A stretch of DNA of 64,000 nt from an uncultured Rickettsiales bacterium (GTDB lineage Bacteria; Pseudomonadota; Alphaproteobacteria; Rs-D84), in assembly GCA_900546225.1 (NCBI GenBank), contig URBZ01000002.1, positions 78,411 through 142,410 of the forward strand. Direction: 5' to 3'. This document shows, piece after piece, positions 1 to 64,000 of the stretch (position 1 is the first letter of the stretch; each line of letters begins with the position of its first letter). The notes beneath the pieces were generated by a model. That model did not search any database, was not told the DNA's origin, and worked only from the letters and a program-made list of their open reading frames with translations. The position numbers and the translations under genes were made by a program.

Positions 1-963
1 ATTTTTCCACAATTCCCAACTGGCCCCGATGCCACTGGGCCGCGGTGCGGGCGTGTTGTTGTCGCCATACGTACTGTTTTCGGTAATAGAACCATTGGTG
101 ATAAATACCAAATCGTCCGGCGACAGATTGATTTTTTTCTTGCGACCGGCGTGCACTGTTTCAATGGACTTTGCAATCTTGTTCGATGCACCGGAATCAA
201 TGACTACATTGGTCACACGCGTATCATAGTGGAACTTTACGCCGCGCGCGGTCAGCCACCGAACCAATGGCGTAATCAGCGATTCATACTGGTTATATTT
301 TGTAAATTTCAATGCAGACATGTCCGCCAAACTGCCCACATGATGAATAAAGCGCAATATATAGCGACGCATTTCCATCGCACTGGACCACGGTTCAAAC
401 GCGAACATTGTCGCCCAATAAATCCAGAAATTAGATTCAAAAAATTCCGATGTAAATACTTGGTCAATACGGACGTCTTGCAATTTGTCTTCGGGCGTCA
501 TTGCCAAATCGACCATTTCGCGTATAGCGCGTGGTGTCAGTGTCAATTTACCATCAGTTGGAATTTGCTGGCCACGATTTTCAATTACACGTGTGTGCGA
601 AAAACTGGGGTCTTCTTTGTTCAGCCAATAAAATTCATCCAAAACAGATACATTTTCATCTTCGAGTGATGGAATAGACCGAAACAAATCCCACAGGGTT
701 TCAAAGTGTGCCTCCATTTCACGGCCACCGCGAATGATATAACCCAACTTTGGATTCTTGATGCCGTCCATACTGCCACCAGAAACGGACAATTCTTCCA
801 GAATTTGAATCTTTTTACCGGACATTTTTGCGTCGCGTATCATAAATACTGCCGCCGCCAATCCGGCCAATCCCCCACCAATAATGTATGCTGATTTTTT
901 ATCTGCACCGACGGGCTGGCGCGGGTCGGCAAATGCCTCGTAATTACCGTTACTGTAATACAT
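1..963 (-). CDS. ohyA: oleate hydratase (FAD-dependent fatty-acid hydratase, MCRA family), N-terminal 321 codons; 3' end lies beyond the window start
   Basis: My own reverse translation from ATG at 963 gives [38 protein letters not shown]..., the signature oleate hydratase N-terminus with an FAD GxGxxG fold. RBS AAGGGGA precedes the ATG. The six-frame track lists only spurious plus-strand ORFs here because the gene is truncated by the window edge. Confidence 0.8.
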
Positions 964-1227
964 AATTTGTTTCCCCTTTGGTTGAAAAAAGTTATGTATC
1001 AATCATAACGCGCGGGGCAATACCGTTTAACAGGACAGTAATCCGCATCAGGTAAATATTTGACTAATGCCCATGGCGCGATTATAATTGTGGGTATGAA
1101 GCGAGTATTTATTGGATTTTTGTTGGTTGCGACATTGGCGACGGCGGCGTGCGGGGTAAAATCAGATCTGAGTCACCCTGACCCATCGTACCCCCGCAAT
1201 TACCCAGTGTATTAAAAAATCCCTTGT

Positions 1228-1312
1228 GCAGGTATGGCGAAACTGGTAGACGCGCTGGATTTAGGTTCCTGTGGGGTAACCCGTAAGAGTTCAAATCTCT
1301 TTACCTGCACCA
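1228..1312 (+). tRNA. tRNA-Leu (anticodon TAG), type II with long variable arm, CCA encoded
   Basis: Acceptor stem GCAGGTA/TACCTGC. Anticodon loop TTTAGGT. Variable stem-loop GGGG-TAA-CCC. T-arm AAGAG-TTCAAAT-CTCTT. 3' end ACCA. Confidence 0.8.
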
Positions 1313-1395
1313 ATATTTATAATAAATAAAAAACACTTGCTTTCTGGTAATTTTTAACATAAAATCGGCATCAGAATAATCAAAAGGTAATAAAC

Positions 1396-1575
1396 ATGGC
1401 ATCTAAAAAAGGCAGCAAGGAAGTTGTAAAGCTGGAAAACAAGGAAACCGGCTATTTCTATACAACAACCAAGAATACCAAGTCCGAAAATACGGCTGGC
1501 AAAATGAAATTCCGCAAGTATGACCCAAAATTGCGCAAGCACGTGGTCATGACCGAAGGCAAAATGCCTCACTAA
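1396..1575 (+). CDS. rpmG: 50S ribosomal protein L33
   Basis: 59 aa MASKKGSKEVVKLENKETGYFYTTTKNTKSENTAGKMKFRKYDPKLRKHVVMTEGK.., the canonical L33 pattern (GxFYTTTKN...KLxLxKYDPxxRKHV). Not in the ORF track (<60 aa); found by reading the sequence. Confidence 0.85.
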   Translation: MASKKGSKEVVKLENKETGYFYTTTKNTKSENTAGKMKFRKYDPKLRKHVVMTEGKMPH

Positions 1576-1580
1576 TAAAA

Positions 1581-1610
1581 CCGCCCCAAATGGGGCGTTT
1601 TTTTTAACAA
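1581..1610 (+). terminator. rho-independent terminator after rpmG (CCGCCCCAAATGGGGCGG + T8)
   Basis: GC hairpin followed by a T-run seen directly in the sequence. Confidence 0.6.
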
Positions 1611-1639
1611 ATGATTGATGAAGTTAAACAAATGATGTA

Positions 1640-1670
1640 AAAAACGCCCGTTTGGGCGTTTTTTTATTTT
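1640..1670. terminator. bidirectional terminator (AAAAACGCCCGTTTGGGCGTTTTTTT) serving the parC 3' end
   Basis: Symmetric hairpin flanked by an A-run and a T-run. Confidence 0.55.
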
Positions 1671-3895
1671 GTAAATTTACCGGTGCGGGGGAATCCCAAT
1701 GGTACGGTGCGCCCCTGTGACGCACGGCGACCCATCCATGGCGACCAATCGTCCAACTTGGTCGTGCCGCGCCCCGTTGTCCAACCGAACCCGTCCGCCG
1801 CGTTAAAGAACATAACGTCCAAAACATATGTGCGGTCGGCGTTATACTTTTGTAATATCACACCCTTGCCACGGGTCATTTCTGGGATTTCACTGGCGGG
1901 GAATATCAACAGTTTGTCGTTTGACCCCGACATCGCAATCGTATCGCCAGTTACCGGCACGCACATAATCGCAATGTTTGCGGCGTCTGTGTTCATAACC
2001 TGTTTGCCGTTCTTGGTCTGGGCCAAGCAATTTTCGCCCGACACAATGAATCCCGTGCCATGGCGCGCCACCAACAGGTACTTTGCCGACATGTCCAAAA
2101 CGAACGCGCGCACGATTGTTTCGTCCGCGGCGATGTCAGCCATCAAACGCACAGATTCGCCAAAACCACGTGCCGACGGCAATTCGTTTGCCGCCAATGT
2201 GAACATTTTGCCCGCAGATGTGAACAGGTTGATTTTGTCGGTTGACATCGCATGAAATGCGAATTGCAGTTCGTCGCCCTCTTTGAATTTCAAATCCAAA
2301 TTATTCAAATCCAGTGTGCCTTTGGCCGCACGAATCCATCCCATTGTGGACAAGATTATGGTCAATGGTTCTTTTTCAATAAATTCGTCGGCGTTGACCA
2401 CGATTTCTTCGGTCTGTTCCGCCCATGTGGTACGGCGACGACCCAATGCGGTCTTTTTATCATAACGCTTTTTAATATCGGTGAACCACGCCTTTAACTG
2501 GTCATTTTGCATTTGATCAGATGCCAGTAATTCCTGCAAATTCTTTTGTTCCGCCAATAATTCGGCATCTTCGCGACGGATTTCCATTTCTTCCAGTTTA
2601 CGCAAACTGCGCAGGCGGGTGTTCAGGATTGCCTCTACCTGAACCTCGCTCAACTTAAATTCCGACATCAAGACGGATTTCGCGTCATCTTCGGTTCTGA
2701 TGATTTCAATCACCCGATCCAAATTCAGGTACACAATCAGCAATCCGCCCAAGATTTCCAAGCGGCGCGTAATATTACCCAAACGCCAATTTGTACGACG
2801 AATTAAAACATTTTTCTGGTGCGCAATAAATTCACGCAAGACCGCACCAATGCCCATCACGCGCGGCGCGCCATTGGTATCGATGACGTTAAAGTTCATA
2901 TTGAACCGATATTCTAAATCGGTCATTGCAAACAGGTGCGCCATCATTTTGTCCAATGGGACATTACGGCTCTTTGGGGTGATAACAATACGAACATCGG
3001 TTGTGGATTCATCGACAATATCGTCAACCAATGGCAATTTGCGCGCATCAATCAGGCCGGCGATTTGCTCCACCAATTTGGATTTCAGCAAACCATACGG
3101 GATTTCGGTGATAACAACCTGCTCTGCGCCACGATCCAGTTTTTCAAATTCCCATTTTGCACGGATGCGGAATGCGCCACGGCCAGTTTCATAGTTTTTA
3201 ACGATTGTGTCAAAACTGTCAATCAAAACGCCGCCCGTTGGGAAATCAGGCCCGACCAGTTTCTTCATAATCTGGGCGGTGGTGGCGTCCGGCTTGTCAA
3301 TTACCAAGTTCAGGGCATCGCAAACCTCTGCCACATTGTGCGTCGGGATATTTGTTGCCATACCCACCGCGATACCCATACCGCCGTTGGCCAGCAAGTT
3401 TGGAAATGCCCCCGGCATAACCACGGGTTCAGACGTTGTGCCGTCAAAATTCGGCATCATATCAACGCTGTCTTCGTCAATCCCCTCCATAATCAGCATG
3501 GCGGCATCGGTCATTTTGGATTCGGTATAACGGTACGCCGCCTGGGGGTCACCATCGATATTACCAAAGTTACCCTGACCATCAATCAATGGATAGCGCA
3601 CCGAGAAATCCTGGGCCAAGCGCACCATTGCGTCATAGACCGAACTGTCCCCATGGGGATGATAATGACCCAGCACGTCGCCGACCACCGTCGCGCATTT
3701 ACGAAACGCCGCCGATGGCGACAATTTCTGGCGCAACATGGAATACAAGATGCGACGATGTACGGGCTTTAACCCATCGCGAACATCAGGCAGCGCGCGC
3801 GATACAATCGTGCTGACCGCGTATGACAAATACCGCTGTGACAGTGCGTCAGACAGTTGTTGTGATTCAATATTTTCGATTATTTCCTTGCTCAT
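1664..3895 (-). CDS. parC: DNA topoisomerase IV subunit A (GyrA/ParC family)
   Basis: 743 aa. N-terminal [12 protein letters not shown], the catalytic Tyr region [19 protein letters not shown] and the C-terminal beta-pinwheel. The length (743 vs about 850+ for GyrA) favours ParC. Confidence 0.75.
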
Positions 3896-4240
3896 TTCCC
3901 CCGAAATTTAGAACATTTGAAAAAAAATAACAACAGAAAAAATCCTTTTTTTCAGGGGCAAATTAAAAATTCATTAAAAAATTTAATAATTTTTCAATTT
4001 TCCACTTGAATTTTCGTTATGCATAACTATTATATGTATATACAAACTTTGGTTCCCCGTATGGGGCGGGCTGCCGGTGAATAATTATGGCAAGTCGGGG
4101 CGGTTTGGTTTTCCAAATTGTCTGAATGTACATCGCGAAATTTTTGTATCGCGGTGAACCAATCAAAAACAAAAAACAATATCAACATACCATGACCGTA
4201 CGGTCTGGGTGTGTCTGTTTGATTGCAAAGGAGGTAAAAA

Positions 4241-5377
4241 ATGTCATTCAAAAAAATTGTTCCATATGTGCTGATTCCGGCGTCTGTTATTTTGGCGGGG
4301 CTGTCGCGCGCTAATAATTCTAGTGCCAGCGCACAAACAGCAACCGGCACGTATGCTATTGCGACAATGGATTCCGGTATTACGCCTTTTAATGCAATAA
4401 TTGATATTGCAAACCCAGAAATGAAATCGCAACTGGATCAGATGTCTTTGGATAAAAAGGCCGACGATTTGGTTGGTAAATATGTCGACAATATGTTGAC
4501 CGCACAGCAGAAATTGAAACCATTGCTGGGTACGACCAAATACCGCAGTGCGGTTCGCCAAGAATTACCAGGTGCGCCGGTTGGGTATCACTGTGTTTAT
4601 GGGCAATACACACAACTGAACCGCGCATTGCGCGATATGGGCGACACATTGACCATTGTGCCGACAGATGCCAGCCGCGCATGCATTGCGTTCAAATCCG
4701 AAATGCGCAAAAAATATGCCGCGCCAGAATATCAGAACGCCATTCACGAAGGGCAAATGTTCGAATCTGACAGTGCATATAACGTCGCGTTGGGCAAATA
4801 CATGACCCGTCGCAAGGTTGCGCAAAACGCGCCTGATTCCGTGCGCAATGCGGTTGCCGCACAGTTTGCGGCCAAGAATTTTTCCGCAGACGAACTGTCT
4901 GCTGGCACGATGCTGGTTGTGCCCCGCTATCGCGGCAGCAAGAACAAGTTCCATATGATTATGCTGTTGGGTCGCGGACGCATTGAAAATGGGAAATTTG
5001 TCCCAGATGAAAACGGTCGCTATATCTATACCGGTCACAACCGCGAAACAATCGGTGACCTGTTTGAAACATGGGACGCGTCGAATGTATTTGCCGCCGA
5101 CACACGTAAAATTGCACGTGCCCAATATGCCGCCGAATGGCAACGCATAGAGGCAATGCCTGATTCCGCATTGATTTCATTTTTGGAACGCAATGACACG
5201 ACGACTAAACCGTGCCCAGTTTATTCCAATATGCCACGTCCTGTGTTGTTGGATTTGGTACGCAGTCGCTATTTCAAAGAGCCCGCGCCCAAAAACATTC
5301 CAAACCAGAACAATGCGCTGGCATATGCGCCACAGCAAAACATTATGTTGCGTGAATTTGCCCAGCATACAATGTAA
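4241..5377 (+). CDS. secreted hypothetical protein (Sec signal peptide)
   Basis: Strong RBS AAGGAGGT. N-terminal MSFKKIVPYVLIPASVILAGLSRA signal. Hairpin terminator GCGCCCAAATGGGCG at 5385-5405. Confidence 0.55.
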   Translation: MSFKKIVPYVLIPASVILAGLSRANNSSASAQTATGTYAIATMDSGITPFNAIIDIANPEMKSQLDQMSLDKKADDLVGKYVDNMLTAQQKLKPLLGTTKYRSAVRQELPGAPVGYHCVYGQYTQLNRALRDMGDTLTIVPTDASRACIAFKSEMRKKYAAPEYQNAIHEGQMFESDSAYNVALGKYMTRRKVAQNAPDSVRNAVAAQFAAKNFSADELSAGTMLVVPRYRGSKNKFHMIMLLGRGRIENGKFVPDENGRYIYTGHNRETIGDLFETWDASNVFAADTRKIARAQYAAEWQRIEAMPDSALISFLERNDTTTKPCPVYSNMPRPVLLDLVRSRYFKEPAPKNIPNQNNALAYAPQQNIMLREFAQHTM

Positions 5378-5405
5378 AAAGAAACGCGCCCAAATGGGCG
5401 TGTTT

Positions 5406-5684
5406 TTATTGTGCAATTTTATGTTTAATTTCACGGATTCGTGCCAAGATTTCCTTTAAGTCCGCATCGGTTGCAGCAGGCGTTGGTCTGTTATGCACTT
5501 CGTCCGCCAGAACTATACACAATGTCGCCAACAGTGCGTTTTCAGGCAGTGGGCCGATTTTATCCAAAATCTCGCGCGCACGCATATCAACCATTTTACC
5601 CAATTCAATCAGGCGCGATTCTTGGCCATCTTCGCACCCCATGGGATAATTTTTGTTCACAATGGGTATTGAAACGACACTCAT
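5406..5684 (-). CDS. zapA: cell division protein ZapA-like
   Basis: 92 aa. The pattern SIPIVNKNYPMGCEDGQESRLIELGKMVD...LLATLCIVLADEV aligns with the ZapA core (I.I.GR.Y.L.C...Q..L...A..L....AL..A.E). ATGA overlap with the upstream coiled-coil gene. Confidence 0.5.
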   Translation of the reverse strand: MSVVSIPIVNKNYPMGCEDGQESRLIELGKMVDMRAREILDKIGPLPENALLATLCIVLADEVHNRPTPAATDADLKEILARIREIKHKIAQ

Positions 5685-5890
5685 TTTAACTTCTTTAATA
5701 TAGATACAGATTTATCAATCATTTGGACGGCACGGGCATTTTTATCGCGCAGGGTACGAACCTGTTCGGTTAAAATTGCAACCTCTAGATCCGTTTGTTT
5801 GCCGGCGGCGACGGCCGTTCCACGCAGGCGGGCGGCGGCCTCTTCCAATGCGTTTAATTCTTGAAAAATTTGCTGTTTTATGTCTGCCAT
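5681..5890 (-). CDS. small coiled-coil protein (ZapB/ZauP-like partner of ZapA)
   Basis: 69 aa heptad-rich sequence, translationally coupled to the putative zapA. Confidence 0.4.
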   Translation of the reverse strand: MADIKQQIFQELNALEEAAARLRGTAVAAGKQTDLEVAILTEQVRTLRDKNARAVQMIDKSVSILKKLK

Positions 5891-5971
5891 ACCCCCAGTG
5901 TAAGATATTTTTTATATGCGTTCAACACTAAAATGTGATATAATAGCCCTGTTTATTGGGGGACAGGTTTT

Positions 5972-7066
5972 ATGAAAACGAAAATAATCTATATTTCTGG
6001 CAGTGAAATCTTTGATATGGCCGATATTCGCGCCGCTTTTGAAGAGGTACGCGGTGCATTAGGTTTGGATTCTGACACGGTTTTGTTTGGTGTTCCGGTG
6101 GACAATGATAACGCATTGGGCGCAACCGATGATGCGCATGTGCAACCCGAAACGCCGGTCGCGGTGGACGTGGACGACGCCCCTGTTATGGAAATGGTCA
6201 CCCCAGAAGTTGTACCAGAACCTGTTATTGATATAGAACCCGCCCCAGAAATTGAACCTGAAAAACCCAAAAAGAAATCACGTGGTCGCCCCGCAAAGGT
6301 CGCCAAGGCCGCAGAAGTTACGACGGAGGCAGAAATTGTGGCAGGAGCCCCAACAGCCCCTGTGGCGGCAGAAACTGAATCCGAACCGGCCGCAGTGGCG
6401 GATGCGCCCGCGAATGTTAGTTCAATTCTGTCCGTGCTGACGTCAAAGTCGGTGGTCGAACCCGAACCAGTGGTTGCCGACGTAACAGAAAGCACGCCAG
6501 ACATCGACATTGCGGACACCGCCGAACCGGTTGATGTTGTTGCAGAAACCGTCACAGAAAGTGTTGTCGCCGAACCAGCCGTTGCCGATGCCGAACCCGT
6601 TATTACCGAAACCGACACGGTTCAGGTTGCAACAACCGACATTACCGACGAGGCCCCCGAAGAACCGATTGAAAAAACACTGGAACAGTTGTTGGAAAGC
6701 ATGACGCCACTGCGTGAAGATCATATGGACGAAGATGTGGCACAAAGCGCAGACGATGAATTTGATATGTCGCCCGCCCCTGTTGATACCGTTGATGTCC
6801 CATCGGACACCGATGACGACGACACGGACGCAACACTGGCCCAGTTGGCAACAGAATTTGCAGAAAATCAGGACAAAATACCAACACCAAAGAAAACCGA
6901 GGCACGTGGTAAAATCGGCAAACTGAAAAACATTTTGCCATTCAAAAAGGCAAAACGTGACGATACCGGACTGATGGGTGATTTGTTCGGGTGGGCGGGC
7001 ATTGCCGCAAATGATGACGATTTTGCTATGCCGGGGTTCTTTACAGGTGTTGCATCGAAAAAATAG
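5972..7066 (+). CDS. highly acidic low-complexity (P/E/V/D/T-rich) hypothetical protein
   Basis: 364 aa ORF, long and uninterrupted. The antisense ORFs in the same span are compositional artefacts. Confidence 0.5.
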   Translation: MKTKIIYISGSEIFDMADIRAAFEEVRGALGLDSDTVLFGVPVDNDNALGATDDAHVQPETPVAVDVDDAPVMEMVTPEVVPEPVIDIEPAPEIEPEKPKKKSRGRPAKVAKAAEVTTEAEIVAGAPTAPVAAETESEPAAVADAPANVSSILSVLTSKSVVEPEPVVADVTESTPDIDIADTAEPVDVVAETVTESVVAEPAVADAEPVITETDTVQVATTDITDEAPEEPIEKTLEQLLESMTPLREDHMDEDVAQSADDEFDMSPAPVDTVDVPSDTDDDDTDATLAQLATEFAENQDKIPTPKKTEARGKIGKLKNILPFKKAKRDDTGLMGDLFGWAGIAANDDDFAMPGFFTGVASKK

Positions 7067-7083
7067 GCAACGAATGAGCGCAC

Positions 7084-8334
7084 ATGGAAACCGCAACAAT
7101 TATTAGATTGCTGTCCAATGCCGGATTCCACGTTTTGGGGGCGGACGGGGCAAACCTGTACATCGAAGACCCGTCTTGCATTCTGCGCAGTTTTCAGACA
7201 TTCACCGAATATGCATGGATTATCATAACCTTTATCACAGGTATGTTGATTTTTGGCTGGGCCATATCAATGATACGCGGTGCAAAAAACAACATATTTA
7301 TGAACCTGCGTAATTTAACGATTATGTTTGGAACACTGGCCGCCGCCGGTGCAATACTGAATATGATATACGGCGGGGATTTATTTGCCCGCGGTTGCCG
7401 GACGGTTGCGGTAAATATTGACACGGTCAATGAAATGCTGGACATGCGCCAGAAAAAAATGTCGCCCCAGCAGACCGATTTGTACGAAAGCATTGATATA
7501 TACGATTCTGGTGTGGTGCGTGCGAATGTTGCAACGGACGACGATAACACAGATGATGCGCCGACCGGTAATGCGGTTATTGGTGATAAAATTGATATGC
7601 CAGATGACACCGACAACGTTTTTGAACCGATTTCACAACAATTATCAGACGAAGATAAAGAACGGTTACTTGATATTCTGGGGCGTGCGCCCAATGGCAC
7701 GATAACCGTACCACGCGACAAGATAAAAATTGATGATGGCGTGTTTGGCAAATTGCCGAATGGCGAATTACCGGTGGAAAATATGCCGTCTGTTGACATA
7801 CCACGCGACCGCCTGATACCACTGCCGTCCCAACGCGATCAGATACCAAATAATCCGTCCGTGCGTCACCCAGACAATCCGTCCGCCCAAGAATACACAT
7901 CGGCCACCGCCGCGGGGCGTGATGTTGTGTACACGACCGCCGATGGACGTCGCGTGCGTCGTACGGGTGGTACACGTGCATGGCGAAACCTGAACCCAGG
8001 AAATATTCGTTATTCTGAATTTTCGCGCAAGGCGGGCGCGATTGGTCAGGCGGGCGGATTCGCCGTATTTCCAGACGAAGAAACGGGTACACGTGCGGTT
8101 TCATCGCTGTTGCGCGGAAAATCATATAATAACCTGACCATTGCGCGTGCAATCACGCGATATGCACCACCGTCTGAAAACAATACCGCGGCGTATCACA
8201 GACGGATTCAACAGATTACAGGTCTGAACATCAATCGTCGCATCAGCGATTTAAGCGATGGCGAACTGTCCCGTGTGGTTGACGCAATTCGCGCGATTGA
8301 GGGCTGGGAAGCGGGCCGCATCATAGAGGAATAA
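7084..8334 (+). CDS. membrane protein, hypothetical (2-3 TM helices, then a soluble C-terminal domain)
   Basis: 416 aa; hydrophobic segments IIITFITGMLIFGWAISMI and IMFGTLAAAGAILNMIYGG. Confidence 0.5.
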   Translation: METATIIRLLSNAGFHVLGADGANLYIEDPSCILRSFQTFTEYAWIIITFITGMLIFGWAISMIRGAKNNIFMNLRNLTIMFGTLAAAGAILNMIYGGDLFARGCRTVAVNIDTVNEMLDMRQKKMSPQQTDLYESIDIYDSGVVRANVATDDDNTDDAPTGNAVIGDKIDMPDDTDNVFEPISQQLSDEDKERLLDILGRAPNGTITVPRDKIKIDDGVFGKLPNGELPVENMPSVDIPRDRLIPLPSQRDQIPNNPSVRHPDNPSAQEYTSATAAGRDVVYTTADGRRVRRTGGTRAWRNLNPGNIRYSEFSRKAGAIGQAGGFAVFPDEETGTRAVSSLLRGKSYNNLTIARAITRYAPPSENNTAAYHRRIQQITGLNINRRISDLSDGELSRVVDAIRAIEGWEAGRIIEE

Positions 8335-8337
8335 TTC

Positions 8338-8961
8338 ATGAACACACAACGTGGCAGTATCGGATTCAATATTATGTTCGCCATTATGCTGGTGGCGATT
8401 GGGGTTATGCTGTACATCTTATTGGGTGGGAAAAATCCATTTGTAACCAGTACCAACACCGTTGTGTCACCAGCCGCCATTGTGGACGAAACGACGCCAT
8501 CACGTGACGCAAACGGCGAATTTAACGATGGGTTGGGCACACCAGACGCCGCCACGGCGGGCGAACTGGACGAATATGGTGCGGGCATTGCCGCCATTGA
8601 TGTATTCAATCGCGACATAAATTCAGATGGCCGCATTGACCGCATAACCCGCACCCGCGTTGAAAACGGCACAGACCATTTCTATTATGAATATAAGCTG
8701 GAACTGAATACCCAGAACGGGTACATGGACATTACGCCAGATGGATTCCGCACAACCGAAGGGGCGGAATGCGCCCTGCGCAAATTGCGCTTTGTTTTTC
8801 GACCTGTGTTCAAGATTGATATTATTTCGCGCGAATGGGCGGACACGTGGCTAACCCCAACAATGGCGACAAAAACAACATACACGTTTCGTCATGGCGA
8901 ATTGAATGCATCTGACGCGACACAGATGCGCGTTGTATGTGATGTTGCGGATTTATTTTAA
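8338..8961 (+). CDS. membrane-anchored hypothetical protein
   Basis: 207 aa with an N-terminal TM helix (IMFAIMLVAIGVMLYILLGG). Starts 4 nt after the stop of the upstream gene, so an operon. Confidence 0.5.
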   Translation: MNTQRGSIGFNIMFAIMLVAIGVMLYILLGGKNPFVTSTNTVVSPAAIVDETTPSRDANGEFNDGLGTPDAATAGELDEYGAGIAAIDVFNRDINSDGRIDRITRTRVENGTDHFYYEYKLELNTQNGYMDITPDGFRTTEGAECALRKLRFVFRPVFKIDIISREWADTWLTPTMATKTTYTFRHGELNASDATQMRVVCDVADLF

Positions 8962-9622
8962 CAAAAACATATTACGTGCCGAATATACAATAGTTCCCGA
9001 CACAACAAAATGATCAAACAATTCTATTCCCGCCGCGGCCAATAAATCCCTGACCACGGTGGTGATTTCTATGTCTGCGGTTGAAAAAGATTTATTTGGT
9101 GTTGGGTGATTATGCACCAGAACAACACTGCGCGCATTCAGCACCAGCGCACGTTTCAGAATTTCACGTGGGTACACGACCGCTTCGTCATTTGTGCCAC
9201 AACTGTGCACGTCGTCCGCCAGCATACATAATTCAGAGCCCAGATAGAACACATGCATTTCTTCGGTTGTTTTGCCGGACAATATCGTGCGACAATAATT
9301 TGCAACCGCCGTCGCATCGCGAAAGATTGGCTGTTCGCTCAGTTTTTCGCGGTATAATCTGGTTTATTGATTTCAGGAAAATTGCGGTGTTACGCCCCAT
9401 ACCACGAAACGCAACCAATTTGTCCAATGGCGCGCTCAAGATTTGATGAACACCGCCAAACTGTGCCATCAGGCCGCGCGCCAACGGTCGCACATCGCGA
9501 CGCGGTATTGCATAGCCCAACAGCATTTCCAGCAATTCATAATCGGCCAATTTGCCGTCCAAGAATTTCTGGCGCAGGCGTTCGCGATGTCCCGTATGAA
9601 AATCAGTGTCCGAACCCGCCAT
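8953..9622 (-). pseudogene. radC: radC/yicR (JAB/MPN-domain protein), disrupted by a frameshift near 9356-9370
   Basis: N-terminal ORF (9233..9622): HTGHRERLRQKFL....FRGMGRNTAIFLKS. The C-terminal frame, read by hand upstream to the stop at 9364-9366, gives TRLYREKLSEQPIF...LVHNHPTPNKSFSTADIEIT...ELFDHFVV (JAB motif HNHP..S.D). The two halves are in frames offset by 1. Confidence 0.5.
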
Positions 9623-9638
9623 TGTTGTGCGCCCGCCC

Positions 9639-10400
9639 CTACATCATGCGTTCGGTGAAAATGGTAACGCCATCTTCGGTGATGCCCAACGTGTGTTCCC
9701 ACTGGGCGGACAGTCCACCATCAACCGTACGCGCCGTCCAACCGTCGGCATCAATTTTGCAATCGGGACGGCCCGTGTTTATCATCGGTTCAATCGTGAA
9801 CACCAAACCGGGTACCATCTTTACCTTGTCCCACATGGGGTCGTAAAAGTGATAGATTTGTGGGTCATCATGCATAACCTTGCCAATGCCATGGCCAACA
9901 AAATCGCGCGAGATTGAAAATCCGTGTGGTTTAACAACGGCCTCTATCGTTTTGCCGATTTCAGACAACGGCACACCTGGGGCGCAAACGGCGATGGCGG
10001 CGTTCAGCGCATCTTGACATGTTTGAACCAATTCACGCGCACGTGGCGTGACGTGGCCAATCATAAACATACGCGACATATCGCCATGAAACCCCTTGTA
10101 TTCCGCGGTCAGGTCGACGTTTACAATATCGCCATCTTTCAAAATACAATCATCACTGGGGATACCGTGTACAATAACATCATTGACCGATGTACAGATG
10201 CTTTTTGGATACCCTTCGTATCCCAAGTCAGATGAACGTGCGCCATTTGCGTGCAACCACGATGCAACCATACGGTCAATTTCACCGGTGGAAATACCCG
10301 CCTGAATATATGGTGTAATATAATCAAAACAACGCGCCACCAAATCGCCAGACGCACGCAGGCGTTTGAAATCTTTTGGTGCATAAACAGATGCTAACAT
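9639..10400 (-). CDS. map: type I methionine aminopeptidase
   Basis: 253 aa; VVHGIPSDDCILKDGDIVNVDLTAEYKGFHGD and other metal-ligand motifs. Confidence 0.85.
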   Translation of the reverse strand: MLASVYAPKDFKRLRASGDLVARCFDYITPYIQAGISTGEIDRMVASWLHANGARSSDLGYEGYPKSICTSVNDVIVHGIPSDDCILKDGDIVNVDLTAEYKGFHGDMSRMFMIGHVTPRARELVQTCQDALNAAIAVCAPGVPLSEIGKTIEAVVKPHGFSISRDFVGHGIGKVMHDDPQIYHFYDPMWDKVKMVPGLVFTIEPMINTGRPDCKIDADGWTARTVDGGLSAQWEHTLGITEDGVTIFTERMM

Positions 10401-10405
10401 TTTTC

Positions 10406-11398
10406 TTAGTTCCTTCTCTTGATAGACAAACGGTTTGCGCGCAGGGCCAATTTCAGTGCGAAATCACGAAATAAAACCTCTACCGGCATACCGGTTGTAC
10501 GAATTTGTCGTTCCAATTCAGACAGGCGTACCAGCACCCCATCAATTTCCGATGCAGGCCAAATTTTCATTGCCATGTTGAATTTATCGCGAACTTTCCA
10601 AAACAGGTTCGGCAGTTGTCCATCAACAACCGCAACCTGTAATTTTTTGAAATGCATTTGTAATTGGCGCAACAGTTTGTTTGAATCAACGCCCGTGTAC
10701 AGCAATCTGTCCAGTGCCTGCATCGTTTGGGCAATATACCCCGCCGTCAGCGAATAAAAGAAATCGTCCGCGACAACCGCGCCCGTATCCGGCAGACATT
10801 TTTCCACATCGTCTAATTCAACGGTCTTTTTATCATCAACATACAATGCAATTTTGGTCAAGAACCCACGCGTAATTGCGCGGTCACCACCCAAGTGCGC
10901 CGTCATATACGCCATCGCGTCGGGGGTTATTTGCTTGATACCCGCCGCCGCAGACAGTTCACTGCGTATCAATGTCGCCAATGCACGTGCATCGTCGGTA
11001 TAGCATGGCAATGCGGCAACATTTGTTTTTTTATCGTCTTCGAAATATGTACGCAATGATCCCGTGCGCAAATCGCCGGCACATACCAACACCGTTGCGC
11101 ACAGGCCACTGTGTTCAATCAGTTCGGCAATGCGCGATGTCATCGCATCGCCCGCCCCAGATATAATAACCATCTTGCGTCCACCAAACATTGATGGTGT
11201 GCAACTTTCCGCGAACAAGGCATCTTGCTTGTCCCGAAAATCATCAGCGTCCAGCGCAAACAGGTTGTCCTTGTCTATTTCCAGTTTTTTGATTGCCGTA
11301 TCACAGTATTCATCAATACGACCGGCATCCGGCCCATACAGCAATACCGCCGTGATTTTTTCAATACCTGTGTTAAAATCTGGTTCTTTCCATTTCAT
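10406..11398 (-). CDS. holA: DNA polymerase III delta subunit
   Basis: 330 aa; N-terminus ...VLLYGPDAGRIDEY. Length and position downstream of lptE match the conserved lptE-holA arrangement. Confidence 0.65.
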   Translation of the reverse strand: MKWKEPDFNTGIEKITAVLLYGPDAGRIDEYCDTAIKKLEIDKDNLFALDADDFRDKQDALFAESCTPSMFGGRKMVIISGAGDAMTSRIAELIEHSGLCATVLVCAGDLRTGSLRTYFEDDKKTNVAALPCYTDDARALATLIRSELSAAAGIKQITPDAMAYMTAHLGGDRAITRGFLTKIALYVDDKKTVELDDVEKCLPDTGAVVADDFFYSLTAGYIAQTMQALDRLLYTGVDSNKLLRQLQMHFKKLQVAVVDGQLPNLFWKVRDKFNMAMKIWPASEIDGVLVRLSELERQIRTTGMPVEVLFRDFALKLALRANRLSIKRRN

Positions 11399-11883
11399 TA
11401 TTTCTGACCACCGGATTGTGATTGTGCGCGTGATGTTTCGGCGATTGTACGTGTGCTGATTTTATCGGCCAATACCATAATAGCGTTTCTGACGGCATTA
11501 TTATATGACGCGTTCGCCGCAACCAAGTACCGCACAAATGTGTATGATTCAGACGCCTGTTCGACACCATGCGCGATTTCCACGTCCCCGCGGCGCAATG
11601 TATAGTTTGCACGCAAGCCAACCTCTTGCCAGGTGGCGTCACCGGTTGTTTCCAGTGCCTTGTACTTGGTATATGGTTCGGCCAAATCGATGGTCAAAGT
11701 ATATTCGGCATCAGACGTGCGTGCACCACCAAATTTTGCGTTCAATGCGTTACGCAATTCAATACCATTGATGCCACGGATTGGCGCAACATAGATGTCT
11801 GTATCGCCCCCAGAAAACATAGGACGAAAACCACATGCACCCAAAGCAAAAATACATAAAATCATCAGAATTTTTTTCATCAC
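11398..11883 (-). CDS. lptE: LPS-assembly lipoprotein LptE
   Basis: 161 aa; signal peptide with LGAC-type cleavage context; overlaps the holA start, as in other proteobacteria. Confidence 0.5.
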   Translation of the reverse strand: MMKKILMILCIFALGACGFRPMFSGGDTDIYVAPIRGINGIELRNALNAKFGGARTSDAEYTLTIDLAEPYTKYKALETTGDATWQEVGLRANYTLRRGDVEIAHGVEQASESYTFVRYLVAANASYNNAVRNAIMVLADKISTRTIAETSRAQSQSGGQK

Positions 11884-11969
11884 GCTGGCACCCTTGTTAT
11901 GTTTATGTGCGTTTTCCTGTTGCTTTTTTTTATTATATTACTTAGAGTTTTAATAAATCGCAAGAGGGA

Positions 11970-13208
11970 ATGATGAATATTTTTCTGATGGTATTGGTGG
12001 CTATATTCATGTTGGGATACTATATCATCGACAGCCCCAGCCTGCGCGTTCCAGAAATTGAAACAGAATATGCCGCACGACGCGCCGATTTGCACGCGAT
12101 TGCCCAATGCGCAGCGGCGGTTCATAATGCCCAGATAAAGGGGACAACATTTGATGATGTTTGCGTCACCCAGAACCAGATTGTCAGCCGATTGTTCTGT
12201 ATGAATGCCAGCATGAAGGAAATCGAATGCAAAATCGTCAAGAATAAAAAACCCACGTACAGTTATATCATCACAGCAACTGGTGCGCTGGACCCAGACG
12301 AATACAACAGTATGTTTGAAATACTGGAACAATATTATGCTGATGCCGGCACATTCGGAATTTTAATGGACGGGAAAATTGTATCAGGCGCGATTGGTTC
12401 AAAATACACCGTGCCAAAAAACGTCATGAAAACAATGGAACTGGGTAATGGGCAACTGGTGTATATGACACAATATGATATTACAAACATCACCAGTACC
12501 AGCAACACAAACACCACCACAGATATCAAATGCCCAACAGGGACAATCAAAACATATCGATTTGGACGCTGGCAGTGCATTGGCATAAATACAAAAACCG
12601 ATTGCGGCGGCGATATGATTTGGGATTCTGCTTTGTTGGAATGCGTGGCAGACGAATCCAGAAAACCGTTATGCGCATCGCAACAGACCGCGGTTATTGT
12701 TGATGATGTGTGGGAATGCATAAACCCGTTTCCAACAAAATCATGTCCTGATGATATGGTTGCGCGTTTGAATTACGACACGCTGGAATGGGAATGCATA
12801 GCGGACGCAACCAAGGGTAACAATATCACGAAATGCAGCCGTTTTACCAGTGGCGCGATATATGGTTCAGTTGGGGCAACATTGCGTGCGTCCCAGACAT
12901 CGTGCACCCCGTGCGAGAAAATGATACTGGACACCGACACATGCACATCATATTGCATACCCGACGCATCTAAACTGGGGACACCAGAATGTTATGCCGA
13001 TACACGTCAATGCAGCGGACGCAGTCGTGCATTTTATTTTGGTTTTCCAAACAAAAATTATGCCGGCAATATTCCAGAAATGTCTGGCAAGAATGTCCCA
13101 ATTGACCGCACACATAACCAGAACAGACGATTTAATTGTCTGGACTGTGGCGATGGTGAAATAGATACCGAAAAATCGTTTGCGCCATATACAGCGGTTT
13201 GCAAATAA
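11970..13208 (+). CDS. Cys-rich exported hypothetical protein (N-terminal TM/signal anchor, about 30 Cys)
   Basis: 412 aa ORF; terminator GCCCAAATGGGC at 13214-13235. Confidence 0.5.
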   Translation: MMNIFLMVLVAIFMLGYYIIDSPSLRVPEIETEYAARRADLHAIAQCAAAVHNAQIKGTTFDDVCVTQNQIVSRLFCMNASMKEIECKIVKNKKPTYSYIITATGALDPDEYNSMFEILEQYYADAGTFGILMDGKIVSGAIGSKYTVPKNVMKTMELGNGQLVYMTQYDITNITSTSNTNTTTDIKCPTGTIKTYRFGRWQCIGINTKTDCGGDMIWDSALLECVADESRKPLCASQQTAVIVDDVWECINPFPTKSCPDDMVARLNYDTLEWECIADATKGNNITKCSRFTSGAIYGSVGATLRASQTSCTPCEKMILDTDTCTSYCIPDASKLGTPECYADTRQCSGRSRAFYFGFPNKNYAGNIPEMSGKNVPIDRTHNQNRRFNCLDCGDGEIDTEKSFAPYTAVCK

Positions 13209-13238
13209 AGAAACGCCCAAATGGGCGTTTTTATTTAT

Positions 13239-14048
13239 TTAGTACGTGCGTGCATCACGCAATGATTTAACCAGGTCTAAATCCTGCTGGGCCTGTTCAA
13301 ATTGTGCACCACTGACGTATTGTGCGTTGTCCAGTGTGATTTGTGCACTTTCTGCCATTTCATCCAGTCGACATTCTTCATCAATAACAGGTGCACTGAC
13401 TGGCTGGGGCGCGACCGACATTGGCGCGATTTGTGCAGACATACCCTTGCGCGTGCCGTTTGGATAACGCGCCGATACCGCGGCAACAATACCGTGGCGG
13501 AAACGTTTCAAACGAAAGTCCTTCAAATTTTGCGATGCAATGGCATGAACGCTGGCATTTAATTTGGCCAACATTTTGTATTGTTTGTTTGGACTGCCAT
13601 CTGCACCCAAAAAAATATTTATCGTGCCACCAGACATAGTCAACATATGATCGCGCCACGAATTATTAGCCGTCTTGTTCAATGTCATATACGCAATCAG
13701 ATTACGACGGATTTTGCCCAACAGTTTCCCTTGTGGGGTTGATGTGTCCGCGATATTTGTTTTACAGAAACGATATATATCATTCTTGCCATTAAATACA
13801 AATGGGGAAACCATACCAAAACGCACAGGGTTTAACGACATTTCTTTCCACAAGGCATTACAAATAACGTTGCCATCAATATCACCAATACGAATGGTGA
13901 CCGAATGTTTTGGTTTATCCCATGAACTGGAAGTTTTAATTTGGCCATAAGCATCATGCAACGCCGCCGGCGTCATTTTATCAAAATATGGAATACTAGT
14001 GCTGTAACTGATGATACCCCGCACCTGTTCATTGCTCAGTGTTGCCAT
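13239..14048 (-). CDS. hypothetical protein
   Basis: Start moved to ATG 14048 (MATLSNEQ), which has RBS AAAAGGGG 7 nt upstream. About 269 aa. Confidence 0.45.
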   Translation of the reverse strand: MATLSNEQVRGIISYSTSIPYFDKMTPAALHDAYGQIKTSSSWDKPKHSVTIRIGDIDGNVICNALWKEMSLNPVRFGMVSPFVFNGKNDIYRFCKTNIADTSTPQGKLLGKIRRNLIAYMTLNKTANNSWRDHMLTMSGGTINIFLGADGSPNKQYKMLAKLNASVHAIASQNLKDFRLKRFRHGIVAAVSARYPNGTRKGMSAQIAPMSVAPQPVSAPVIDEECRLDEMAESAQITLDNAQYVSGAQFEQAQQDLDLVKSLRDARTY

Positions 14049-14168
14049 ATATAACCCCTTTTGTTTCCTCACACTGTTTAATATAGCCCAAATGTACGTT
14101 TTGTCAATATGTTATATTACACAAAAAGAAAACCGCCCGCATTCGCGGGCAGTTTTATATTTGCGCAA

Positions 14169-15752
14169 TTATTCCGCGCGTTGAAACGCGCCATTGTCCA
14201 ACATTTCTTTGACCGCGAAATGCTTGATTTTCTTGGCCGATGTTTGTGGCAATTCTTCTTCGGTGATTGCAAAGTGTTTAACCCATTTGTATGGCGCAAT
14301 CTTCAAATTAGATGCCTTTAACAACATGGCGACGCGGGTAACCGTTGTACCGGGCTTTACCTGAAATACTGCAAACGGTACGATTTTGCCAGCGATGACG
14401 TATTCAAATACCGCCGCCGCCAATATTTCGTCGTTTTGCAGATACAGGTCTTCCAATTCATCGGGGTAAACGTTTTTACCGCTGTCCAGAACGATGACCT
14501 GTTTTTTGCGTCCTTTGACAATCAGACGGCCATACTTGTCCAATTTACCCAAATCGCCTGTTTTGAACCAGCCATCTTCGAATGCTGCGGCGTTGGCCTC
14601 GTCATTATCCAAGTACCCTGGCATAACCATATTGCCACGCATCCAAATTTCACCGACGCCGTCTTTGTCTGGATCGTGAATCTGGATTTCATTGCCTGGC
14701 AATGGGCCGGCATAATACATAGAACCATCAGGACGACGGAATGCAAAGTTAAAGTTTGCAGGCCCCGTGGTTTCTGTCAGACCATAGCAATCACCAACCA
14801 CAAAATCCAAACTTTCAAAGAATTTGCGAATTGTTGGTTTCAGTGTTGCGCCAGCGGACACCAACACCTTGGTATTGCCGCCAAAGATATCGTGAACCGG
14901 TTTTGTAACCTTGTCCACAATACAGCCCAATCCGATTGCGCGCAGTACACGACGTGATGACATCACCATACGCATAACGGTGTACATGTGTTTTTCACGT
15001 GCGCTGTCCACAATCTTTTTATAGAACCCCTCCCATATACGTGGGACGGCGGGAATAACCTCTGGTCTGTATTCTTTGAAGTCCTTCAAAAATTCGCGTG
15101 GGTTCAAAATTGGTTGCAGCAATAATTGGCCACGCAAAATAATTGGGGCAATAATATTGATGACGACACCATATATATGATACAGCGGCAAGAACCCATA
15201 GAATGTGTACCCCGGATGAATTACCGGTTCATAAAATAATGCGCCCTGTGCCAATGACAACAGATTATCATGTGTCAGACCAACAACCTTTGGATTGCCG
15301 GTTGAACCCGATGTAAAAGACATCATTGCGATATCGTTACGGTCAACGTCCGCCGCGACGAAATCGTTTTCGTCGGTGTCGTCGATGGTTTCGATATCAA
15401 ACATTGTCGGGCCACCGTCCACAAAATGCGATTTTTGCGCCAATGCCAATTTGCAATTTGTGCGCGCCATCATGTTCAGGTGTTCTGCCTGTGACAGACC
15501 AGTGTCCAGCATCAGCGCATGTGCCCCTTGGGACAAAATGGCAAAATACGATTTGATAAATTCTGGGGTGTTACCCGACAGAATCGCAACCGTGTCGCCC
15601 TTTTTAATACCAAAACGTTGCGCCAGTACCACTGCACGTTGCTTTACTTTCTTTAACAGGTCTGCATATGTTTCATTCTGTCTGACAAAGAAAATACGGT
15701 CTTTATTCTGGGAACAAACATCACGCAGCATTTCATATACATTTTTCATCAT
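14169..15752 (-). CDS. long-chain fatty-acid--CoA ligase (AMP-binding enzyme family)
   Basis: 527 aa; AMP-binding motif SFTSGSTGNPKVV and a C-terminal lid domain. Confidence 0.8.
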   Translation of the reverse strand: MMKNVYEMLRDVCSQNKDRIFFVRQNETYADLLKKVKQRAVVLAQRFGIKKGDTVAILSGNTPEFIKSYFAILSQGAHALMLDTGLSQAEHLNMMARTNCKLALAQKSHFVDGGPTMFDIETIDDTDENDFVAADVDRNDIAMMSFTSGSTGNPKVVGLTHDNLLSLAQGALFYEPVIHPGYTFYGFLPLYHIYGVVINIIAPIILRGQLLLQPILNPREFLKDFKEYRPEVIPAVPRIWEGFYKKIVDSAREKHMYTVMRMVMSSRRVLRAIGLGCIVDKVTKPVHDIFGGNTKVLVSAGATLKPTIRKFFESLDFVVGDCYGLTETTGPANFNFAFRRPDGSMYYAGPLPGNEIQIHDPDKDGVGEIWMRGNMVMPGYLDNDEANAAAFEDGWFKTGDLGKLDKYGRLIVKGRKKQVIVLDSGKNVYPDELEDLYLQNDEILAAAVFEYVIAGKIVPFAVFQVKPGTTVTRVAMLLKASNLKIAPYKWVKHFAITEEELPQTSAKKIKHFAVKEMLDNGAFQRAE

Positions 15753-16122
15753 AATGATTATGCTCTTTTGTTAGTTTTAAGTAAAAATCTGGATAACCAT
15801 TACCCAGACATATTTACACTAAATCATTTTTAGATGGGAAACACAACCTATTTTAGCATTTAGGGAAATTTTGCACAGAAAAGCGCATCAATTTGTCAAC
15901 ATATAGACGCGATTTTGTAAAAACACACCTATATTTTGTATTTTTTGCGTTTTACGAATCGTTTTCTGGCGCGTTTTGGTCAAATTATTGACACAAAAAC
16001 ATATTTAGTATTCCGATTCGAGGAATCGGTCACAGCGCAAACGTACGGAAAACCCGCCTTTTGAAAAGTAAAGTAAAAAATGAAAAATTTTTTCTGTTTT
16101 ACGTGTTGATAGGAAACCTATA

Positions 16123-16170
16123 AAACTATATATTGGTATCAAATAAACAAAATAACCACTAGATATTGTG
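16123..16170 (+). promoter_or_regulatory. two candidate NrdR boxes (AAACTATATATTGGTA and ACCACTAGATATTGTG), 32 bp apart, upstream of nrdD
   Basis: Imperfect 16-bp palindromes resembling the acaCwAtATaTwGtgt consensus, separated by three helical turns, 26 bp before the nrdD ATG. Confidence 0.3.
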
Positions 16171-16195
16171 TTTTTACAAAACAAGGGACAGAAAG

Positions 16196-18238
16196 ATGTC
16201 TGATGCAGAAAACGAAACAAAAATTCAGGTTATTCCAACGCTGACGACCAAATTGGTCGCGGTACAAAAGCGCGGTGGCGAAACTGTCCCGTTCGATTCC
16301 AAAAAGATATTTGATGCAATTAAAAAGGCCGTTGCGGTCACGGGTGAAATATCTGATGCGGACGTGGCAACAATTACCCAAAACGTTTTGAACACGTTGG
16401 ACGCCAAGTTCACAGACCGTGTGCCATCGGTTGAACAGATTCAGGAAACCGTGATTCAGGCACTGATGGATGCCAAGGCGTACAAGACCGCAGAATCATA
16501 TATCATATATCGCCAGAAACGCAGCGAAATTCGCGATTCATACGTTGATGCCGTAGAGGTGATTGAGGGTTACGTTGGCGGGTCAAACTGGCGCATCAAG
16601 GAAAATGCAAATGTTGGCTATTCCATTGGTGGGTTGATTTTGCGTACCAGTGAACGCGTAACGGCGGAATACTGGCTGAACCTGTATCCACGTGAAATTG
16701 CAGAGGCCCACAAAAACGCATCTATTCACATTCACGATTTGGGCTGGCTGACGGGTTATTGTGCGGGCTGGTCGTTGCGTGAATTGTTGTACGAGGGGTT
16801 CAATGGTGTTCCGGGGTATTTGCAATGCGAACCGGCGAAACATATGGCGACCGCGATTTCGCATATGGTGAATTTCTTGGGTACATTACAGAATGAATTT
16901 GCGGGTGCACAGGCATTTTCGTCCGTGGACACGTATCTGGCACCATACGTCAGAATTGATAATCTGACATATGCCGATGTTAAAAACGCAATGCAGACGT
17001 TGATATTTAACTGTGCTGTGCCATGTCGTTGGGGTACGCAGACACCATTTATCAACTTTACATTCGATTGGACATGTCCAAAGGATTTGCGTGATCAGCA
17101 TCCATTTATTGGTAAAAAACAGGTTGATTTTACATATGGTGACCTGCAAAACGAAATGGACACAATCAACAAGGCGTTCTTGGAGGTTATGACCGAAGGT
17201 GACGCGTTGGGTCGTCCGTTTACGTTCCCAATTCCAACATATAACATTACCGACGATTTCCCATGGGAACACCCAAATGTCAAACCTTTGTTTGATTTGG
17301 CGGCAAAATACGGGATTCCAAATTTCCAGAATTTCTTAAATTCTGACCTGAATCCGACCGACGTGCGTTCTATGTGTTGCCGTCTGCGTTTGGACGTGCG
17401 CGAATTGTTAAAGCGCGGTGGTGGCCTGTTTGGGTCGGCGGAAAAGACCGGTTCAATCGGTGTTGTTACAATCAATTTGGCGCGATTGGGCTATGTACAT
17501 CGTGGCGATCGCGACGGGCTGTTCCGTGAACTGAAACGTTTGCTGGACATGGGTCGTGATTCACTGGAAATCAAGCGCAAGATTATTACCAAGAATATGG
17601 AACGCGGACTGTATCCGTTCACACGCCGTTACTTGGGCAACTGGGATCATCACTTTTCAACCATTGGCGTAAATGGTGCGAATGAAATGGTTCGCAACTT
17701 TACAGGCGACCGCGAAAACATCGCAACCCCAATGGGCAAGAAATTGGTTCTGGACGTGATGGATTTCATTCGTGAAAATCTGGCAAATTTCCAAGAACAA
17801 ACAGGCAACCTGTATAATTTGGAAGCCACCCCAGCCGAGGGTTGTTCATATCGCTTTGCCAAGACCGATGTGAAAAATTTCCCAGACATCATCACGGCGG
17901 GTACACATGATGCACCATACTATACCAATTCGACACAGTTGCCGGTGAACTTTACAGATGACCCATTTGTCGCGTTGGAACACCAAGAAGAATTACAGCG
18001 CAAATATACTGGTGGCACGATGTTGCACCTGTATATGGGCGAACCTGTATCCAGTGGCGAAGCCGCCCAGAAAATCGTACGTACAATCTTTGAAAACTAC
18101 AAGATTCCGTACATGACATTGACACCGACATTCTCGATTTGCCCGAAACACGGGTATTTGCCGGGGCGTCATGAATTCTGTCCGAAATGCGACGCAGAAG
18201 TTGTCGCAAATCAGAACTGTGAATGTAATCACGAATAA
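16196..18238 (+). CDS. nrdD: anaerobic ribonucleoside-triphosphate reductase (class III RNR) large subunit; appears to end after the Zn-ribbon, before the glycyl-radical motif
   Basis: N-terminal ATP-cone (VAVQKRGGETVPFDSKKI). Catalytic-domain motifs CCRLRLD and GSIGVVTINLARLG. C-terminal CPKH...CPKC...NCEC. Start moved to ATG 16196 (RBS AAGGGA). Confidence 0.85.
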   Translation: MSDAENETKIQVIPTLTTKLVAVQKRGGETVPFDSKKIFDAIKKAVAVTGEISDADVATITQNVLNTLDAKFTDRVPSVEQIQETVIQALMDAKAYKTAESYIIYRQKRSEIRDSYVDAVEVIEGYVGGSNWRIKENANVGYSIGGLILRTSERVTAEYWLNLYPREIAEAHKNASIHIHDLGWLTGYCAGWSLRELLYEGFNGVPGYLQCEPAKHMATAISHMVNFLGTLQNEFAGAQAFSSVDTYLAPYVRIDNLTYADVKNAMQTLIFNCAVPCRWGTQTPFINFTFDWTCPKDLRDQHPFIGKKQVDFTYGDLQNEMDTINKAFLEVMTEGDALGRPFTFPIPTYNITDDFPWEHPNVKPLFDLAAKYGIPNFQNFLNSDLNPTDVRSMCCRLRLDVRELLKRGGGLFGSAEKTGSIGVVTINLARLGYVHRGDRDGLFRELKRLLDMGRDSLEIKRKIITKNMERGLYPFTRRYLGNWDHHFSTIGVNGANEMVRNFTGDRENIATPMGKKLVLDVMDFIRENLANFQEQTGNLYNLEATPAEGCSYRFAKTDVKNFPDIITAGTHDAPYYTNSTQLPVNFTDDPFVALEHQEELQRKYTGGTMLHLYMGEPVSSGEAAQKIVRTIFENYKIPYMTLTPTFSICPKHGYLPGRHEFCPKCDAEVVANQNCECNHE

Positions 18239-18270
18239 ACACGCATTGCACAAATAAAAGGAGGAAAATT

Positions 18271-18456
18271 ATGCAGGCAGCCAGCAATCAGAGAACACAA
18301 TGTGAAGTTTTCTCACGTTCTATGGGATTCATCAGACCAGTGTCCAATTTCAATATTGGTAAATACTCTGAATTTTGCGAAAGAAAAACGTTCACAGAGG
18401 CAAACAGTTTGACCACCGGTGCGCGTCACAGTGAATTGTTAAAGAAGGCCGCATAA
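18271..18456 (+). CDS. small protein resembling the detached NrdD C-terminal glycyl-radical domain
   Basis: 61 aa with a strong SD AAAGGAGGA. The segment RSMGFIRPVSNFNIGKYSEF resembles the NrdD C-terminus as I recall it (RVCGYLGSPDARPFNAGKQEE). Lies between nrdD and nrdG. Confidence 0.4.
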   Translation: MQAASNQRTQCEVFSRSMGFIRPVSNFNIGKYSEFCERKTFTEANSLTTGARHSELLKKAA

Positions 18457-18460
18457 TAAA

Positions 18461-19162
18461 ATGTCTGACATTCAAATTGGGGGTTTGGTATCGTTTACAA
18501 CAATCGATTACCCAGGGAAACTGGCCGCGGTGCTGTTCCTGCGTGGGTGTCCGTTGCGATGCGTGTACTGTTCAAATCCCCATTTGTTGAATGTTGGCGA
18601 TGGCGAATACGACCCAGACAAAGTTTTTGATTGGTTACGTAATCGCGTCGGTAAATTAGAAGCCGTCGTCTTTTCCGGCGGCGAGGCATTGATGCAGGGG
18701 GACGCGGCGATTGATTATATGCGACGTGTTCGCGATTTGGGTTTCAAAATCGGCCTGCATACAAATGGATTTTACCCCGAAAATTTGGCACGCGCCGCCG
18801 ATACAGTTGACTGGATCGGGTTGGATTATAAAACCACGCGTGATAAATATGGTGCGCTGTCGGGTCAAAATATTGCCCACGACCGCATGATTCACAGTTT
18901 GGACATATGGCAGGCGACCGGCAAGGATTATGAGGTTCGCATTACATGTGATCCACGATTTGTTTCAAAACTGGATTTAATGGAAATCACCCGCGACTTG
19001 CACAATCGTGGTGTTCCAAAAATCGCAATTCAAAAATACATTCCACATTTCGAAGATAACGAACACGGCACAACCCCTGCCCAGCGCAATCAGTTCTTTG
19101 ATGATGCGAATTTGCGCGACGTGATAAATGGAATGTTTACGTCTGTTATTTGGCGGGAATAA
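18461..19162 (+). CDS. nrdG: anaerobic ribonucleotide reductase activating protein (radical SAM)
   Basis: 233 aa; CPLRCVYC (Cx3Cx2C) cluster near the N-terminus. Confidence 0.8.
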   Translation: MSDIQIGGLVSFTTIDYPGKLAAVLFLRGCPLRCVYCSNPHLLNVGDGEYDPDKVFDWLRNRVGKLEAVVFSGGEALMQGDAAIDYMRRVRDLGFKIGLHTNGFYPENLARAADTVDWIGLDYKTTRDKYGALSGQNIAHDRMIHSLDIWQATGKDYEVRITCDPRFVSKLDLMEITRDLHNRGVPKIAIQKYIPHFEDNEHGTTPAQRNQFFDDANLRDVINGMFTSVIWRE

Positions 19163-19628
19163 CGCCCTGCTCCCCGTTCAATAATTTTTCCTTGGTTGCA
19201 ATGCCACCGGCATAGCCCGTCATTGCACCGTGCGCGCCAACAACGCGATGGCATGGGACAATAATTGAAATCGGGTTGCGACCGACCGCACCGCCAACCG
19301 CCCGCGAGGACGCGCAACCGATGCGACGGGCGATATCAGAATACGACGCACGCGCACCATATGGTATTTCACGCAATGTGCGCCACACCGCGCACTGAAA
19401 TGCCGTGCCGCGCGGTGATAATTCAAAATCAACGGCTGGGCGGCCGCCCGCAAAATATTCGTCCAGCCAACGCGACACGCGGCGCAATATTGCATTATCG
19501 CCAAATGGAATACCCGACACATCGCCGTGATGACGTTGCCCCGCAATCCACAGGCCAACCAGCGCATTGTCAGATGCGACCAATGTCAATTTACCGATTG
19601 GCGATGCGTATTCTGATTTAATCAACAT
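19146..19628 (-). CDS. ogt: methylated-DNA--protein-cysteine methyltransferase
   Basis: 160 aa; active-site PCHRVV and the C-terminal helix-turn-helix. Confidence 0.8.
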   Translation of the reverse strand: MLIKSEYASPIGKLTLVASDNALVGLWIAGQRHHGDVSGIPFGDNAILRRVSRWLDEYFAGGRPAVDFELSPRGTAFQCAVWRTLREIPYGARASYSDIARRIGCASSRAVGGAVGRNPISIIVPCHRVVGAHGAMTGYAGGIATKEKLLNGEQGVIPAK

Positions 19629-19631
19629 AAT

Positions 19632-20531
19632 TTAACATACCCGTTCCACAGGTATATTATGTTTTTTACAGAAATCGTCAAGGAATCTGATAAACGCCCG
19701 AATTTTTGGTGAATTAATCAGTTTCGGACTGCACGCGGCAATCATGCGGTGCTCGTATTCAAAATCTATGTTCGGTACACGTATCAGTTTTGGTGGCTGT
19801 TGCACCATCCATGCCGGCAATAATCCAATACCGTCGCCATCACGTATCAGACGAAAAACCAAACCAACAGAATCCGTTGTCGTATTCAGTTTACGTGCAC
19901 GCTTTGCAATGAAAGAACATTCGGGTATATTCAAATATGACTGGTACATACACAGGTCAAAATTTTCCAACATATCGTCTATATCGCGTGGCACACCATG
20001 CGTGTCCAGATATTCCTGTGTGGTAAAGAAATACGCGGGTGTGCACAAACGAAACAATGTACGCCCAGGTATTTGATAGTTGGATTTTGCATCAACCACC
20101 GCCACCTCTATATTTGACAAGTTCTGTTGTCGATTGGTCAATAAATCCAAACGAATTTTTGGATACAACGCATAGAATCGTGATAATTCGCGCAAGATAT
20201 AACTGCCAACCAAACCTTCGGCAACCATGACAGAAATATAACCTGTCAGTTCTTCTTCGGGGGTAACCTGTTCTATTTTATCCAATGTGCTGCATATTGT
20301 TTCAATCGCAGAATAAATTTCTGAGGTCGCATTGGTTGGCAAACTGCCCGCGGGGGTGCGCTGTAACAATGTTGCATTCAGGCGCGTTTCCAAATCAGAA
20401 ATCAGTTTGGACATGTTCGAATGTTTGATACCGTTTTTATTCGCGGCAATTTGAATTTGGCCTGTATCGATGACTTCTTTTAACGCTAACAGTTCTTTCA
20501 ACAGGGTCACTCTGGTCTTGATGGTAGCCAT
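19632..20531 (-). CDS. LysR-family transcriptional regulator
   Basis: 299 aa; N-terminal winged HTH (LLKELLALKEVIDTGQIQIAANKNGIKHSNMSKLISDLE) plus a substrate-binding domain. Confidence 0.8.
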   Translation of the reverse strand: MATIKTRVTLLKELLALKEVIDTGQIQIAANKNGIKHSNMSKLISDLETRLNATLLQRTPAGSLPTNATSEIYSAIETICSTLDKIEQVTPEEELTGYISVMVAEGLVGSYILRELSRFYALYPKIRLDLLTNRQQNLSNIEVAVVDAKSNYQIPGRTLFRLCTPAYFFTTQEYLDTHGVPRDIDDMLENFDLCMYQSYLNIPECSFIAKRARKLNTTTDSVGLVFRLIRDGDGIGLLPAWMVQQPPKLIRVPNIDFEYEHRMIAACSPKLINSPKIRAFIRFLDDFCKKHNIPVERVC

Positions 20532-20704
20532 CGCTATACCTTTTGATTAAAGAATAAAAAAATAACAAAAACACGTGAATATAATTGTTTATTCTCATTA
20601 TACACGATTATTTAACCTAAAAACAGCATAAAAGACAGATTTTTGAAATTTTTTTATAAATACATAATACCGCATGCACAAACATGCGGTATTATTTTTA
20701 TATT

Positions 20705-20947
20705 TTACAATTCGTTTTGTTTGTTTGCAAAGTATTTGGTGAAATTACTGACGCTTTCGCCGGTCGCCGCCAAGATTTTTGCAATACTGCCAGTTGATGG
20801 CCAACGTGGCTGGCCATATTTTGACCAACGTTTACTTTTGTTAAAAATTGTTGGATCCAAACCGCTGCGACGCGCCAAGCCAGAACAGGACATTTTGTGC
20901 GCACTGGCAAAGCAATCGATTGCGTACCATACATCACTGTGTGTCAT
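20705..20947 (-). CDS. small HTH DNA-binding protein (XRE/CI-like)
   Basis: 80 aa; MSCSGLARRSGLDPTIFNKSKR resembles an HTH recognition helix. The overlapping plus-strand ORF 20643..21050 is less plausible. Confidence 0.35.
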   Translation of the reverse strand: MTHSDVWYAIDCFASAHKMSCSGLARRSGLDPTIFNKSKRWSKYGQPRWPSTGSIAKILAATGESVSNFTKYFANKQNEL

Positions 20948-21248
20948 TTATTTTTTCACCTTTGTCTGTTTGTTGTTTTGTCTATATTCACAATATAACC
21001 CCAGTGGGGATTTTTCCGGCTATACTCTTTTTATATGTGACCGTGTATAAATCGGAGCAGGCAGCAAAAACCGCAGAAATCTGGGAAAAAACTTACAATA
21101 AAGGGAAAATGCAACGATTTTTTTCTTAGCACAAATTTTTTTATTGTGACATATGTCCTGCGCTTCTAAGACAAATGTCTTGTGGTTATTTATTATCAAC
21201 CGATTCGTTTGAGAAACAAAAAACGGGGCGATGCCCCGTTTGGTATTT

Positions 21249-22610
21249 TTAAGCATTTATGATTTCGGTCACTCGACGCGGTACGTCTGCAATGGCGACG
21301 CGTTCCTGACTCATATCATCACGATGACGCAATGTTACAGTACCGTCTTCCAGCGTCTGGTGGTCAACCGTTATGCAAACTGGTGTACCGATTTCATCGT
21401 GACGACGATAGTTTTTACCGATGTTACCGGAATTTTCCAGCTCAATACGGCCGATATGCAGCGCACGCAATGCATTTTCAATATCGTTTGCGGCCTGAAC
21501 CAATTCGGGTACATTACGCGCCAATGGAATAACCGCCGCCTTGACCGGTGCAAGTTTTGGTTTCAATTTCAAAACCGTGCGGGTCTTGCCATCTGGCAAT
21601 GTTTCTTCGGTATATGCCTCTATCATAACTGCCAACATTGCGCGGTTCACGCCCATTGCGGTTTCAATGACGAATGGAATAAAACTTTCGCCCGTCTGGG
21701 GATCAGAATACGCCAATTTAACCGTACTGTCGTGATTTTCCATGACATGCGCAGAAATATGAAATTCATTTTGCGCCTTGGTATGCGAACCCAAATCAAA
21801 GTCCTGACGGTTGTGAACACCTTCGACCTCGTCAAAGCCATCTGGGAATGCGTATTCGATGTCACCCGCGGCCTTGGCATAATGGGCCAATTTTTCGTGT
21901 GGTGTGAAACGCAATTTGTCCGCAGGAATGCCCAGCACATTTACCCACCATGCCATACGCGTCTTCTTCCATTCTTCGAAATATTTCGCATCATCGGCAG
22001 GATTGATAAAATACTGCATTTCCGCCTGTTCAAATTCGCGCATACGGAATACAAATCCACGTGGGGAAATTTCGTTACGGAATGCCTTGCCAATTTGGGC
22101 AATACCAAACGGCAATTTATGTGGGCACGCGTCCAAAACGTTTTTGAAATTCACATATGTTGTGGTCGCTGTTTCTGGGCGCAGGTACGCGTTGATTGCA
22201 CCATCGGCGGTTGCACCAATGGACAGCCCCATCATCAACTGGTACGCGCGTGGGTCGGTTAAATCCGTGCTGCCACAATTATCACACTTGGTTGGATCTT
22301 TCATTTTATCCTGACGCATGCGCGCGCCACATTTTTTGCATTCAACCAATGGATCAGAAAAACTGCCCTCGTGCCCTGAATATTTCCACATCAGTCGGTT
22401 GGAAATCAACGCCGCATCCAGCCCTTCGATATCATTACGGGAATAAATCATGGCGTTCCACCATGCGTTCTTAATATTCTTCATCAATTCAACACCGTAT
22501 GGGCCGTAATCGTATGCGCCACCCAAACCGCCATAGATTTCAGAACCTGTGAAAATAAAACCGCGCCGCTTGCACAATGCGACGATATCATTTACTGATT
22601 TTGCTGGCAT
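21249..22610 (-). CDS. glyQS: glycine--tRNA ligase (dimeric alpha2 type)
   Basis: 453 aa; class II motifs, N-terminus VALCKRRGFIFTGSEIYGGLGGAYDYGPYG. Confidence 0.85.
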   Translation of the reverse strand: MPAKSVNDIVALCKRRGFIFTGSEIYGGLGGAYDYGPYGVELMKNIKNAWWNAMIYSRNDIEGLDAALISNRLMWKYSGHEGSFSDPLVECKKCGARMRQDKMKDPTKCDNCGSTDLTDPRAYQLMMGLSIGATADGAINAYLRPETATTTYVNFKNVLDACPHKLPFGIAQIGKAFRNEISPRGFVFRMREFEQAEMQYFINPADDAKYFEEWKKTRMAWWVNVLGIPADKLRFTPHEKLAHYAKAAGDIEYAFPDGFDEVEGVHNRQDFDLGSHTKAQNEFHISAHVMENHDSTVKLAYSDPQTGESFIPFVIETAMGVNRAMLAVMIEAYTEETLPDGKTRTVLKLKPKLAPVKAAVIPLARNVPELVQAANDIENALRALHIGRIELENSGNIGKNYRRHDEIGTPVCITVDHQTLEDGTVTLRHRDDMSQERVAIADVPRRVTEIINA

Positions 22611-22710
22611 TTTAATCCTCTATTTTTAACGCACCAATTATTATACTGTTTTTGCGTATTTGCAACAAAAAGAAACGGGGCGTTTGCCCCGCTTTATTAC
22701 CAATGCATAC

Positions 22711-22893
22711 TTACTGTACATCGGGGGCAATCGCCGCAACCGGACACACCGCCGCACATGTACCGCACGAAATGCACTTTGCTGGGTCAATCGCACACTT
22801 GCCATCAGATGTGGTCGCAATCGCACATACAGGACATGCGCCCATACATGTGTGACAGCCGATGCATTTAGATGGGTCAATTTTATACGCCAT
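22711..22893 (-). CDS. 2x[4Fe-4S] ferredoxin
   Basis: 60 aa with two CxxCxxCxxxCP motifs; terminator at 22668-22698. Confidence 0.75.
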   Translation of the reverse strand: MAYKIDPSKCIGCHTCMGACPVCAIATTSDGKCAIDPAKCISCGTCAAVCPVAAIAPDVQ

Positions 22894-22918
22894 TTTTTCT
22901 TTCCTTTTTTGGTTTTAC

Positions 22919-23650
22919 TTAGTCGCGGTTAAACAAACTCAGCAAATACTGGAACATCGCAATGAACGAGATGTACAGGTGCAACGCGCCCAATACCGCC
23001 AACTGGTTTTTCTGGTGTTCATCACCGCCCATTGCATTGTATGCATATTTCAAATTCTGCATATCATACGCGGTGAACAGTGCGAATACCAATACGCCAA
23101 TCAGGCATACGACTGTGCCAAATGTACCGCCGATAATCGCCGGCCAAATGAATGACGCCAATCCGACCAAGATTAAACCAATCATGCCCATGGTCAAGAA
23201 TACACCCAAGAATGACAGGTTCTTGATGGTCTTGTAACCGAACAACGCCATGCACGCGAACATAACCGCCGCCAGTACAAACGCCGCGATAATTGTAATC
23301 GGGTTGTTATACAATGCGAACAGCAACAAAGGTGTCATCACGATACCCAATGTCGCGGCATAGACGAACAGAATTGCCGCCGCGCGCGCCGGTGACATTG
23401 AAAATGCACGTGCCTGTGCCCATAAGGACAACCCCAATCCACCGAACATCAAAATGTAATACAGTGGTGACATGCCTGTTTCGGTGAACATCATGCCAAT
23501 CAGTGGCGTTACCATCGTGATAAACGACGCCAATGCCGTTACGCCAATCGCAGCAAACATCAGTGCGAATACGCGTTTCAGGTACAATCCCATGCCGTTA
23601 TTGTGTGCGGCGGCGGGCGACACCTGGTTCAATGATTTCTTTGCAATCAT
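22919..23650 (-). CDS. Bax inhibitor-1/YccA family membrane protein
   Basis: Start trimmed to ATG 23650 (RBS AAGGAGA). 243 aa, seven TM helices. N-terminal FLRKVY-like motif (GLYLKRVFALM). Confidence 0.65.
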   Translation of the reverse strand: MIAKKSLNQVSPAAAHNNGMGLYLKRVFALMFAAIGVTALASFITMVTPLIGMMFTETGMSPLYYILMFGGLGLSLWAQARAFSMSPARAAAILFVYAATLGIVMTPLLLFALYNNPITIIAAFVLAAVMFACMALFGYKTIKNLSFLGVFLTMGMIGLILVGLASFIWPAIIGGTFGTVVCLIGVLVFALFTAYDMQNLKYAYNAMGGDEHQKNQLAVLGALHLYISFIAMFQYLLSLFNRD

Positions 23651-23714
23651 AACTTTCTCCTTGTTATTCACCGAATATATAATACAATGCCCCCGTAATT
23701 TCAAGGGATTTAAG

Positions 23715-24569
23715 ATGGCAATAACAGTCAACCCAATTTCACCTGTTGCGTTTTCTGTCCTGGGCGTGGACATTCGTTGGTACGCGTTGGCGTATATTGC
23801 CGGATTCATTGCGGGGTACTATTTGTTCCGCCACCTGATGCGGCGCAGTGACAGCCAGATTAAATTAAACAAGACCCAAATGGACGACCTGTTGACCGCC
23901 GTGATTTTGGGCGTGATTCTTGGGGGACGTTTGGGATACGTGTTGTTCTATAACCTGCCCTATTTTCTGGCGCACCCGTTACAGATATTTATGGTGTGGA
24001 ATGGCGGTATGAGTTTCCATGGCGGGCTGATTGGTGTAATCGTGGCGACATTTTTCTATGCACACAAATTGCATCGCGCATCAAACAGTGGCATCACGGG
24101 TGGCACAGTGAATATCGCGCTGCGCATACTGGACTTGCTGGCCGTGGTGACACCGATTGGATTCTTTTTCGGGCGCATTGCAAACTTTATAAATATGGAG
24201 GTTATGGGTCGTCCAACCGACATGCCATGGGGCGTTGTGTTTAACGGCTACACCCAAATCCCATTGCACCCCAGCCCATTGTACGAGGCCACCGCCGAAG
24301 GCATTGTCTTGTTCACGTTTATGTATTGTATGTATCGTTTCACGGGACTGCGCCGGCACGCGGGCGCGATTGGCGGGGTGCTGGGTATGGCATATGCCAC
24401 CGCGCGTATATTCTGTGAACAGTTCCGTATGCCGGACGCACAAATCGGATTTTTAACAAATTGGGGGCTGACCATGGGCCAGTTGCTGTCGGCGATAATG
24501 TTTGCCGCCGGCGCGACGCTGTTTGCCTGTGCGATGCGGGGGGACAAAACCAAAGGACAAATCAAATGA
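23715..24569 (+). CDS. lgt: prolipoprotein diacylglyceryl transferase
   Basis: 284 aa from ATG 23715 (RBS AAGGGA); Lgt signature GGMSFHGGLIG and N-terminal ISPVAF...IRWYALAYI. Confidence 0.85.
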   Translation: MAITVNPISPVAFSVLGVDIRWYALAYIAGFIAGYYLFRHLMRRSDSQIKLNKTQMDDLLTAVILGVILGGRLGYVLFYNLPYFLAHPLQIFMVWNGGMSFHGGLIGVIVATFFYAHKLHRASNSGITGGTVNIALRILDLLAVVTPIGFFFGRIANFINMEVMGRPTDMPWGVVFNGYTQIPLHPSPLYEATAEGIVLFTFMYCMYRFTGLRRHAGAIGGVLGMAYATARIFCEQFRMPDAQIGFLTNWGLTMGQLLSAIMFAAGATLFACAMRGDKTKGQIK

Positions 24570-24832
24570 TTCTGGATTACAAGTTGCCCGATGTCTTGGT
24601 TGCGAACCTGACCGACACTGGCGCGTGTGATAAATGTTGCTTTAACGGATTCTTTCCGGCGTGTTTCAAATTACAATGCGAAGCACCCAATGGCAAGGTT
24701 GTGCACTGGACACTGGCACATGATTGTAACCCATTTTATATACCCGACCTGTGGCGCGAATACGCACGCACAGCCCCAAATTACACAAAAATGTGCACAG
24801 CCAAAATTGCACAGGCGCAAAAAACAAAATAA
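24566..24832 (+). CDS. Cys-rich small protein, translationally coupled to lgt (ATGA overlap)
   Basis: 88 aa, 9 Cys; terminator hairpin CCCGTCGCG..CGTGACGGG + T-run at 24855-24890. Confidence 0.35.
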   Translation: MILDYKLPDVLVANLTDTGACDKCCFNGFFPACFKLQCEAPNGKVVHWTLAHDCNPFYIPDLWREYARTAPNYTKMCTAKIAQAQKTK

Positions 24833-25171
24833 GACAGCAGTTGCATATCCCGTCGCGCGTTCTGGAATCGTGACGGGTTCTTTTTCTTGAATTTATCTGG
24901 TAAATGTGTCAACATATACACCAGAATCAACCCGGAATGTTGGTTCGGGGCTGTGGTAAGCCCAATATATTCGGTGCAAGTGCATCGTAATCTGATGTTT
25001 CCGGTGCATTTTGCATCGTAATCATCCCCTTGCCATTTGGTTGGGGGGCTGTTCGCTATAAGGATTTATCCAAAGGCAACAGAATCACTGATATATTGAT
25101 TTACCAACTCCCCAACCGCCATTTCCGTGGGCGGTTTCTTTGTTTTGTTTATATGCCAAGGGGGAATTGAC

Positions 25172-26038
25172 ATGACACAGGTTGCAATTTTGTATATTGC
25201 GCTCGGTCGCTATACGGTGTTTTGGGACGATTTTTACAAATCGTGTGAAAGATATTTGACACCGTGTGACAAACATTACTTTATCTGGACGGACAGTCCG
25301 ACGTCCGCGATGCGTGGTAAAAACATCACGATTATCCCGACACAAAAACGTGGGTGGCCGTATGACAGCCTGATGCGTTTTGAGATGTTTCTGGGGGTGG
25401 CAGATAAACTGAAACAGTTTGATTATGTTTTCTTTTTTAATGCGAATTTCCAATTTTATAACCCGGTGGATTTGGCAGAAATCACCCCGCGCGAATGGCA
25501 TAATGGACTGGTTGCCGGGTTGCATCCGGGGCCGTCCGGCGATATCCATCAGGTCCCAGATAATTACCCGTATGAACGGCGTCCTGAATCCACCGCGTGC
25601 GTGCCGTATTGGCGCGGCCGCCACTATGTGTGCGGTGCATTTAATGGGGGAACGGCGGCCGCGTTTCTGAAAATGTGCCGCGTGCTGGCGAAAAACGTCC
25701 AAACCGATTTGCAACATAATATTGTGGCATGTGTTGATGATGAATCACACCTGAACGCATATTTGGTTGAACATCCGGATTTCTTGCTGTGCGGCCGCGC
25801 ATATGGTTTCCCCGAAGGAGCAATAAAACATATCCCGCGGCGCCAACGCGTAATGATAAAAATAATCAGTCGGGCCAAGGACAGCACAAAATACGGCGGA
25901 ACACAGTGGTTGCGCGGAAATACGGATAAAAAGATGTCAACCAGTATATTCGCAGCGATTATTCGTAAATTGTTGCGCGTGGTTGCATGCATGGTGCCGT
26001 CACAAAAATTGCGTCGTAAAATTCGCGGTCTGTATTAA
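25172..26038 (+). CDS. putative glycosyltransferase-like protein (hypothetical)
   Basis: 288 aa from ATG 25172 (RBS AAGGGGGA). The family assignment is a guess from WDDF...YFIWTD...YVFFFNANFQ hydrophobic/acidic patterning. Confidence 0.35.
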   Translation: MTQVAILYIALGRYTVFWDDFYKSCERYLTPCDKHYFIWTDSPTSAMRGKNITIIPTQKRGWPYDSLMRFEMFLGVADKLKQFDYVFFFNANFQFYNPVDLAEITPREWHNGLVAGLHPGPSGDIHQVPDNYPYERRPESTACVPYWRGRHYVCGAFNGGTAAAFLKMCRVLAKNVQTDLQHNIVACVDDESHLNAYLVEHPDFLLCGRAYGFPEGAIKHIPRRQRVMIKIISRAKDSTKYGGTQWLRGNTDKKMSTSIFAAIIRKLLRVVACMVPSQKLRRKIRGLY

Positions 26039-26158
26039 AGAAAACACTTGCCAACCGGGTCACATTAAACTATACTGCCACCACACAGCATTAAAACATG
26101 CGACGTGGTGCGAACAAAACCGCAGGTTTGAAAGACCGGCGGAAAAAGAAACAGTTTC

Positions 26159-26248
26159 GGATGGGTGGCAGAGCGGTCGAATGCGACGGTCTTGAAAACC
26201 GCTGAAGGGGCAACTCTTCCGGGGGTTCGAATCCCTCCCCATCCGCCA
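26159..26248 (+). tRNA. tRNA-Ser (anticodon TGA), type II, CCA encoded
   Basis: Acceptor GGATGGG/CCCATCC, discriminator G, CCA. Anticodon loop CTTGAAA. Long variable arm. T-arm GGGGGTTCGAATCCCTC. Followed by terminator hairpin CATCCCGTGG..CCACGGGATG + T-run (26258-26292). Confidence 0.8.
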
Positions 26249-26476
26249 GGAAAATTAGACATCCCGTGGTAATCCCACGGGATGTTCTTTTTCGCCCCAT
26301 TTCCGGCGGTTTTTCTGCACGATGTTACCGGTGTATATTATCCCTTGCACTCAATCCGCCCAAAATCCAGCAACTTATATACCTTGCCCAAAATCTCGAC
26401 GCCAGTTTCTTGTTGTTTTTTGTGGATTTTATAATAATTTGTTTTAACATAAAACGAATAAAACGACAGAAATCAA

Positions 26477-27451
26477 ATGACACAAGATAATAAAGTAATA
26501 AAATTAGAAACTTTTTCCACTCATTTCTTTACAAATGGGGCAGACAAGCATTTTATAATAGCGGAAGATTATAAAATATTTATAGAAAGCATAGAACAGA
26601 TACTAGCGAACATAAATACGGAATTACTGAAAGGACAAGCAAAGTACGAATTATGCATTGTTGCAAATAAAGAAGGTGGTTTTTGGAGTACTGTTGGTGT
26701 GCTTGGGACTTTAATAAGTATACCTGCTGCATTGGATTCAGAACTTATACATGGTTTCTATACAGGATTAACTGGACACGATTATGATTTAAGAAGTGTC
26801 GGTGAAAATGTTGGAAGTTTTTTACGAGATGCAACTGTCGGTATTTTTTCTAAAAATGCGACAGAACTGTCGAAAATTATACCCAAAGAATTGAATCTAG
26901 ACAAAGCGATTTATGCTAAAAATGGGTTCTATCGTATGTGCGCTACAAATCAAGACATTAGGGGGGTGTCTTTTTCTGATAGCAATGAGCCAGAAATTCA
27001 AAAGAAAGATTTTGTAAATTATATTGTGTCCGATACCGACAAAAATTTGCCAGCAGAACAGTTTATAGATATTGTTACAATTGTTAAATCGGTAAATGTA
27101 AAAAGTGATGCTAAATGGTCGGTAAAAATTGGCGAAAGTGCCAAACCTAAATCTGTAGAAATGTTAGACGACGAATTTAAAAAAGAATTCCTATCTGGCC
27201 GATATGCAATAAAACAGACCGAACAAGATGACACGATGACGGTTTTATTAGAAAAAAAGAAAAAATATGTCAACGGACATGAACAAGACGCAGGTTTATC
27301 CATAGTAAAAGTATATAAATTTAATGATACACAAATATTACCAATTCCATCAGATATCGCTCATAAAACACGCCGTCCAAAAATAGATTTGTTTAATTTT
27401 CAAGATAATATTACAACTGATTCTTCCATGCAATCTGAAACAAATCGTTAA
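26477..27451 (+). CDS. hypothetical protein (first gene of the AT-rich island)
   Basis: 324 aa ORF, low GC, no recognisable motif. Confidence 0.4.
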   Translation: MTQDNKVIKLETFSTHFFTNGADKHFIIAEDYKIFIESIEQILANINTELLKGQAKYELCIVANKEGGFWSTVGVLGTLISIPAALDSELIHGFYTGLTGHDYDLRSVGENVGSFLRDATVGIFSKNATELSKIIPKELNLDKAIYAKNGFYRMCATNQDIRGVSFSDSNEPEIQKKDFVNYIVSDTDKNLPAEQFIDIVTIVKSVNVKSDAKWSVKIGESAKPKSVEMLDDEFKKEFLSGRYAIKQTEQDDTMTVLLEKKKKYVNGHEQDAGLSIVKVYKFNDTQILPIPSDIAHKTRRPKIDLFNFQDNITTDSSMQSETNR

Positions 27452-27710
27452 CGTTGATTTTGAATTTCCCTGACAAGATTTCGTTAATCTTGTCCGGATT
27501 CATATATGCCAGGTCGAGGTGGCGATAAAACTGACGTGGGGATGTGTGTTCGGATGCGATGATTTTGTCTGCATCGCCACATTCTTCATATGTTTCCCGA
27601 TACTTCCATGCGATGGCAAAGGCTTTGACGATCAGGAGATTATTATCGGTGACGGTCAAGACTCTGTTCTTGGATTTATTAAACACTGTGTTCACATACT
27701 GACGTAGCAC
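27411..27710 (-). pseudogene. N-terminal fragment of a P4-type tyrosine integrase (arm-binding DUF4102-like region only)
   Basis: 99 aa; LLIVKAFAIAWKYRETY...SPRQFYRHLDLAYMNPDKI matches the LYLxVxPxGxKxWxxRYR...LGxYPxxSLAxAR N-terminal integrase pattern. No catalytic domain follows. Confidence 0.3.
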
Positions 27711-27979
27711 AATCGGTATGGTTAAAACTATTCTGTTGCCGCCACAGCTGTAGAATTGGCCGGTAAATCACCAGAAATGACCAAGAAATTATTGGCAGCA
27801 TCGGTGGGAAATAATGTACTGATTGCAACCGGTTACACCATATACCATTACTTTGCTTAGCATTTAAAAGTTTATTATAATCTTATAATCATCAATAAGT
27901 TATGCCAGAAGCCGCGATATAATTTTGTTGCAATTGTTCGTTTTTGTACTAGTATCAAGTGGGTGGGGAGAGGACAACT

Positions 27980-29152
27980 ATGAAAGGTGCCACAATGCTT
28001 TTACGCAATAATTTATTTCGTTTTGAGAAGCCGGACAATTTCCAAAATCTTTCAACTTCCAGATTAATGAATGGTTTGGTTTATGATTTTAACGATCCTT
28101 ATATTCCATTTTTTACACCAATTGGTACACGACTGTTCAACAACATAGAAAATATATTTAAACAAAATGCTATGCGTATTGATTGTAATGAGGTTATTAT
28201 TCCACAATTAATGACCACAGAGTTATTGACCCAAGGTCAAGAAATTGGTGAATTGTTTGGGCGTAAAGTAATGCATCTATCAGGTACGATGGCAGAGTTC
28301 CATCTTCTTACATCTCCGGAGATGATGTTTATAAATATGTTGAAAAAAAATAACATAGAGAGTAATGCGCTGCCAATACATTACTATTTTGTATCTAATT
28401 TTTTCAGAGATATGCATGATCCAAAAAACATACTTCGAACTAAGCAATTGCGTGTTATTGCAGGTATTTCTTTTGACAAAACACAGAATGATAGATTGAA
28501 GACAGAAAATAAACTGTTACAAACTTTGCACAACACGTTTGTTGATTGTAAAGTCCCATTCTTAGCAGAGTATGGCTCTAGTGGATTTACGTGCGAATAT
28601 TTTTACATGAATTCCAAAGAAACAGAAAACTATATAATTCCAAGCATAAATCCGCACAAGAAAACAAAAGCTCTCAGCTTCGCAATGATTTATGATTATG
28701 GTCAAGAATGTCCATTTGATGTTTTACACAAAAATTCAGTAACAGGGCTAAAAGACAAAACCTTTATGACATCATACGCAATAAGCGCCCAGCGATTACT
28801 TTATGTAATAATGGATTCGTGCAGAGATAGCAAAGGCTTTTCAATGCCATCTAATATCCGTCCATACGATGTCGCGCTCATAACAAATGAACAGCAATCG
28901 GATATAGCGCAGAAAATGGCGCGAGATTTGTCATGCAGTGGTATCTCTTCCTATATAGACAATATGTTTACTAAGGCGCACGTTAAGCGTCTGGATGTTG
29001 CCGATTACATAGGAGTCGGATTAAAAATTGTTAATAAGAATGATAAGTTTACTGTCTTTAACCGCGATGGAGAGATGCTGATAACAGGCTTCGCACCAGA
29101 CCTGATTATTTCAGCGGTTAAGGATTCGATTATAGCACAAAAACAAAAATAG
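27980..29152 (+). CDS. class IIa aminoacyl-tRNA synthetase paralog (ProRS/HisRS/ThrRS-like catalytic core plus a C-terminal anticodon-binding-like domain)
   Basis: 390 aa from ATG 27980 (RBS GGAGAGGA). Motif-1-like VIIPQLMTTELLTQGQ. Motif-2-like FFRDMHDPKNILRTKQLRVIAGISFD. Motif-3-like SYAISAQRLLYVIMD. C-terminal PYDVALITNEQ...GISSYIDN...DYIGVGLKIVNK..FTVFNRDGE resembles the HGTP anticodon-binding fold. Confidence 0.55.
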   Translation: MKGATMLLRNNLFRFEKPDNFQNLSTSRLMNGLVYDFNDPYIPFFTPIGTRLFNNIENIFKQNAMRIDCNEVIIPQLMTTELLTQGQEIGELFGRKVMHLSGTMAEFHLLTSPEMMFINMLKKNNIESNALPIHYYFVSNFFRDMHDPKNILRTKQLRVIAGISFDKTQNDRLKTENKLLQTLHNTFVDCKVPFLAEYGSSGFTCEYFYMNSKETENYIIPSINPHKKTKALSFAMIYDYGQECPFDVLHKNSVTGLKDKTFMTSYAISAQRLLYVIMDSCRDSKGFSMPSNIRPYDVALITNEQQSDIAQKMARDLSCSGISSYIDNMFTKAHVKRLDVADYIGVGLKIVNKNDKFTVFNRDGEMLITGFAPDLIISAVKDSIIAQKQK

Positions 29153-29221
29153 TTAAACTGCTTTGCGAGAAGAAAGATACTGTAATTTTCAGAAACAGTA
29201 TAGTGGCTTTTTGAAAAACCA

Positions 29222-29252
29222 GAAAATGCTTGGTAATAATTACATTACTACC
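29222..29252. terminator. bidirectional terminator between the convergent aaRS-like gene and the MccF-like gene (GCTTGGTA...TACCAAGC flanked by A/T runs)
   Basis: 8-bp inverted repeat with A-run upstream and T-run downstream. Confidence 0.5.
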
Positions 29253-29271
29253 AAGCAAAATTTTTACCCGC

Positions 29272-30312
29272 TTAGATAACAGCATTTTCTAAGATAGAAA
29301 ACTTTTTATTTATCATATCCATCTCTGCCAATGCGCCATATGGCAGGTAAAACATAGGGTCTGTGTGTCCGAAATCCATTTGGGTTATAATAGGCATATC
29401 ACTACGACCACATTCGCGTGTGATTGTCAGTAATGCATTTTCGTAAATTGATAAATTGTCTCTGCTGCCTTTTGCCCGTCCCATAATAATCCCCGATATT
29501 CTGTTAAGGATTCCTTGGGCTGCTAAACTGCGCAACCAATACAAAAGCATATCTTCTGGTGGCAAGCTTTCGGACGTTTCAAGAAATAAAATTGCTTTAT
29601 CAAATTCATCCGTTTTAGGAAATAGCTCTGTCCCTGTCAGCATCAATAATACCTCAAAACAACCACCAATCAATCTGCCACGCACTACAGAATTACCTTG
29701 CAAATAATTTGGCCCAGTATATGGATACAGTTTCCGTTTGATTTTTAAATTTTCAGGATATGTCCAATCTAAAAATTCGTCTGTCCAACCATCGGTTGCG
29801 GGTAAAATTTCCCCGATGACATCAGTAGCAAATAATGTTTTCTTTGTTTGCTCTATTGTATATGGAAACAAGCTGACATTTTCGCCGAACCCAGCCATTA
29901 CGGTAGGTCCATAGATAGAGCTTAATCCCGCTTTATAGCACATAAAGTGAATTGCGGTTGGATCAGAATACCCCAAAAAAATCTTTGGATTATTTTTGAT
30001 GATATTCAAATCCAGATATGGGAATAATCTGATACAATCATCACCACCAATGATAGAAATAATCGCTTTTACTTCTGGATTTTCAAACGCCCACATCAGG
30101 TCTTTTGCACGTTCTTCGGGATGTTCATATAAATAATCAATTGATTGCAAAGCGTTCGGAGTTTCTATCACTTTTAGCCCAAAGTTATTTTCTATTTGAC
30201 TTTTCCCCCATTGATATTGATGCGGGAAACGACTTGCTGAACCATAAGAGCAACTAATTGCTGCAACTGTATCGCCAACTTGCAGGGCTTTGGGTTTTAT
30301 TAATGTTTTCAT
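29272..30312 (-). CDS. S66-family serine peptidase, MccF-like (microcin C7 self-immunity / LD-carboxypeptidase fold)
   Basis: 346 aa (MccF is about 344, LdcA about 304). Motifs VGDTVAAIS, IIGGDD, GYSDPTAIH (nucleophile Ser), ...MDFGHTDPMFYLPYGALAEMD (catalytic His). RBS AAGGGAGAA. Confidence 0.75.
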   Translation of the reverse strand: MKTLIKPKALQVGDTVAAISCSYGSASRFPHQYQWGKSQIENNFGLKVIETPNALQSIDYLYEHPEERAKDLMWAFENPEVKAIISIIGGDDCIRLFPYLDLNIIKNNPKIFLGYSDPTAIHFMCYKAGLSSIYGPTVMAGFGENVSLFPYTIEQTKKTLFATDVIGEILPATDGWTDEFLDWTYPENLKIKRKLYPYTGPNYLQGNSVVRGRLIGGCFEVLLMLTGTELFPKTDEFDKAILFLETSESLPPEDMLLYWLRSLAAQGILNRISGIIMGRAKGSRDNLSIYENALLTITRECGRSDMPIITQMDFGHTDPMFYLPYGALAEMDMINKKFSILENAVI

Positions 30313-30345
30313 GCTGTTTTCTCCCTTGGTTTTATATTCGGAGCA

Positions 30346-38987: not shown

Positions 38988-39224
38988 TCAAAAACGTAAT
39001 GCCATGGATATTAAAACAAGCCCGTGTGACCGCTGATTTGTTCGTTGTCGATGTAAATGACCCCTTGGGAAAACGCATCGCATTGGTCTTTGAATATGCA
39101 CCCCAGAAACGCCAACAATTCCTTTTTGAATTCTGTCCACCACGGACCAGCTTCGTTCGGGAATAATATGTGATTTTATAAGTTCCCTTTCTTGCCCACA
39201 AAATTTACAAATTCTAACTACCAT
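38988..39224 (-). pseudogene. truncated HNH-type protein fragment (N-terminal CxxC...HIIPE only)
   Basis: 78 aa. MVVRICKFCGQERELIKSHIIPE resembles the N-terminus of the 346-aa HNH-like protein at 55602..56642 (CIFCGKKPENKNKEHVIPQWL). The rest of the fragment is low-complexity. Confidence 0.3.
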
Positions 39225-39434
39225 ACGGTAAAAATAGTTTTTTTAATGTGATTGTCAAGATTTAGAACCACCCATACTCAATATAGACATCATTTGAAAT
39301 ATCGACAAAAAACATTCAACTCCAAGTTGTATTTTTCAAATACATACACAATATTTCCTAAAAACGCATAAGACAGTCAATAAATACATAACACACATGC
39401 AAATTCAATCAATCATAAAAAGGGACTTATAAAA

Positions 39435-41735
39435 TTATATTTTTATACTCAATGCGTTAAAATGCTTTTTGTCTGTACTTTTGATAAAATGGAACAAATC
39501 TGCAATTTCGTCTCGGCCAGCCACATAGCTAAAGTTCTGACATCCGGAAATCGCGCCAACACCATTCGAATGAGAAAACGCATTGGCCACGCCCCATAAA
39601 TAGTGAAATCTATTATTATCATTTTCTGTCAGACAGTTAAACTTTTTCAAATACGAATTTGTATTAGGAATCTTTGCATCCAAGTAAGTTTCTAGTACCC
39701 GTCGAATAAGATTACCTATGCATACGTCTGGGGGTGTTCGTTTATTCTGATAAAATTCATTTAATTTCTGTACAAGATCCAAATATTCAGAAGTACTGTT
39801 TTGTAAGTAATCACTAGCCATTCTAATCTTTGAACCCACTGATGCTATTTTTTGTATTTCAAATATCTTGAAATTATTCTTATCTATATGTTTCATAGCT
39901 TCTCTAATTTTTACAAAAAAATAGAAATTATGTGTCAGCAATATTACTTGCTCACATTTTTTTATAGTGGTAACTATCCAGTCACCTATTTGGAATAGAT
40001 TCTTACTATCCAAGCTAGAAACAGGATCATCAATAACTATTATTGGACTTTCCTTTCCGGCTTTTTTCATCGATTGAATTGGAATGATAAAATACAAAAA
40101 TGCGATAAGAGTTTTCTCACCTTCGCTTAGATTTTTTGCATCAACGAATGTACCATCGTCAAGCTTTCTTTGTATTGTATAAACATTCTCCCTTGGGCCC
40201 TCTCTAAAAGAGATATTATTTAATGCAGATTGTTCCAATGCTTTATTGATCAACATAATAATTTTAGACTTCTCGGCCAACTTACGCTTACAATCCAGTT
40301 TCTGCTTTTCTAAATCACCTAATCTTTGTTTGTCTGTATCCCTATCTTTTGTTTTTTGTTTTATTTTTTCATCCATTATATTTAATGTCTGTGAATTCTT
40401 TTGGATATAAAACAGAACCACTTGCTGCTTATATTTTACTTTTCTACTTTCCAGAGAATCTATAATTGCATTGTGTTGTTGTATTATAACCTCTATCGTC
40501 TTTATCGATTTTATTAAACATTGTAAATTATCATATATCTGATTTTCGTACGTTATAGAATACGTTGTCTCCAAATTAAGTGCTTTTTTTGCAACAGATT
40601 CATCTAATTTTTCTAAGAGTGGTTTCAGCTCTATCAATATGTTATTTATTTGATTCTTTTCTGCAATATACCTATCATACGCACTGTCCCTAGATAATTT
40701 AGAAGCATCCGGCAAAGATATTTCAACTTGTTCTATAAGTTCCCTATTATCTCTCAAGACATCTATTAACGTCCAAAAAGCTTTTTCTTGCATATCAAAA
40801 ACAACATCTTTCTTGACCAACTCTTTTATTTCTTGATAACGCTGCTGCCAGAAATCATCGGCAATCTTTTGATTACAAAACAAACAATTAGAATGATTAC
40901 CCCGGTGCAATGCCAAGCCACTTTCTAACCACTGTTTTATATTCTCTGTTCCAGGATTGGAATTTCTGGATAACGATGTCTGCAAAATATCTATTATCGA
41001 TTTATACGCATCAATATTGAAATCTGCATCAAAGTTTCTTAATTTATTGACTATATTTAATTCTATTTTCGTTTTTATTGGTTCAATAAAAATATCTCTT
41101 GCGTGATTTTTTTCTTCTTCACTAATGCGTTCCTCTTTATCCTGTTGCACACGTTCTAAATCTATCTTTAATTGCTTTTGTGTATACTTCTGCGGGCTAT
41201 CAATATGCAAGCAAATACGTATTTCTTTTGCAACATTACTTAGAAAATCATTTTTTTGTTGTTCTAGCTTTTGCAGCTCTATATTTGACTTTAAGTCCGT
41301 ACCACCACCAACAACAAGGGTTTCAATATCCGCATTGATTTTATTTAGTTTTTCTGTAATTTTTATATTTTGATCACCAATAATAATATCAACTTTGTTT
41401 GCTCGAGATTTTTTTAAGGAAAGATTATTCTCTATAAAATCCGTATTAAAAACTTTTATTTTATCTATCAATGGCCCATCTACTACAGAACGAAAAACCT
41501 TTCTTTTTCCGCCAACTTTGTAACACAACTCGCCTTTAGAAAAATTGTACAGCACGTTATTTTCATTGTCTACGTATTGCATTTGACCACGACTGATACA
41601 TTCAAACATTCGACTAAGAGTTGTTTTCCCAGTGCCATTGTAACCATAAAACAGATTGTATTTTGCTAATTTTACTGTTTCTGACTGCTTACGAAAACTA
41701 CCTATGTTAGAAATCTTTTGAATAGCATCTATCAT
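39435..41735 (-). CDS. RloC/PrrC-family AAA ATPase with coiled-coil insertion (predicted anticodon-nuclease-type abortive-infection protein)
   Basis: 766 aa. Walker A GYNGTGKTT. Long coiled coil with CLFCNQ (CxxC, zinc-hook-like). ABC signature NLSEGEKTLIAFLYF. Walker B IIVIDDPVSSLD. H-loop LLTHNFYF. C-terminal about 160 aa with IRRVLE (RxxxE), then His about 33 aa later in RFHYLW (PrrC-like ACNase spacing). Confidence 0.55.
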   Translation of the reverse strand: MIDAIQKISNIGSFRKQSETVKLAKYNLFYGYNGTGKTTLSRMFECISRGQMQYVDNENNVLYNFSKGELCYKVGGKRKVFRSVVDGPLIDKIKVFNTDFIENNLSLKKSRANKVDIIIGDQNIKITEKLNKINADIETLVVGGGTDLKSNIELQKLEQQKNDFLSNVAKEIRICLHIDSPQKYTQKQLKIDLERVQQDKEERISEEEKNHARDIFIEPIKTKIELNIVNKLRNFDADFNIDAYKSIIDILQTSLSRNSNPGTENIKQWLESGLALHRGNHSNCLFCNQKIADDFWQQRYQEIKELVKKDVVFDMQEKAFWTLIDVLRDNRELIEQVEISLPDASKLSRDSAYDRYIAEKNQINNILIELKPLLEKLDESVAKKALNLETTYSITYENQIYDNLQCLIKSIKTIEVIIQQHNAIIDSLESRKVKYKQQVVLFYIQKNSQTLNIMDEKIKQKTKDRDTDKQRLGDLEKQKLDCKRKLAEKSKIIMLINKALEQSALNNISFREGPRENVYTIQRKLDDGTFVDAKNLSEGEKTLIAFLYFIIPIQSMKKAGKESPIIVIDDPVSSLDSKNLFQIGDWIVTTIKKCEQVILLTHNFYFFVKIREAMKHIDKNNFKIFEIQKIASVGSKIRMASDYLQNSTSEYLDLVQKLNEFYQNKRTPPDVCIGNLIRRVLETYLDAKIPNTNSYLKKFNCLTENDNNRFHYLWGVANAFSHSNGVGAISGCQNFSYVAGRDEIADLFHFIKSTDKKHFNALSIKI

Positions 41736-41752
41736 CGTGTAACTTCTTATGC

Positions 41753-43078
41753 TTATTTTAGATCCTCAAATGCTTTCGCCATTGTCGGGTTATTTCTTGT
41801 CAAACGTTTTATTGATAAATTCTGCGCTTTATCATTAGCCAAACGCAGATTATTTTCAGTCCCGAGTAAGGCATCCTTTATTTTTTGCAAGTGATCTATT
41901 GTCTTATCAATTTCTTCTATAGCCTTCTTGAATTTGTCGCTGGCTGTTTTATAATTCCGACCAAAGCGATCTCTAAACTCATTCATTTCTGCTTCAAAAT
42001 TTGAGACATCGATATTGGCCTGCTTGTATTCTGCAATTTGTTGTTTGTATTGAACAGAATTCAGTGCCGCATTCCGTAACAATGTTATAATTGGAATAAA
42101 ACATTGTGGTCTTACAACATACATTTTTGGATATTTGTGCGACACATCAACAATACCAGCATTATATAATTCATTGTCAGATTCCAGCAACGAAACCAAA
42201 ACAGCATATTCACAATTTTTATCCTTTCGGTCTTTATCAAGTTCTTTGAAAAAATCTTCATTTTTGTGTTTTGTGGCTGTTGTATCCATCTCGTTTTTCA
42301 TTTCAAACATAATGGATATAAATTCCGTTTTTTTATCAACATCTGCATAATCACGAAATATAAAATCGCCCTTACTTCCATTCTTGACTTCGTTGTCTTT
42401 TTCGAAATATGCATTTGGGAATGCTGCAGGCCGCATCCGTTCAAATTCAATATGACAGTGTTGTTCCAATGTCTCTCCTACCATTTTTGTGGACATTTTT
42501 GTTTTCATGTCCTTGTATAGCGCAATTTCGACATCTTTTGCCTTTAATTGTGCATCATATTCACTTTTTAATGTTTGTTGTTTTAATTCAATATCTTGTG
42601 CGGCCGCCTTTACTTCGCCCTGCAAGGCAAGAATTTGCGCGTCTTTTTCAAAAAGCATATCCTTTGATTTACTTAATGCCTTTTCTACTGCAATTACCTT
42701 TTCCTGCTCTGATGCATTTATACGTGCTTTGAATTCGACAATTTGTTCATTCAAACATGCAATAGACTTTGCTTTGTCCGCTTCTATACCCGCAATTTTT
42801 AACTTCATTTCAGCCGCAGCATCGCGCTCTGCCGATGAAATTTTCTCTTTGAGTGTTGCTATTTCTTCTTTTAACGCAGAAATTGATAATTCTTTATCGT
42901 TTTTTGCCTGTTCTTTTAATAAGTCGATTTCACTTTTTGATTGCGCCTTATATTGTTGTAATCGCAACGCAACCTCCTTGTCAAACTCAACATTTTTAAT
43001 TTGACTTACAATCGCTGCATAACCCGATTCATCAATAGTGAATTGCGTATTACATTTCGGACATTTTATCTCGTGCAT
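41753..43078 (-). CDS. DUF2130 family protein (N-terminal zinc ribbon, long coiled coil, C-terminal nuclease-like domain)
   Basis: 441 aa from ATG 43078 (RBS AAGGAGAAATAT). N-terminus MHEIKCPKCNTQFTIDESGYAAIV is typical of DUF2130. 17 nt upstream of the RloC-like gene. Confidence 0.65.
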   Translation of the reverse strand: MHEIKCPKCNTQFTIDESGYAAIVSQIKNVEFDKEVALRLQQYKAQSKSEIDLLKEQAKNDKELSISALKEEIATLKEKISSAERDAAAEMKLKIAGIEADKAKSIACLNEQIVEFKARINASEQEKVIAVEKALSKSKDMLFEKDAQILALQGEVKAAAQDIELKQQTLKSEYDAQLKAKDVEIALYKDMKTKMSTKMVGETLEQHCHIEFERMRPAAFPNAYFEKDNEVKNGSKGDFIFRDYADVDKKTEFISIMFEMKNEMDTTATKHKNEDFFKELDKDRKDKNCEYAVLVSLLESDNELYNAGIVDVSHKYPKMYVVRPQCFIPIITLLRNAALNSVQYKQQIAEYKQANIDVSNFEAEMNEFRDRFGRNYKTASDKFKKAIEEIDKTIDHLQKIKDALLGTENNLRLANDKAQNLSIKRLTRNNPTMAKAFEDLK

Positions 43079-43088
43079 ATATTTCTCC

Positions 43089-43421
43089 TTAAATCTTGGA
43101 CACATCTAGGTCAACATGCGCGACACACTGCTGCTCACATTTGTGTTGACACTGTTCATCTGTGTACCATTGACCATCACGCACAACCAAGCGAGACATT
43201 TTTGCAATTTTAAAGCAACGCCACGACGCAGGTATTTCCGTTGGTATCTGCCCTTTGCTGCTTTCTCCAGCAAACTGATACCCTAGCAACTGTTCTTGGC
43301 CTTGGTCATTCAATCCGATTATATGTGGACACACTTCTCGATGAAATCCGTCATAATCAAAAAACAATTGCTGTTTGTGCTCAATTGCACCCCTAATAAC
43401 CATATAGTTTTCAGACGCCAT
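43089..43421 (-). CDS. small WYL-like domain protein (no HTH)
   Basis: About 110 aa from MASENY (RBS AAGAGGAAAAAGC). QLFFDYDGFHREVCPHIIG...LLGYQF...IPASWRCFKIAKMSRL fits the WYL-fold pattern (R.v.P..l...W.R.FrldRI). Stop is 10 nt before the DUF2130 start. Confidence 0.35.
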   Translation of the reverse strand: MASENYMVIRGAIEHKQQLFFDYDGFHREVCPHIIGLNDQGQEQLLGYQFAGESSKGQIPTEIPASWRCFKIAKMSRLVVRDGQWYTDEQCQHKCEQQCVAHVDLDVSKI

Positions 43422-44021
43422 GCTTTTTCCTCTTGTTTTACAATAAAGAGATAGCACACATTAGGAACAAAAGCAATAACTTATTGTAATTACTGTATTT
43501 TAGGAAATTTTTCCCAATATTTTTGTGATATATTGCTTTTATGTGCAACATAACTGGATATATTGTCGCGCATCACGCGCTTTTTTGCACCAATACAGAG
43601 TATTACAGACCACAATTCAACCACAGGTTGTACAAAGACGAAAATTCAATTTATTTTTTACAAACATCCTAACCATCAGACAAAATTCGCGTGATACGCG
43701 AATTTATGCAAATATTCAATCACCGGTTACACAATGCGTTTTTTATAAAGAAATCAACCAATACTAGAATTTACACCTAATTTTGTACTATATGCAAACT
43801 TTTTTACAACTTTACACATTTATACCATTTAGACAATCGACATCTGAAAACCGCCCTGCAATTCAACCATTGGTTGAATTGTTTATATTTTTCTATCACT
43901 GCTTACAAAAACAGCTGTTTTTTCTACCACAGATTGTATTTTATGACAAAATCAACTTATTGTAGAATACACTGTTCGTTTTTTGAGATTTTACGTAATT
44001 ATCACACAAAAAACATATCTC

Positions 44022-44915
44022 GTTATAGGCTGCTTCTCAAATCGTCTTTGATATAATCATTTTTTCGTTCGCTTTTCGCAACTTACAGTTATAGGTTGCT
44101 TCTCAAATCGTCTTTGATATAATGTGAATTACCAGAAATAGGCAATTTAACCTGTTATAGGTTGCTTCTCAAATCGTCTTTGATATAATTTATATGCTTA
44201 GCATGTGCGAGCGTCTACGGTTATAGGTTGCTTCTCAAATCGTCTTTGATATAATCCAGCATTCGCAACGGTACAAATCAACCCGGTTATAGGTTGCTTC
44301 TCAAATCGTCTTTGATATAATCGAAATATGTAGAACAGAGCACTCGAAGGAGTTATAGGTTGCTTCTCAAATCGTCTTTGATATAATGGCACATCTTTGT
44401 CAACCTGCGCCTGCAAAGTTATAGGTTGCTTCTCAAATCGTCTTTGATATAATGTCAACAGTCGCAATAACATTTCCCATCGTGTTATAGGTTGCTTCTC
44501 AAATCGTCTTTGATATAATAAAAAGGATTAAGCTATGATACTCAGAGATGTTATAGGTTGCTTCTCAAATCGTCTTTGATATAATGTCAACAGTCGCAAT
44601 AACATTTCCCATCGTGTTATAGGTTGCTTCTCAAATCGTCTTTGATATAATAACACAATCCCGGTGTGGTATGTAAACCTGGTTATAGGTTGCTTCTCAA
44701 ATCGTCTTTGATATAATCGAATTCAAAGACCTTGATTGGGCGCATTTGTTATAGGTTGCTTCTCAAATCGTCTTTGATATAATATTCGGGGTTGTACCAC
44801 GTAACACAATTCCGTTATAGGTTGCTTCTCAAATCGTCTTTGATATAATAAACCATTCGAACACATTTACACGTGCAATGTTATAGGTTGCTTCTCAAAT
44901 CGTCTTTGATATAAT
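44022..44915 (+). CRISPR. CRISPR array, 14 x 36-bp repeats (GTTATAGGTTGCTTCTCAAATCGTCTTTGATATAAT), 13 spacers of 30 nt, period 66
   Basis: Repeat starts at 44022, 44088, 44154, 44220, 44286, 44352, 44418, 44484, 44550, 44616, 44682, 44748, 44814, 44880. The first repeat is degenerate (GGC for GGT). Spacers 7 and 9 are identical. Each repeat ends in TTTGATATAAT (extended -10). Confidence 0.95.
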
Positions 44916-44922
44916 AGACACA

Positions 44923-44957
44923 CAAAAACCCACTGATAAAAGTGGGTTTTTGTGTAT
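44923..44957. terminator. bidirectional hairpin terminator between the array and cas2 (CACAAAAACCCACT-GATAAA-AGTGGGTTTTTGTG)
   Basis: 14-bp inverted repeat seen directly in the sequence; symmetric, so functional on both strands. Confidence 0.5.
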
Positions 44958-45018
44958 TATATTCAACAAAAAACGTACGTATTGCCATCGGCTGATGACG
45001 AATCGTCTTGTTTTTTTA

Positions 45019-45351
45019 TCAAAACATCAGTAATTGTTGCGAACTGATTTTTTCTGCCGTGGGCGCATCGCCAACCAAAAACAGCATATCTGCGAATTGT
45101 TTTTCCGTGACGGTTAAAACCCTGATTGAACCAGATGGCGGCGTCAAATGTCGCAATCGTTGTAAATGCTTCTCCATTCCGGCCAACCCCTTGACTATTC
45201 GGGAATATACCGAGAATTGCATCATGTAATACCCGTCGTTCAACAAGTCGTTTCTGAAACGCGTAGCATATTTCCGTTCACGCTTTGTGCCAACGGGCAA
45301 ATCAAAGAATACTATTATACGCATAAATTTTTCCTGACGGTTGTACAACAT
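45019..45351 (-). CDS. cas2: CRISPR-associated endoribonuclease Cas2
   Basis: 110 aa; MLYNRQEKFMRIIVFFDLPV...RFRNDLLNDGYYMMQFSVY. Confidence 0.85.
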   Translation of the reverse strand: MLYNRQEKFMRIIVFFDLPVGTKRERKYATRFRNDLLNDGYYMMQFSVYSRIVKGLAGMEKHLQRLRHLTPPSGSIRVLTVTEKQFADMLFLVGDAPTAEKISSQQLLMF

Positions 45352-45352
45352 T

Positions 45353-46267
45353 TTAGTTCTGGGTATTTACTATTTCTGGTGCTGATTTTATAGATGGCAA
45401 TTTCAATGCATCTAAGTTTTTATTACAAAAACATGTTGCCACGGATTCTGCATACAGCGGCATGGCATTCAGCACCGAATGTCGAACACCACCAAAGGCG
45501 CAACTGTGCAATAATACCGACACCAATCGTTGTTTGATATTTGGGGTTAAATGCGCACAACCATCAAAATCAAATGACAGCACAATAAAGTCCACAAATG
45601 GCCGCCACGGTTCAATCATGTCGTCGACCATGCAAAAATTATCAAGTTTGTTACAATGATGTACGCCATAAAAAGGTAACAGACCCGCACCAACCGCGCT
45701 GCGTGCGACACACCCGCGTAATATGGCATAGCCGTAATTCAATGCATGATTTCGTACATCGGCATCATCACTGCGGTTGAAATTTTCCCACAGGGCCGAC
45801 CAATAGATACGAGCCGCAAGCCCCTCTATATTTTTAGTGTCACCAGACGCGACATTTTCAGCCAAAATTTCCAAACGCTTATATGCGGGATTATCACACA
45901 ACTTTAAGATTGCCGATTGATTTCGAATTTTTTGTTTAACAATTTCTTGCCACATACGTTTACGGAATGGCAACGACGATGCAATTTGTGCATGCGCAAT
46001 TTCAGTATATCTGGAATTATTATGAAACGGAAAGAATGCACCATTCGGCAGGTGTGACGCATCACAAGAAAACGCAACCACGCCGTTTTCAGCCAATTCA
46101 GACATCAGCGCAGATGTAATTTGAATCTGGGGATTTTCCAGTATGACAACCGCGATATCTTCTAATGGGATATCTTGGACACCACCGGTGTCACCAGTCC
46201 AGTGCAGTTGCTTGTGCCGAACACAAATCCGACATGGATTTGTCAGGGTCAGAATACGCCAAGACAT
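45353..46267 (-). CDS. cas1: CRISPR-associated endonuclease Cas1 (type II)
   Basis: 304 aa; typical Cas1 beta-sandwich and alpha-helical domain motifs (HALNYGYAILRG...); 1-nt gap to cas2. Confidence 0.9.
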   Translation of the reverse strand: MSWRILTLTNPCRICVRHKQLHWTGDTGGVQDIPLEDIAVVILENPQIQITSALMSELAENGVVAFSCDASHLPNGAFFPFHNNSRYTEIAHAQIASSLPFRKRMWQEIVKQKIRNQSAILKLCDNPAYKRLEILAENVASGDTKNIEGLAARIYWSALWENFNRSDDADVRNHALNYGYAILRGCVARSAVGAGLLPFYGVHHCNKLDNFCMVDDMIEPWRPFVDFIVLSFDFDGCAHLTPNIKQRLVSVLLHSCAFGGVRHSVLNAMPLYAESVATCFCNKNLDALKLPSIKSAPEIVNTQN

Positions 46268-46315
46268 TTAATTGTCCTTTGTTTGTATCCTTTCCCACAC
46301 AGGTGATATAGTGCA

Positions 46316-49264
46316 CTATTTTCGTTTTACAACCGGCGTGCGCTGTTCTGGCAACTTTATCGGTTTTGGTGTACCCAGTAATGACACAGCAAACTTTTCA
46401 ATGTTTGTGCATTTACCAACAGATTTTTTCACAACCTGTGTCCGATTGTTATCTTGGCGATACAATATGAAGTTTGTGCCATGATCCATTTTGGTGATAT
46501 ATCCTTCGTACACACCATCTGCAGCGGTCAGGCGAACATAATCGTCCTTGTGTAACGAACAGACAAATTCACCATCTGGGACTTTGAAGACATCGTCATC
46601 TTTCCCCTTGGTATCGGTAACAAAAATCGGAACACACACGTATTTGCCATGCGCATTGCGCCAAATATCAAATCGAAACATATCGCCACGAACAGCGCGT
46701 CCATGTCGAATTTCCAGTGATCCTTTGTCGCGATTTTTATTCAGACCACGTTTTGAACGATATGATTTTGGATCTGCGTAAATTGTTTCATCGTGCGCCG
46801 CACCCGTGGCGTTACAACGTGGCGGGCGCGATACAATAATATCGTTCAAGCAGGAGATAACATCAGTACGAAAACCGTTCCATGGTTCTTGGATAGAAGT
46901 TTTCAGTGCGGTATACCATGCCTGACCATATTTTTGAATCAGCGCATATTTGTTTTCAAATCGCGCCGACAGCGTTGACAGGTACTTTACCATACCCTGT
47001 GTCGCACATGCGATTACAATCGCGTCTTGGGCATGATGTTTGTCTGATTCATCACGATTTTTGACCAAGCCCCACTGGTGACGCAGATAGTCCGTCAAAG
47101 AACCAGTACGCACCAATACTCGCTTTTTTATATCATCAGATGCAGGCCAATCGATACCATATTCCAAATATTCCGTGGCGAACTTGGCAATAGTGGCATT
47201 ATCATTCGCGTTACGTTCAATAAAACCGTTTTGTTCGGCATCACACTTGGGTAAATCGGTGTTCGTCAATTTTTTGAACTTTGCAGGATTATGCAAGGCA
47301 CGCGCACGCACCGTCATGTCATAAAATTGTTCAGATGTCAGAAACTCATATGGCGTTTTGCTGCCCTTGCGTTGATTACATTCGTGACAGACCAAAACCC
47401 TGTTGCTCTGCGAATTATCAAGGGAACGCGAATATGGCAAAATATGGTCTATTTCATACGCCCCCCAATCACCAGCAGCCAATACCGCATTACAGTATGG
47501 GCACTTGCCACCCTGCTCCATATACAATTTATACTTAAAGTAATTTTTGCCGTACTCTTTGCGGGCTTCTTCGGTTGCCTGACGATTGCGTTCCTGTTCG
47601 CGATTCATGCGCGCAATATCATCGGGCGAATTTTTTAATTCACGACCGATTTCCAAATGGATTCTGTCGGGCGCGCCAAACCGATAAACCATCGCATTAT
47701 AAACCTTGCGTAATTGGACAAGGGTTCGCTTGGCAACTGGTGATGTAATACGATTACCCAGCAAAGTCCAATTTATCTGGTGCAGATGCCCCGCTGGCGC
47801 GCCGTCGTCGCGATTTATATACGACACGTTTTGTGCCCTGAAATCTTTGTTCAGGCCAGATGCAACCGCTTCGTTATACTTTTTGCCATTCTCCATTTCA
47901 GGAATAATTTTTTGCAATGCAGAGATAGACAACTTGATAAATTCTGAACTGGTGATTTGTGCGATTGCGGCGGCATGTTCTGGCAATATTTCAGACACAG
48001 CGCGTTCAATATTTTCCGGCGTTTTCTGGGTTGCGATGACATCAAATATCTTGTCCATCGTGTCTATATCGGTTGTGTATTTGGCCAGTTTATGCCAACC
48101 CGTAAATGCATAGAATTTCTGACATTCGATTTTCTTGATATCAGGTTCAATCCACACCTTGTTTTCTTTGTCATATATACGGGAATAGTTCAACGTTTTG
48201 AACTGTTTATCATCGTCCCATTTCAACAGGTTACGCACGTCGGCATATTTCAGCCCCGTTTTCTTTTTATATAACTCATCTATAACTGTCTGGGTTTCAG
48301 CAACCGTAAAATCATTTTGGCGACACTTGGTCAATGCGACAAACTTTTGCGCCGTTGGCGATTCCTTGGGCGCGACCGGTTCATTCGTGAACGGACATTT
48401 GCCACGCATTTCCGCAATAGATTTGGCCAATGGCGATGCAGATTCATTAAATTTACGTTGGCGACACGCAACAGCCCACCATTTTTCAAACGCGTCCGAA
48501 AAATCATTACCAAAGTCACGTTGCGCGTGCAAAATCATTTCTGCTTCGCGCTTGATTTCCGAACGCGGAATAGAACTTGAATACGTTGATTGCACTTCTG
48601 TTTTTTGCGTGCCGTCTTTTGCGATTTTGACAACGCTTTTTCTGCCGTTGCGCATCTGAGCGTGTTCGGTGGCATACAGCATTTGGCACATTGTTTGATC
48701 CGGATTTTCACGTTGCAGTTTGGCCAAATTATCTTTGATTGCACCAATGGCTTTTAATTCCTCTTTGGACTCTGCGTCGTCCGCCTTTTCTGATTTTGCA
48801 CCAGCTGGCACAGGGTATGTTATATCATCGTACCCGCGATGCTTTGCCAAATGGTACAAGATGCGTCCTGTTTCACGCGGCGTCAGTTTTCGCGTAAAAG
48901 CGTCAACCGCACGCAGTTGCCAGATGTTTATATCCGTATCACGGTTCAGATAAAAATTATTTTGTCCGTCAGATTTTGGTTCTGGAATATCAATCAGATG
49001 GTATTGACGTAAAATATCGCGAATTTCGCGCATACGCTGTGCACGATGTCTGATTCTGCGACGCGCACCACGCGCCGTGCGACGATCGGCGGCATTTTGT
49101 GCCTGATCAAAACAGCGCACACCCGCACCCACTATTTCACCCACGGGGCGGCTGTCGGGCGCGGACGCATCTGTGGTTGATGCCGTTGGATCTGACATTC
49201 TAACAGCGGCCCAACCGATACTGGCGATACCCAAATCGAATCCAAAAATCAAAGACATGTGCAT
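46316..49264 (-). CDS. cas9: Cas9, compact type II-C
   Basis: 982 aa. RuvC-I IFGFDLGIASIGWA. Arg-rich bridge helix. HNH YEIDHILPYSRSLDNSQSNRVLVCHECNQRKG. RuvC-III HHAQDA. No csn2 or cas4 nearby, so subtype II-C. Confidence 0.95.
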   Translation of the reverse strand: MHMSLIFGFDLGIASIGWAAVRMSDPTASTTDASAPDSRPVGEIVGAGVRCFDQAQNAADRRTARGARRRIRHRAQRMREIRDILRQYHLIDIPEPKSDGQNNFYLNRDTDINIWQLRAVDAFTRKLTPRETGRILYHLAKHRGYDDITYPVPAGAKSEKADDAESKEELKAIGAIKDNLAKLQRENPDQTMCQMLYATEHAQMRNGRKSVVKIAKDGTQKTEVQSTYSSSIPRSEIKREAEMILHAQRDFGNDFSDAFEKWWAVACRQRKFNESASPLAKSIAEMRGKCPFTNEPVAPKESPTAQKFVALTKCRQNDFTVAETQTVIDELYKKKTGLKYADVRNLLKWDDDKQFKTLNYSRIYDKENKVWIEPDIKKIECQKFYAFTGWHKLAKYTTDIDTMDKIFDVIATQKTPENIERAVSEILPEHAAAIAQITSSEFIKLSISALQKIIPEMENGKKYNEAVASGLNKDFRAQNVSYINRDDGAPAGHLHQINWTLLGNRITSPVAKRTLVQLRKVYNAMVYRFGAPDRIHLEIGRELKNSPDDIARMNREQERNRQATEEARKEYGKNYFKYKLYMEQGGKCPYCNAVLAAGDWGAYEIDHILPYSRSLDNSQSNRVLVCHECNQRKGSKTPYEFLTSEQFYDMTVRARALHNPAKFKKLTNTDLPKCDAEQNGFIERNANDNATIAKFATEYLEYGIDWPASDDIKKRVLVRTGSLTDYLRHQWGLVKNRDESDKHHAQDAIVIACATQGMVKYLSTLSARFENKYALIQKYGQAWYTALKTSIQEPWNGFRTDVISCLNDIIVSRPPRCNATGAAHDETIYADPKSYRSKRGLNKNRDKGSLEIRHGRAVRGDMFRFDIWRNAHGKYVCVPIFVTDTKGKDDDVFKVPDGEFVCSLHKDDYVRLTAADGVYEGYITKMDHGTNFILYRQDNNRTQVVKKSVGKCTNIEKFAVSLLGTPKPIKLPEQRTPVVKRK

Positions 49265-49380
49265 TCCTCTTTGTTTTTACCCTTGTATTATGAATATAGA
49301 CCCAACAAGCACAAATTACAACCCGACACCATAAAAACAAAAAACTTGACGTCAGCAATAATCTATCATAGCATAGTGAC

Positions 49381-49503
49381 GTAAGAAATCTTTATTGACG
49401 GACGATTTGAGAAGCAACCGTTTATATAATAAAGAATATTTTCTGTGGGGTTTTACGATTACGTATCCCCTGCGCCGTCCCCCAACGGGGGACGGCTTTT
49501 ATT
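49381..49503 (+). ncRNA. tracrRNA (divergent from cas9)
   Basis: GACGATTTGAGAAGCAACC (49401-49419) is perfectly complementary to repeat positions 7-25. Upstream TTGACG-17-TAGCAT promoter (49346-49374). 3' terminator CCGTCCCCCAACGGGGGACGG + TTTTATTTAT (49475-49505). Confidence 0.7.
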
Positions 49504-49515
49504 TATGGCAAACAC

Positions 49516-49548
49516 ATCAAAAAACACCCGCGGGCGGGTGTTTTTGTT
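49516..49548. terminator. terminator AAAAACACCCGCGGGCGGGTGTTTTTGTTTT (3' of the 49549 gene)
   Basis: GC hairpin flanked by A/T runs. Confidence 0.5.
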
Positions 49549-51324
49549 TTATCGGTTGATCATTGTGGGGATTACGATTTCGTCGTTGTAATAGCCCAAG
49601 AATCGTTTTCCGGTGGCGCAGTATATTTTCTGCAACGAATCCTTGTATTCGCGCACGGCCGTGACCCAACGGTTTTCAATATCGGATTGCGCCCCTTGGT
49701 ATCCGGCGTATGCACCCAACGCACCACCAGCACCCGCGCCAATCAATGTGCCTTTTAATCTGGCCTTGTTACCAAAGTCAATAATACCACCATCGGACGC
49801 ATCGACCATTATTGGGTAGAAGTCGCTGATGCTGTATTCGCCGTCCAAAGCATATCCAGCACCACTGGACGTGCGGCCCAAGATTGTATGCCCTGATAAA
49901 TCTGTTTTCAATTTGGCCCAATCAGAACGCTTGTAACCAAATGCCTTGTCATTGACGTCGGCAATCATCGCAGGAATCTGTGTACCGGTGGCAATGGTGG
50001 CACTGGAAATCTTGGCATACATCGCACTGTCAGGATTTGCACCATTTTTCATTTCGTTTTTTTCGGTCAGATAAAACTGTTTTGCTGAATCAGCTTTGAC
50101 CTTTTCGAACCCTTCCTTGGCCACAGCTTCAATGTCTTTGTTCGGGTATGCCTCTAGTTTAATATTCAACAGGGTTTCTTGTTTACAACCAGTATCGTCT
50201 GAGTTACATACTAATGTTGTTTCGTCGCCAGTGTTGTAATAAGCGTTTTTACCAGACAGTGCCGTACTCTTTCTGATAACACCCCACAGGCACTTGGAAT
50301 TTTTATTCTGTGGCTCGGCGGGTTTATCGTCCGTTGTGGCACTGGCGGACGCGGACGCAGTCGCGCTGGCTGAACCGGTATTATTGGACGTATCTGACTT
50401 TTCCTGATTTGATTTTGGTTTTTCGGTGATGCTGGGTATTTTGCAATCCTCGATACGCAGGACAGATTCCCCACTGGCGGCAATGTTGCCAATCATACTG
50501 CCCGCGGCGGCGTTGACACCAGTTGACAGAATTGTGTCACCTGCAACCTTGCCAGAATAGGCATTGCCCGCCATCAGTGCTGCGCCGCTGAGTGCGCCGA
50601 TGATTGTGCCGGTGGTTTTATGTTTGCCACCGCCCAATATACTGTCACTGCCGATTTCGTTTTTGCCGGCGGCATTGCCCGCCAGACCACCAATCACCGT
50701 GCCCGCCGCGATGCGCAGGCCGGCGTTTTGTTTCTGTTCCGCATTTAATACCTGAACCACGTCCGCACGGGTCGGTTCGTTGTCCGCGGGGAATGTAACC
50801 TGTGCCGCGTCGGTGGTGTATGAAAATTCAGGAAAGTCAGAGATATTACATTTGACCGCATCGCCAGCCGCCAAATTTGCGCGCGCCAAAACGGCATCAG
50901 AACCGTCCAGTCCCATTTGATAGCCACGCAATTCGACAACCGCGACACACGTTGATGCGCCACCCGCACCATTGCCAACCGTCGGCGAATCCCATGCAAA
51001 TTCGCCATTTGGATATACCATTGCGCAAGAATCCAGTGTTGCAATACTGACACGCGAATCCGTTTCGCCACGTGATAACTTTTGTGCCAATTCACGATTT
51101 GCCACCCGCACCGGCAGGTTTGTTTCCGCGTCCGCCGACTGGGTCGTGGCAGTTGGTGTGGCGGCGGCCGCTGCGGCCGCTGCAATCTGTTCACGTTGGG
51201 CATTTACCTGTTGATAGCCGGCTGCATAACTGCGCGATGCGTTGCCAACACGCACTGCGGCGGCGGCGTGGCCGCCAGATAATAGAGCATAGATAATAGA
51301 TAATAGATAATAGTTATATTTCAT
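49549..51324 (-). CDS. secreted Gly/Ala-rich (glycine-zipper-like) hypothetical protein
   Basis: 591 aa. N-terminal signal-like MKYNYYLLSIIYALLSGGHAAAA; these first codons are encoded by the left inverted repeat of the adjacent cassette. Many GxxxG repeats. Confidence 0.45.
   Translation of the reverse strand: MKYNYYLLSIIYALLSGGHAAAAVRVGNASRSYAAGYQQVNAQREQIAAAAAAAATPTATTQSADAETNLPVRVANRELAQKLSRGETDSRVSIATLDSCAMVYPNGEFAWDSPTVGNGAGGASTCVAVVELRGYQMGLDGSDAVLARANLAAGDAVKCNISDFPEFSYTTDAAQVTFPADNEPTRADVVQVLNAEQKQNAGLRIAAGTVIGGLAGNAAGKNEIGSDSILGGGKHKTTGTIIGALSGAALMAGNAYSGKVAGDTILSTGVNAAAGSMIGNIAASGESVLRIEDCKIPSITEKPKSNQEKSDTSNNTGSASATASASASATTDDKPAEPQNKNSKCLWGVIRKSTALSGKNAYYNTGDETTLVCNSDDTGCKQETLLNIKLEAYPNKDIEAVAKEGFEKVKADSAKQFYLTEKNEMKNGANPDSAMYAKISSATIATGTQIPAMIADVNDKAFGYKRSDWAKLKTDLSGHTILGRTSSGAGYALDGEYSISDFYPIMVDASDGGIIDFGNKARLKGTLIGAGAGGALGAYAGYQGAQSDIENRWVTAVREYKDSLQKIYCATGKRFLGYYNDEIVIPTMINR
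51278..51324. repeat. left inverted repeat (GATAATAGAGCATAGATAATAGATAATAGATAATAG) of the four-helix-bundle cassette, with AGATAAT tandem units
   Basis: Its reverse complement TATCTATGCTCTATTATC recurs at 51684-51701. Confidence 0.6.
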
Positions 51325-51683
51325 TTTTTCTTTACCTGCTTTTTTGTCTTGATGGTGGCCGTCAATAATTTCATTATCTCTTCACAGTCAGAATTTATAC
51401 TCTCATACCATTCTGTTGGAATTAAACCAACATTCTTTAACAAATCTAACCAATACAACGTTTCTGAACACTCCTTGTACGCAATATAAACTTTGGCTAA
51501 AAAATCATCTGCCGATATTGCGCATTTGGCCTCTGATAGATTTGCGCCGATGCTTGTTCCCGACCGCAACAACTGACGAGATAAAATTATTTCGTTTTTC
51601 TCTCCTGTTAAATATTTACACAACTTATAGATACGAACAGCGAAATCCTTACTCTTTTGTACCGTTACGCTATTTGCCGTCAT
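51321..51683 (-). CDS. four-helix-bundle protein (23S rRNA intervening-sequence protein family, PF05635-like)
   Basis: 120 aa; LLRSGTSIGANLSEA....KECSETLYWLDLL matches the family signature (RSxxSIxANIAEG...KExxETxYWL). Confidence 0.75.
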   Translation of the reverse strand: MTANSVTVQKSKDFAVRIYKLCKYLTGEKNEIILSRQLLRSGTSIGANLSEAKCAISADDFLAKVYIAYKECSETLYWLDLLKNVGLIPTEWYESINSDCEEIMKLLTATIKTKKQVKKK

Positions 51684-51720
51684 ATCTATGCTCTATTATC
51701 TATGCTCTATGCTCTAAAAC
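51681..51720. repeat. right inverted repeat (CATATCTATGCTCTATTATCTATGCTCTATGCTCT), with TATGCTC tandem units
   Basis: Shares the 18-bp core TATCTATGCTCTATTATC in inverse orientation with 51278-51324. Contains the start codon of the 4HB gene and the stop codon of the OMP gene. Confidence 0.6.
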
Positions 51721-52793
51721 TGCAAACGCGCGCGGACACCCAAATCAACCATGCCCAGACGGCCACTTTCGTACCAGTTGGTATAGTGGAACACGCTGTC
51801 GTATGGTGCTTGGTATTCACCGCCCGCATCGTCGCCCAACCATTCGGTTTGGGAAACAACGATACTGCCCGATGTTTTAACCTTGCCTAAATTGGCATAG
51901 CGAACAAAGAAATCCAATTTAATGCCGCCGTCCAGTTCGGTGGTTAAACCACCCTCGACCGAAAAGGCCAACTGTTCTGTTGTGCCGCCGTTGTGATATG
52001 CATATACGTCCGAGATACCCGTCAGGTCACCCGCACCCGCCGCCGATGGATCCATCACGTCATAAAACGTGCCATCGTACACGACATAGTCGGCGATTGT
52101 GTTCAACGAAATACCAACACCAGCCCCGATGTACGGACGCAACGCGCCCCCCGCCAGATAGCCAGTATAAGAATCGATATTATAATACACGTTCAACATC
52201 GTCGTGTTTGCGGTGATTGCGCCACCACTGACCTTGCCCGTGATATAGCCACCATTACCATCGGCGGATTCAACCGTGTCTGGGTAACTGAGGCCCGAAT
52301 AACGCAAGAACGAGAAATCAATACGCACATCGTTATTGATTGCCGCGCCAACCGATACCTGTAATGGAATCACGGTATCAGACGAAAAGTTTGCATCTTT
52401 GAATGCGCCGGGGACGACATACGATTTATCTTCGCCGGCATAGTCGGCGGACATGCTGCCCGTGATTGATGCAGAATACCCCGCGGAAACACCGATGTAC
52501 AGACCACTGTCCGCCAAACGGTCATAGTCCGCTGGCTGGTAATACTGGCGTCCTGCATTTGTTGCAGACGACCCGACACGTGGTAATGCGCCCGTGACAC
52601 GGGTATTGGCCGGCAAACTGGTACTGGTCGTGACCGACGTTTGATTTGGCAATGCGATAACCTGACCCTGGGCGGTGGTTGCCTGATATGTTGTTGGATA
52701 CGCCGCCTGATACACAGGATACGCGGCACGCGCGTCAAATGATACGCCCGCCAAAACACCCGTTAAAACGGCAAAAACAGCAGATTTTTTCAT
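51714..52793 (-). CDS. outer-membrane beta-barrel protein
   Basis: Start at MKKSAVFAVLTGVLAGVSFDARA (signal peptide, ATG 52793). Alternating amphipathic strands. C-terminal ...RARLQF (terminal Phe). Confidence 0.6.
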   Translation of the reverse strand: MKKSAVFAVLTGVLAGVSFDARAAYPVYQAAYPTTYQATTAQGQVIALPNQTSVTTSTSLPANTRVTGALPRVGSSATNAGRQYYQPADYDRLADSGLYIGVSAGYSASITGSMSADYAGEDKSYVVPGAFKDANFSSDTVIPLQVSVGAAINNDVRIDFSFLRYSGLSYPDTVESADGNGGYITGKVSGGAITANTTMLNVYYNIDSYTGYLAGGALRPYIGAGVGISLNTIADYVVYDGTFYDVMDPSAAGAGDLTGISDVYAYHNGGTTEQLAFSVEGGLTTELDGGIKLDFFVRYANLGKVKTSGSIVVSQTEWLGDDAGGEYQAPYDSVFHYTNWYESGRLGMVDLGVRARLQF

Positions 52794-52903
52794 GTAAAAT
52801 CCATTTCCTTTTGCGTACATTATATCATAAAAATCCCTAAGAGTACAAAACAAAAATCCCGCATTACGCGGGATTTAGTCCAATATGTTTTGTTGTTTTA
52901 TGT

Positions 52904-53965
52904 TTAGAACGTAAAGTTCAGGCGAACGCCCATTTCGGCCTTGACATCTGTCCCGTTTTGGGATTTACGATGCGAGTCGTCCAGCGTATATTCGCCATAA
53001 AGCGTAATCTGGGTGTTATCAGTCAACTGGTTTGAAAATGACGCGCCGATAACGTATTCGTCCCAACCGTCTTCCATATCAGCCAACTGTTTTTCCAGCG
53101 CAGCCGCCAATCCCTTGGTGCGCGCATTTGGCATTTCGGTTGTGATTTTATCAACGCCATGATCAGAATGACGATTGAATTTGAACCAGCCGCCCATGCT
53201 CCAACGGTTTGAAAATTCATAGAACCCTTGGACACCGGTACTCAAATCAGTATTTCCTTTTAATTTTGCGGAAATCTGGGTTGGTGCATCAATGGCGGCC
53301 AATGCCAATCTGTTTCCCTTGTTTGCACCGACAACACGTATCATATTGTTGTCATCTGCGAATGTTTGCAGGATTTCAACAAATGCCTGTGCGGTAAATT
53401 TGTCCCATACGTGACCAAATTTTGTTCCCGCGTGGAATCCCCACATACCGTCGGAATAGTTATCATAATCAAACACGCCGTACACAGTGCTCGGGTTATT
53501 CAAGTCACCCTTTACATTGTATGTGCCGCGCATTTCACCGACACCACCCAAGTGGATATCGCCGTACACGTCCCACACAAAACCCTTGTACAGGTTCAAG
53601 ATACGATATGTTGTACCCAAACGGCCGCCGGACAGACCGGTACGACCAATGTCGTTATCGTGGGTGTATTGCAACATAAAGTGTGCCGCCCAACGATCTG
53701 TAATACCATAGCCCATTTCTTCTTGGACGCGGACGATTGGAAATTCAAATCCGCCGCTGTGATTTTTTTCGCGGTGCGCCCATGAATTATCGGCGACCTT
53801 TAACATAATACCGTTGGATAATTTGGAATAGAACATATTCTGTTCTGGCAAATATAACGGATTTTCCATGTTATGAACCGTAGAATACGGCCCAGGAATG
53901 TTTGCAGCCATCGCAGGCGCAGTCAGCGCAGCCACTGCTGTCGCCAACGTAATTGTTTTTTTCAT
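52904..53965 (-). CDS. outer-membrane beta-barrel protein
   Basis: Start at MKKTITLATAVAALTAPAMA (ATG 53965, RBS GAAGGAG). C-terminal ...VRLNFTF. Confidence 0.6.
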   Translation of the reverse strand: MKKTITLATAVAALTAPAMAANIPGPYSTVHNMENPLYLPEQNMFYSKLSNGIMLKVADNSWAHREKNHSGGFEFPIVRVQEEMGYGITDRWAAHFMLQYTHDNDIGRTGLSGGRLGTTYRILNLYKGFVWDVYGDIHLGGVGEMRGTYNVKGDLNNPSTVYGVFDYDNYSDGMWGFHAGTKFGHVWDKFTAQAFVEILQTFADDNNMIRVVGANKGNRLALAAIDAPTQISAKLKGNTDLSTGVQGFYEFSNRWSMGGWFKFNRHSDHGVDKITTEMPNARTKGLAAALEKQLADMEDGWDEYVIGASFSNQLTDNTQITLYGEYTLDDSHRKSQNGTDVKAEMGVRLNFTF

Positions 53966-54134
53966 CAAATAACTCCTTCGTTGTGATGAAATTCTGCGGC
54001 CCCCATTATTGGCAAGACCGGAGGTCATATCCACACCGCCCATTATTGGCAACAGTGCGTTTTTGTGACACGACCGTTTATCATGGTATACCTATTTTGG
54101 GAATAAAGTCAAAGAAATCTTTTTCTTGCAAAAT

Positions 54135-55379
54135 TTATTTATGCTGGTATGCGACAACGCACGGCGCAAATTTTTCCCAGTTTTCCGCCGAAATCCACGC
54201 GCGCGGTATTGTAATACTGTTATGCTGGCCCGCCGACATTTTTGGCAACGCATCGCCATTTTTTGCATTTATAATTTGATTCAGGTGCACCGTTGCGCCA
54301 CCGATTACCCCAGGCAACACGAATGTAATGTCGGTATCGGCGCGCAATTCATTGCGTAATTCCAGTGTAATTTTGTCCGTGTCCACCGCGGTTACCACGC
54401 CCACCGCATGCCAATCAGACGTTGAACGCGTTGTTTCGTAATCATGCGCGTCTGCCCCCAAGTTCCCGTCAAAGAACGCCGTGGTGTATCCGCGCGTTTC
54501 CAACTTGTTCAGCAAATCCATAAATGGCGCGGGGTCAAAATTATCAGGCCCCGCCGCATACGCGTCCAGCGCACAGCGATATGCATTCGTCACCATGGCG
54601 ACATAGTATTCGCTGCGATTGCGCCCCTCTATCTTTAATGAATCAGGGTGCGCGGCAATAATTTCTGCCAAGCGTGGCATCAGGCACAAATCGCGCGAGT
54701 TCATGATGTATGCGCCACGGGAATCTTCCTCTATCGGCATTTCAACGCCGGACTGGGCCTCGCGCAAAATAACATCGTATTTCCATCGGCACAGTTGCGC
54801 GCACGCCCCGCGGTTTGATGGACGCCCCGTGATAAAGTTTGATAACAGGCAACGGCCCGAATAACTCATACACATTGCGCCATGAACAAATATTTCCAGA
54901 CCAACATCGGGGCACGCAGCGCGGATTTCACAAAATTCGTTAAATGGGACTTCGCGCGCCAAAACGCACAATTTTGCGCCCGCTTTTTGCCAGAACTTTA
55001 CCGACGCCGATGAACAAATATTCGCCTGTGTCGACACATGAATTGGAATATCAGGATGATGTTCGCGCACCCACATCATAACCCCAGGGTCGGCGACAAT
55101 CAGCGCATCAGGGCGCAGGTAATCTATCACCGCACTGACACGGGGCATATTCGCATATTCGCGTTCGTGTGCAAACAGATTAAAAGCCAAATAAACCCGT
55201 TTGCCCGCAGCATGGGCCAGATCTATGCCCTGCTTTACCTCGTCAACTGTAATTTTTGCACGCGCACGCATTGAAAAACCCGGCAGACCAGCATAAATTG
55301 CGTCTGCGCCATATAAAATTGCGGTTTTGAATGCGTCCAGCGTGCCCGCCGGTGCAAGTAATTCTGGTAATTTAATCAT
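54135..55379 (-). CDS. peptidase U32 family protein
   Basis: 414 aa; N-terminal MIKLPELLAPAGTLDAFKTAILYGADAIYAG... is characteristic of the U32 (PrtC/YegQ/YhbU) family. Confidence 0.75.
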   Translation of the reverse strand: MIKLPELLAPAGTLDAFKTAILYGADAIYAGLPGFSMRARAKITVDEVKQGIDLAHAAGKRVYLAFNLFAHEREYANMPRVSAVIDYLRPDALIVADPGVMMWVREHHPDIPIHVSTQANICSSASVKFWQKAGAKLCVLAREVPFNEFCEIRAACPDVGLEIFVHGAMCMSYSGRCLLSNFITGRPSNRGACAQLCRWKYDVILREAQSGVEMPIEEDSRGAYIMNSRDLCLMPRLAEIIAAHPDSLKIEGRNRSEYYVAMVTNAYRCALDAYAAGPDNFDPAPFMDLLNKLETRGYTTAFFDGNLGADAHDYETTRSTSDWHAVGVVTAVDTDKITLELRNELRADTDITFVLPGVIGGATVHLNQIINAKNGDALPKMSAGQHNSITIPRAWISAENWEKFAPCVVAYQHK

Positions 55380-55487
55380 AATCCGTGCCCTTTGCTGTAT
55401 ATTTTTTACGGTTATTGCATAAAATCAAGCGATTTATGATTTTTACACTTGAAATTATTTTTTTAACCATGTATAGTAAAGCCCGTT

Positions 55488-55563
55488 GCCAGTTTAGCTC
55501 AGCTGGTAGAGCATCTGATTTGTAATCAGAGGGTCGTTGGTTCAAGTCCGACAACTGGCACCA
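55488..55563 (+). tRNA. tRNA-Thr (anticodon TGT), CCA encoded
   Basis: Acceptor GCCAGTT/AACTGGC. D-arm AGCTCAGCTGGTAGAGC. Anticodon stem TCTGA/TCAGA with loop TTTGTAA. T-loop GGTTCAAGTCC. Terminator CCGCGGTCACCCGCGG + T-run follows (55568-55592). Confidence 0.8.
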
Positions 55564-55601
55564 GAATTACCGCGGTCACCCGCGGTTTTTTGTTTGTGTT
55601 T

Positions 55602-56642
55602 TTAACGTTGATGTTTGTCCAGTTCGTGCATCAGGCGTTTGTAACGTTCTGTTTCATTCTTTAATGAATCAGCCACTGATTTGAAATATTCTGTGCGGCC
55701 GGCGTAATCGAACAGATTCAAAACCGTGTGTTGTAAATCGTACACCTTGGCCGTCATTTGATACAGCGATACGTTTTCGGGTGACTTGCGCGGTACGATA
55801 TTTATTTTGTCGTTTGCGCCCAGATATCTGACCGTGTTATCGCCACGCTGGTAAAACACACCGCCCACGCCGTTTTCCATATCCAATGAATGTGACAGGA
55901 CATATGGCACATTGTAATATTCCGTGCGCGTTGTGGGCGCAAAGCATTTGAACATTGGCTGATAAATCAATGTGCGATATGGTGATGCCTGTAACGATGC
56001 CACCACAGGGTGTTTGGTTTTGTTGCGTCCGGGGGTAATGTCACAGGTTGTTTCCGCGTCCTTTCTGATTTTTGATATTTGTGGGTATCCCAAACGGTTT
56101 GCCACCAATCCCATTTCAGATGCATTTGTGAACAGGTAATCGCCAATACACAGTTGAAACGCACTGGGGCATGTCATAAATGTTTCTGTGTTTGTACCCG
56201 CAAATCCGATTCTGGCCTCTGGCTGGTGCAGGCGTTCAACAATCAACATACGATCTTTTGTGCCAATGCGGTCGGCAATATGAAACTGGGGTTCAATGTC
56301 ACGCTTTTCGTCCACCAGCATCAGTTGCCCCAACCACAGGCCAACACGAACCTTGTCAAACCAATCCAATAATGTGTTGATTTCGGTTGCGGTGATGGCG
56401 TTGCCCGCCATTACTTTTTCCAAGACGATTTTGGCGGCGGCCTCCAATTCCCCAAATTTGGTATTGCACGCGGTGCACGCCGGAAATGTCAGTTTGCCAA
56501 ACGTAATCTGCTTTTCGGTCAACGCACCAAAATTACAGACGTGATCATAACTGCCCACCAGTTTACTGAGCCACTGGGGAATAACGTGTTCCTTGTTTTT
56601 ATTTTCCGGCTTTTTACCACAAAAAATACACTGCTGTGCCAA
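55602..56642 (-). CDS. HNH-endonuclease-like domain protein (hypothetical; possibly phage-defence related)
   Basis: 346 aa; N-terminal CIFCGKKPENKNKEHVIPQWL (CxxC...H-IP, an HNH-like motif) plus a second Cys pair PACTACN. Lies immediately after tRNA-Thr. Confidence 0.45.
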   Translation of the reverse strand: MAQQCIFCGKKPENKNKEHVIPQWLSKLVGSYDHVCNFGALTEKQITFGKLTFPACTACNTKFGELEAAAKIVLEKVMAGNAITATEINTLLDWFDKVRVGLWLGQLMLVDEKRDIEPQFHIADRIGTKDRMLIVERLHQPEARIGFAGTNTETFMTCPSAFQLCIGDYLFTNASEMGLVANRLGYPQISKIRKDAETTCDITPGRNKTKHPVVASLQASPYRTLIYQPMFKCFAPTTRTEYYNVPYVLSHSLDMENGVGGVFYQRGDNTVRYLGANDKINIVPRKSPENVSLYQMTAKVYDLQHTVLNLFDYAGRTEYFKSVADSLKNETERYKRLMHELDKHQR

Positions 56643-56744
56643 TTTAATTTCCTTTTGTCACACCTATTATATATTGACAAATATTTTTTTCCACAACAAA
56701 ATATGCCCCGCGTGGGGGCATACCGGATACCAAGGAAATCGTTA

Positions 56745-57266
56745 TTATCGGTCATGACGCGGGCGATAATTGCGACGTGGGGCGTTGCGATCATCATCGT
56801 CGTATTCGTCGTCATCGTATTCCGTATCGTCAAAGTCGGACGCATCGGCATAATAATTTGGGTTATTGATTTCGTCCAACCAGCGACGAATATTTCCATG
56901 ACGGCGCGCATAGCGTTTAACGCCCATCATCAATGCTGCCGCAATCATTTTTTCCATATCTGGTTGGCTGATGTGGCCCGCAACATGGTCACGGACATTT
57001 TCGGCGATTGCGCGCACCGCGCCACGCGCCCGACGCAATACCGAATGACGCCGGCGGCGCACCACCACAATTTCACGAATCCACATTGCAATTAAAAATG
57101 CAATCATTGGCACAGCCGCACAAACAATAAAATATTTATACACTGCGTCTGAACAAAACGGCAGGCCAAACAATGTCGCGCACGTATTGGGCAAATGCAG
57201 CAATATCACCGCGATAATTTCATACAAGAAAAATACAGTTGTGCAAATTTTTAATCTGAAAAACAT
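56745..57266 (-). CDS. membrane protein with acidic D/E/Y-rich C-terminal tail (hypothetical)
   Basis: 173 aa ORF, start uncertain; terminator CCCCGCGTGGGGG at 56700-56724. Confidence 0.3.
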   Translation of the reverse strand: MFFRLKICTTVFFLYEIIAVILLHLPNTCATLFGLPFCSDAVYKYFIVCAAVPMIAFLIAMWIREIVVVRRRRHSVLRRARGAVRAIAENVRDHVAGHISQPDMEKMIAAALMMGVKRYARRHGNIRRWLDEINNPNYYADASDFDDTEYDDDEYDDDDRNAPRRNYRPRHDR

Positions 57267-57387
57267 TCTGCGCCCCCATTGGTTTATGTACCACTATTTT
57301 TGCATATGTGGCGCATCATGTCATCGGGAACGATTTCATAAAAAAAACACCGCACGAATGTGCGGTGAATAATTTCTGATATGCGCC

Positions 57388-58140
57388 CTATTCTGCATCA
57401 ATATCAGGGTTGGCGGCATCGCGCGCCTCTTCGGCACGGGCGGCGGTTTCAATCTGTAATAACTGATTTTCCAATGCGGTGCGTTCAGACGATTTATACC
57501 CTGTTTCAGGGGCCGCGGCATTTTCTGTTTTTGTGCCGTCGCTTGCTTTCTGTTTTGAATCAGACACCGCCGGATTTATCAAATTATTATAGATTTCAAT
57601 CGATTCACGAGAACCCGCCATATCGCGCGCCAGCAACTTGTTCTCAGCCCCAGGCACGAACCATTCGTCCAATTTTACCGCCGTCAACTGCATAACCGGA
57701 CGCGTGCGCGCATCGGCAATCCACTGGGGCATTTGTGGTGCATCGGAATAATACCACAGCATAATCCAATACACGACACCCATAACGAATATACCGCGCA
57801 CAATACCAAATATTACGCCCAATGTGTGGTCGGTAACCTTTATCATGCTGGCCTGAATTTTGTCGCGTAATTTCTGGTTAAAGAAACCAACCAACAGCAA
57901 AATTGCAAAGAACACGATAAAGTACGATGCAACCAATGTTCCGACCGTTGAATCCGTCAGGTCAAACCAACGTTGCAACAACGAATCCAATAATGGGGAC
58001 GCAAATCGCGCAGACACCGCCGCCGCAACCCATGACAGGGTTGCGATTGTTTCGTAAACCCCACCACGGATTGTTGCCCAAACAGTAGATGCCAATAAAA
58101 CACCCACATAGATATAGTCAAGCGTTGTTAAATCAAACAT
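57388..58140 (-). CDS. cvpA: CvpA family (colicin V production) membrane protein
   Basis: 250 aa; MFDLTTLDYIYVGVLLASTVWATIRGGVYE and four TM helices typical of CvpA. Confidence 0.65.
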   Translation of the reverse strand: MFDLTTLDYIYVGVLLASTVWATIRGGVYETIATLSWVAAAVSARFASPLLDSLLQRWFDLTDSTVGTLVASYFIVFFAILLLVGFFNQKLRDKIQASMIKVTDHTLGVIFGIVRGIFVMGVVYWIMLWYYSDAPQMPQWIADARTRPVMQLTAVKLDEWFVPGAENKLLARDMAGSRESIEIYNNLINPAVSDSKQKASDGTKTENAAAPETGYKSSERTALENQLLQIETAARAEEARDAANPDIDAE

Positions 58141-58178
58141 ACGGTATCCCCAGCGATTCTGTTACATGCGTGACGCGA

Positions 58179-58757
58179 TTATTTTTTCTTGCGAACCAGA
58201 ACAAATCCCAATGCAGCAACCAGTACAATCAGCAAACCATAGAAGTATGCAGTTGTGCCGTGCTTTACATCATTTTTTTTTTGCGCGGTTTCATCAGATG
58301 CCGCGGTCGCACTGTATTCAGAAACCGCATTTGCACGATCAGCATGTGCGGCCTTGAACCCTTCGGCGTCTTGTTCATATGCCTTGCGGTTTTCAGCGGC
58401 GGTTGCCTTGTCAGCATCGCTCATATCTGCTTCGACAGCGTTACGCAAATCCTGTTGCATGAAATCTGCATATCCTTGGAAGCATTTGTCGCCGATAACG
58501 ATTACAGGTACGCCACCAGAATCATATTCACATTTTGCCAATGCGTCTTGGAATTTTTCAACATTTTCAGGAACCATAACGTTGATTTCACTGACCGACA
58601 GTGTTGGATATTCATAGACCAACTGGCCCTCGATAAAATCACGGGCGTGATGACAGTGTGGACATGTTGGCGAATGATAAATAGCAATATCCGCAGCAGA
58701 CGCCGCACCAAACACAGCCATACACAATACAGCCGACAAAATAGATAATTTTTTCAT
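58179..58757 (-). CDS. periplasmic thioredoxin/glutaredoxin-fold protein (CPHC active site) with C-terminal TM anchor
   Basis: Start at MKKLSILSAVLCMAVFGAASA (ATG 58757, RBS AAAGGAGAAAAA); YHSPTCPHCHHARDF. Confidence 0.55.
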   Translation of the reverse strand: MKKLSILSAVLCMAVFGAASAADIAIYHSPTCPHCHHARDFIEGQLVYEYPTLSVSEINVMVPENVEKFQDALAKCEYDSGGVPVIVIGDKCFQGYADFMQQDLRNAVEADMSDADKATAAENRKAYEQDAEGFKAAHADRANAVSEYSATAASDETAQKKNDVKHGTTAYFYGLLIVLVAALGFVLVRKKK

Positions 58758-58831
58758 TTTTTCTCCTTTTCCTGCCGTGATTATAGAAAGACCGCGCAAG
58801 TGGCGCAAGACATTTTTTCAAAATATCTGAC

Positions 58832-59137
58832 TTACAACTGGCTGTGATTCATTAAACGCACGTCATCAAATTCCGCGTATCGGCCGAACATCGCGCGGGC
58901 AAAGGGGCACAAGGGTATAATCTTGCGATGTTGTTGTCGCGCCAGATTGCATACCTGACGTACCAGATTTCGACCAACCTGTGCATTGCGATATTCGGGC
59001 ACAACCGCGGTATGGTCGATAACAAATTTATCAATGCCAACGCGAAAGAATGTAATTTCACCGATATGCCGTCCTGACACGTCGGCACTGAACCCCAGAC
59101 CATTTGAATACAGCGTATATATAATTTTATCTGGCAT
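58832..59137 (-). CDS. small GNAT-like acetyltransferase-fold protein
   Basis: About 101 aa from ATG 59137 (RBS GGGGGA); ...VVPEYRNAQVGRNLVRQVCNLARQQHRKIIPLCPFA resembles the short GNAT_acetyltran_2 family. Confidence 0.45.
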   Translation of the reverse strand: MPDKIIYTLYSNGLGFSADVSGRHIGEITFFRVGIDKFVIDHTAVVPEYRNAQVGRNLVRQVCNLARQQHRKIIPLCPFARAMFGRYAEFDDVRLMNHSQL

Positions 59138-59235
59138 GTAAAAATCCCCCATCTGTATGCAAATTATACCAATGGGGGTAATGATATTAAATATGATTGA
59201 ATCCATAAACGCCGCGGTTACGTGTCCGCGTGTGA

Positions 59236-60171
59236 TTATTTGCCAATCGAATCGTAATTCTTGCGAATGATTTTTGCGCACTTGCGCAACGCCGCAGATT
59301 CCGACGCCGACATTTTCGGCATAATTGGGGCGGACGCGCCGTCGGCCCCGACCACGCGCGGCAAAGACATTGCGACCATATTTGCACCCACGCCATTTAC
59401 ACAACTGACGGTCAAAATACGATGTTCGTTATTGATGATGCAACGCAGCAAATCCGCCGCCGCCGCACCGATACCGTCCCATGTTGCACCGCGACCCTGA
59501 ATGATTTCATATGCCGCATTACGCACGCGATGTTCAATCGTTGCACGCGTTGTCGCGGGCAATGGCGTTTTCATCTGGCGACAGAAATCGTCCAGTGCAA
59601 CCGCACCAATCGTGGCAGACGTCCAATTTATCATACTGGAATCGCCGTGTTCGCCCAATACGTATGCATTGATGGACTGGGTCGACACCGACAGTTGACG
59701 TGACAAAATTGTGCGCAGGCGTGCGGAATCCAACATAGTACCCGTACCAATTACGCGGGACGCCGGCAACTTGGACAATTTCTGGGCCAACATAACCATC
59801 ACATCCAACGGATTTGTCACAACGATAATACGAACGCGCTTTGGGTCAACATTTGCCATAACACGCGGCACAATGTCAGAAATTACCGCAACGTTTTTAT
59901 TCAACAAATCTGTGCGCGTTTCACCGGGTTTCTGGTTTGCGCCCGCAGAAATAATCACGATGTCAGACCCACGAATGCCGCGATAGTTGCTGACCGCGGA
60001 AATTTTAACGTCAAACCCAAAACTGGCGGCGTGGCCTAAATCTTCGGCGGCGGCGCGTGCGCGAATTGCGTCACGGTCGAACAAAACTATTTCGTGTACG
60101 AACCCAGTATTCTTTACCGCGGTGGCAACCGCCGAACCAACCGTACCAATACCAATAATTGCAATTTTCAT
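59236..60171 (-). CDS. ldh: L-lactate dehydrogenase (LDH/MDH superfamily)
   Basis: 311 aa. Rossmann MKIAIIGIGTVGSA. Substrate loop GANQKPGETRTDLL (Gln at the specificity position favours LDH). Catalytic His in GEHGDS. Confidence 0.75.
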   Translation of the reverse strand: MKIAIIGIGTVGSAVATAVKNTGFVHEIVLFDRDAIRARAAAEDLGHAASFGFDVKISAVSNYRGIRGSDIVIISAGANQKPGETRTDLLNKNVAVISDIVPRVMANVDPKRVRIIVVTNPLDVMVMLAQKLSKLPASRVIGTGTMLDSARLRTILSRQLSVSTQSINAYVLGEHGDSSMINWTSATIGAVALDDFCRQMKTPLPATTRATIEHRVRNAAYEIIQGRGATWDGIGAAAADLLRCIINNEHRILTVSCVNGVGANMVAMSLPRVVGADGASAPIMPKMSASESAALRKCAKIIRKNYDSIGK

Positions 60172-60261
60172 GTGATTCCTCTCTCTGTTTTTTTGTCGGT
60201 CTGATTATATCAAATTTTTACCCCACCGTCCAGAAGACCGCATAGGATTTATTATCAGATT

Positions 60262-60290
60262 GATTTTGTATGAGATTTGTGGTATAATAT
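60262..60290 (+). promoter_or_regulatory. sigma70 promoter TTGATT-17-TATAAT upstream of the tail-fibre-like gene
   Basis: Consensus-like hexamers with 17-nt spacing, followed 25 nt later by hairpin AGACC-GCGTC-GGTCT + T7 (60313-60335). Confidence 0.4.
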
Positions 60291-60369
60291 GCGCACTTGC
60301 CGATGCAGACCGCGTCGGTCTTTTTTTATTCAAACAACCGACCGACGAACAATCAACAAAGGAATAAAA

Positions 60370-60837
60370 ATGTCCAGACAAATTCAGTTTCGTCGGGGAA
60401 CCGCCGACGAACATAAAAACTTTACCGGGGCCGAGGGCGAAATAACCGTTGACCTGACCAACAAGACCCTGCGCGTGCACGATGGCGTGACCGCCGGCGG
60501 CACAATGCTGGCGCGACAAAGCGCGCTGAACGGCGCAGATTATGTCATCGCATGGCAAACGCCCACCGCCGAAAATAATTACACATGGTATCGTAAATAT
60601 AAAAGCGGCTGGGTGGAACAAGGGGGCAATTATAACCAAAGGAACACGCAAATCATACTGCCTGTAAAAATGCAAAACAATGCGTATATGGTCATGTTGT
60701 CATTCAGTACAACATCAGGCAATAATTCACAATATAACTCATTCAGTTATACAAACAAAACCTGTACTGGCTTTGTGATAAATAACAGCGGAACCGTTCT
60801 TGGCGAATGGTGCGCGTATGGTTTTTGCGAACAATAA
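60370..60837 (+). CDS. phage tail-fibre N-terminal-domain-like protein (short, 155 aa)
   Basis: MSRQIQFRRGTADEHKNFTGAEGEITVDLTNKTLRVHDGVTAGG matches the conserved tail-fibre N-terminal pattern (QxRRGTxxExxxxxxxxGExxxDxxxxxLxxxDGxTxGG). RBS AAGGA. Confidence 0.5.
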   Translation: MSRQIQFRRGTADEHKNFTGAEGEITVDLTNKTLRVHDGVTAGGTMLARQSALNGADYVIAWQTPTAENNYTWYRKYKSGWVEQGGNYNQRNTQIILPVKMQNNAYMVMLSFSTTSGNNSQYNSFSYTNKTCTGFVINNSGTVLGEWCAYGFCEQ

Positions 60838-60859
60838 TATATGGGGTAACCCCCATATA

Positions 60860-61897
60860 TTATTTATAATTTTTTAGTATATCCAGATAGTCGTTTGCAG
60901 TTTTTACCCAGTCAAAATTCTTGACAACAGCATATCCTCGCTCAATCATATCAGATGAATTTGATGATTCAAACGCGTCCAAACATCTGGTCAAATCACC
61001 CGGACAATCTGGTTCAAAATATATTGCAGCATCACCACAGACCTCTGGTATAGATGTATACTTGGTCGTAAACACTGGTGTGCCCAGTTGCATTGCTTCT
61101 AACGGGGGCAATCCAAACCCTTCATATTTTGAAGGATAAATAAGCGCACGCGCATTTGATATTAAATTTGCTAATGTTTTTTCGTCAACATATCCATGCT
61201 GAACAAGAATATTTTGCTTTTCCGCAATATTGACAAGTCGCTTGAAATCGGACGAAAAATACTGTATTTCACCAACGAAATGCAATTTACGATGTGGGCA
61301 CTTATATACAAACTCTTCTAACAAAGGAATCAAACCCTTGCGGGGGTGATAACCGCCAGCATAAATATAATAATCGGATTTATCTTTGTTTTGTAAAATT
61401 GGCATAGCAGTAAGTCCATGTTTCAAAACAAAAATCCCGCAATTTATTAGAAAATTATCACATATTTTATTTTTTGAATATACTGATGGTGTTAATAATA
61501 TATCGGCTTCATTTATATCTTTTTGCAATTTTTCTTTATATTTTTTCAATGCATGTTGCGATGGGAAAAAATCAGGAATATCCAATGGCAAAACATCGTG
61601 AATCATCACTATATTTTTGTGTTTTTTTATACTTGAAACAATGCCACCGTTCCAGTGGTAATGAACCCAATCACAATTACGCAATTTGTATTTTAACAAC
61701 ATGCGCCCCAGTTTTGAGTTTTTATAAACAATGTTTGTTGTTGGAAAATCAAAACTATAAGACACAGGTTTATTTGAAAATAAAATAAATTCCAACGATG
61801 GACATATTTTATGAACATTATTTATCAAATATATTAAACTTTTTGCCACGCCTGTTGGCGCCATACATAAAACATTTGCTTCTATTGCAATTTTCAT
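60860..61897 (-). CDS. glycosyltransferase family 4 (GT-B, EX7E motif)
   Basis: 345 aa; KYEGFGLPPLEAMQLGTPV. Confidence 0.75.
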   Translation of the reverse strand: MKIAIEANVLCMAPTGVAKSLIYLINNVHKICPSLEFILFSNKPVSYSFDFPTTNIVYKNSKLGRMLLKYKLRNCDWVHYHWNGGIVSSIKKHKNIVMIHDVLPLDIPDFFPSQHALKKYKEKLQKDINEADILLTPSVYSKNKICDNFLINCGIFVLKHGLTAMPILQNKDKSDYYIYAGGYHPRKGLIPLLEEFVYKCPHRKLHFVGEIQYFSSDFKRLVNIAEKQNILVQHGYVDEKTLANLISNARALIYPSKYEGFGLPPLEAMQLGTPVFTTKYTSIPEVCGDAAIYFEPDCPGDLTRCLDAFESSNSSDMIERGYAVVKNFDWVKTANDYLDILKNYK

Positions 61898-62493
61898 GAC
61901 ACATTCCTTTTTATCTGACCACGTAATCTTTCTATACTTTGCAAAAAATCACCGGGGGGGGTAGAAAAATCTACTGTTTTCAATAGGTTATACGGCAAAT
62001 CCCACCATTTGCTCTCTAGCATTCTTTTTATTGTCGCTTTTGGATAACGATAACGTATAACCCGCCCCGGTGCGCCAACAACAACGGCATAAGGCGGCAC
62101 ATCATGTGTTATAACTGCACCCGCGCCAATTATTGCACCTGTTCCTATTTTACAAGATTTCAAAACCAGAACATTATACCCAATCCACACATCATTACCA
62201 ATCTCTACCTTGGGGAATCTTTGGATATCGCCATTAGCATAGTGTTCACACATTAGGCATGGCGATGTTGTTATATAATCGGTTGGGTGAAAATCTGCCC
62301 CAATCTTGACCCCAGTGGCAATAGAACAATATTTTCCAATTATTGTACCAGGTGCAATAAAATCCGCACCACTATACGAATGTTCTCCCATAGTATAATT
62401 TAATACAACGGGGACGAGTTTCTTTCGCAATTTATGCCGTATATGTTTAATCGGAATAAACTTTATTAAAAATAATTTTGTCTGTGTTTTCAT
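61894..62493 (-). CDS. hexapeptide-repeat (LbH) acetyltransferase
   Basis: 199 aa; left-handed beta-helix repeats (IGNDVWIGYNVLVLKSCKIGTGAIIGAGAVIT). 4-nt overlaps on both sides indicate an operon. Confidence 0.7.
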   Translation of the reverse strand: MKTQTKLFLIKFIPIKHIRHKLRKKLVPVVLNYTMGEHSYSGADFIAPGTIIGKYCSIATGVKIGADFHPTDYITTSPCLMCEHYANGDIQRFPKVEIGNDVWIGYNVLVLKSCKIGTGAIIGAGAVITHDVPPYAVVVGAPGRVIRYRYPKATIKRMLESKWWDLPYNLLKTVDFSTPPGDFLQSIERLRGQIKRNVS

Positions 62494-63665
62494 CTGATTA
62501 ATGCCTGTTTCAAATTTTTCAAAGATTCATCGTGTACACACTTCTCTAATTTTGCTAATTCAGATTGCATTTGTTTATACTCATGGTCTCGTATTACCAA
62601 CGCTGTCTCTATCGCGCCAGTCAGTTCATTGTTCGTATAAACTATTGCATTTGTCGAATTCAATCCAACAGGTTTTGCAAATTCTGATGCGATTATCATA
62701 GGAGTGCCAAACCCCAATGACAATTGCAAACTTCCTGATGTTGATGTTTTGTTCTTGAAACGATCATATATCGGATTACCTGGATCTAATAGCCCCAAAA
62801 TAAAATCTGCGCCTGCAACATGGTCATACATATCTTGATAATTCAAGCGGCCTAAAAATTGCACATTGGTTCTAATCTGATTTGGTACTTTGAAATTGCC
62901 TTTGCCTATAATTTCTATGATAAAATCCGTATGCCCGTGGGCACGTAATTGCATAACTGTATTTATTATTGTCTGTCTAGATAAACCGCCTCGGATGCCG
63001 ACCGCAACAAATATTTTTCGCTTGTTTAATTTATGTACAGATACTGGCCCAAAATAATGTGGATTTACACGCGGGATACCATTGTTTTCCGTTAAGGCAA
63101 ACAATCTGTTTTCTTTCAAATATTTATATTCATTATATTCCAATAGGCATGGCACCGCATTATGCTCAACCATAATAATTCCATGTTCGGCATAAGGTTC
63201 ACGTCCCAGAAAATCTAAATATGCGCCATAGAATTCTGGCAAATTCCAAAACGCAGACGATGTCAAAAATATATATTTATACTCTGTACCTTTTAATTTT
63301 AATAACCAATCACGCAACATATCTGCAGTCCCAGCAAATATACGCGGTGGATTTGGATAAATTGCAAACGGATTTTCTTCAAGATTTTCATATCGACACA
63401 TAACATCTACGGTATAACCCAGTTCTTGAAAATATCTAACATACCCAGGTATAATTTCACCATGATATGGATTTGGTTCTACCAATAACACACTGTTTTG
63501 TTCTGTGTCTCCATAAAATTTTGGTGCCTTTGCATATTTTCTCGCCAATCTTTGCTGTCGTTTCGTAAAATCTGAAACCGCAATTTTAGACCTTATATAG
63601 CGTCGTAACGATTTCACAGGCGTTATGTGCAAAAATAACTTTAATAAAATTATTGTCATTTCCAA
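62490..63665 (-). CDS. glycosyltransferase-like protein (GT-B fold, probable)
   Basis: 391 aa; C-terminal GTPMIIASEFAKPVGL... resembles the GT1/GT4 donor-binding region. Assignment is tentative. Confidence 0.45.
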   Translation of the reverse strand: MEMTIILLKLFLHITPVKSLRRYIRSKIAVSDFTKRQQRLARKYAKAPKFYGDTEQNSVLLVEPNPYHGEIIPGYVRYFQELGYTVDVMCRYENLEENPFAIYPNPPRIFAGTADMLRDWLLKLKGTEYKYIFLTSSAFWNLPEFYGAYLDFLGREPYAEHGIIMVEHNAVPCLLEYNEYKYLKENRLFALTENNGIPRVNPHYFGPVSVHKLNKRKIFVAVGIRGGLSRQTIINTVMQLRAHGHTDFIIEIIGKGNFKVPNQIRTNVQFLGRLNYQDMYDHVAGADFILGLLDPGNPIYDRFKNKTSTSGSLQLSLGFGTPMIIASEFAKPVGLNSTNAIVYTNNELTGAIETALVIRDHEYKQMQSELAKLEKCVHDESLKNLKQALIR

Positions 63666-64000
63666 AACTCCGACATTGCGTGTGTTATTTTTTGGGCGGC
63701 ATGACCATCGCCGTATGGATTCTTGGTGCCATCCAGACGAGTTTCTGATTTTGGGCGTGCCAGAATTGCGCGTGCCGATGACAAAATCAAATCAACATCC
63801 GCACCAACTAATTTTGCAAATCCTGCGGTCACACCCTCGGTTCGTTCGGTTTCATAACGCATTACCAATACAGGTGCACCAAATGTCGGTGCTTCTTCCT
63901 GTATACCGCCAGAATCGGTCAAAACCAATTTTGCGTCTTTCATAATTGATACCAATTCGGGATAATCCAATGGCTCGGTCAATATTACATTTGTAATATT
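63656..64000 (-). CDS. wecB: UDP-N-acetylglucosamine 2-epimerase, C-terminal part (gene continues beyond the window end)
   Basis: LVLTDSGGIQEEAPTFGAPVLVMRYETERTEGV is the conserved epimerase C-terminal motif. The ORF-track start at 63982 is an internal Met. Confidence 0.8.
   Translation of the reverse strand, partial: NITNVILTEPLDYPELVSIMKDAKLVLTDSGGIQEEAPTFGAPVLVMRYETERTEGVTAGFAKLVGADVDLILSSARAILARPKSETRLDGTKNPYGDGHAAQKITHAMSEFWK

What the first reader, a model, noticed from the sequence alone, without database searches (positions are those of the whole stretch)
39435..43421. Three-gene WYL-like / DUF2130 / RloC-PrrC-like operon immediately flanking the CRISPR array: candidate composite defence system
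Minus-strand genes sit 10 and 17 nt apart. The first is a 110-aa WYL-like sensor-domain protein without an HTH. The second is a DUF2130 protein (Zn-ribbon + coiled coil + predicted nuclease-like C-terminus). The third is a 766-aa ABC-type ATPase of the RloC/PrrC family, with a coiled-coil CxxC zinc-hook insertion and a C-terminal domain with PrrC-like RxxxE...H spacing (anticodon nuclease). RloC/PrrC proteins are tRNA-cleaving suicide effectors. WYL domains are ligand sensors that regulate defence systems. DUF2130 is of unknown function. I am not aware of this trio described as a unit. Its position next to a CRISPR array is typical of defence islands.
Basis: partly seen in the sequence, partly recalled or inferred. 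Interest (0 to 1): 0.8.

Follow-up and report, generated by a model that had tools for sequence, protein, structure and literature searches.

The report
RloC tRNA-nuclease operon with two companions
Three tightly packed genes encode a known kind of tRNA-cutting suicide enzyme (RloC family), a conserved nuclease of unknown role (DUF2130) and a small sensor-like WYL protein. The trio is almost unique to this lineage, so it is an interesting but unproven composite defence system.

Summary
Three minus-strand genes lie 10 and 17 nt apart: a 110-aa stand-alone WYL-fold protein, a DUF2130 protein and a 766-aa ABC ATPase. The ATPase meets every sequence criterion published for RloC: ABC motifs, an invariant CxxC hook, R678-x3-E682-x39-S721-H722, and a HEPN-fold C-terminus.

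The "unit" claim is only weakly supported.
- Of 80 species-level DUF2130 loci, one (a Ca. Enterousia MAG) also holds an RloC-like gene and the small WYL gene, rearranged and interleaved with other defence candidates.
- None of 80 loci with the small protein holds DUF2130 or this RloC-type subfamily.
- None of 80 proviral RloC-family loci holds either partner.
- RloC relatives sit in type I R-M operons or alone, as the literature describes.
- The CRISPR adjacency is strain-specific. A sister strain has the same trio at the same site without cas9, cas1, cas2 or the array.

Looser pairings do recur. DUF2130 lies directly beside several different defence ATPases (OLD, PDC-S46, TrlF-like, AAA_21). 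The small WYL protein lies beside DUF2130 or DNA-damage ABC ATPases (OLD, UvrA2, SbcC-like, an ABC-HEPN candidate).

Best reading: an RloC effector with two possibly DNA-signal-sensing companions, assembled in this lineage. Functional coupling is unproven.

The parts
43089..43421 (-). Gene 1: 110-aa stand-alone WYL-fold protein with no HTH and no other domain
   Evidence: ORF and RBS. AF2 model pLDDT 83.5. The top Foldseek PDB hits are the WYL domains of DriD (ssDNA-bound entries) and PafBC, prob 1.0, TM about 0.6. Pfam WYL is sub-threshold at E=0.012.
41753..43078 (-). Gene 2: 441-aa DUF2130 protein
   Evidence: Pfam PF09903 4.7e-90, aa 168-429. More than 8000 homologues, 60-72% identical among the best 120. 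The family is listed in the PD-(D/E)XK superfamily (PMC3424549).
43052..43063 (-). DUF2130 N-terminal CPxC (C6, C9), invariant in the family; half of a zinc-ribbon-like knuckle
   Evidence: Invariant columns in alignment A1. Weak Zn_ribbon_4 and MJ0042 matches.
41792..42577 (-). DUF2130 core domain with invariant D238 ... E259-M-K261, a PD-(D/E)xK-type motif
   Evidence: Alignment A1 invariants, Pfam envelope, superfamily assignment in PMC3424549. The fold itself was not modelled here.
39435..41735 (-). Gene 3: 766-aa RloC-family ABC ATPase / anticodon-nuclease candidate
   Evidence: Pfam AAA_13 297 bits against a cut-off of 36, collinear over aa 11-724. PADLOC PDC-S06 3.1e-91. Relatives are named 'wobble nucleotide-excising tRNase' by JGI.
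41622..41645 (-). Walker A, G31-YNGTGKT-38
   Evidence: G31, G36, K37, T38 at 98-100% conservation.
40875..40886 (-). CxxC zinc-hook motif (C284-LF-C287), midway between Walker A (aa 31-38) and the ABC signature (aa 536)
   Evidence: 100% conserved together with W269, G273 and H277. It matches the RloC description in PMC2610378.
39438..39902 (-). C-terminal HEPN-fold domain (aa 612-766), the predicted ACNase
39690..39704 (-). R678-x3-E682 of the predicted catalytic triad
   Evidence: R678 100% and E682 98% conserved. It fits Arg-X3-Glu-X36-52-His (PMC2610378).
39570..39575 (-). S721-H722, the third triad residue, 39 residues after E682
   Evidence: 97-98% conserved. 'Ser often precedes His' (PMC2610378). 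G. kaustophilus RloC has R692/E696/H737.
43422..43787 (-). AT-rich upstream region (GC 0.31 over 43422-44021) inherited together with the trio; presumed promoter region
   Evidence: The block shared with strain L001 runs from 39159 to 43787. Composition. No promoter was demonstrated.

Best explanation
This is a lineage-specific three-gene operon whose effector is a genuine RloC-family anticodon nuclease. That enzyme is an ABC ATPase with a zinc-hook insert and a C-terminal HEPN RNase. Characterised members are switched on by DNA ends plus ATP hydrolysis, cut tRNA anticodon loops and stop translation. The two upstream genes are companions rather than universal partners. DUF2130 carries a CPxC motif, a variable middle region and PD-(D/E)xK nuclease motifs. 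The other gene encodes a stand-alone WYL-fold protein, and solved relatives of that fold bind single-stranded DNA. Inferred mechanism: on phage attack or DNA damage, DUF2130 cuts or processes DNA, the WYL protein binds the resulting ssDNA or a related ligand, and these DNA signals raise or gate RloC's built-in DNA-dependent switch, giving translation shut-off (abortive infection). Shown here: gene identities, motifs, folds, operon-like packing, and maintenance in two strains. Inferred: any enzymatic activity, any interaction among the three proteins, and an anti-phage role.
For: Gene packing and RBSs. The block is intact at 91.6% nucleotide identity in a sister strain, with proteins 95.5, 96.6 and 90.5% identical. 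RloC criteria are met. The WYL fold matches ssDNA-bound DriD and PafBC. DUF2130 shows the PD-(D/E)XK signature. RloC's ACNase needs DNA and ATP hydrolysis and responds to double-strand breaks (abstracts of PMC3458546 and PMC3874168). DUF2130 lies within 46 nt of, or overlaps, several different ATPase genes: PDC-S46, OLD-TOPRIM in 7 loci, a 'TrlF family AAA-like ATPase' on a Lactococcus plasmid and a similar 846-aa AAA_21 protein in a Streptococcus MAG, and an AAA_21/SMC_N protein. The small WYL gene adjoins DUF2130 in three lineages with three different arrangements: the window, Ca. Enterousia L018, and OLD-DUF2130-WYL prophage cassettes. It also adjoins an AAA_13-like ABC protein carrying CxxC and an Rx6H motif beside SbcCD-like genes on an Aliarcobacter plasmid, and UvrA2-like and mini-ABC ATPases in soil contigs.
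Against: The trio itself is nearly unique. Only 1 of 80 DUF2130 species loci has the other two genes, and there they are separated by NUDIX, DUF4238 and SLFN-helicase (PDC-S41) genes with the WYL gene convergent. None of 80 small-protein loci has DUF2130 or this RloC-type subfamily. None of 80 proviral RloC-family loci, nor 5 other contexts, has DUF2130 or the WYL gene. RloC is documented as self-sufficient, with an internal switch. DUF2130 at 63-69% identity is a solitary gene among tRNA-synthetase, RNase J or other non-defence genes, and most of its neighbours are housekeeping genes. DUF2130 partners change at about 70% DUF2130 identity. GC3 differs among the three genes (0.405, 0.303, 0.275), which hints at piecemeal assembly. 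PADLOC has no model for DUF2130.
Confidence: 0.45

Rival explanations
1. Mere juxtaposition. Three functionally autonomous genes (an RloC-type ACNase that works alone, an autonomous DUF2130 nuclease and an autonomous small WYL protein) have accumulated side by side in a variable hot spot downstream of tRNA-Ser. They are co-transcribed only because islands pack genes tightly.
For: Each family occurs overwhelmingly without the other two. RloC has an internal switch and spreads without partners. The region is a hot spot with three strain-specific indels: the CRISPR-Cas block, 33576-39158 and 26253-33414. The only other co-occurrence, L018, is a crowded island holding other candidates between the three genes. 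GC3 values are unequal.
Against: Gaps of 10 and 17 nt with RBSs and no internal terminator. The rare small WYL gene appears next to DUF2130 in three unrelated lineages, and next to AAA_13-like or other DNA-related ABC ATPases elsewhere. This is hard to explain by chance. OLD and DUF2130 stay paired across 77-90% DUF2130 divergence.
Confidence: 0.4
2. A DNA-damage response or repair module rather than anti-phage immunity. DUF2130 would act as an RmuC-like recombination or repair nuclease, the WYL protein as an ssDNA damage sensor, and RloC as a damage-triggered brake on translation.
For: WYL relatives DriD and PafBC are DNA-damage regulators that bind ssDNA (descriptions). The small WYL family sits next to UvrA2- and SbcCD-like genes. 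RloC is activated by double-strand-break inducers. DUF2130 is very conserved and often lies among housekeeping genes.
Against: Low-GC, strain-variable island location. PADLOC flags the ATPase as a defence candidate. DUF2130 neighbours include OLD, DUF4297-HerA, TIR/caspase and R-M genes. DUF2130 occurs on plasmids and in prophage-like contigs.
Confidence: 0.1
3. A CRISPR-Cas accessory module working with the neighbouring type II-C system.
For: The trio starts 600 nt from the array. WYL proteins and ABC-HEPN proteins are sporadically cas-linked in the literature (PMC3710099) and in PADLOC's WYL description.
Against: The sister strain keeps the trio at the same site with no cas9, cas1, cas2 or array. 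No cas genes were seen in the other DUF2130 contexts examined, nor in the RloC-relative or small-WYL contexts for which neighbouring genes were listed. The array end facing the trio is the degenerate end, distal from cas2.
Confidence: 0.02

Closest known systems
RloC (Geobacillus kaustophilus / Acinetobacter baylyi; Pfam AAA_13, COG4694)
   Same: Length class (766 aa; G. kaustophilus triad residues lie at 692-737). ABC motifs. A central CxxC hook between Walker A and the signature. Arg-X3-Glu-X39-(Ser)His triad. HEPN-fold C-terminus. Not embedded in an R-M operon.
   Different: Only 24-34% identical to any relative outside its own lineage. Preceded in the same operon by DUF2130 and a stand-alone WYL gene, which no other RloC context examined shows. 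Activity is untested.
PrrC (E. coli anticodon nuclease of the prr / EcoprrI locus)
   Same: ABC ATPase plus C-terminal HEPN ACNase with an R-x3-E...H triad. Suicide-type translation shut-off logic.
   Different: PrrC's triad lies at residues 320-356, so it is a much shorter protein, and it lacks the coiled-coil/zinc-hook insert. It is always inside a type Ic hsd operon that silences it. Here there are no hsd genes, and the PADLOC PrrC model aligns only to the ATPase part (7e-11, aa 532-682).
PADLOC candidate PDC-S06
   Same: Full-length match, 3.1e-91.
   Different: PDC-S06 is defined as a single-gene, unvalidated candidate. The two upstream genes are not part of it.
OLD-family ATPase-nuclease cassettes (P2 Old, Gabija GajA)
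   Same: An ABC ATPase fused to a nuclease. In the prophage contigs found here, OLD is followed by DUF2130 and sometimes the small WYL gene, a parallel three-gene layout.
   Different: The effector domain is TOPRIM (DNA) rather than HEPN (RNA). The gene order differs. OLD-DUF2130 is itself undescribed in the literature searched here.
WYL-domain regulators DriD and PafBC
   Same: The same Sm-like WYL fold. Those proteins sense ssDNA after DNA damage.
   Different: They are 320-640-aa transcription factors. Here the protein is a bare 110-aa WYL domain that cannot bind a promoter on its own.
Rad50-Mre11 / SbcC-SbcD
   Same: An ABC ATPase with an apical zinc hook, encoded next to a nuclease gene.
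   Different: The DUF2130 nuclease is PD-(D/E)xK-type, not a phosphoesterase. The ATPase carries an RNase domain. The pairing is not conserved.

Membership tests
RloC (AAA_13) | [quoted passage not shown] | tested here: met
   GYNGTGKT at 31-38, LSEGE at 536, IIVIDDPVSSLD at 565-576, TH at 601-602. All are 88-100% conserved.
RloC (AAA_13) | Long insert with a central CxxC zinc hook between Walker A and the signature | tested here: met
   C284/C287 are invariant, sitting 246 aa after Walker A and 249 aa before the signature. The helical, coiled-coil nature of the arms was not modelled. It is inferred from collinearity with the Pfam AAA_13 model and PMC2610378.
RloC (AAA_13) | C-terminal Arg-X3-Glu-X36-52-His, with Ser often before His | tested here: met
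   R678, E682 and S721-H722 (X39), 97-100% conserved. The definition is quoted.
RloC (AAA_13) | HEPN fold of the ACNase domain | tested here: met
RloC (AAA_13) | Wobble-nucleotide excision from tRNA; DNA-dependent ATPase switch | not testable with these tools
   Biochemical properties (PMC2610378, PMC3458546).
PrrC | Compact protein without a coiled-coil/zinc-hook insert | tested here: not met
   766 aa with a roughly 500-aa insert containing CxxC. PrrC's triad lies at residues 320-356.
PrrC | Embedded in a type Ic hsd restriction-modification operon | tested here: not met
   The neighbours scanned are MORN, DnaJ and unknown genes on one side and CRISPR-Cas on the other. No hsd genes were found among them.
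WYL domain (PF13280) | Sm-like beta-barrel WYL fold | tested here: met
   The top 11 Foldseek hits are DriD and PafBC WYL domains, prob 1.0.
WYL domain (PF13280) | Pfam HMM score above the gathering threshold | tested here: not met
   16.1 bits against a cut-off of 21.8, E=0.012. PADLOC WYL E=0.004.
WYL-type transcription regulators | Fusion to an HTH (and a WCX domain) | tested here: not met
   A 110-aa single-domain protein.
DUF2130 (PF09903; PD-(D/E)XK clan) | Pfam match plus the D...ExK signature | tested here: met
   301.8 bits against a cut-off of 26.7. D238, E259 and K261 are invariant. Clan assignment from PMC3424549. The fold was not modelled.
PADLOC PDC-S06 | Full-length match to the PDC-S06 HMM | tested here: met
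   3.1e-91, aa 1-762.
   1/80 DUF2130 loci (rearranged), 0/80 small-protein loci, 0/80 RloC-family proviral loci, and 0 of 5 further RloC contexts.
CRISPR-associated accessory genes | Conserved linkage to cas genes | tested here: not met
   Sister strain L001 has the trio without cas genes or an array.

The most novel reading that the evidence does not exclude
DUF2130, alone or with the small stand-alone WYL protein, is a portable DNA-end/ssDNA-generating and -sensing module. It plugs into interchangeable ABC-ATPase nuclease effectors: RloC-HEPN here, and OLD-TOPRIM, PDC-S46 and TrlF-like ATPases elsewhere. If so, this operon is one member of an unrecognised modular class of abortive-infection systems, and it would give a first function to the very large, highly conserved DUF2130 family.
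Probability: 0.25. Interest if true: 0.8.

Novelty: new variant of a known kind. Interest (0 to 1): 0.5.

Why it matters
RloC is understood as a self-contained, DNA-damage-gated tRNA nuclease. An operon that adds a dedicated nuclease and an ssDNA-sensor-like protein would show how such suicide enzymes can be wired to upstream DNA signals. It has no known function and no defence-database model. Its repeated placement directly beside several ATPase-type defence genes gives a concrete, testable lead. If the genes prove independent, the locus is simply another RloC copy in a defence hot spot.

Tried and rejected
1. CRISPR accessory role. Rejected because sister strain L001 lacks the whole cas9-array block but keeps the trio.
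2. PrrC membership. Rejected on size, the zinc-hook insert and the absence of hsd genes. The PADLOC PrrC model matches only the ATPase part.
3. Sequence search of the PDB with all three proteins found nothing useful, so folds were predicted for two of them instead.
4. hhalign of the HEPN alignment against the C-terminus of the PDC-S46 partner ATPase was not significant (prob 0.2). Whether that partner is also an ABC-HEPN protein remains open.
5. The 110-aa gene upstream of DUF2130 in contigs L011-L016 is not a WYL relative. The short ORFs downstream of DUF2130 in L017 and L019 also did not match the small-protein profile, and I judge them unlikely to be genes.
6. DUF2130 has no hit in 50,697 deposited phage genomes, so it is not a typical phage gene, although it occurs in 22 IMG/VR contigs.
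7. The afdb50 fold library was unavailable.
9. The organism was not identified.


Full report
**Observation**

The three minus-strand ORFs are exactly as reported.
- Gene 1 runs 43089-43421 and encodes 110 aa from an ATG preceded by AAGAGGA.
- Gene 2 runs 41753-43078 and encodes 441 aa, with GGAG 8 nt before the ATG.
- Gene 3 runs 39435-41735 and encodes 766 aa.
- The gaps are 10 and 17 nt, and no terminator-like hairpin lies between the genes.
- A CRISPR array of 14 repeats of 36 nt spans 44022-44915, followed by cas2, cas1 and a 982-aa cas9. Its nearest repeat is 600 nt from the start of gene 1.

**Gene 3 is a bona fide RloC-family protein**

Pfam AAA_13 matches aa 11-724 collinearly, at 297 bits against a cut-off of 36. 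PADLOC's candidate PDC-S06 matches full length at 3.1e-91, whereas its PrrC model aligns only to the ATPase region. JGI names the relatives 'wobble nucleotide-excising tRNase'.

A 66-sequence family alignment shows these features at 88-100% conservation:
- Walker A at 31-38, LSEGE at 536, DD at 569-570 and TH at 601-602;
- C284 and C287, placed symmetrically between Walker A and the signature;
- in the C-terminus S649-E650-Y651, R678, E682, S721-H722 and H758.

Davidov and Kaufmann define RloC by PrrC-like ABC motifs, a coiled-coil/CxxC zinc-hook insert and 'Arg-X3-Glu-X36-52-His (where Ser often precedes His)'. In G. kaustophilus RloC the triad is R692/E696/H737 (PMC2610378). The window protein has X39 with Ser before His.

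**Gene 1 is a bare WYL domain**

Pfam is sub-threshold (E=0.012). A 9-sequence AlphaFold2 model (pLDDT 83.5, pTM 0.79) gives the WYL domains of DriD (including ssDNA-bound entries) and PafBC as its top eleven PDB matches, prob 1.0 and TM about 0.6. Sm proteins follow. There is no room for an HTH.

**Gene 2 is DUF2130**

Pfam gives 4.7e-90. The family is very large and unusually conserved. All 8000 scored candidates were significant, and the best 120 are 60-72% identical. Identity stays at or above 50% in MAGs assigned to many phyla, including one contig binned in an archaeal MAG.

Invariant residues include an N-terminal CPxC and D238...E259-M-K261. The family is listed in the PD-(D/E)XK superfamily with function 'unknown' (PMC3424549). 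No PADLOC model matches it, and no paper in the library assigns it a role.

**Genomic setting**

GC falls from about 0.47 to 0.32-0.39 between roughly 26 and 46 kb, starting after tRNA-Ser at 26159-26248.

A 48-kb contig from a related strain (L001) is syntenic at 91-93% nucleotide identity.
- It carries the same trio block (window 39159-43787, 91.6% identity).
- It lacks the whole cas9-cas1-cas2-array-tracrRNA block (window 43788-49518), having 0.76 kb with an unrelated 155-aa ORF instead.
- It also lacks window 33576-39158 and 26253-33414.

The trio is therefore a long-resident part of a variable hot spot, and its CRISPR adjacency is a strain-level accident. The proteins are 95.5, 96.6 and 90.5% identical between the strains.

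**Is the trio a unit? Tests from each side**

DUF2130 side:
- Of 80 species-representative loci with up to 8 kb of flank, only L018 (a Ca. Enterousia MAG) also has an RloC-type gene (34% identity) and the small WYL gene (37%).
- In L018 the ATPase lies 5 kb upstream and the WYL gene is convergent. DUF4238, NUDIX and a Schlafen-like helicase (PDC-S41) lie between them.
- The 79 same-strand immediate neighbours of DUF2130 are mostly housekeeping or miscellaneous genes.
- The 69%-identical DUF2130 is a solitary gene between unannotated genes and a class II (Asp/Lys/Asn-type) tRNA synthetase, with RNase J nearby.

WYL side:
- 80 metagenome loci (355 kb in total, many of them short) hold neither DUF2130 nor this RloC-type subfamily.

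RloC side:
- Relatives sit inside type I R-M operons, in one case with RhuM and Fic genes nearby. Others sit in a defence island, or alone among metabolic genes. This matches the literature.
- 80 proviral loci (891 kb) hold neither partner.

**Looser associations that do recur**

DUF2130 lies immediately beside several different ATPase genes:
- an ABC ATPase matching PADLOC PDC-S46 at 8.6e-238, with start and stop overlapping, where DUF2130 is 72% identical to the window copy;
- OLD-family ABC-TOPRIM proteins in seven loci, with a 2-nt gap or a 4-nt overlap;
- a 'TrlF family AAA-like ATPase' on a Lactococcus plasmid, and a similar 846-aa AAA_21 protein in a Streptococcus MAG;
- a 947-aa AAA_21/SMC_N protein;
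- a DUF4297-HerA system.

Within the OLD-linked group the pairing persists over 77-90% DUF2130 identity. In the window's own clade the partner changes at about 70% identity (RloC, PDC-S46, AAA+, none).

The small WYL gene follows DUF2130 in four prophage contigs as OLD-DUF2130-WYL. Elsewhere the same small family adjoins:
- an SbcD/SbcC-like pair plus an AAA_13-like ABC protein with CxxC and an Rx6H motif, on an Aliarcobacter plasmid;
- UvrA2-like proteins (PDB 2vf7, E=0);
- a roughly 255-aa mini ABC ATPase whose best PDB match is an OLD-family nuclease, in 21 of about 79 soil contigs.

It also occurs on small ColE1-type E. coli plasmids without any such partner.

**Mechanism**

The following is established for the family. 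RloC's ACNase is held off by its zinc hook and ATPase. It is turned on by DNA plus ATP hydrolysis and by double-strand-break inducers (abstracts of PMC3458546 and PMC3874168).

My inference for this locus is as follows. RloC is the effector. DUF2130, as a PD-(D/E)xK nuclease, could create or process DNA ends. The WYL protein could bind ssDNA. Together they would supply or gate the DNA signal that trips RloC, ending in translation arrest.

No step of this coupling is shown. The data fit almost as well with three autonomous genes packed into one island. GC3 values of 0.405, 0.303 and 0.275 hint that the operon was assembled piecemeal.

**Verdict**

The composite-system claim is only partly supported. 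The core is a new, divergent member of the known RloC family. What is new is its operonic pairing with DUF2130 and a bare WYL protein, and the wider pattern of these two beside ABC-ATPase nucleases. I rate it a new variant of a known kind, with interest 0.5. I give a 25% chance that it represents a modular DUF2130/WYL-plus-ATPase class, which would be considerably more interesting.

Noticed in passing
window 43788-49518: The type II-C CRISPR-Cas block is a presence/absence polymorphism and is missing from sister strain L001. It comprises 14 repeats with a degenerate repeat at 44022 facing the trio, then cas2, cas1 and cas9. An anti-repeat (tracrRNA candidate) lies at about 49393-49425, upstream of cas9.
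   Followed up: partly
window 44918-44957: A strong 15-17-bp bidirectional hairpin with T-runs lies between cas2 and the first repeat of the array.
   Followed up: no
window 26253-33414: A window-specific 7.2-kb insert lies directly after tRNA-Ser (26159-26248). It encodes two class II aminoacyl-tRNA-synthetase-like paralogues, two methyltransferases and an LD-carboxypeptidase, and may be a small biosynthetic or modification island.
   Followed up: partly
window 33576-39158: A window-specific, low-GC plus-strand cluster of unknown function holds a MORN-repeat protein, a DnaJ-domain protein and a 408-aa protein with no Pfam match. L001 has 1.07 kb with different ORFs here.
   Followed up: partly
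window 38988-39224: A 78-aa ORF with an N-terminal CxxC lies just downstream of the ATPase gene and has no Pfam match. The block shared with L001 ends inside it, at 39159.
   Followed up: no
L181 6106-9769; also L182, L185, L189, and without WYL L054, L180, L194: A tight OLD-family (ABC-TOPRIM) plus DUF2130 cassette occurs with or without a small WYL gene. In L181 and L182 terminase and portal genes lie nearby. No description of it was found in the literature searched here.
   Followed up: partly
L005 4654-8197 (also L006-L009): A DUF2130 gene 72% identical to the window copy overlaps the start of a 730-aa ABC ATPase matching PADLOC PDC-S46 (8.6e-238), beside serine-recombinase and DUF2924 genes. 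The pair looks mobile.
   Followed up: partly
L216 217-7381 (Aliarcobacter cryaerophilus plasmid pCNAC48): The locus reads SbcD-like, SbcC-like ATPase, 97-aa WYL protein, then a 691-aa AAA_13-like ABC protein with CxxC and a C-terminal Rx6H (HEPN-type) motif. It is a second instance of a small WYL gene directly upstream of an ABC-HEPN candidate.
   Followed up: partly
L098, L116, L129, L139, L162, L213 and about 21 other soil loci in L097-L176: The small WYL family (43-50% identical to the window protein) commonly follows a UvrA2-like gene. It also neighbours a roughly 255-aa mini ABC ATPase related to OLD/PtuA/AriA ATPase domains.
   Followed up: partly
L214 4998-5312 (E. coli plasmid pMB6206_3) and six similar small plasmids: A 43%-identical small WYL-like gene is carried on 4.6-11.8-kb plasmids, six of the seven predicted mobilizable. 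On the one examined (pMB6206_3, with colicin and mob genes) no ATPase partner is present.
   Followed up: no
L212 6001-10374 (Paraburkholderia sabiae plasmid) and L208 6001-9871 (Lactococcus lactis pCV56A): DUF2130 lies directly upstream of a DUF4297-HerA anti-phage pair in Paraburkholderia, and of a 'TrlF family AAA-like ATPase' next to an Eco57I-type R-M gene in Lactococcus.
   Followed up: no

What the first reader, a model, noticed from the sequence alone, without database searches (positions are those of the whole stretch)
39435..41735. RloC-like architecture details: zinc-hook CxxC inside the coiled coil and PrrC-type catalytic triad spacing
Walker A GYNGTGKTT, signature LSEGEKTLIAFLYF, Walker B IIVIDDPVSSLD and H-loop LLTHN define the PrrC/RloC ATPase head. 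The sequence CLFCNQKI lies within the long coiled-coil insertion, as in RloC (a Rad50-like DNA-damage-sensing hook). In the C-terminal domain, IRRVLE is followed about 33 aa later by RFHYLW, mirroring PrrC Arg320/Glu324/His356.
Basis: partly seen in the sequence, partly recalled or inferred. Interest (0 to 1): 0.55.

Follow-up and report, generated by a model that had tools for sequence, protein, structure and literature searches.

The report
Divergent RloC-type anticodon nuclease gene

Summary
It matches Pfam AAA_13 end to end (E 5e-88) and PADLOC PDC-S06 (E 3e-91). Its homologues are named "wobble nucleotide-excising tRNase" (RloC) by JGI.

- **Hook:** in 45 aligned family members, C284 and C287 are invariant. 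They lie in the longest non-helical loop of an 80%-helical insert that splits a Rad50/SMC-like ATPase head.
- **Arg and Glu:** R678 is invariant and E682 is present in 44/45.
- **His:** The conserved one is S721-H722 (AFSHSNG; H in 44/45). This gives R-X3-E-X39-H, inside the published RloC range (X36-52, Ser before His).
- **Numbering check:** a homologue that shares the published G. kaustophilus RloC numbering (D572/R692/E696/H737) aligns H737 with H722, and aligns H711 with a Tyr.
- **Context:** no type I or III restriction gene lies in the window. The gene follows a DUF2130 nuclease-family gene and a type II-C CRISPR-Cas locus, inside a low-GC island.

Verdict: a new, divergent member of a known kind, of low interest.

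The parts
39435..41735 (-). rloC-like gene, 766 aa (stop codon included)
   Evidence: ORF list. Pfam AAA_13 at E 5.1e-88. PADLOC PDC-S06 at E 3.1e-91. Homologues are named 'wobble nucleotide-excising tRNase' by JGI.
41619..41645 (-). Walker A / P-loop, GYNGTGKTT (residues 31-39; K37)
   Evidence: G31, G36 and K37 are invariant in 45 sequences. Corresponds to GkaRloC K44 and EcoPrrC K46 (PMC3458546, PMC1484252).
40230..41378 (-). Helical (coiled-coil type) insert splitting the ATPase head, residues ~120-502
   Evidence: In the AF2 model, 306 of 383 residues are helical, in 11 helices. The PDB profile search hits coiled-coil proteins over profile positions ~283-480. Foldseek's best matches are Rad50, SMC, JetC, LmuB and SbcC.
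40875..40886 (-). CxxC zinc-hook motif, C284-L-F-C287
   Evidence: Both Cys are invariant in 45/45; W269 and G273 are invariant; H277 (42/45) and F286 are nearly invariant. The motif lies in the longest non-helical stretch of the insert (277-292), between helices 263-276 and 293-340. It aligns with C289/C292 of the GkaRloC-numbering surrogate P0280.
40089..40130 (-). ABC signature, LSEGEKTLIAFLYF (residues 536-549)
   Evidence: S537 is invariant; L536, E538, G539 and E540 are nearly invariant.
40008..40043 (-). Walker B / D-loop, IIVIDDPVSSLD (residues 565-576)
   Evidence: D569, D570, P571 and D576 are invariant. Corresponds to GkaRloC D572 and EcoPrrC D222.
39927..39941 (-). H-loop / linchpin His, LLTHN (H602)
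   Evidence: H602 and Q596 are invariant. Corresponds to EcoPrrC H251 (PMC1484252).
39438..39815 (-). C-terminal HEPN-fold anticodon-nuclease domain, residues 641-766
39690..39704 (-). R678-R-V-L-E682: the Arg and Glu of the ACNase triad
   Evidence: R678 is in 45/45 and E682 in 44/45. They align with R692/E696 of P0280, the published GkaRloC positions.
39570..39575 (-). S721-H722: the conserved catalytic His of the triad (corrected assignment)
   Evidence: H722 is in 44/45 and S721 in 42/45. E682-X39-H722 lies within the RloC range X36-52. It aligns with H737 of P0280.
39594..39611 (-).
   Evidence: His in only 3/45 at this column, where E, T and K predominate. It pairs with Tyr in P0280.
41753..43105 (-). 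Upstream neighbour: DUF2130 protein (N-terminal zinc-ribbon-like CxxC, coiled coil, PD-(D/E)XK superfamily domain). Stop codon is 17 nt before the rloC start; possible operon partner.
   Evidence: Pfam DUF2130 at E 5.1e-90. Classed in the PD-(D/E)XK superfamily in PMC3424549. The adjacency is kept in L001-L004.
43089..43457 (-). Small ORF (110-122 aa) with a weak WYL-domain match; first gene of the three-gene string
   Evidence: PADLOC WYL at E 0.0019 only. No Pfam hit. Conserved with the string in L001, L003 and L004.

Best explanation
The gene encodes a full-length, apparently functional member of the RloC family. RloC is a single-polypeptide abortive-infection/stress device in which a Rad50-like ABC ATPase controls a C-terminal HEPN-fold anticodon nuclease.

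**Shown here**
1. The head carries intact Walker A (K37), signature (S537), Walker B/D-loop (D569/D570, D576) and H-loop (H602) motifs.
2. The head is split by a ~380-residue, 80%-helical insert. The longest loop of that insert carries the family-invariant C284-x-x-C287.
3. The last ~125 residues model as a HEPN fold and carry the family-conserved R678, E682 and S721-H722.

**Inferred by homology to G. kaustophilus and A. baylyi RloC**
1. The CxxC binds zinc at the tip of the coiled coil and keeps the nuclease silent.
2. Binding of DNA, especially DNA ends, to the head turns on ATP hydrolysis.
3. That unleashes the nuclease, which cuts tRNA anticodon loops in a metal-independent way: Arg stabilises the transition state, Glu acts as general base and His as general acid. 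It possibly excises the wobble nucleotide.
4. Translation is blocked and phage spread is limited.

The gene lies in a horizontally acquired low-GC island and is not linked to a restriction-modification locus. That is the usual situation for RloC.
For: **Family**
- Pfam AAA_13 at E 5.1e-88, covering profile positions 2-688 of 713.
- PADLOC PDC-S06 at E 3.1e-91 end to end, and PrrC at E 7e-11 over the ATPase part.
- Homologues of 730-811 aa (plus one 540-aa protein), many named 'wobble nucleotide-excising tRNase'.
- One homologue (P0010) sits between hsdS and hsdR of a type I R-M locus, the original 'restriction-linked ORF' arrangement.

**Residues**
- C284, C287 and R678 are invariant. E682 is in 44/45, S721 in 42/45 and H722 in 44/45.
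- The E-to-H gap is X36-X44 in 43 of 45 family members and X39 here. The published motif is R-X3-E-X36-52-H with Ser before His (PMC2610378).
- Offsets to the published GkaRloC residues K44/C291/D572/R692/E696/H737 are 7/7/3/14/14/15.
- BLASTP against P0280 is end to end (E 5e-30). P0280 has D572, R692, E696 and H737 at exactly the GkaRloC numbers. The alignment pairs C284/C287, R678, E682 and H722 with the corresponding residues.

**Fold**
- Full-length AF2 model, pLDDT 80. The best Foldseek PDB match is Rad50 (7zr1, E 1e-9), followed by SMC, JetC, LmuB, RecN, SbcC, RecF and AriA.
Against: - No biochemical evidence exists for this protein. Target tRNAs, wobble excision, zinc response and DNA dependence all rest on homology at about 24% identity to the characterised subfamily.
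- The actual GkaRloC, AbaRloC and EcoPrrC sequences could not be retrieved, so equivalence rests on a numbering surrogate and on published residue numbers.
I could not measure whether the CxxC lies at the distal apex of the coiled coil, or whether R678, E682 and H722 cluster in space.
- The ascending arm of the insert (120-276) is broken into seven short helices and is ~50 residues shorter than the descending arm, unlike a simple Rad50 hairpin.
- The loop right after H722 is modelled with low confidence: pLDDT <50 at 722-737 in the full model and at 727-731 in the domain model.
- The protein lacks the canonical HEPN Rx4-6H motif. It also lacks the His of the 'HFSK' motif that 36/45 homologues carry after the hook.
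Confidence: 0.85

Rival explanations
1. One reading: a PrrC-style triad R678/E682/H711, with the His in RFHYLW at PrrC-like spacing.
For: R678-to-H711 is 33 residues, against 36 in EcoPrrC (R320 to H356). The 90%-identical orthologue P0002 also has His at this column.
Against: The column is His in only 3/45 homologues and is usually E, T or K. H722 with a preceding Ser is conserved in 44/45 and fits the published RloC motif. In the alignment with the GkaRloC-numbering surrogate, H737 pairs with H722 and H711 pairs with Tyr.
Confidence: 0.04
2. RloC works here as one half of a two-gene module with the upstream DUF2130 protein. DUF2130 belongs to the PD-(D/E)XK nuclease superfamily and also has a coiled coil and a zinc-ribbon-like N-terminus. 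It would play the role Mre11/SbcD plays for Rad50/SbcC, tethering or presenting DNA ends to the ATPase head.
For: - 17 nt separate the DUF2130 stop from the rloC start, on the same strand, with no terminator-like site between them.
- The WYL-like/DUF2130/RloC string is kept in two genomic settings, with and without the CRISPR-Cas locus.
- In a lineage whose DUF2130 is 72% identical, the gene is again followed, with overlapping stop and start, by a different SMC-like ATPase of 730 aa.
- The RloC literature itself raised the idea of an associated DNase, by analogy with Mre11/SbcD (PMC2610378).
Against: - None of the 69 RloC-family loci from other species has a clear DUF2130 homologue nearby; there is one weak coiled-coil-level hit.
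- Other RloC homologues have quite different neighbours.
- DUF2130 is much more conserved than RloC: 60-72% identity across many lineages. In two of the three sampled contexts it stands among housekeeping genes with no ATPase next to it.
- The two settings that keep the string come from closely related genomes (90-99% protein identity), so their synteny carries little weight.
Confidence: 0.1
3. The CxxC is part of an intramolecular structural zinc knuckle (His-Cys-Cys, plus a further His in most homologues). It would not be a Rad50-type intermolecular hook that joins two coiled coils.
For: - H277 is conserved seven residues before the first Cys (42/45). A second His about 15-19 residues after C287 ('HFSK') is present in 36/45 homologues. 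Most family members therefore have four potential ligands in one chain.
- AF2 places short beta-bridges around the CxxC, like a knuckle.
- The ascending arm of the insert is fragmented rather than a single long helix.
Against: - In GkaRloC, hook-Cys mutations activate the nuclease and uncouple it from the DNA-dependent ATPase. The authors interpret this as loss of inhibitory hook joints (PMC2610378, PMC3458546).
- The window protein itself has Leu in place of the second His, leaving only three candidate ligands.
- No oligomer model or metal analysis is available for either reading.
Confidence: 0.2
4. The gene is an accessory effector of the adjacent type II-C CRISPR-Cas locus.
For: It lies about 2.3 kb from the CRISPR array, on the same strand. 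ABC-HEPN genes have been seen sporadically in CRISPR-Cas neighbourhoods (PMC3710099). CRISPR RNA accumulation and RloC activation coincide after DNA damage in A. baylyi (PMC3874168).
Against: A 90%-identical orthologue keeps the same three-gene string with no cas genes or array next to it. The ABC-HEPN proteins reported next to CRISPR belong to a different family with a classical HEPN motif. The other RloC homologues sampled are not next to cas genes.
Confidence: 0.03

Closest known systems
RloC (Geobacillus kaustophilus GkaRloC; Acinetobacter baylyi AbaRloC), COG4694 / Pfam AAA_13
   Same: - Size 766 aa, within the published range of 658-897 aa.
- ABC ATPase motifs present.
- Helical insert with an invariant CxxC.
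- C-terminal R-X3-E-X39-(S)H within the published X36-52 range.
- HEPN-fold nuclease domain.
- No linkage to an R-M locus.
   Different: - Only about 24% identity to the subfamily that carries the GkaRloC numbering. Outside two near-identical metagenomic relatives, at most 31% identity to anything found.
- Lacks the His of the 'HFSK' motif after the hook, and has a 4-residue insertion (DFWQ) there.
- Lacks the Lys/Arg seven residues before the catalytic His that many homologues have.
- Sits directly downstream of a DUF2130 gene.
PrrC (E. coli EcoPrrC anticodon nuclease)
   Same: - Same order of ATPase motifs: Walker A, signature, Walker B, linchpin His.
- An R-X3-E plus His triad in the C-terminal third.
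- The PADLOC PrrC profile matches the ATPase motifs (E 7e-11).
   Different: - PrrC is ~400 aa with no coiled-coil or zinc-hook insert.
- PrrC is always embedded in a type Ic hsd locus.
- PrrC has E-X31-H spacing and a 'PrrC box'.
- The PrrC profile does not reach this protein's nuclease domain beyond E682.
- No hsd genes lie in the window.
Rad50 / SbcC (and SMC-like defence ATPases JetC, LmuB)
   Same: The ABC head is split by a long helical insert with an apical CxxC. The best structural matches of the full-length model are Rad50, SMC, JetC, LmuB, RecN and SbcC.
   Different: - The insert is much shorter (~380 residues).
- No Mre11/SbcD-type phosphoesterase partner is present.
- It carries a C-terminal HEPN RNase domain that Rad50/SbcC lack.
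HEPN superfamily RNases (HEPN-MNT toxins, Csm6, Las1, LsoA, AbiV)
   Different: The canonical Rx4-6H motif is absent. As in RloC/PrrC, the Arg comes from an R-X3-E element about 40 residues upstream of the His.

Membership tests
RloC | [quoted passage not shown] | tested here: met
   All are present and fall on invariant or nearly invariant family columns: K37, S537, D569/D570, D576 and H602.
RloC | Largely alpha-helical insert splitting the ATPase domain, with a central loop carrying CX2C | tested here: met
   The AF2 secondary structure is 80% helix over residues 120-502. The CxxC lies in the 277-292 loop, and C284/C287 are invariant in 45/45. That the loop is the distal apex could not be measured, because no coordinates were available.
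RloC | C-terminal Arg-X3-Glu-X36-52-His motif, with Ser often preceding His (PMC2610378) | tested here: met
R678-X3-E682-X39-S721-H722. The residues are conserved in 45/45, 44/45, 42/45 and 44/45.
RloC | Residue-by-residue equivalence with experimentally mutated GkaRloC positions (K44, C291, D572, R692, E696, H737) | tested here: inconclusive
   The GkaRloC sequence itself was not retrievable. The surrogate P0280 carries D572/R692/E696/H737 at identical numbers and aligns with D570, R678, E682 and H722. This is strongly suggestive but indirect.
RloC | Size 658-897 aa; usually not linked to an R-M locus | tested here: met
   The protein is 766 aa. The only ORFs over 700 aa in the window are ParC/GyrA-like, Cas9 and this gene, so no HsdR or Res is present.
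RloC | [quoted passage not shown] | not testable with these tools
   Requires biochemistry. Inferred only from GkaRloC and AbaRloC (PMC2610378, PMC3458546, PMC3874168).
PrrC | Constant genetic linkage to a type Ic R-M (hsd/EcoprrI-like) locus | tested here: not met
   No hsdM, hsdS or hsdR was found near the gene or elsewhere in the window.
PrrC | ~400-aa protein with a contiguous ABC NTPase domain (no coiled-coil insert); R320-E324-X31-H356 spacing | tested here: not met
   The protein is 766 aa with a 380-residue insert. The spacing to the conserved His is X39. The PrrC profile covers only the ATPase motifs, up to E682.
Rad50/SbcC | Partner Mre11/SbcD nuclease; no C-terminal extra domain | tested here: not met
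   No phosphoesterase neighbour is present. A HEPN domain is appended to the C-terminus.
HEPN superfamily | HEPN helical fold | tested here: met
HEPN superfamily | Canonical Rx4-6H active-site motif | tested here: not met
   No Arg lies 5-7 residues before H722 (WGVANAFSH). The RloC/PrrC variant uses R-X3-E far upstream of the His.

The most novel reading that the evidence does not exclude
The tightly linked upstream DUF2130 protein would be a dedicated partner of this RloC. DUF2130 has a zinc-ribbon-like N-terminus, a coiled coil and a PD-(D/E)XK superfamily domain. Together the two would form a nuclease-plus-SMC-like-ATPase pair analogous to Mre11-Rad50/SbcCD, in which DNA-end recognition or processing by DUF2130 gates the tRNA-cutting HEPN domain. 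A related lineage places a different 730-aa SMC-like ATPase in the same position behind DUF2130, which hints at a swappable 'DUF2130 + ATPase effector' cassette.
Probability: 0.1. Interest if true: 0.55.

Novelty: new member of a known kind. Interest (0 to 1): 0.2.

Why it matters
- RloC is a recognised single-gene anti-phage and stress device, so this locus adds one more divergent member without changing the picture.
- The practical gain is a corrected active-site assignment: R678/E682/H722, not H711. Any mutagenesis would need this.
- The protein lies in a sparsely sampled branch, at most 31% identical to anything outside its own species group.
- The setting is a low-GC defence island in an uncultivated, probably alphaproteobacterial genome, next to CRISPR-Cas and a DUF2130 nuclease-family gene.
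- Only the possible DUF2130 partnership, or the conserved His-CxxC-His pattern around the 'hook', could lead to something new about how RloC senses DNA.

Tried and rejected
1. phmmer of the protein against all PDB sequences gave no hit. The profile search gave only weak Rad50, RecF and AriA head matches and coiled-coil noise. There is no solved RloC or PrrC structure to compare with.
2. I tried to align the nuclease domain to PrrC through the PADLOC PrrC profile. The full protein matches only residues 532-682. C-terminal fragments alone give no PrrC hit even at E up to 10. Direct equivalence to PrrC His356 therefore could not be tested.
3. The HEPN-superfamily paper's supplement holds no alignments as text.
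4. The single genome-contig scan, run with the family alignment, returned 69 loci at 20-39% identity (best segment).
5. The third homologue search, seeded with the subfamily whose numbering resembles GkaRloC, did not list GkaRloC itself. It gave only a numbering surrogate, P0280.
6. The afdb50 fold library was not available.
7. Model coordinates are not exposed. I could not measure the position of the hook at the coiled-coil tip or the distances between R678, E682 and H722.
8. The promoter/terminator scan of 38.8-44 kb found no more sites than shuffled sequence, so operon structure is inferred from spacing only.
9. I considered and rejected a CRISPR-accessory role, because the orthologous string occurs without cas genes. 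I also rejected PrrC membership, because there is no hsd linkage and the architecture is wrong.
Full report
**Observation**

The stated coordinates are exactly one ATG-initiated ORF on the minus strand, 39435..41735, of 766 aa. Gene callers on a 99%-identical contig produce the same 766-aa product.

| Motif | Sequence | Residues |
|---|---|---|
| Walker A | GYNGTGKTT | 31-39 |
| Hook | CLFCNQKI | 284-291 |
| ABC signature | LSEGEKTLIAFLYF | 536-549 |
| Walker B / D-loop | IIVIDDPVSSLD | 565-576 |
| H-loop | LLTHN | 599-603 |
| R-X3-E | IRRVLE | 677-682 |

**What family it is**

- The protein matches Pfam AAA_13 (PF13166) at E 5.1e-88 over residues 11-724, covering profile positions 2-688 of 713.
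- It matches the PADLOC candidate single-gene defence family PDC-S06 end to end (E 3.1e-91).
- The PADLOC PrrC profile matches much more weakly (E 7e-11), and only over residues 532-682 plus the P-loop.
- NCBIfam has no specific model; it gives only weak RecF and ABC-transporter matches.
- In the 5.8-billion-protein collection, two near-identical relatives were found (99% and 90% identity). After those the identity drops to 31% and then 22-29%.
- All but one of the 67 homologues found are 730-811 aa and all carry AAA_13. Many are named 'wobble nucleotide-excising tRNase', the RloC name, by JGI. A second search adds UniRef entries with the same name.
- One homologue (P0010) lies between hsdS and hsdR of a type I R-M operon, the arrangement that gave 'restriction-linked ORF C' its name.

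**The hook**

I aligned the query with 44 homologues (alignment A1).

- C284 and C287 are invariant in 45/45.
- W269 and G273 are invariant.
- H277 (42/45) and F286 are nearly invariant.

The full-length AlphaFold2 model has mean pLDDT 80 and pTM 0.54. It shows beta/alpha ATPase lobes at residues 1-119 and 503-640. Between them is an insert (120-502) in which 306 of 383 residues are helical.

The CxxC lies in the longest non-helical stretch of that insert (277-292), between helices 263-276 and 293-340. Foldseek against the PDB puts Rad50 first (7zr1, E 1e-9). Condensin and cohesin SMC heads, JetC, LmuB, MukB, RecN, SbcC, RecF and AriA follow.

So 'CxxC inside a long helical insert of a Rad50-like head' is supported.

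Three details differ from a simple Rad50 hairpin:

- The ascending arm is broken into seven short helices and is about 50 residues shorter than the descending arm.
- Most homologues have a His before the CxxC (H277) and another after it ('HFSK', 36/45). A single chain could therefore supply four zinc ligands.
- The window protein has Leu at the second His position.

**The catalytic triad**

R678 is invariant and E682 is present in 44/45. The histidine is wrong.

- The column of H711 (RFHYLW) is His in only 3/45 sequences.
- S721-H722 (AFSHSNG) is conserved in 42/45 and 44/45.
- Davidov & Kaufmann define the RloC motif as Arg-X3-Glu-X36-52-His, 'where Ser often precedes His'. In GkaRloC the residues are R692/E696/H737; in PrrC they are R320/E324/H356 (PMC2610378).
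- Here E682-X39-H722 fits. Across the alignment the gap is X36-X44 in 43 of 45 sequences. One outlier has X59, and one sequence has Pro at the His column. E682-X28-H711 fits neither RloC nor PrrC (X31).

The published numbers give consistent offsets. GkaRloC K44/C291/D572/R692/E696/H737 against K37/C284/D569/R678/E682/H722 differ by 7/7/3/14/14/15. H711 would need an offset of 26.

I could not retrieve the GkaRloC sequence. However, a 784-aa homologue (P0280) has D572, R692, E696 and H737 at exactly those numbers, and its K42 and C289 are the Gka numbers minus 2. BLASTP of the window protein against P0280 is end to end (residues 25-762 against 30-776, E 5e-30). It gives these pairings:

| Window protein | P0280 |
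|---|---|
| C284 / C287 | C289 / C292 |
| R678 | R692 |
| E682 | E696 |
| H722 | H737 |
| H711 | a Tyr |

The 'PrrC-type spacing' argument is therefore a coincidence. Four His residues lie in the 84 residues after E682.

**The nuclease fold**

- Named HEPN toxins of HEPN-MNT systems, HEPN-domain proteins and Csm6 lie among the ten best hits.
- Further down come Las1, the sacsin HEPN domain, LsoA and AbiV.

This agrees with the assignment of the RloC/PrrC nuclease domains to the HEPN superfamily (PMC3710099). The canonical Rx4-6H motif is absent, and the Arg comes from the upstream R-X3-E. The loop after H722 is poorly modelled (pLDDT <50).

**Mechanism (inferred)**

This rests on homology to GkaRloC and AbaRloC (PMC2610378, PMC3458546, PMC3874168).

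1. The hook keeps the nuclease silent.
2. DNA, especially DNA ends, together with ATP hydrolysis by the head activates it.
3. The HEPN domain then cuts tRNA anticodon loops, excising the wobble nucleotide in GkaRloC.
4. Translation is disabled during phage attack or after DNA damage.

None of these steps is shown for this protein.

**Context**

- The gene has 32-33% GC and lies in a low-GC island (about 26-45 kb) within a 45-50% GC backbone. The island starts right after a tRNA-Ser(TGA) gene at 26159-26248.
- On the same strand, from upstream to downstream, lie cas9 (46316-49264), cas1, cas2 and a CRISPR array. The array has 14 repeats of 36 nt and 30-nt spacers. After it come a small WYL-like ORF, a DUF2130 gene and rloC, which starts 17 nt after the DUF2130 stop.
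- DUF2130 matches Pfam at E 5e-90 and is listed in the PD-(D/E)XK nuclease superfamily in PMC3424549.
- The three-gene string recurs in a 90%-identical relative that has no CRISPR-Cas locus. A CRISPR-accessory role is therefore unlikely.
- DUF2130 is absent next to 69 other RloC-family loci. It is far more conserved than RloC and often stands alone.
- In one related lineage DUF2130 is followed by a different 730-aa SMC-like ATPase. A functional DUF2130-RloC partnership remains a minority possibility.
- No type I or III restriction gene lies in the window. This fits RloC and excludes PrrC.
- The host is probably an uncultivated alphaproteobacterium. This rests on a single named member of a 90%-identity cluster for a neighbouring housekeeping protein.

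**Verdict**

This is a divergent but otherwise typical RloC-family anticodon nuclease. The catalytic His should be H722, not H711, and the spacing is RloC-type, not PrrC-type. Novelty: a new member of a known kind. Interest is low.

Noticed in passing
window 44022-49264 (minus strand): A complete type II-C-like CRISPR-Cas locus: cas9 (46316-49264, 982 aa, with HNH and RuvC domains), cas1 (45353-46267) and cas2 (45019-45351). The array has 14 repeats of 36 nt (GTTATAGGTTGCTTCTCAAATCGTCTTTGATATAAT on the plus strand) with 13 spacers of 30 nt. A degenerate extra repeat lies near 43956. One spacer (GTCAACAGTCGCAATAACATTTCCCATCGT) occurs twice.
   Followed up: partly
window 38988-39224 (minus strand); L001 12512-18176: The 78-aa ORF just downstream of rloC is a chimera. 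Its first 23 residues match the start of a 285-aa gene, and residues 20-78 match the end of a ParB_N gene in the 99%-identical contig L001. The window strain has therefore lost about 5.4 kb that L001 retains: genes of 285, 82, 331 and 172 aa, a 521-aa AAA_21/DUF4435 ATPase, and most of the ParB_N gene.
   Followed up: yes
window ~26159-45000: A low-GC island (32-39% GC against 45-50% in the flanks) begins immediately after a tRNA-Ser(TGA) gene at 26159-26248. A relative (L003) has the rloC string joined almost directly to the lgt / His- or Pro-type tRNA synthetase region. In the window that region lies at about 21-24 kb. The 26-39 kb segment is therefore an additional insertion.
   Followed up: partly
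window 27959-33090: Island cargo resembles a small-molecule or peptide-nucleotide cluster. It holds an LD-carboxypeptidase of family S66 (29272-30312) and two SAM methyltransferases (30346-31236, 31238-32068). It also holds a short class II tRNA-synthetase-like protein of the Asp/Lys/Asn type (32086-33090, 334 aa) and a weak class II core match (27959-29152).
   Followed up: no
window 35422-38953 (plus strand): A run of repeat-rich proteins with no clear function: a MORN-repeat protein (35422-36405), a 128-aa ORF, a DnaJ-domain protein with no DnaJ C-terminal domain (37041-37727) and a 408-aa protein with no Pfam match (37727-38953). The same set is present in L001.
   Followed up: no
L085 4654-8197 (also L086, L087): In a lineage whose DUF2130 protein is 72% identical to the window's, the gene overlapping its stop encodes a 730-aa SMC_N-like ATPase. 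It has a signature/Walker B/H-loop like RloC's (LSQGEK, LLVFDD, LTHNF) but a degenerate P-loop (APNGVMKTS), no CxxC and no RloC triad. An 82-aa gene like the one downstream of rloC in L001 and L003 follows.
   Followed up: partly
alignment A1, columns of residues 277 and 306 of the window protein: Around the 'zinc hook', most RloC homologues carry a His 6-9 residues before the CxxC (42/45). Most also carry a His in an 'HFSK' motif about 15 residues after it (36/45). This H...CxxC...H pattern is not mentioned in the RloC papers I read. The window protein and its closest relatives have Leu instead of the second His.
   Followed up: partly
window 49549-51324, 51321-51683 (minus strand): Upstream of cas9 lie a 591-aa protein with no Pfam match and a 120-aa protein. 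In L003 the orthologue of the 120-aa protein matches the 23S_rRNA_IVP family. Both are conserved in the relative that lacks CRISPR-Cas, so they mark the edge of the conserved backbone.
   Followed up: no

What the first reader, a model, noticed from the sequence alone, without database searches (positions are those of the whole stretch)
44022..44915. Type II-C array in which every repeat carries its own extended -10 promoter
Each 36-bp repeat ends in TTTGATATAAT (TGnTATAAT-like), positioned to start transcription in the downstream spacer. This is the repeat-embedded promoter arrangement reported for Neisseria and Campylobacter type II-C systems. crRNAs (spacer + downstream repeat) would be transcribed on the plus strand, opposite to cas9-cas1-cas2. 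The first repeat in transcription direction is degenerate (T9C), suggesting it is leader-distal, so the cas2-proximal end would be the acquisition end.
Basis: partly seen in the sequence, partly recalled or inferred. Interest (0 to 1): 0.55.

Follow-up and report, generated by a model that had tools for sequence, protein, structure and literature searches.

The report
CRISPR repeats that carry own promoters
This is an ordinary type II-C CRISPR-Cas9 locus from an uncultured gut alphaproteobacterium, and each of its 14 repeats ends in a near-perfect promoter box, the arrangement already shown experimentally in Neisseria and Campylobacter.

Summary
Window 44022-44915 holds 14 copies of a 36-nt repeat separated by 13 spacers of exactly 30 nt. 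Every repeat ends in TTTGATATAAT, which contains TGATATAAT, a perfect extended -10 box. Only repeat 1 differs (T9C).

The reading is supported by sequence analysis only. No transcript data were available.
- **Type.** cas9-cas1-cas2 lie on the minus strand with no csn2 or cas4, so the locus is type II-C.
- **Strand.** A tracrRNA with its own promoter, anti-repeat and terminator lies upstream of cas9 on the plus strand. This puts crRNA transcription on the plus strand.
- **Motif conservation.** Across 44 distinct repeats of this Cas9 clade the middle of the repeat varies. T28, G29 and TATAAT stay nearly invariant, and only position 30, the "n" of TGnTATAAT, is free.
- **Polarity.** The cas-distal repeat is mutated in 24 of 54 arrays and the cas2-proximal repeat in 0 of 54. 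Sister strains of a related lineage differ by spacers added next to cas2. The cas2 side is therefore the acquisition end.

All of this matches published type II-C biology, so this is a new member of a known kind and interest is low. One side observation may be new: a strong, co-varying terminator hairpin abuts the newest repeat in 48 of 61 arrays.

The parts
44022..44915 (+). CRISPR array: 14 repeats of 36 nt and 13 spacers of 30 nt. The crRNA sense is the plus strand.
   Evidence: The strand follows from the tracrRNA orientation.
44049..44915 (+). Fourteen extended -10 boxes TGATATAAT, each occupying the last 9 nt of a repeat. The first is at 44049-44057, then one every 66 nt, and the last is at 44907-44915. 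The predicted start site is about nt 6-8 of the following spacer. Repeat positions 9-14 (TTGCTT) are a weak -35-like element at 16-nt spacing.
   Evidence: Clade-wide conservation profile. The start position is inferred from sigma-70 geometry and from N. meningitidis, where the crRNA 'initiates from the 6th nt of each spacer' (PMC12477760).
44022..44057 (+). Repeat 1, the oldest and 'extra' repeat, carrying T9C. The change creates a C-A mismatch with the anti-repeat.
   Evidence: The repeat:anti-repeat duplex weakens from -35.7 to -31.5 kcal/mol. First repeats are mutated in 24 of 54 related arrays, mostly at positions 1-12.
44880..44915 (+). Repeat 14, the leader-adjacent (newest) repeat and inferred site of spacer integration. 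Its promoter has no repeat downstream, so it should yield no crRNA.
   Evidence: The cas2-proximal repeat is never variant (0 of 54). Strain comparison. The N. meningitidis R26 analogy is from PMC12477760.
44918..44957 (.). Bidirectional intrinsic terminator hairpin filling the start of the leader, with an A-tract and a T-tract flanking the CCCAC/GTGGG stem. It should end the cas operon transcript and the run-off from the array promoters.
   Evidence: One search reports it on both strands. It is conserved with compensatory arm changes in related loci and present in 48 of 61 arrays.
45019..45324 (-). cas2 (101 aa as called in identical contigs; the ORF extends to 45351).
45353..46267 (-). cas1, type II (304 aa).
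46316..49258 (-). cas9, a compact type II-C enzyme (980 aa; the ORF's first ATG is at 49264). The conserved RuvC and HNH motif residues are present (D10, D606/H607, H743/H744/D747).
   Evidence: (invariant columns).
49346..49374 (+). Predicted tracrRNA promoter, TTGACG-17 nt-TAGCAT.
   Evidence: In related loci -10 boxes (TATAAT or TACAAT) sit at the same place upstream of the anti-repeat.
49381..49504 (+). Predicted tracrRNA of about 120 nt. The anti-repeat is at about 49395-49431, followed by a GGGG...CCCC stem and a terminator hairpin at 49474-49496 with TTTTATTT. It is transcribed divergently from cas9.
   Evidence: In one stem pair (alignment columns 73/94) both sides changed in 4 of 12 sequences, and the terminator hairpins differ in sequence but are all followed by T-runs.
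43858..43882 (+). Terminator-like hairpin with a T-rich tail, about 140 nt upstream of repeat 1. It would insulate the array from outside plus-strand transcription.
   Evidence: This corresponds to the upstream-terminator strategy described for type II-C arrays in PMC12080349.
43956..43991 (+). Possible decayed repeat ('R0') exactly one period upstream of repeat 1. It matches 16 of 36 positions without gaps, and 8 of 11 in the TTTGA.AT region with one indel. Its -10 box is destroyed. This call is weak.
   Evidence: The flank is conserved in L008.

Best explanation
This is a functional type II-C CRISPR-Cas9 locus of an uncultured gut alphaproteobacterium.

**Shown from sequence**
- cas9-cas1-cas2 lie on the minus strand.
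- The 14-repeat array follows cas2 after a terminator hairpin.
- A tracrRNA gene lies upstream of cas9 on the plus strand.

**Inferred by homology and motif**
- RNA polymerase holoenzyme recognises the extended -10 box TGATATAAT formed by the last 9 nt of each repeat. It starts transcription about 6-8 nt into the next spacer on the plus strand.
- Each primary transcript therefore begins with about 23-25 nt of guide and runs into the next repeat.
- That repeat pairs with the tracrRNA anti-repeat and is bound by Cas9. RNase III may trim the 3' side.
- Longer read-through transcripts that cover several units are also expected, as in Neisseria and Campylobacter.

**Supported comparatively**
- New spacers enter at the cas2-proximal repeat.
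- The cas-distal repeat is the oldest and has no spacer of its own. It tolerates mutation (T9C), which weakens pairing of any spacer-less 'extraneous' crRNA with the tracrRNA.

**Inferred from position**
- The hairpin next to the last repeat stops both the cas operon transcript and the run-off from the array promoters.
For: - **Array anatomy and motif:**
- **cas gene identities; no csn2 or cas4:**
- **Strand.** The anti-repeat with promoter and terminator is on the plus strand. The same arrangement is found in about 50 related loci, and -10 boxes and sequence-diverse terminator hairpins recur on that strand in the 25 and 12 sequences examined. On the minus strand the terminator hairpin ends 2 nt from the last repeat, which leaves no room for a leader promoter.
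- **Promoter signature.** In 44 distinct repeats T28 is kept in 42, G29 in 44, T31 in 43, A32 in 44, T33 in 38, A34 in 43, A35 in 40 and T36 in 42. Position 30 is free (information content 0.36 bit). 35 of 44 repeats match TGnTAnAAT. The opposite strand ends in CTATAAC without a TG.
- **Sequence constraint, not pairing.** Positions 9-27 vary (mean 0.90 bit) and the anti-repeat co-varies with them. The 3' block is therefore constrained as primary sequence and not merely as a pairing partner.
- **No shared external promoter.** The cas-distal flanks of lineages with the identical repeat are unrelated.
- **Polarity:**
- **Experimental precedent in homologous repeats.** C. jejuni has a -10 box in the 3' part of each upstream repeat and start sites in the spacers (PMC3656092). 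In N. meningitidis the crRNA initiates at the 6th nt of each spacer from repeat-embedded promoters (PMC12477760, PMC5965381). The general type II-C statement is in PMC12080349.
- **Same motif elsewhere in this genome.** Three of the eight other TGnTATAAT sites in the window sit 1-33 nt upstream of ORF starts on the same strand.
Against: - There is no transcript evidence of any kind for this organism.
[quoted passage not shown] Cas1-Cas2 recognition could therefore contribute to, or fully explain, its invariance. Sequence analysis cannot separate the two.
- In many loci the predicted tracrRNA duplex extends into positions 28-33, so the block is not free of RNA-level roles.
- Sigma-70 promoter preferences of this lineage are unknown. 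The tracrRNA promoter in the window itself has only TAGCAT.
- No protospacer was found for any window spacer, so guide orientation and PAM lack independent confirmation.
- One same-species contig (L081) shares the three cas2-proximal spacers with the window but differs further in. That needs an internal deletion or recombination under the proposed polarity.
Confidence: 0.8

Rival explanations
1. [quoted passage not shown] The array would then be transcribed on the plus strand as one long pre-crRNA from an external promoter upstream of repeat 1, and matured only by tracrRNA and RNase III.
For: The block lies at the repeat end that abuts the leader, and the leader-adjacent repeat is never mutated (0 of 54). 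Repeat termini are partly inverted copies (GTTATAG... and ...TATAAT), as expected for integrase sites. Read-through pre-crRNAs also exist in Neisseria and Campylobacter (PMC5965381, PMC3656092).
Against: No sigma-70-like promoter was found on the plus strand between the upstream hairpin (43858-43882) and repeat 1. The cas-distal flanks of lineages with the identical repeat are unrelated, so no conserved external promoter exists. The two repeat ends are conserved asymmetrically: TG with a free base before TATAAT at the 3' end, but G directly before TATAAC on the other strand. That pattern fits a promoter better than a symmetric integrase site. Homologous repeats have proven promoter activity (PMC3656092, PMC12477760).
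Confidence: 0.12
2. The array is transcribed on the minus strand, in the same direction as cas9-cas1-cas2 and as in type II-A systems. The TATAAT ending would then be incidental.
For: The array lies directly downstream of cas2 on the minus strand, so read-through is geometrically possible. By complementarity alone, the anti-repeat could pair with either strand's transcript.
Against: A strong terminator hairpin sits between cas2 and the array and ends 2 nt from the last repeat. The anti-repeat is followed by tracrRNA-type hairpins and a terminator only on the plus strand. On the minus strand it runs straight into cas9. Degenerate repeats at the cas-distal end and spacer additions at the cas2 end fit the type II-C layout with opposite transcription (PMC12080349).
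Confidence: 0.03
3. The locus is a decaying remnant and the array is no longer expressed or used.
For: No protospacer was found for any spacer. Spacers 7 and 9 are duplicates.
Against: All three cas ORFs are intact, and the conserved RuvC and HNH residues of Cas9 are present. Thirteen of 14 repeats are identical. Strains with the same Cas2 carry entirely different spacer sets (L095, and L081 in part), which indicates ongoing acquisition.
Confidence: 0.05

Closest known systems
Neisseria meningitidis 8013 type II-C CRISPR-Cas9 (Zhang et al. 2013, as summarised in PMC5965381; PMC12477760)
   Same: The locus has cas9-cas1-cas2 only, with 36-nt repeats and 30-nt spacers. An extended -10 box forms the last 9 nt of each repeat (TGCTACAAT there, from my own knowledge; TGATATAAT here). 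The crRNA is transcribed opposite to the cas genes. The leader-adjacent repeat is the last one in transcription order. Among solved structures, Nme1Cas9 (6jdq) is one of the best matches (E 9e-75).
   Different: Cas9 identity to Neisseriaceae loci is only about 30%, and the last ~180 residues have no match in solved structures, so the PAM is unknown. The tracrRNA here lies upstream of cas9 and is divergent from it, which from my own recollection is not the Neisseria position. The -10 box here is a perfect consensus. The host is an uncultured gut alphaproteobacterium. No experimental data exist.
Campylobacter jejuni NCTC11168 minimal type II-C system (Dugar et al. 2013, PMC3656092)
   Same: [quoted passage not shown] RNase III and tracrRNA trim the 3' side. 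The Cas9 is compact, at about 980 aa.
   Different: The repeat sequence and Cas9 are distant (5x2g matches with E 2e-49 over residues 2-539). From my own recollection the tracrRNA there lies next to the array.
Type II-C features that suppress spacer-less 'extraneous' crRNAs (Feussner et al. 2025, PMC12080349)
   Same: The first, oldest repeat carries a mutation within its first 15 nt (T9C) that weakens tracrRNA pairing. A terminator-like hairpin lies upstream of the array. My count of 24 of 54 mutated first repeats, mostly at positions 1-12, reproduces their 60% and 'first 15 nt'.
   Different: That study examined only the upstream (cas-distal) side. The hairpin abutting the newest repeat on the leader side is not discussed there.
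Type II-A arrays such as Streptococcus pyogenes (contrast case)
   Same: Both use Cas9, a tracrRNA, and Cas1-Cas2 for acquisition.
   Different: In type II-A a single leader promoter next to the newest repeat drives one pre-crRNA in the same direction as the cas genes, csn2 is present, and the degenerate repeat is at the transcription-distal end. Here all of these are reversed or absent.

Membership tests
Type II-C CRISPR-Cas | A Cas9 effector gene is present. | tested here: met
   TIGR01865 matches with E 8e-170. The conserved RuvC and HNH residues are invariant in the alignment. The best solved relatives are type II-C Cas9s.
Type II-C CRISPR-Cas | The adaptation module is cas1 and cas2 only, with no csn2 (type II-A) and no cas4 (type II-B). 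| tested here: met
   cas2 ends 103 nt from the array. The called neighbours carry no Csn2 or Cas4 family; they are DUF2130, AAA_13, 23S_rRNA_IVP or unannotated.
Type II-C CRISPR-Cas | A tracrRNA with an anti-repeat complementary to the repeat is present. | tested here: met
   The anti-repeat lies at about 49395-49431 with a duplex energy of -37.7 kcal/mol, against -27 or weaker anywhere else in the window. It has a promoter and a terminator and is conserved in related loci.
Type II-C CRISPR-Cas | The array is transcribed opposite to the cas operon, and new spacers enter at the last repeat in transcription order. | tested here: met
   The strand follows from the tracrRNA orientation. Polarity follows from terminal-repeat degeneracy (24 of 54 against 0 of 54) and from sister-strain arrays. 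Both are indirect, sequence-based tests.
Repeat-embedded crRNA promoters (Neisseria/Campylobacter mode of crRNA biogenesis) | A -10 or extended -10 box at the 3' end of every repeat, oriented toward the next spacer. | tested here: met
   TGATATAAT ends all 14 repeats. The clade-wide profile is TG-n-TATAAT with the n free.
Repeat-embedded crRNA promoters (Neisseria/Campylobacter mode of crRNA biogenesis) | Primary 5'-triphosphate crRNA ends that map inside the spacers. | not testable with these tools
   This needs differential RNA-seq or 5' RACE. No transcript data were accessible.
Repeat-embedded crRNA promoters (Neisseria/Campylobacter mode of crRNA biogenesis) | A single repeat is sufficient to drive transcription, and this depends on the -10 box. 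| not testable with these tools
   This needs a reporter fusion with point mutants.
Repeat-embedded crRNA promoters (Neisseria/Campylobacter mode of crRNA biogenesis) | No dependence on a conserved external leader promoter upstream of the array. | tested here: inconclusive
   No plus-strand promoter was predicted between the upstream hairpin and repeat 1. The cas-distal flanks are unrelated among lineages that share the repeat. However, a consensus scan finding nothing does not prove that no promoter is there.

The most novel reading that the evidence does not exclude
The strong, co-varying hairpin that starts 0-9 nt after the newest repeat in 48 of 61 arrays of this Cas9 clade may be more than a bidirectional terminator. 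It could be a defining structural part of the type II-C leader. In that reading it insulates cas2 from the promoter of the last repeat and also marks the integration site for Cas1-Cas2.
Probability: 0.15. Interest if true: 0.55.

Novelty: new member of a known kind. Interest (0 to 1): 0.22.

Why it matters
The mechanism is already established for type II-C systems, so this case mainly extends its known range. It places the arrangement in a large, uncultured group of gut Alphaproteobacteria and their relatives. It also shows that the TG-n-TATAAT ending is kept across at least 44 diverged repeats while the rest of the repeat drifts.

On the practical side, the locus offers a compact 980-aa Cas9 with a defined repeat and tracrRNA pair and an uncharacterised PAM-interacting end.

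The leader-side hairpin, if it proves functional, would add one element to the still poorly defined type II-C leader.

Tried and rejected
**Protospacer and PAM search, to confirm guide orientation independently**
- 955 spacers from all fetched arrays were compared with all fetched loci and the window. No full-length match was found outside the arrays.
- 109 spacers from the window species and from lineages with the same repeat were compared with 50,697 phage records. Only one spacer of a related lineage (L087, spacer 7) hit anything, namely microvirus replication-initiator genes at 93-96% identity.
- Four exact-pattern scans of IMG/VR found nothing. Three used window spacers and one used a degenerate pattern covering window spacer 12 and its L095 variant.
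- The PAM therefore remains unknown.

**Rfam.** Only sub-threshold chance hits were found on the terminators, and no family covers this tracrRNA.

**The built-in promoter scan.** It requires a -35 hexamer and so does not flag the repeat boxes. I judged the extended -10 box separately.

**Logan contigs of the same species.** They collapse the array to one or two repeats, which is an assembly artefact, so I discarded them for the spacer-polarity comparison.

**RNAalifold on the tracrRNA alignment.** It recovered only the GGGG/CCCC stem because the terminator hairpins do not align. I read those hairpins by eye from the sequences.

**Decay of the cas-distal repeat as proof of promoter selection.** The cas-distal repeat decays at its 5' side while keeping its 3' end. 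I considered using this as evidence for selection on the promoter and rejected it as non-discriminating. Any truncated or decaying boundary repeat keeps its array-proximal part, and minus-strand transcription would predict the same pattern.

**The primary Neisseria paper** (Zhang 2013, PMC3694421) is not held. Its content is cited through PMC5965381 and PMC12477760.

Full report
**Observation**

Window 44022-44915 contains 14 copies of the 36-nt repeat GTTATAGGTTGCTTCTCAAATCGTCTTTGATATAAT. The period is a strict 66 nt, which gives 13 spacers of exactly 30 nt. All 14 repeats end in TTTGATATAAT. The last nine bases, TGATATAAT, match the extended -10 consensus TGnTATAAT at every specified position, and the hexamer ends on the last base of the repeat. 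TGNTATAAT occurs 22 times in the window against 4.4 +/- 2.0 expected, and 14 of these are the repeats. Spacers 7 and 9 are identical.

**Locus anatomy**

Three ORFs lie immediately to the right on the minus strand:
- Cas9 at 46316-49258/49264, 980-982 aa, TIGR01865, E 8e-170
- type II Cas1 at 45353-46267, TIGR03639
- Cas2 at 45019-45324/45351, TIGR01573

Only 103 nt separate cas2 from the array. The genes called on identical or near-identical contigs show no Csn2 or Cas4 family nearby. The locus is therefore type II-C. Cas9 keeps the conserved RuvC and HNH residues. Its best solved relatives are type II-C enzymes, including Nme1Cas9 (6jdq) and CjCas9 (5x2g). These match only as far as about residue 800, so the PAM-interacting end is not informative.

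The nearest sequenced relatives are unnamed proteins from gut metagenomes. The genome scan places the locus in uncultured Alphaproteobacteria ('Rickettsiales') bins from human (Hadza), goat, roe deer and other guts.

**Strand of the crRNAs**

I scanned all 64 kb on both strands for complementarity to the repeat. One outstanding site emerged upstream of cas9 at about 49395-49431, at -37.7 kcal/mol. The next best site scored -27.

On the plus strand this anti-repeat is preceded by TTGACG-17-TAGCAT (49346-49374). It is followed by a GGGG...CCCC stem and a GC-rich hairpin with a T-run (49474-49496 plus TTTTATTT). On the minus strand it would run straight into cas9 with no terminator.

About 50 related loci carry an anti-repeat at the same place and on the same strand relative to cas9. 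In the sequences examined, -10 boxes (TATAAT or TACAAT) lie upstream of it. Downstream are hairpins that differ in sequence but are always GC-rich and followed by T-runs. One pair of the conserved stem (alignment columns 73/94) shows double changes in 4 of 12 sequences.

The tracrRNA is therefore a plus-strand gene divergent from cas9, and the crRNA that pairs with it must also be plus-strand. In addition, the hairpin at 44918-44957 ends two bases from the last repeat, which leaves no room for a minus-strand leader promoter.

**Is the repeat ending a promoter?**

I extracted arrays from 60 related loci and obtained 44 distinct 36-nt repeats in crRNA sense.

| Repeat positions | Mean information content | Behaviour |
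|---|---|---|
| 1-8 | 1.54 bit | highly conserved |
| 9-27 | 0.90 bit | varies, and the anti-repeat changes with it |
| 28-36 | 1.59 bit | nearly invariant apart from position 30 |

Within the last block the counts out of 44 are T28 42, G29 44, T31 43, A32 44, T33 38, A34 43, A35 40 and T36 42. Position 30 is the single free position (0.36 bit). That is the profile of TG-n-TATAAT. 35 of 44 repeats match TGnTAnAAT.

The opposite strand ends in CTATAAC, with no TG and a C at the critical last position. The two repeat termini are partial inverted copies, but only the plus-strand one looks like a promoter.

The set includes Neisseria, Eikenella, Haemophilus, Actinobacillus and Campylobacterales loci, so the window repeat is homologous to repeats in which the promoter has been demonstrated. 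[quoted passage not shown] Further indirect support:
- Lineages that share the identical repeat have unrelated cas-distal flanks, so they cannot share an external promoter.
- No plus-strand promoter was predicted between the upstream hairpin and repeat 1.
- Three of the eight non-array TGnTATAAT sites in the window lie 1-33 nt upstream of ORF starts on the same strand.

The caveat is real. [quoted passage not shown] Conservation alone therefore cannot prove promoter function.

**Polarity**

- **Terminal repeats.** In 54 non-redundant arrays the cas-distal repeat differs from the consensus in 24, and the cas2-proximal repeat in none. Inner repeats show 9 mismatches in 854 copies. The mismatches in the cas-distal repeat cluster at positions 1-12.
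- **Sister strains.** Nine loci from assemblies of a related lineage carry the same repeat (Cas9 64% identical to the window's). Their arrays read 1-20,21 in one group and 5-10,13-20,22,23 in another, and one strain has 5-10,13-20,22,23,25. The differing and extra spacers are all next to cas2. Acquisition at the cas2 side needs four acquisitions and two deletions. The opposite polarity needs four acquisitions and four deletions.
- **Window species.** The evidence here is thin. Logan contigs collapse the array. L095 has entirely different spacers. L081, whose contig ends inside the array, shares the three cas2-proximal spacers with the window and differs further in. That pattern is compatible with one internal deletion or with recombination, but on its own it would have suggested the opposite polarity. 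I record it as unresolved.

**Features around the oldest repeat**

T9C changes a base that pairs with the anti-repeat and lowers the duplex from -35.7 to -31.5 kcal/mol. A terminator-like hairpin lies about 140 nt upstream at 43858-43882. Both correspond to strategies proposed to suppress the spacer-less 'extraneous' crRNA in type II-C systems (PMC12080349).

A possible further decayed repeat lies one period upstream at 43956-43991, but the match is weak at 16 of 36.

**Side observation on the leader**

The 50 nt that follow the cas2-proximal repeat fold strongly in 48 of 61 distinct arrays, with MFE at or below -12 kcal/mol and a median z of -5.7 against shuffles. The stem begins 0-9 nt after the repeat. 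Only 2 of 58 cas-distal flanks fold that well.

In the window the hairpin is ACACAAAAACCCAC-TGATAA-AAGTGGGTTTTTGTGT and was reported as a terminator on both strands. The arms co-vary between lineages: CCCAC/GTGGG, CCCGC/GCGGG, ACCGC/GCGGT and CCTGTTG/CAACAGG.

Since the last repeat also carries a promoter pointing at cas2, a terminator here makes functional sense. The paper that surveyed type II-C flanks looked only at the other side. I could not establish whether this hairpin has been described elsewhere.

**What failed**

No protospacer was found for any window spacer in the fetched loci, in the phage records, or in four IMG/VR scans. The PAM and an independent check of guide orientation are therefore missing. 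Rfam has no model for this tracrRNA.

**Verdict**

The arrangement is the standard type II-C one, so this is a new member of a known kind.

Promoter activity in this organism remains inferred. I put the probability at about 0.8 that primary crRNA 5' ends map inside the spacers on the plus strand.

Noticed in passing
window 44918-44957; the same position in L001-L079 arrays: A strong hairpin with an A-tract and a T-tract, acting as a bidirectional terminator, starts 0-9 nt after the cas2-proximal (newest) repeat in 48 of 61 distinct arrays. Only 2 of 58 cas-distal flanks fold as well. The arms co-vary between lineages and the loop often begins (C/T)TGA. It may belong to the type II-C leader.
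   Followed up: partly
window 44454-44483 and 44586-44615: Spacers 7 and 9 are identical (GTCAACAGTCGCAATAACATTTCCCATCGT). Internal spacer duplications, including a 9-spacer block in L043, occur in several related arrays. They could be real recombination events or assembly artefacts.
   Followed up: partly
window 44784-44813; L095 array spacers 4 and 8: Window spacer 12 (ATTCGGGGTTGTACCACGTAACACAATTCC) and an L095 spacer (ATTTGGAGTTGTACCACGTAATACAATTCC) differ at 4 positions. Two strains appear to have sampled the same site of related mobile elements independently. No target was found in IMG/VR.
   Followed up: partly
L081 (GCA_900771925.1 contig), positions 28-460 in crRNA sense: This same-species contig shares the window's three cas2-proximal spacers but has different spacers further in. 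That is the reverse of the pattern expected for acquisition at the cas2 end, unless an internal deletion or recombination occurred. The contig ends inside the array.
   Followed up: partly
L087 spacer 7 (TACGACCATACGGCGGACGTTTACCTGAA): This is the only spacer among the 109 tested with a phage-database match. It hits replication-initiator genes of two gut microviruses (MN379645.1 and OM869494.1) at 93-96% identity over 27-29 nt.
   Followed up: no
Anti-repeats in the window (about 49425-49431) and in nearly all related loci: The anti-repeat ends in TATAAT or TACAAT where perfect complementarity would give TATAAC. The first repeat base G therefore forms a G-U pair with the tracrRNA in essentially every locus.
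   Followed up: no
window repeat positions 9-14 (for example 44096-44101): TTGCTT lies 16 nt upstream of TATAAT and is a weak -35-like element (TTG matches). The T9C change in repeat 1 alters its first T. The element is not conserved across the clade.
   Followed up: no
window 39435-43457 (minus strand): The genes next to the cas-distal end of the array encode a 110-aa protein with no family, a DUF2130 protein and an AAA_13/AAA_21 ATPase (family assignments). This may be another defence module.
   Followed up: no
window 43938-43966 (minus strand): A promoter-like site (TCTACA-17-TAAAAT) points away from the array at its cas-distal end, and the flank is conserved in L008. In N. meningitidis a small RNA (NMnc0040) is transcribed from the equivalent place, in the direction opposite to the array (PMC5449619).
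   Followed up: no
L008 (CAVGNU010000026.1); also L024, L025, L040: Contigs that carry this alphaproteobacterial-type locus are labelled Bacteroides fragilis, Lactobacillales, Lachnospiraceae or Lactobacillaceae bins. This is probably mis-binning.
   Followed up: no
Logan contigs L080, L082, L084, L094, L096-L099, L101: Arrays in these contigs are collapsed to one or two repeats joined directly to both flanks. This artefact would mislead any spacer comparison.
   Followed up: yes

What the first reader, a model, noticed from the sequence alone, without database searches (positions are those of the whole stretch)
49381..49503. tracrRNA located upstream of and divergent from cas9, with its own promoter and terminator
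A 19-nt perfect anti-repeat (49401-49419) is complementary to repeat positions 7-25, the part retained in mature II-C crRNA. It is followed by a nexus-like AT-rich stretch and a strong terminator CCGTCCCCCAACGGGGGACGG + U-tract. A TTGACG-17-TAGCAT promoter sits 35 nt upstream. This completes a minimal functional II-C system (cas9, cas1, cas2, array, tracrRNA).
Basis: seen in the sequence. Interest (0 to 1): 0.55.

Follow-up and report, generated by a model that had tools for sequence, protein, structure and literature searches.

The report
Cas9 helper RNA gene (tracrRNA) confirmed
The flagged 120-base stretch is very probably a genuine tracrRNA gene, the small RNA that Cas9 needs to use its CRISPR guides, sitting in the usual place for this kind of system; the one unusual feature is a conserved 5' tail that appears to fold the free RNA shut.

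Summary
Window 49401-49419 (+) is an exact 19-nt inverted copy of repeat positions 7-25. It is the only such site outside the array and by far the best pairing partner for the repeat in 64 kb. It lies 82 nt from the cas9 start, on the opposite strand, between a sigma-70-like promoter and a strong terminator.

About 40 related loci from uncultured gut Alphaproteobacteria (Cas9 33-90% identical) have the same layout. Each has an anti-repeat matching its own repeat, a promoter at a fixed distance, two covarying stem-loops and a terminator. A covariance model built without the window's own clade finds 49399-49475 as the top hit.

This is an ordinary type II-C tracrRNA in the canonical upstream, divergent position: a new member of a known kind. 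No transcript data exist.

One feature was not found described in a limited literature search. The ~20-nt 5' leader is complementary to the segment just 3' of the anti-repeat, including both strands of stem-loop 1. Leader and target covary across 12 clades. The free RNA is therefore predicted to be clamped shut, with the anti-repeat in a loop and stem-loop 1 unformed until crRNA pairs. This is computational only.

The parts
49346..49374 (+). tracrRNA promoter: -35 TTGACG (49346-51), 17-nt spacer, -10 TAGCAT (49369-74)
   Evidence: One search finds a 9/12 match, which alone is not above chance. In 39 relatives a TTGAC(A/T)-16/17-TAnnnT promoter sits at a fixed distance, with the predicted TSS 39-50 nt (mode 44) before the end of the anti-repeat.
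49381..49400 (+). 5' leader of the primary tracrRNA (predicted TSS about 49381, +/-2). 49384-49397 is the 5' strand of the leader clamp. 49393-49398 and 49400 can alternatively pair with repeat positions 26-32.
   Evidence: Near-identity with the closest relative L004 begins around the predicted TSS, while the promoter spacer differs. Clamp pairs have probability 0.8-0.99 in the free RNA ensemble. Cross-clade covariation is shown.
49401..49419 (+). Core anti-repeat, exact complement of repeat positions 7-25
49420..49430 (+). 5-nt bulge GUUUA (49420-24), then lower stem UAUAAU (49425-30) pairing with crRNA repeat positions 1-6, with a G1.U49430 wobble at the spacer-proximal end
   Evidence: Cofold. 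The CGTTT insertion aligns with the CGTTG bulge of Pasteurellaceae and Eikenella tracrRNAs. A G.U at this end is a conserved tracrRNA feature (Faure 2018).
49427..49444 (+). 3' strand of the leader clamp (49427-35 and 49440-44). This overlaps stem-loop 1 (AGAA 49433-36, loop UAUU, UUCU 49441-44), which is the nexus-equivalent hairpin.
   Evidence: SL1 forms only when the anti-repeat is occupied or the leader is removed. The SL1 base pairs covary across the family.
49447..49470 (+). Stem-loop 2: GGGG (49447-50)/CCCC (49467-70) enclosing UACG (49454-57)/CGUA (49462-65)
   Evidence: Family covariation is seen in both stems, e.g. GGGG/CCCC, GGAG/CUCC, AAGG/CCUU and UGAC/GUCA, CGGC/GCCG.
49474..49504 (+). 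Intrinsic terminator: 10-bp stem 49474-83/49487-96, then UUUUAUUU
   Evidence: Relatives of the window clade have a terminator hairpin of unrelated sequence at the same place.
46316..49264 (-). cas9, 982 aa, type II-C
   Evidence: TIGR01865 scores 567 bits. The nearest solved structures are 8hnt and Nme Cas9 6jdq at E about 1e-75. The RuvC Asp and the HNH His/Asn are invariant in alignment A1.
49293..49321 (-). Candidate cas9 promoter TTGTAA-17-TATATT, back to back with the tracrRNA promoter
   Evidence: Consensus scan only. Not supported further.
45019..46267 (-). cas1 (45353-46267) and cas2 (45019-45351)
   Evidence: cas1_NMENI scores 263 bits and cas2 79.9 bits.
44022..44915 (+). CRISPR array: 14 repeats of 36 nt (GTTATAGGTTGCTTCTCAAATCGTCTTTGATATAAT) and 13 spacers of 30 nt. 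crRNA sense is the + strand. Each repeat ends in the extended -10 box TGATATAAT.
   Evidence: The TGnTAnAnT motif is conserved at that end of the repeat in relatives.
44920..44955 (.). Bidirectional terminator between the array and cas2

Best explanation
Window ~49381-49503 (+) encodes the tracrRNA of a complete type II-C CRISPR-Cas9 locus. It is transcribed divergently from cas9, from its own sigma-70 promoter to an intrinsic terminator, giving a primary transcript of about 120 nt.

Proposed mechanism. The anti-repeat (core 49401-49419, plus the lower stem 49425-49430 across a 5-nt bulge) pairs with the 5' part of the repeat in crRNAs. These crRNAs are started inside the array on the + strand by the extended -10 box at the end of each repeat. 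The repeat:anti-repeat duplex, stem-loop 1, stem-loop 2 and the terminator hairpin form the scaffold bound by Cas9. RNase III may trim the duplex.

Shown in silico: the complementarity and its uniqueness; conservation of position, promoter spacing and terminator; covariation of SL1 and SL2; co-variation of each anti-repeat with its own repeat.

Inferred from knowledge of the Nme/Cje II-C systems: transcription, the start site, processing and Cas9 loading.

Added layer (inferred). In the free primary transcript the 5' leader (49384-49397) pairs with 49427-49444. This closes the anti-repeat into a loop and prevents SL1 from forming. Pairing with a crRNA repeat overlaps both ends of this clamp, must open it, and lets SL1 form.
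For: - Unique exact anti-repeat. The 32-bp hybrid is -37.7 kcal/mol, close to the II-C median of -39.4 reported by Faure 2018.
- The locus is complete: cas9, cas1, cas2 and the array.
- 39 relatives have an anti-repeat on the strand opposite cas9. In 36 of them it lies directly upstream of cas9, with the tracr -35 box 7-94 nt from the cas9 start codon.
- The promoter is positionally conserved.
- RNAalifold on an unfitted MAFFT alignment finds the SL1 base, with UA:17/AU:14, CG:21/GC:10 and GC:15/AU:13.
- For SL1 plus SL2, 95.3% of cells are paired against 75.4% in shuffles. There are 85 double-change cells against 23.5, and the covariation score is 0.628 against 0.264 (0/500 shuffles reach it). 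Slid controls stay at or below 0.18.
- Model R1, built without the window clade, hits 49399-49475 (+) at 32.2 bits with all 11 pairs intact. The next hit scores 15 bits.
- The fold of 49381-49510 has z = -3.3.
- Clamp, across clades: own leader:target duplexes average -13.0 kcal/mol against -6.6 for cross-clade pairs (12 clades, permutation p <= 1e-5). The tracr strand is favoured over the antisense strand (-13.0 vs -9.1 kcal/mol, 11/12 clades; Wilcoxon p = 2e-6 over 39 loci).
- Clamp, ensembles: in 35/35 predicted free transcripts the ensemble has a median of 14.6 leader:target pairs and essentially no SL1.
Against: - There is no RNA-level evidence of any kind; the organism is an uncultured MAG lineage.
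- The promoter match in the window is weak (TAGCAT, 9/12) and not above chance on its own.
- No Rfam family matches.
- No protospacer was found for the spacers tried, so activity of the system is not shown.
- For the clamp, the formal pair count on a model-fitted alignment of one subgroup is only modestly above controls: 81.7% vs 76.8% paired, and covariation 0.206 vs 0.190 when slid by one column, because the helix is rich in A/U runs.
- The TSS is predicted, not mapped, and the clamp needs the leader to be transcribed.
Confidence: 0.9

Rival explanations
1. A decayed orphan repeat (array remnant or failed spacer integration) that lies upstream of cas9 by chance and is not a functional RNA gene.
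For: tracrRNA anti-repeats are thought to originate from relocated repeats (Faure 2018). Only 19 nt are exactly complementary. The promoter match in the window is weak.
Against: The element is inverted relative to the array. It is conserved at the same place in about 40 loci down to 33% Cas9 identity. It tracks each locus's own repeat and is always followed by covarying SL1/SL2 and a terminator.
Confidence: 0.03
2. The conserved structure belongs to the cas9 mRNA leader, or to an antisense regulator read on the - strand, rather than to a + strand small RNA.
For: In most relatives the cas9 start codon is only 17-28 nt from the tracr -35 box. The cas9 promoter must therefore overlap the tracr promoter or gene, and cas9 transcription could run antisense to it.
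Against: In the window there is room (82 nt) for a separate cas9 promoter. The terminator and promoter are oriented for the + strand. Helices are more stable on the tracr strand than on its complement, because G.U pairs become C.A: -13.0 vs -9.1 kcal/mol in 11/12 clades. The anti-repeat must be on the + strand to pair with crRNAs driven by the TGATATAAT boxes.
Confidence: 0.03
3. The element is a tracrRNA, but the leader:post-anti-repeat helix is only a 5'-terminal stabilising stem (protection from 5'-end-dependent RNases). Alternatively it is an evolutionary echo of the palindromic repeat ends. In neither case would it be a switch that gates SL1, crRNA pairing or Cas9 loading.
For: Pasteurellaceae II-C tracrRNAs also close their anti-repeat by pairing its two ends, while SL1 forms independently. 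The helix starts within 3 nt of the predicted 5' end, as stabilising stems do.
Against: In this family the leader is complementary to both strands of SL1, skipping its loop or inserted apical stem (e.g. L034). It covaries with SL1 sequences that have nothing to do with the repeat. SL1 is predicted absent in all 35 free RNAs. Stabilisation and gating are not mutually exclusive.
Confidence: 0.4
4. A tracr-L-like natural single guide that represses the adjacent cas9 promoter, as in S. pyogenes.
For: The tracrRNA and cas9 promoters are divergent and adjacent.
Against: The leader is only about 20 nt. It does not fold back on the anti-repeat. There is no match of 8 nt or more between 49375-49445 and the cas9 promoter/start region 49230-49346 on either strand. 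tracr-L was defined by a match of 11 bp or more plus a PAM, in II-A.
Confidence: 0.02

Closest known systems
Type II-C tracrRNAs of the Neisseria meningitidis / Pasteurellaceae group (represented here by loci L058 Rodentibacter, L065 Haemophilus parainfluenzae, L067 Actinobacillus, L062 Eikenella)
   Same: - The gene lies upstream of cas9 on the opposite strand.
- The array is read opposite to the cas operon from promoters inside the repeats (Chylinski 2013; Feussner 2025).
- The ..CCGUU.. bulge, then the lower stem, then AAUAA(A/G) are shared.
- The order is repeat:anti-repeat duplex, SL1, then SL2 with a GCUCUG..CAUC-like frame.
- The free RNA closes its anti-repeat into a loop.
   Different: - Cas9 is only about 30% identical and about 100 aa shorter (982 aa).
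- The anti-repeat covers about two thirds of the repeat rather than all of it.
- The 5' end is a leader unrelated to the repeat. It pairs with the SL1 region, so SL1 is sequestered in the free RNA, whereas in the Pasteurellaceae RNAs SL1 folds independently.
- The window clade has an extra terminator hairpin after SL2.
Campylobacter jejuni type II-C tracrRNA/Cas9 (984 aa)
   Same: A compact Cas9 of similar size with a minimal cas9-cas1-cas2 locus. crRNAs come from repeat-internal promoters. An AAUAAAG junction follows the anti-repeat (from my own knowledge of the Cje scaffold; not tested here).
   Different: The solved Cje Cas9 chain matches only residues 2-541 of the query, at E 2.5e-50 (5x2g). 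To my knowledge the tracrRNA gene lies elsewhere in the Cje locus, and the Cje scaffold forms a triple helix. Nothing here tests for that.
Streptococcus pyogenes tracrRNA, including the long form tracr-L (Workman et al.)
   Same: It lies upstream of cas9 and is divergent from it. A 5' extension of the tracrRNA has an intramolecular pairing role.
   Different: That system is II-A. tracr-L folds onto the anti-repeat to mimic a crRNA and guides Cas9 to the cas9 promoter. Here the leader pairs beyond the anti-repeat, with SL1, and has no match to the promoter.

Membership tests
tracrRNA (trans-activating CRISPR RNA of type II systems) | Anti-repeat complementary to the CRISPR repeat of the same locus, on the strand able to pair with the crRNA | tested here: met
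   19-nt exact core; 32 bp in total at -37.7 kcal/mol; unique in the window. It is on the + strand, as are the repeat-internal TGATATAAT boxes.
tracrRNA (trans-activating CRISPR RNA of type II systems) | Non-coding gene next to cas9 or the array, with its own promoter and Rho-independent terminator | tested here: met
   No ORF of 60 aa or more lies in 49265-49548. The promoter and terminator are found. Promoter position is conserved in 39 relatives. All of this is sequence-level only.
tracrRNA (trans-activating CRISPR RNA of type II systems) | Conserved scaffold 3' of the anti-repeat (junction, nexus/SL1, further hairpins) supported by covariation | tested here: met
   An independent covariance model hits 49399-49475.
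tracrRNA (trans-activating CRISPR RNA of type II systems) | First repeat nucleotide next to the spacer is paired, typically as a G.U | tested here: met
   G1 of the repeat pairs with U49430. The feature is described by Faure 2018.
tracrRNA (trans-activating CRISPR RNA of type II systems) | Expressed; pairs with pre-crRNA; required for crRNA maturation and Cas9 interference | not testable with these tools
   No transcriptome or genetics is available for this uncultured lineage.
Type II-C CRISPR-Cas | Minimal operon cas9-cas1-cas2, without csn2 or cas4 | tested here: met
   One search identifies the three genes. There is no further ORF between cas2 and the array or upstream of cas9. Cas1 matches the cas1_NMENI model.
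Type II-C CRISPR-Cas | Array transcribed opposite to the cas operon from promoters embedded in each repeat | tested here: inconclusive
   A perfect extended -10 box (TGATATAAT) lies at the 3' end of every repeat on the + strand, and the motif is conserved in relatives. Transcription itself is not observed.
Rfam tracrRNA family | Match to the curated covariance model | tested here: not met
   No tracrRNA hit even at E <= 1. To my knowledge that model represents II-A Streptococcus-type tracrRNAs, so this does not argue against a II-C tracrRNA.
tracr-L natural single guide (S. pyogenes type autoregulation) | Long 5' extension that folds onto the anti-repeat and carries a match of 11 nt or more to the cas9 promoter next to a PAM | tested here: not met
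   The leader is about 20 nt and pairs with the SL1 region, not the anti-repeat. The longest match to the cas9 promoter region is 7 nt.

The most novel reading that the evidence does not exclude
In this alphaproteobacterial II-C family the primary tracrRNA may be a self-locked switch. A covarying 5' leader pairs with the junction and with both strands of stem-loop 1, the hairpin Cas9 scaffolds depend on. The central anti-repeat is displayed as a loop that acts as a toehold. Only an RNA with repeat-length complementarity can invade both ends of the clamp, open it and let SL1 form. Cas9 would then load productively only onto tracrRNA that has already found a true crRNA. This would be a built-in proofreading or ordering step against tracrRNA-only or non-canonical (host mRNA) guides. 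In most relatives this sits on top of cas9 and tracrRNA promoters that physically overlap.
Probability: 0.4. Interest if true: 0.6.

Novelty: new member of a known kind. Interest (0 to 1): 0.38.

Why it matters
As a tracrRNA the element is routine. It completes the annotation of a compact (982 aa) II-C Cas9 system from an uncultured gut alphaproteobacterium. It also gives the sequence needed to design an sgRNA: repeat 1-24, a GAAA loop, then 49401-49503.

The family-wide comparison gives a covariation-supported scaffold for about 40 small Cas9 orthologues.

If the leader clamp is functional, it would be a natural example of a tracrRNA whose Cas9-binding module is conditionally folded. That bears on how cells avoid unproductive or off-target Cas9 loading, and it could be copied for conditional guide RNAs. 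It also warns that full-length native tracrRNAs of this family may behave differently in vitro from trimmed sgRNAs.

Tried and rejected
- **Rfam scan of 43000-52000 at E <= 1.** Only sub-threshold chance hits (ctRNA_pND324, snR43, leader peptides), all coinciding with terminators.
- **Protospacer search.** All 12 distinct spacers against 50,697 phage records (blastn), and three spacers as exact patterns against IMG/VR: no hits. No PAM and no evidence of recent activity.
- **tracr-L-type autoregulation.** Rejected.
- **MAFFT plus RNAalifold on leader-to-SL2 sequences.** This recovered only the SL1 base. The leader helix was not predicted, because its register shifts by 1-3 nt and its bulges differ between clades.
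- **Covariance model of the clamp (R2).** It reached only the L018-like subgroup and also hit array repeats, so the formal count covers limited diversity and is only modestly above controls.
- **Second-best repeat-pairing site at 56401 (+).** At -26.4 kcal/mol it lies inside a coding region, is far weaker than the tracrRNA site, and was not pursued.
- **Literature search for an intramolecular tracrRNA leader structure.** Nothing relevant was found, but only a few queries were run on an open-access library.

Full report
**What is at the coordinates.**
- The window carries a CRISPR array of 14 repeats of 36 nt (GTTATAGGTTGCTTCTCAAATCGTCTTTGATATAAT on the + strand) and 13 spacers of 30 nt, at 44022-44915.
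- Three - strand genes follow: cas2 (45019-45351), cas1 (45353-46267; cas1_NMENI, 263 bits) and a 982-aa cas9 (46316-49264; TIGR01865, 567 bits).
- The nearest solved Cas9 structures are 8hnt and Neisseria meningitidis Cas9, at E about 1e-75.
- The RuvC aspartate and the HNH His/Asn are invariant in an alignment with 23 homologues.
- There is no csn2 or cas4, so the locus is type II-C.
- The stretch 49265-49548 between cas9 and a convergent 591-aa ORF has no ORF of 60 aa or more.

**The observation.**
- 49401-49419 (+) is the exact reverse complement of repeat positions 7-25. With up to three mismatches, the only other matches in 64 kb are the 14 repeats themselves, against 0.02 expected by chance.
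- A thermodynamic scan of the whole window, both strands, with repeat positions 1-30 puts this site at -36 kcal/mol. Background is -10.5 +/- 3.2, and the runner-up is -26.4, inside a gene at 56401.
- The hexamers TTGACG (49346-51) and TAGCAT (49369-74) with a 17-nt spacer are present, as is the terminator 49474-49496 followed by TTTTATTT. The promoter match (9/12) is no better than what shuffled sequence gives.
- The fold of 49381-49510 is more stable than shuffles (z = -3.3).
- Rfam has no match.

**Strand logic.**
- An anti-repeat on the + strand requires crRNAs read from the + strand of the array, that is, towards cas2 and opposite to the cas operon.
- This fits the sequence. Every repeat ends in TGATATAAT, a perfect extended -10 box. 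The same TGnTAnAnT motif is kept at that end of the repeats of relatives even where the rest of the repeat differs.
- Repeat-internal promoters and an array read opposite to the cas operon are the documented type II-C arrangement in N. meningitidis and C. jejuni.
- A bidirectional terminator (44920-44955) separates the array from cas2.

**Pairing in detail.**
- Cofolding the repeat with the predicted RNA gives 32 base pairs at -37.7 kcal/mol.
- crRNA 1-6 pairs with 49425-49430. The first pair is G.U.
- A 5-nt tracr bulge (49420-24) follows.
- crRNA 7-26 pairs with 49400-49419.
- C49399 is bulged out.
- crRNA 27-32 pairs weakly with 49393-49398.
- The energy is close to the -39.4 kcal/mol median that Faure et al. 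report for II-C hybrids. The terminal G.U is the feature they describe as conserved.
- The CGTTT bulge aligns with the CGTTG bulge of Pasteurellaceae and Eikenella tracrRNAs.

**Comparative evidence: position and promoter.**
- Cas9 homologues come almost entirely from uncultured gut Alphaproteobacteria ('Rickettsiales', 'Azospirillum sp.' MAGs). I fetched 79 loci.
- In 39 alphaproteobacterial loci (Cas9 33-90% identical), the best non-array match to the locus's own repeat is an inverted copy of 16-27 exact nt on the strand opposite cas9. Repeats differ between clades, so the anti-repeat tracks its repeat.
- In 36 of these loci the tracr -35 box lies 7-94 nt from the cas9 start codon. In three loci the element is displaced 1-4 kb upstream.
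- A fortieth, Anaerobiospirillum-labelled locus (L038) has its anti-repeat between cas2 and the array instead.
- A TTGAC(A/T)-16/17-TAnnnT promoter sits at a constant distance. The predicted start is 39-50 nt (mode 44) before the ..ATAA|TAA.. junction.
- In the closest relative (L004, 90% Cas9 identity), near-identity begins around the predicted start and ends at stem-loop 2. The promoter spacer and the terminator differ in sequence but are retained.

**Comparative evidence: scaffold.**
- Every locus has a short stem-loop 1 after the junction. It then has a GGGG-CUC-[stem]-U-CCCC stem-loop 2, followed either by a U-run or by a separate terminator hairpin.
- RNAalifold on a plain MAFFT alignment predicts the SL1 base, with compensatory changes in about half the sequences.
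- I built a covariance model from 29 sequences that excluded the window's own clade. It finds 49399-49475 (+) as the top hit in the window (32.2 bits, E 9e-5, all 11 pairs standard). The next hit scores 15 bits, and the window's own repeats score 8-12 bits.
- On the 39 family members aligned to that model, 95.3% of cells are paired against 75.4% in shuffles. There are 85 double-change cells against 23.5. The covariation score is 0.628 against 0.264 (0/500), and slid controls stay at or below 0.18. That alignment is fitted to the model, so these counts lean towards it; one search is the unfitted check.

**Verdict on the interpretation.** The element meets every sequence-level criterion for a tracrRNA and belongs to a conserved family. 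Its position upstream of cas9 is where Chylinski et al. found most II-A and II-C anti-repeats. The Pasteurellaceae and Eikenella loci fetched here show the same divergent orientation. It is therefore a new member of a known kind. What is missing is any RNA or activity data. No protospacers were found for the spacers tried.

**An unexpected conserved feature: the leader clamp.**
- The ~20 nt between the predicted start and the anti-repeat are not complementary to the repeat. They are complementary to the segment immediately 3' of the anti-repeat.
- In the window, 49389-49397 pairs with 49427-49435, and 49384-49388 pairs with 49440-49444. The pair probabilities are 0.8-0.99.
- This uses both strands of SL1, which has probability 0.005 in the free RNA. 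SL1 appears once the anti-repeat is paired with a repeat or the leader is removed.
- Leader and target change together between clades. Examples are UCUUUAUU/AAUAAAGA (window), UAUAUUAGUU/AACUAAUAUA (L016), GUAUUUCU/AGAAAUAC (L013), AAAAAAUGUU/AACAUUUUUU (L032) and GAAGUUUUUGA/UCGAAAAUUUC (L018).
- In L034 the leader pairs on both sides of an inserted SL1 apical stem.

**Statistics for the clamp.**
- For 12 clade representatives, own leader:target duplexes average -13.0 kcal/mol against -6.6 for cross-clade combinations (permutation p <= 1e-5).
- The helices are more stable on the tracr strand than on the complementary strand (-13.0 vs -9.1, 11/12 clades; 39 loci, Wilcoxon p = 2e-6). This argues for an RNA-level constraint on this strand.
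- In all 35 full-length predictions the ensemble holds a median of 14.6 leader:target pairs and essentially no SL1.
- A formal pair count on a model-fitted alignment of one subgroup is only modestly above its controls. It gives 9 of 15 pairs with double changes and covariation 0.206 against 0.131 in shuffles. Sliding by one column still gives 0.190, because of A/U runs.

**What the clamp might mean.**
- The clamp and a 25-32 bp crRNA duplex are mutually exclusive. They overlap at both ends, and together they would form a pseudoknot around a rigid duplex.
- The simplest reading is a closed free tracrRNA that is opened by crRNA pairing, which then allows the Cas9-binding hairpin to fold.
- A 5'-end stabilising stem is the main rival reading and is not exclusive with gating.
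- Pasteurellaceae tracrRNAs also close their anti-repeat, by pairing its two palindromic ends, but leave SL1 free. The new element here is the sequestration of SL1.
- I found no description of this in a limited literature search.
- The S. pyogenes tracr-L mechanism is different, and its criteria are not met here.

**Other context.**
- In most relatives the cas9 start codon is 17-28 nt from the tracr -35 box, so the cas9 promoter must overlap the tracrRNA promoter or start. A TTG(C/A)A motif on the cas9 strand sits at tracr +1.
- The window clade has 82-94 nt of spacing and a separate candidate promoter.
- The first repeat carries a T-to-C change at position 9 (44030), inside the anti-repeat pairing region. 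A terminator lies upstream of the array (43858-43882).
- Both match the ways II-C systems are proposed to suppress the 'extraneous' crRNA.

Noticed in passing
window 49384-49397 with 49427-49435 and 49440-49444; same position in L001-L053: The 5' leader of the predicted tracrRNA is complementary to the junction and to both strands of stem-loop 1. Leader and target covary across 12 clades. The free RNA is predicted to be closed, with the anti-repeat in a loop and SL1 unformed.
   Followed up: yes
L010-L053 (e.g. L021 5931-5990); window 49265-49345 for contrast: In most relatives the cas9 start codon is only 17-28 nt from the tracrRNA -35 box, so the cas9 promoter must overlap the tracrRNA promoter or start. 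A TTG(C/A)A motif lies on the cas9 strand at tracr +1. The window clade instead has 82-94 nt of spacing and a separate TTGTAA-17-TATATT candidate (49321-49293, - strand).
   Followed up: partly
window 44022-44057 and 43858-43882: The promoter-distal first repeat has a single T-to-C change at repeat position 9 (44030), inside the region that pairs with the tracrRNA. A terminator-like hairpin lies about 140 nt upstream of the array on the + strand. Both resemble the published II-C strategies against an 'extraneous' crRNA.
   Followed up: partly
window 44454-44483 and 44586-44615: Spacers 7 and 9 are identical (GTCAACAGTCGCAATAACATTTCCCATCGT). This suggests either an internal duplication of a repeat-spacer unit pair or a repeated acquisition.
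   Followed up: no
window 44049-44057 and every repeat 3' end; repeats of L001-L079: Each repeat ends in TGATATAAT, a perfect extended -10 box on the + strand. The TGnTAnAnT motif is kept in relatives with otherwise different repeats, including Clostridia and Neisseriaceae loci.
   Followed up: partly
window 49420-49424; compare L010-L053 and L058-L067: Only the window's clade (L001, L003-L006, window) has the 5-nt bulge GUUUA between the core anti-repeat and the lower stem. Other alphaproteobacterial clades have an uninterrupted 22-27 nt anti-repeat, whereas Pasteurellaceae and Eikenella tracrRNAs have a similar CGUUG bulge.
   Followed up: partly
L019 80-106, L020 1129-1151, L026 1521-1541; L038 6562-6586: In three relatives the tracrRNA lies 1-4 kb upstream of cas9, possibly because of insertions between them. 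In L038 (labelled Anaerobiospirillum) it lies between cas2 and the array, as in two Neisseriaceae MAGs (L064, L073).
   Followed up: no
L055-L063, L066, L069, L074-L079 (Clostridia MAGs): Here the repeat-like copy upstream of cas9 is in direct, not inverted, orientation relative to the array. If the arrays are read opposite to cas9, this implies a tracrRNA co-directional with cas9.
   Followed up: no
window 49520-49545 and 49549-51324 (-): A second, bidirectional terminator-like hairpin lies just after the tracrRNA terminator. It serves a convergent 591-aa ORF that has no Pfam or NCBIfam match. The next gene encodes a 23S rRNA intervening-sequence protein (51321-51683).
   Followed up: no
window 56401-56470 (+): This is the second-best predicted pairing site for the repeat in the window (-26.4 kcal/mol, about 5 sd from background). 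It lies inside a - strand ORF (55602-56642) and is probably a chance match.
   Followed up: no
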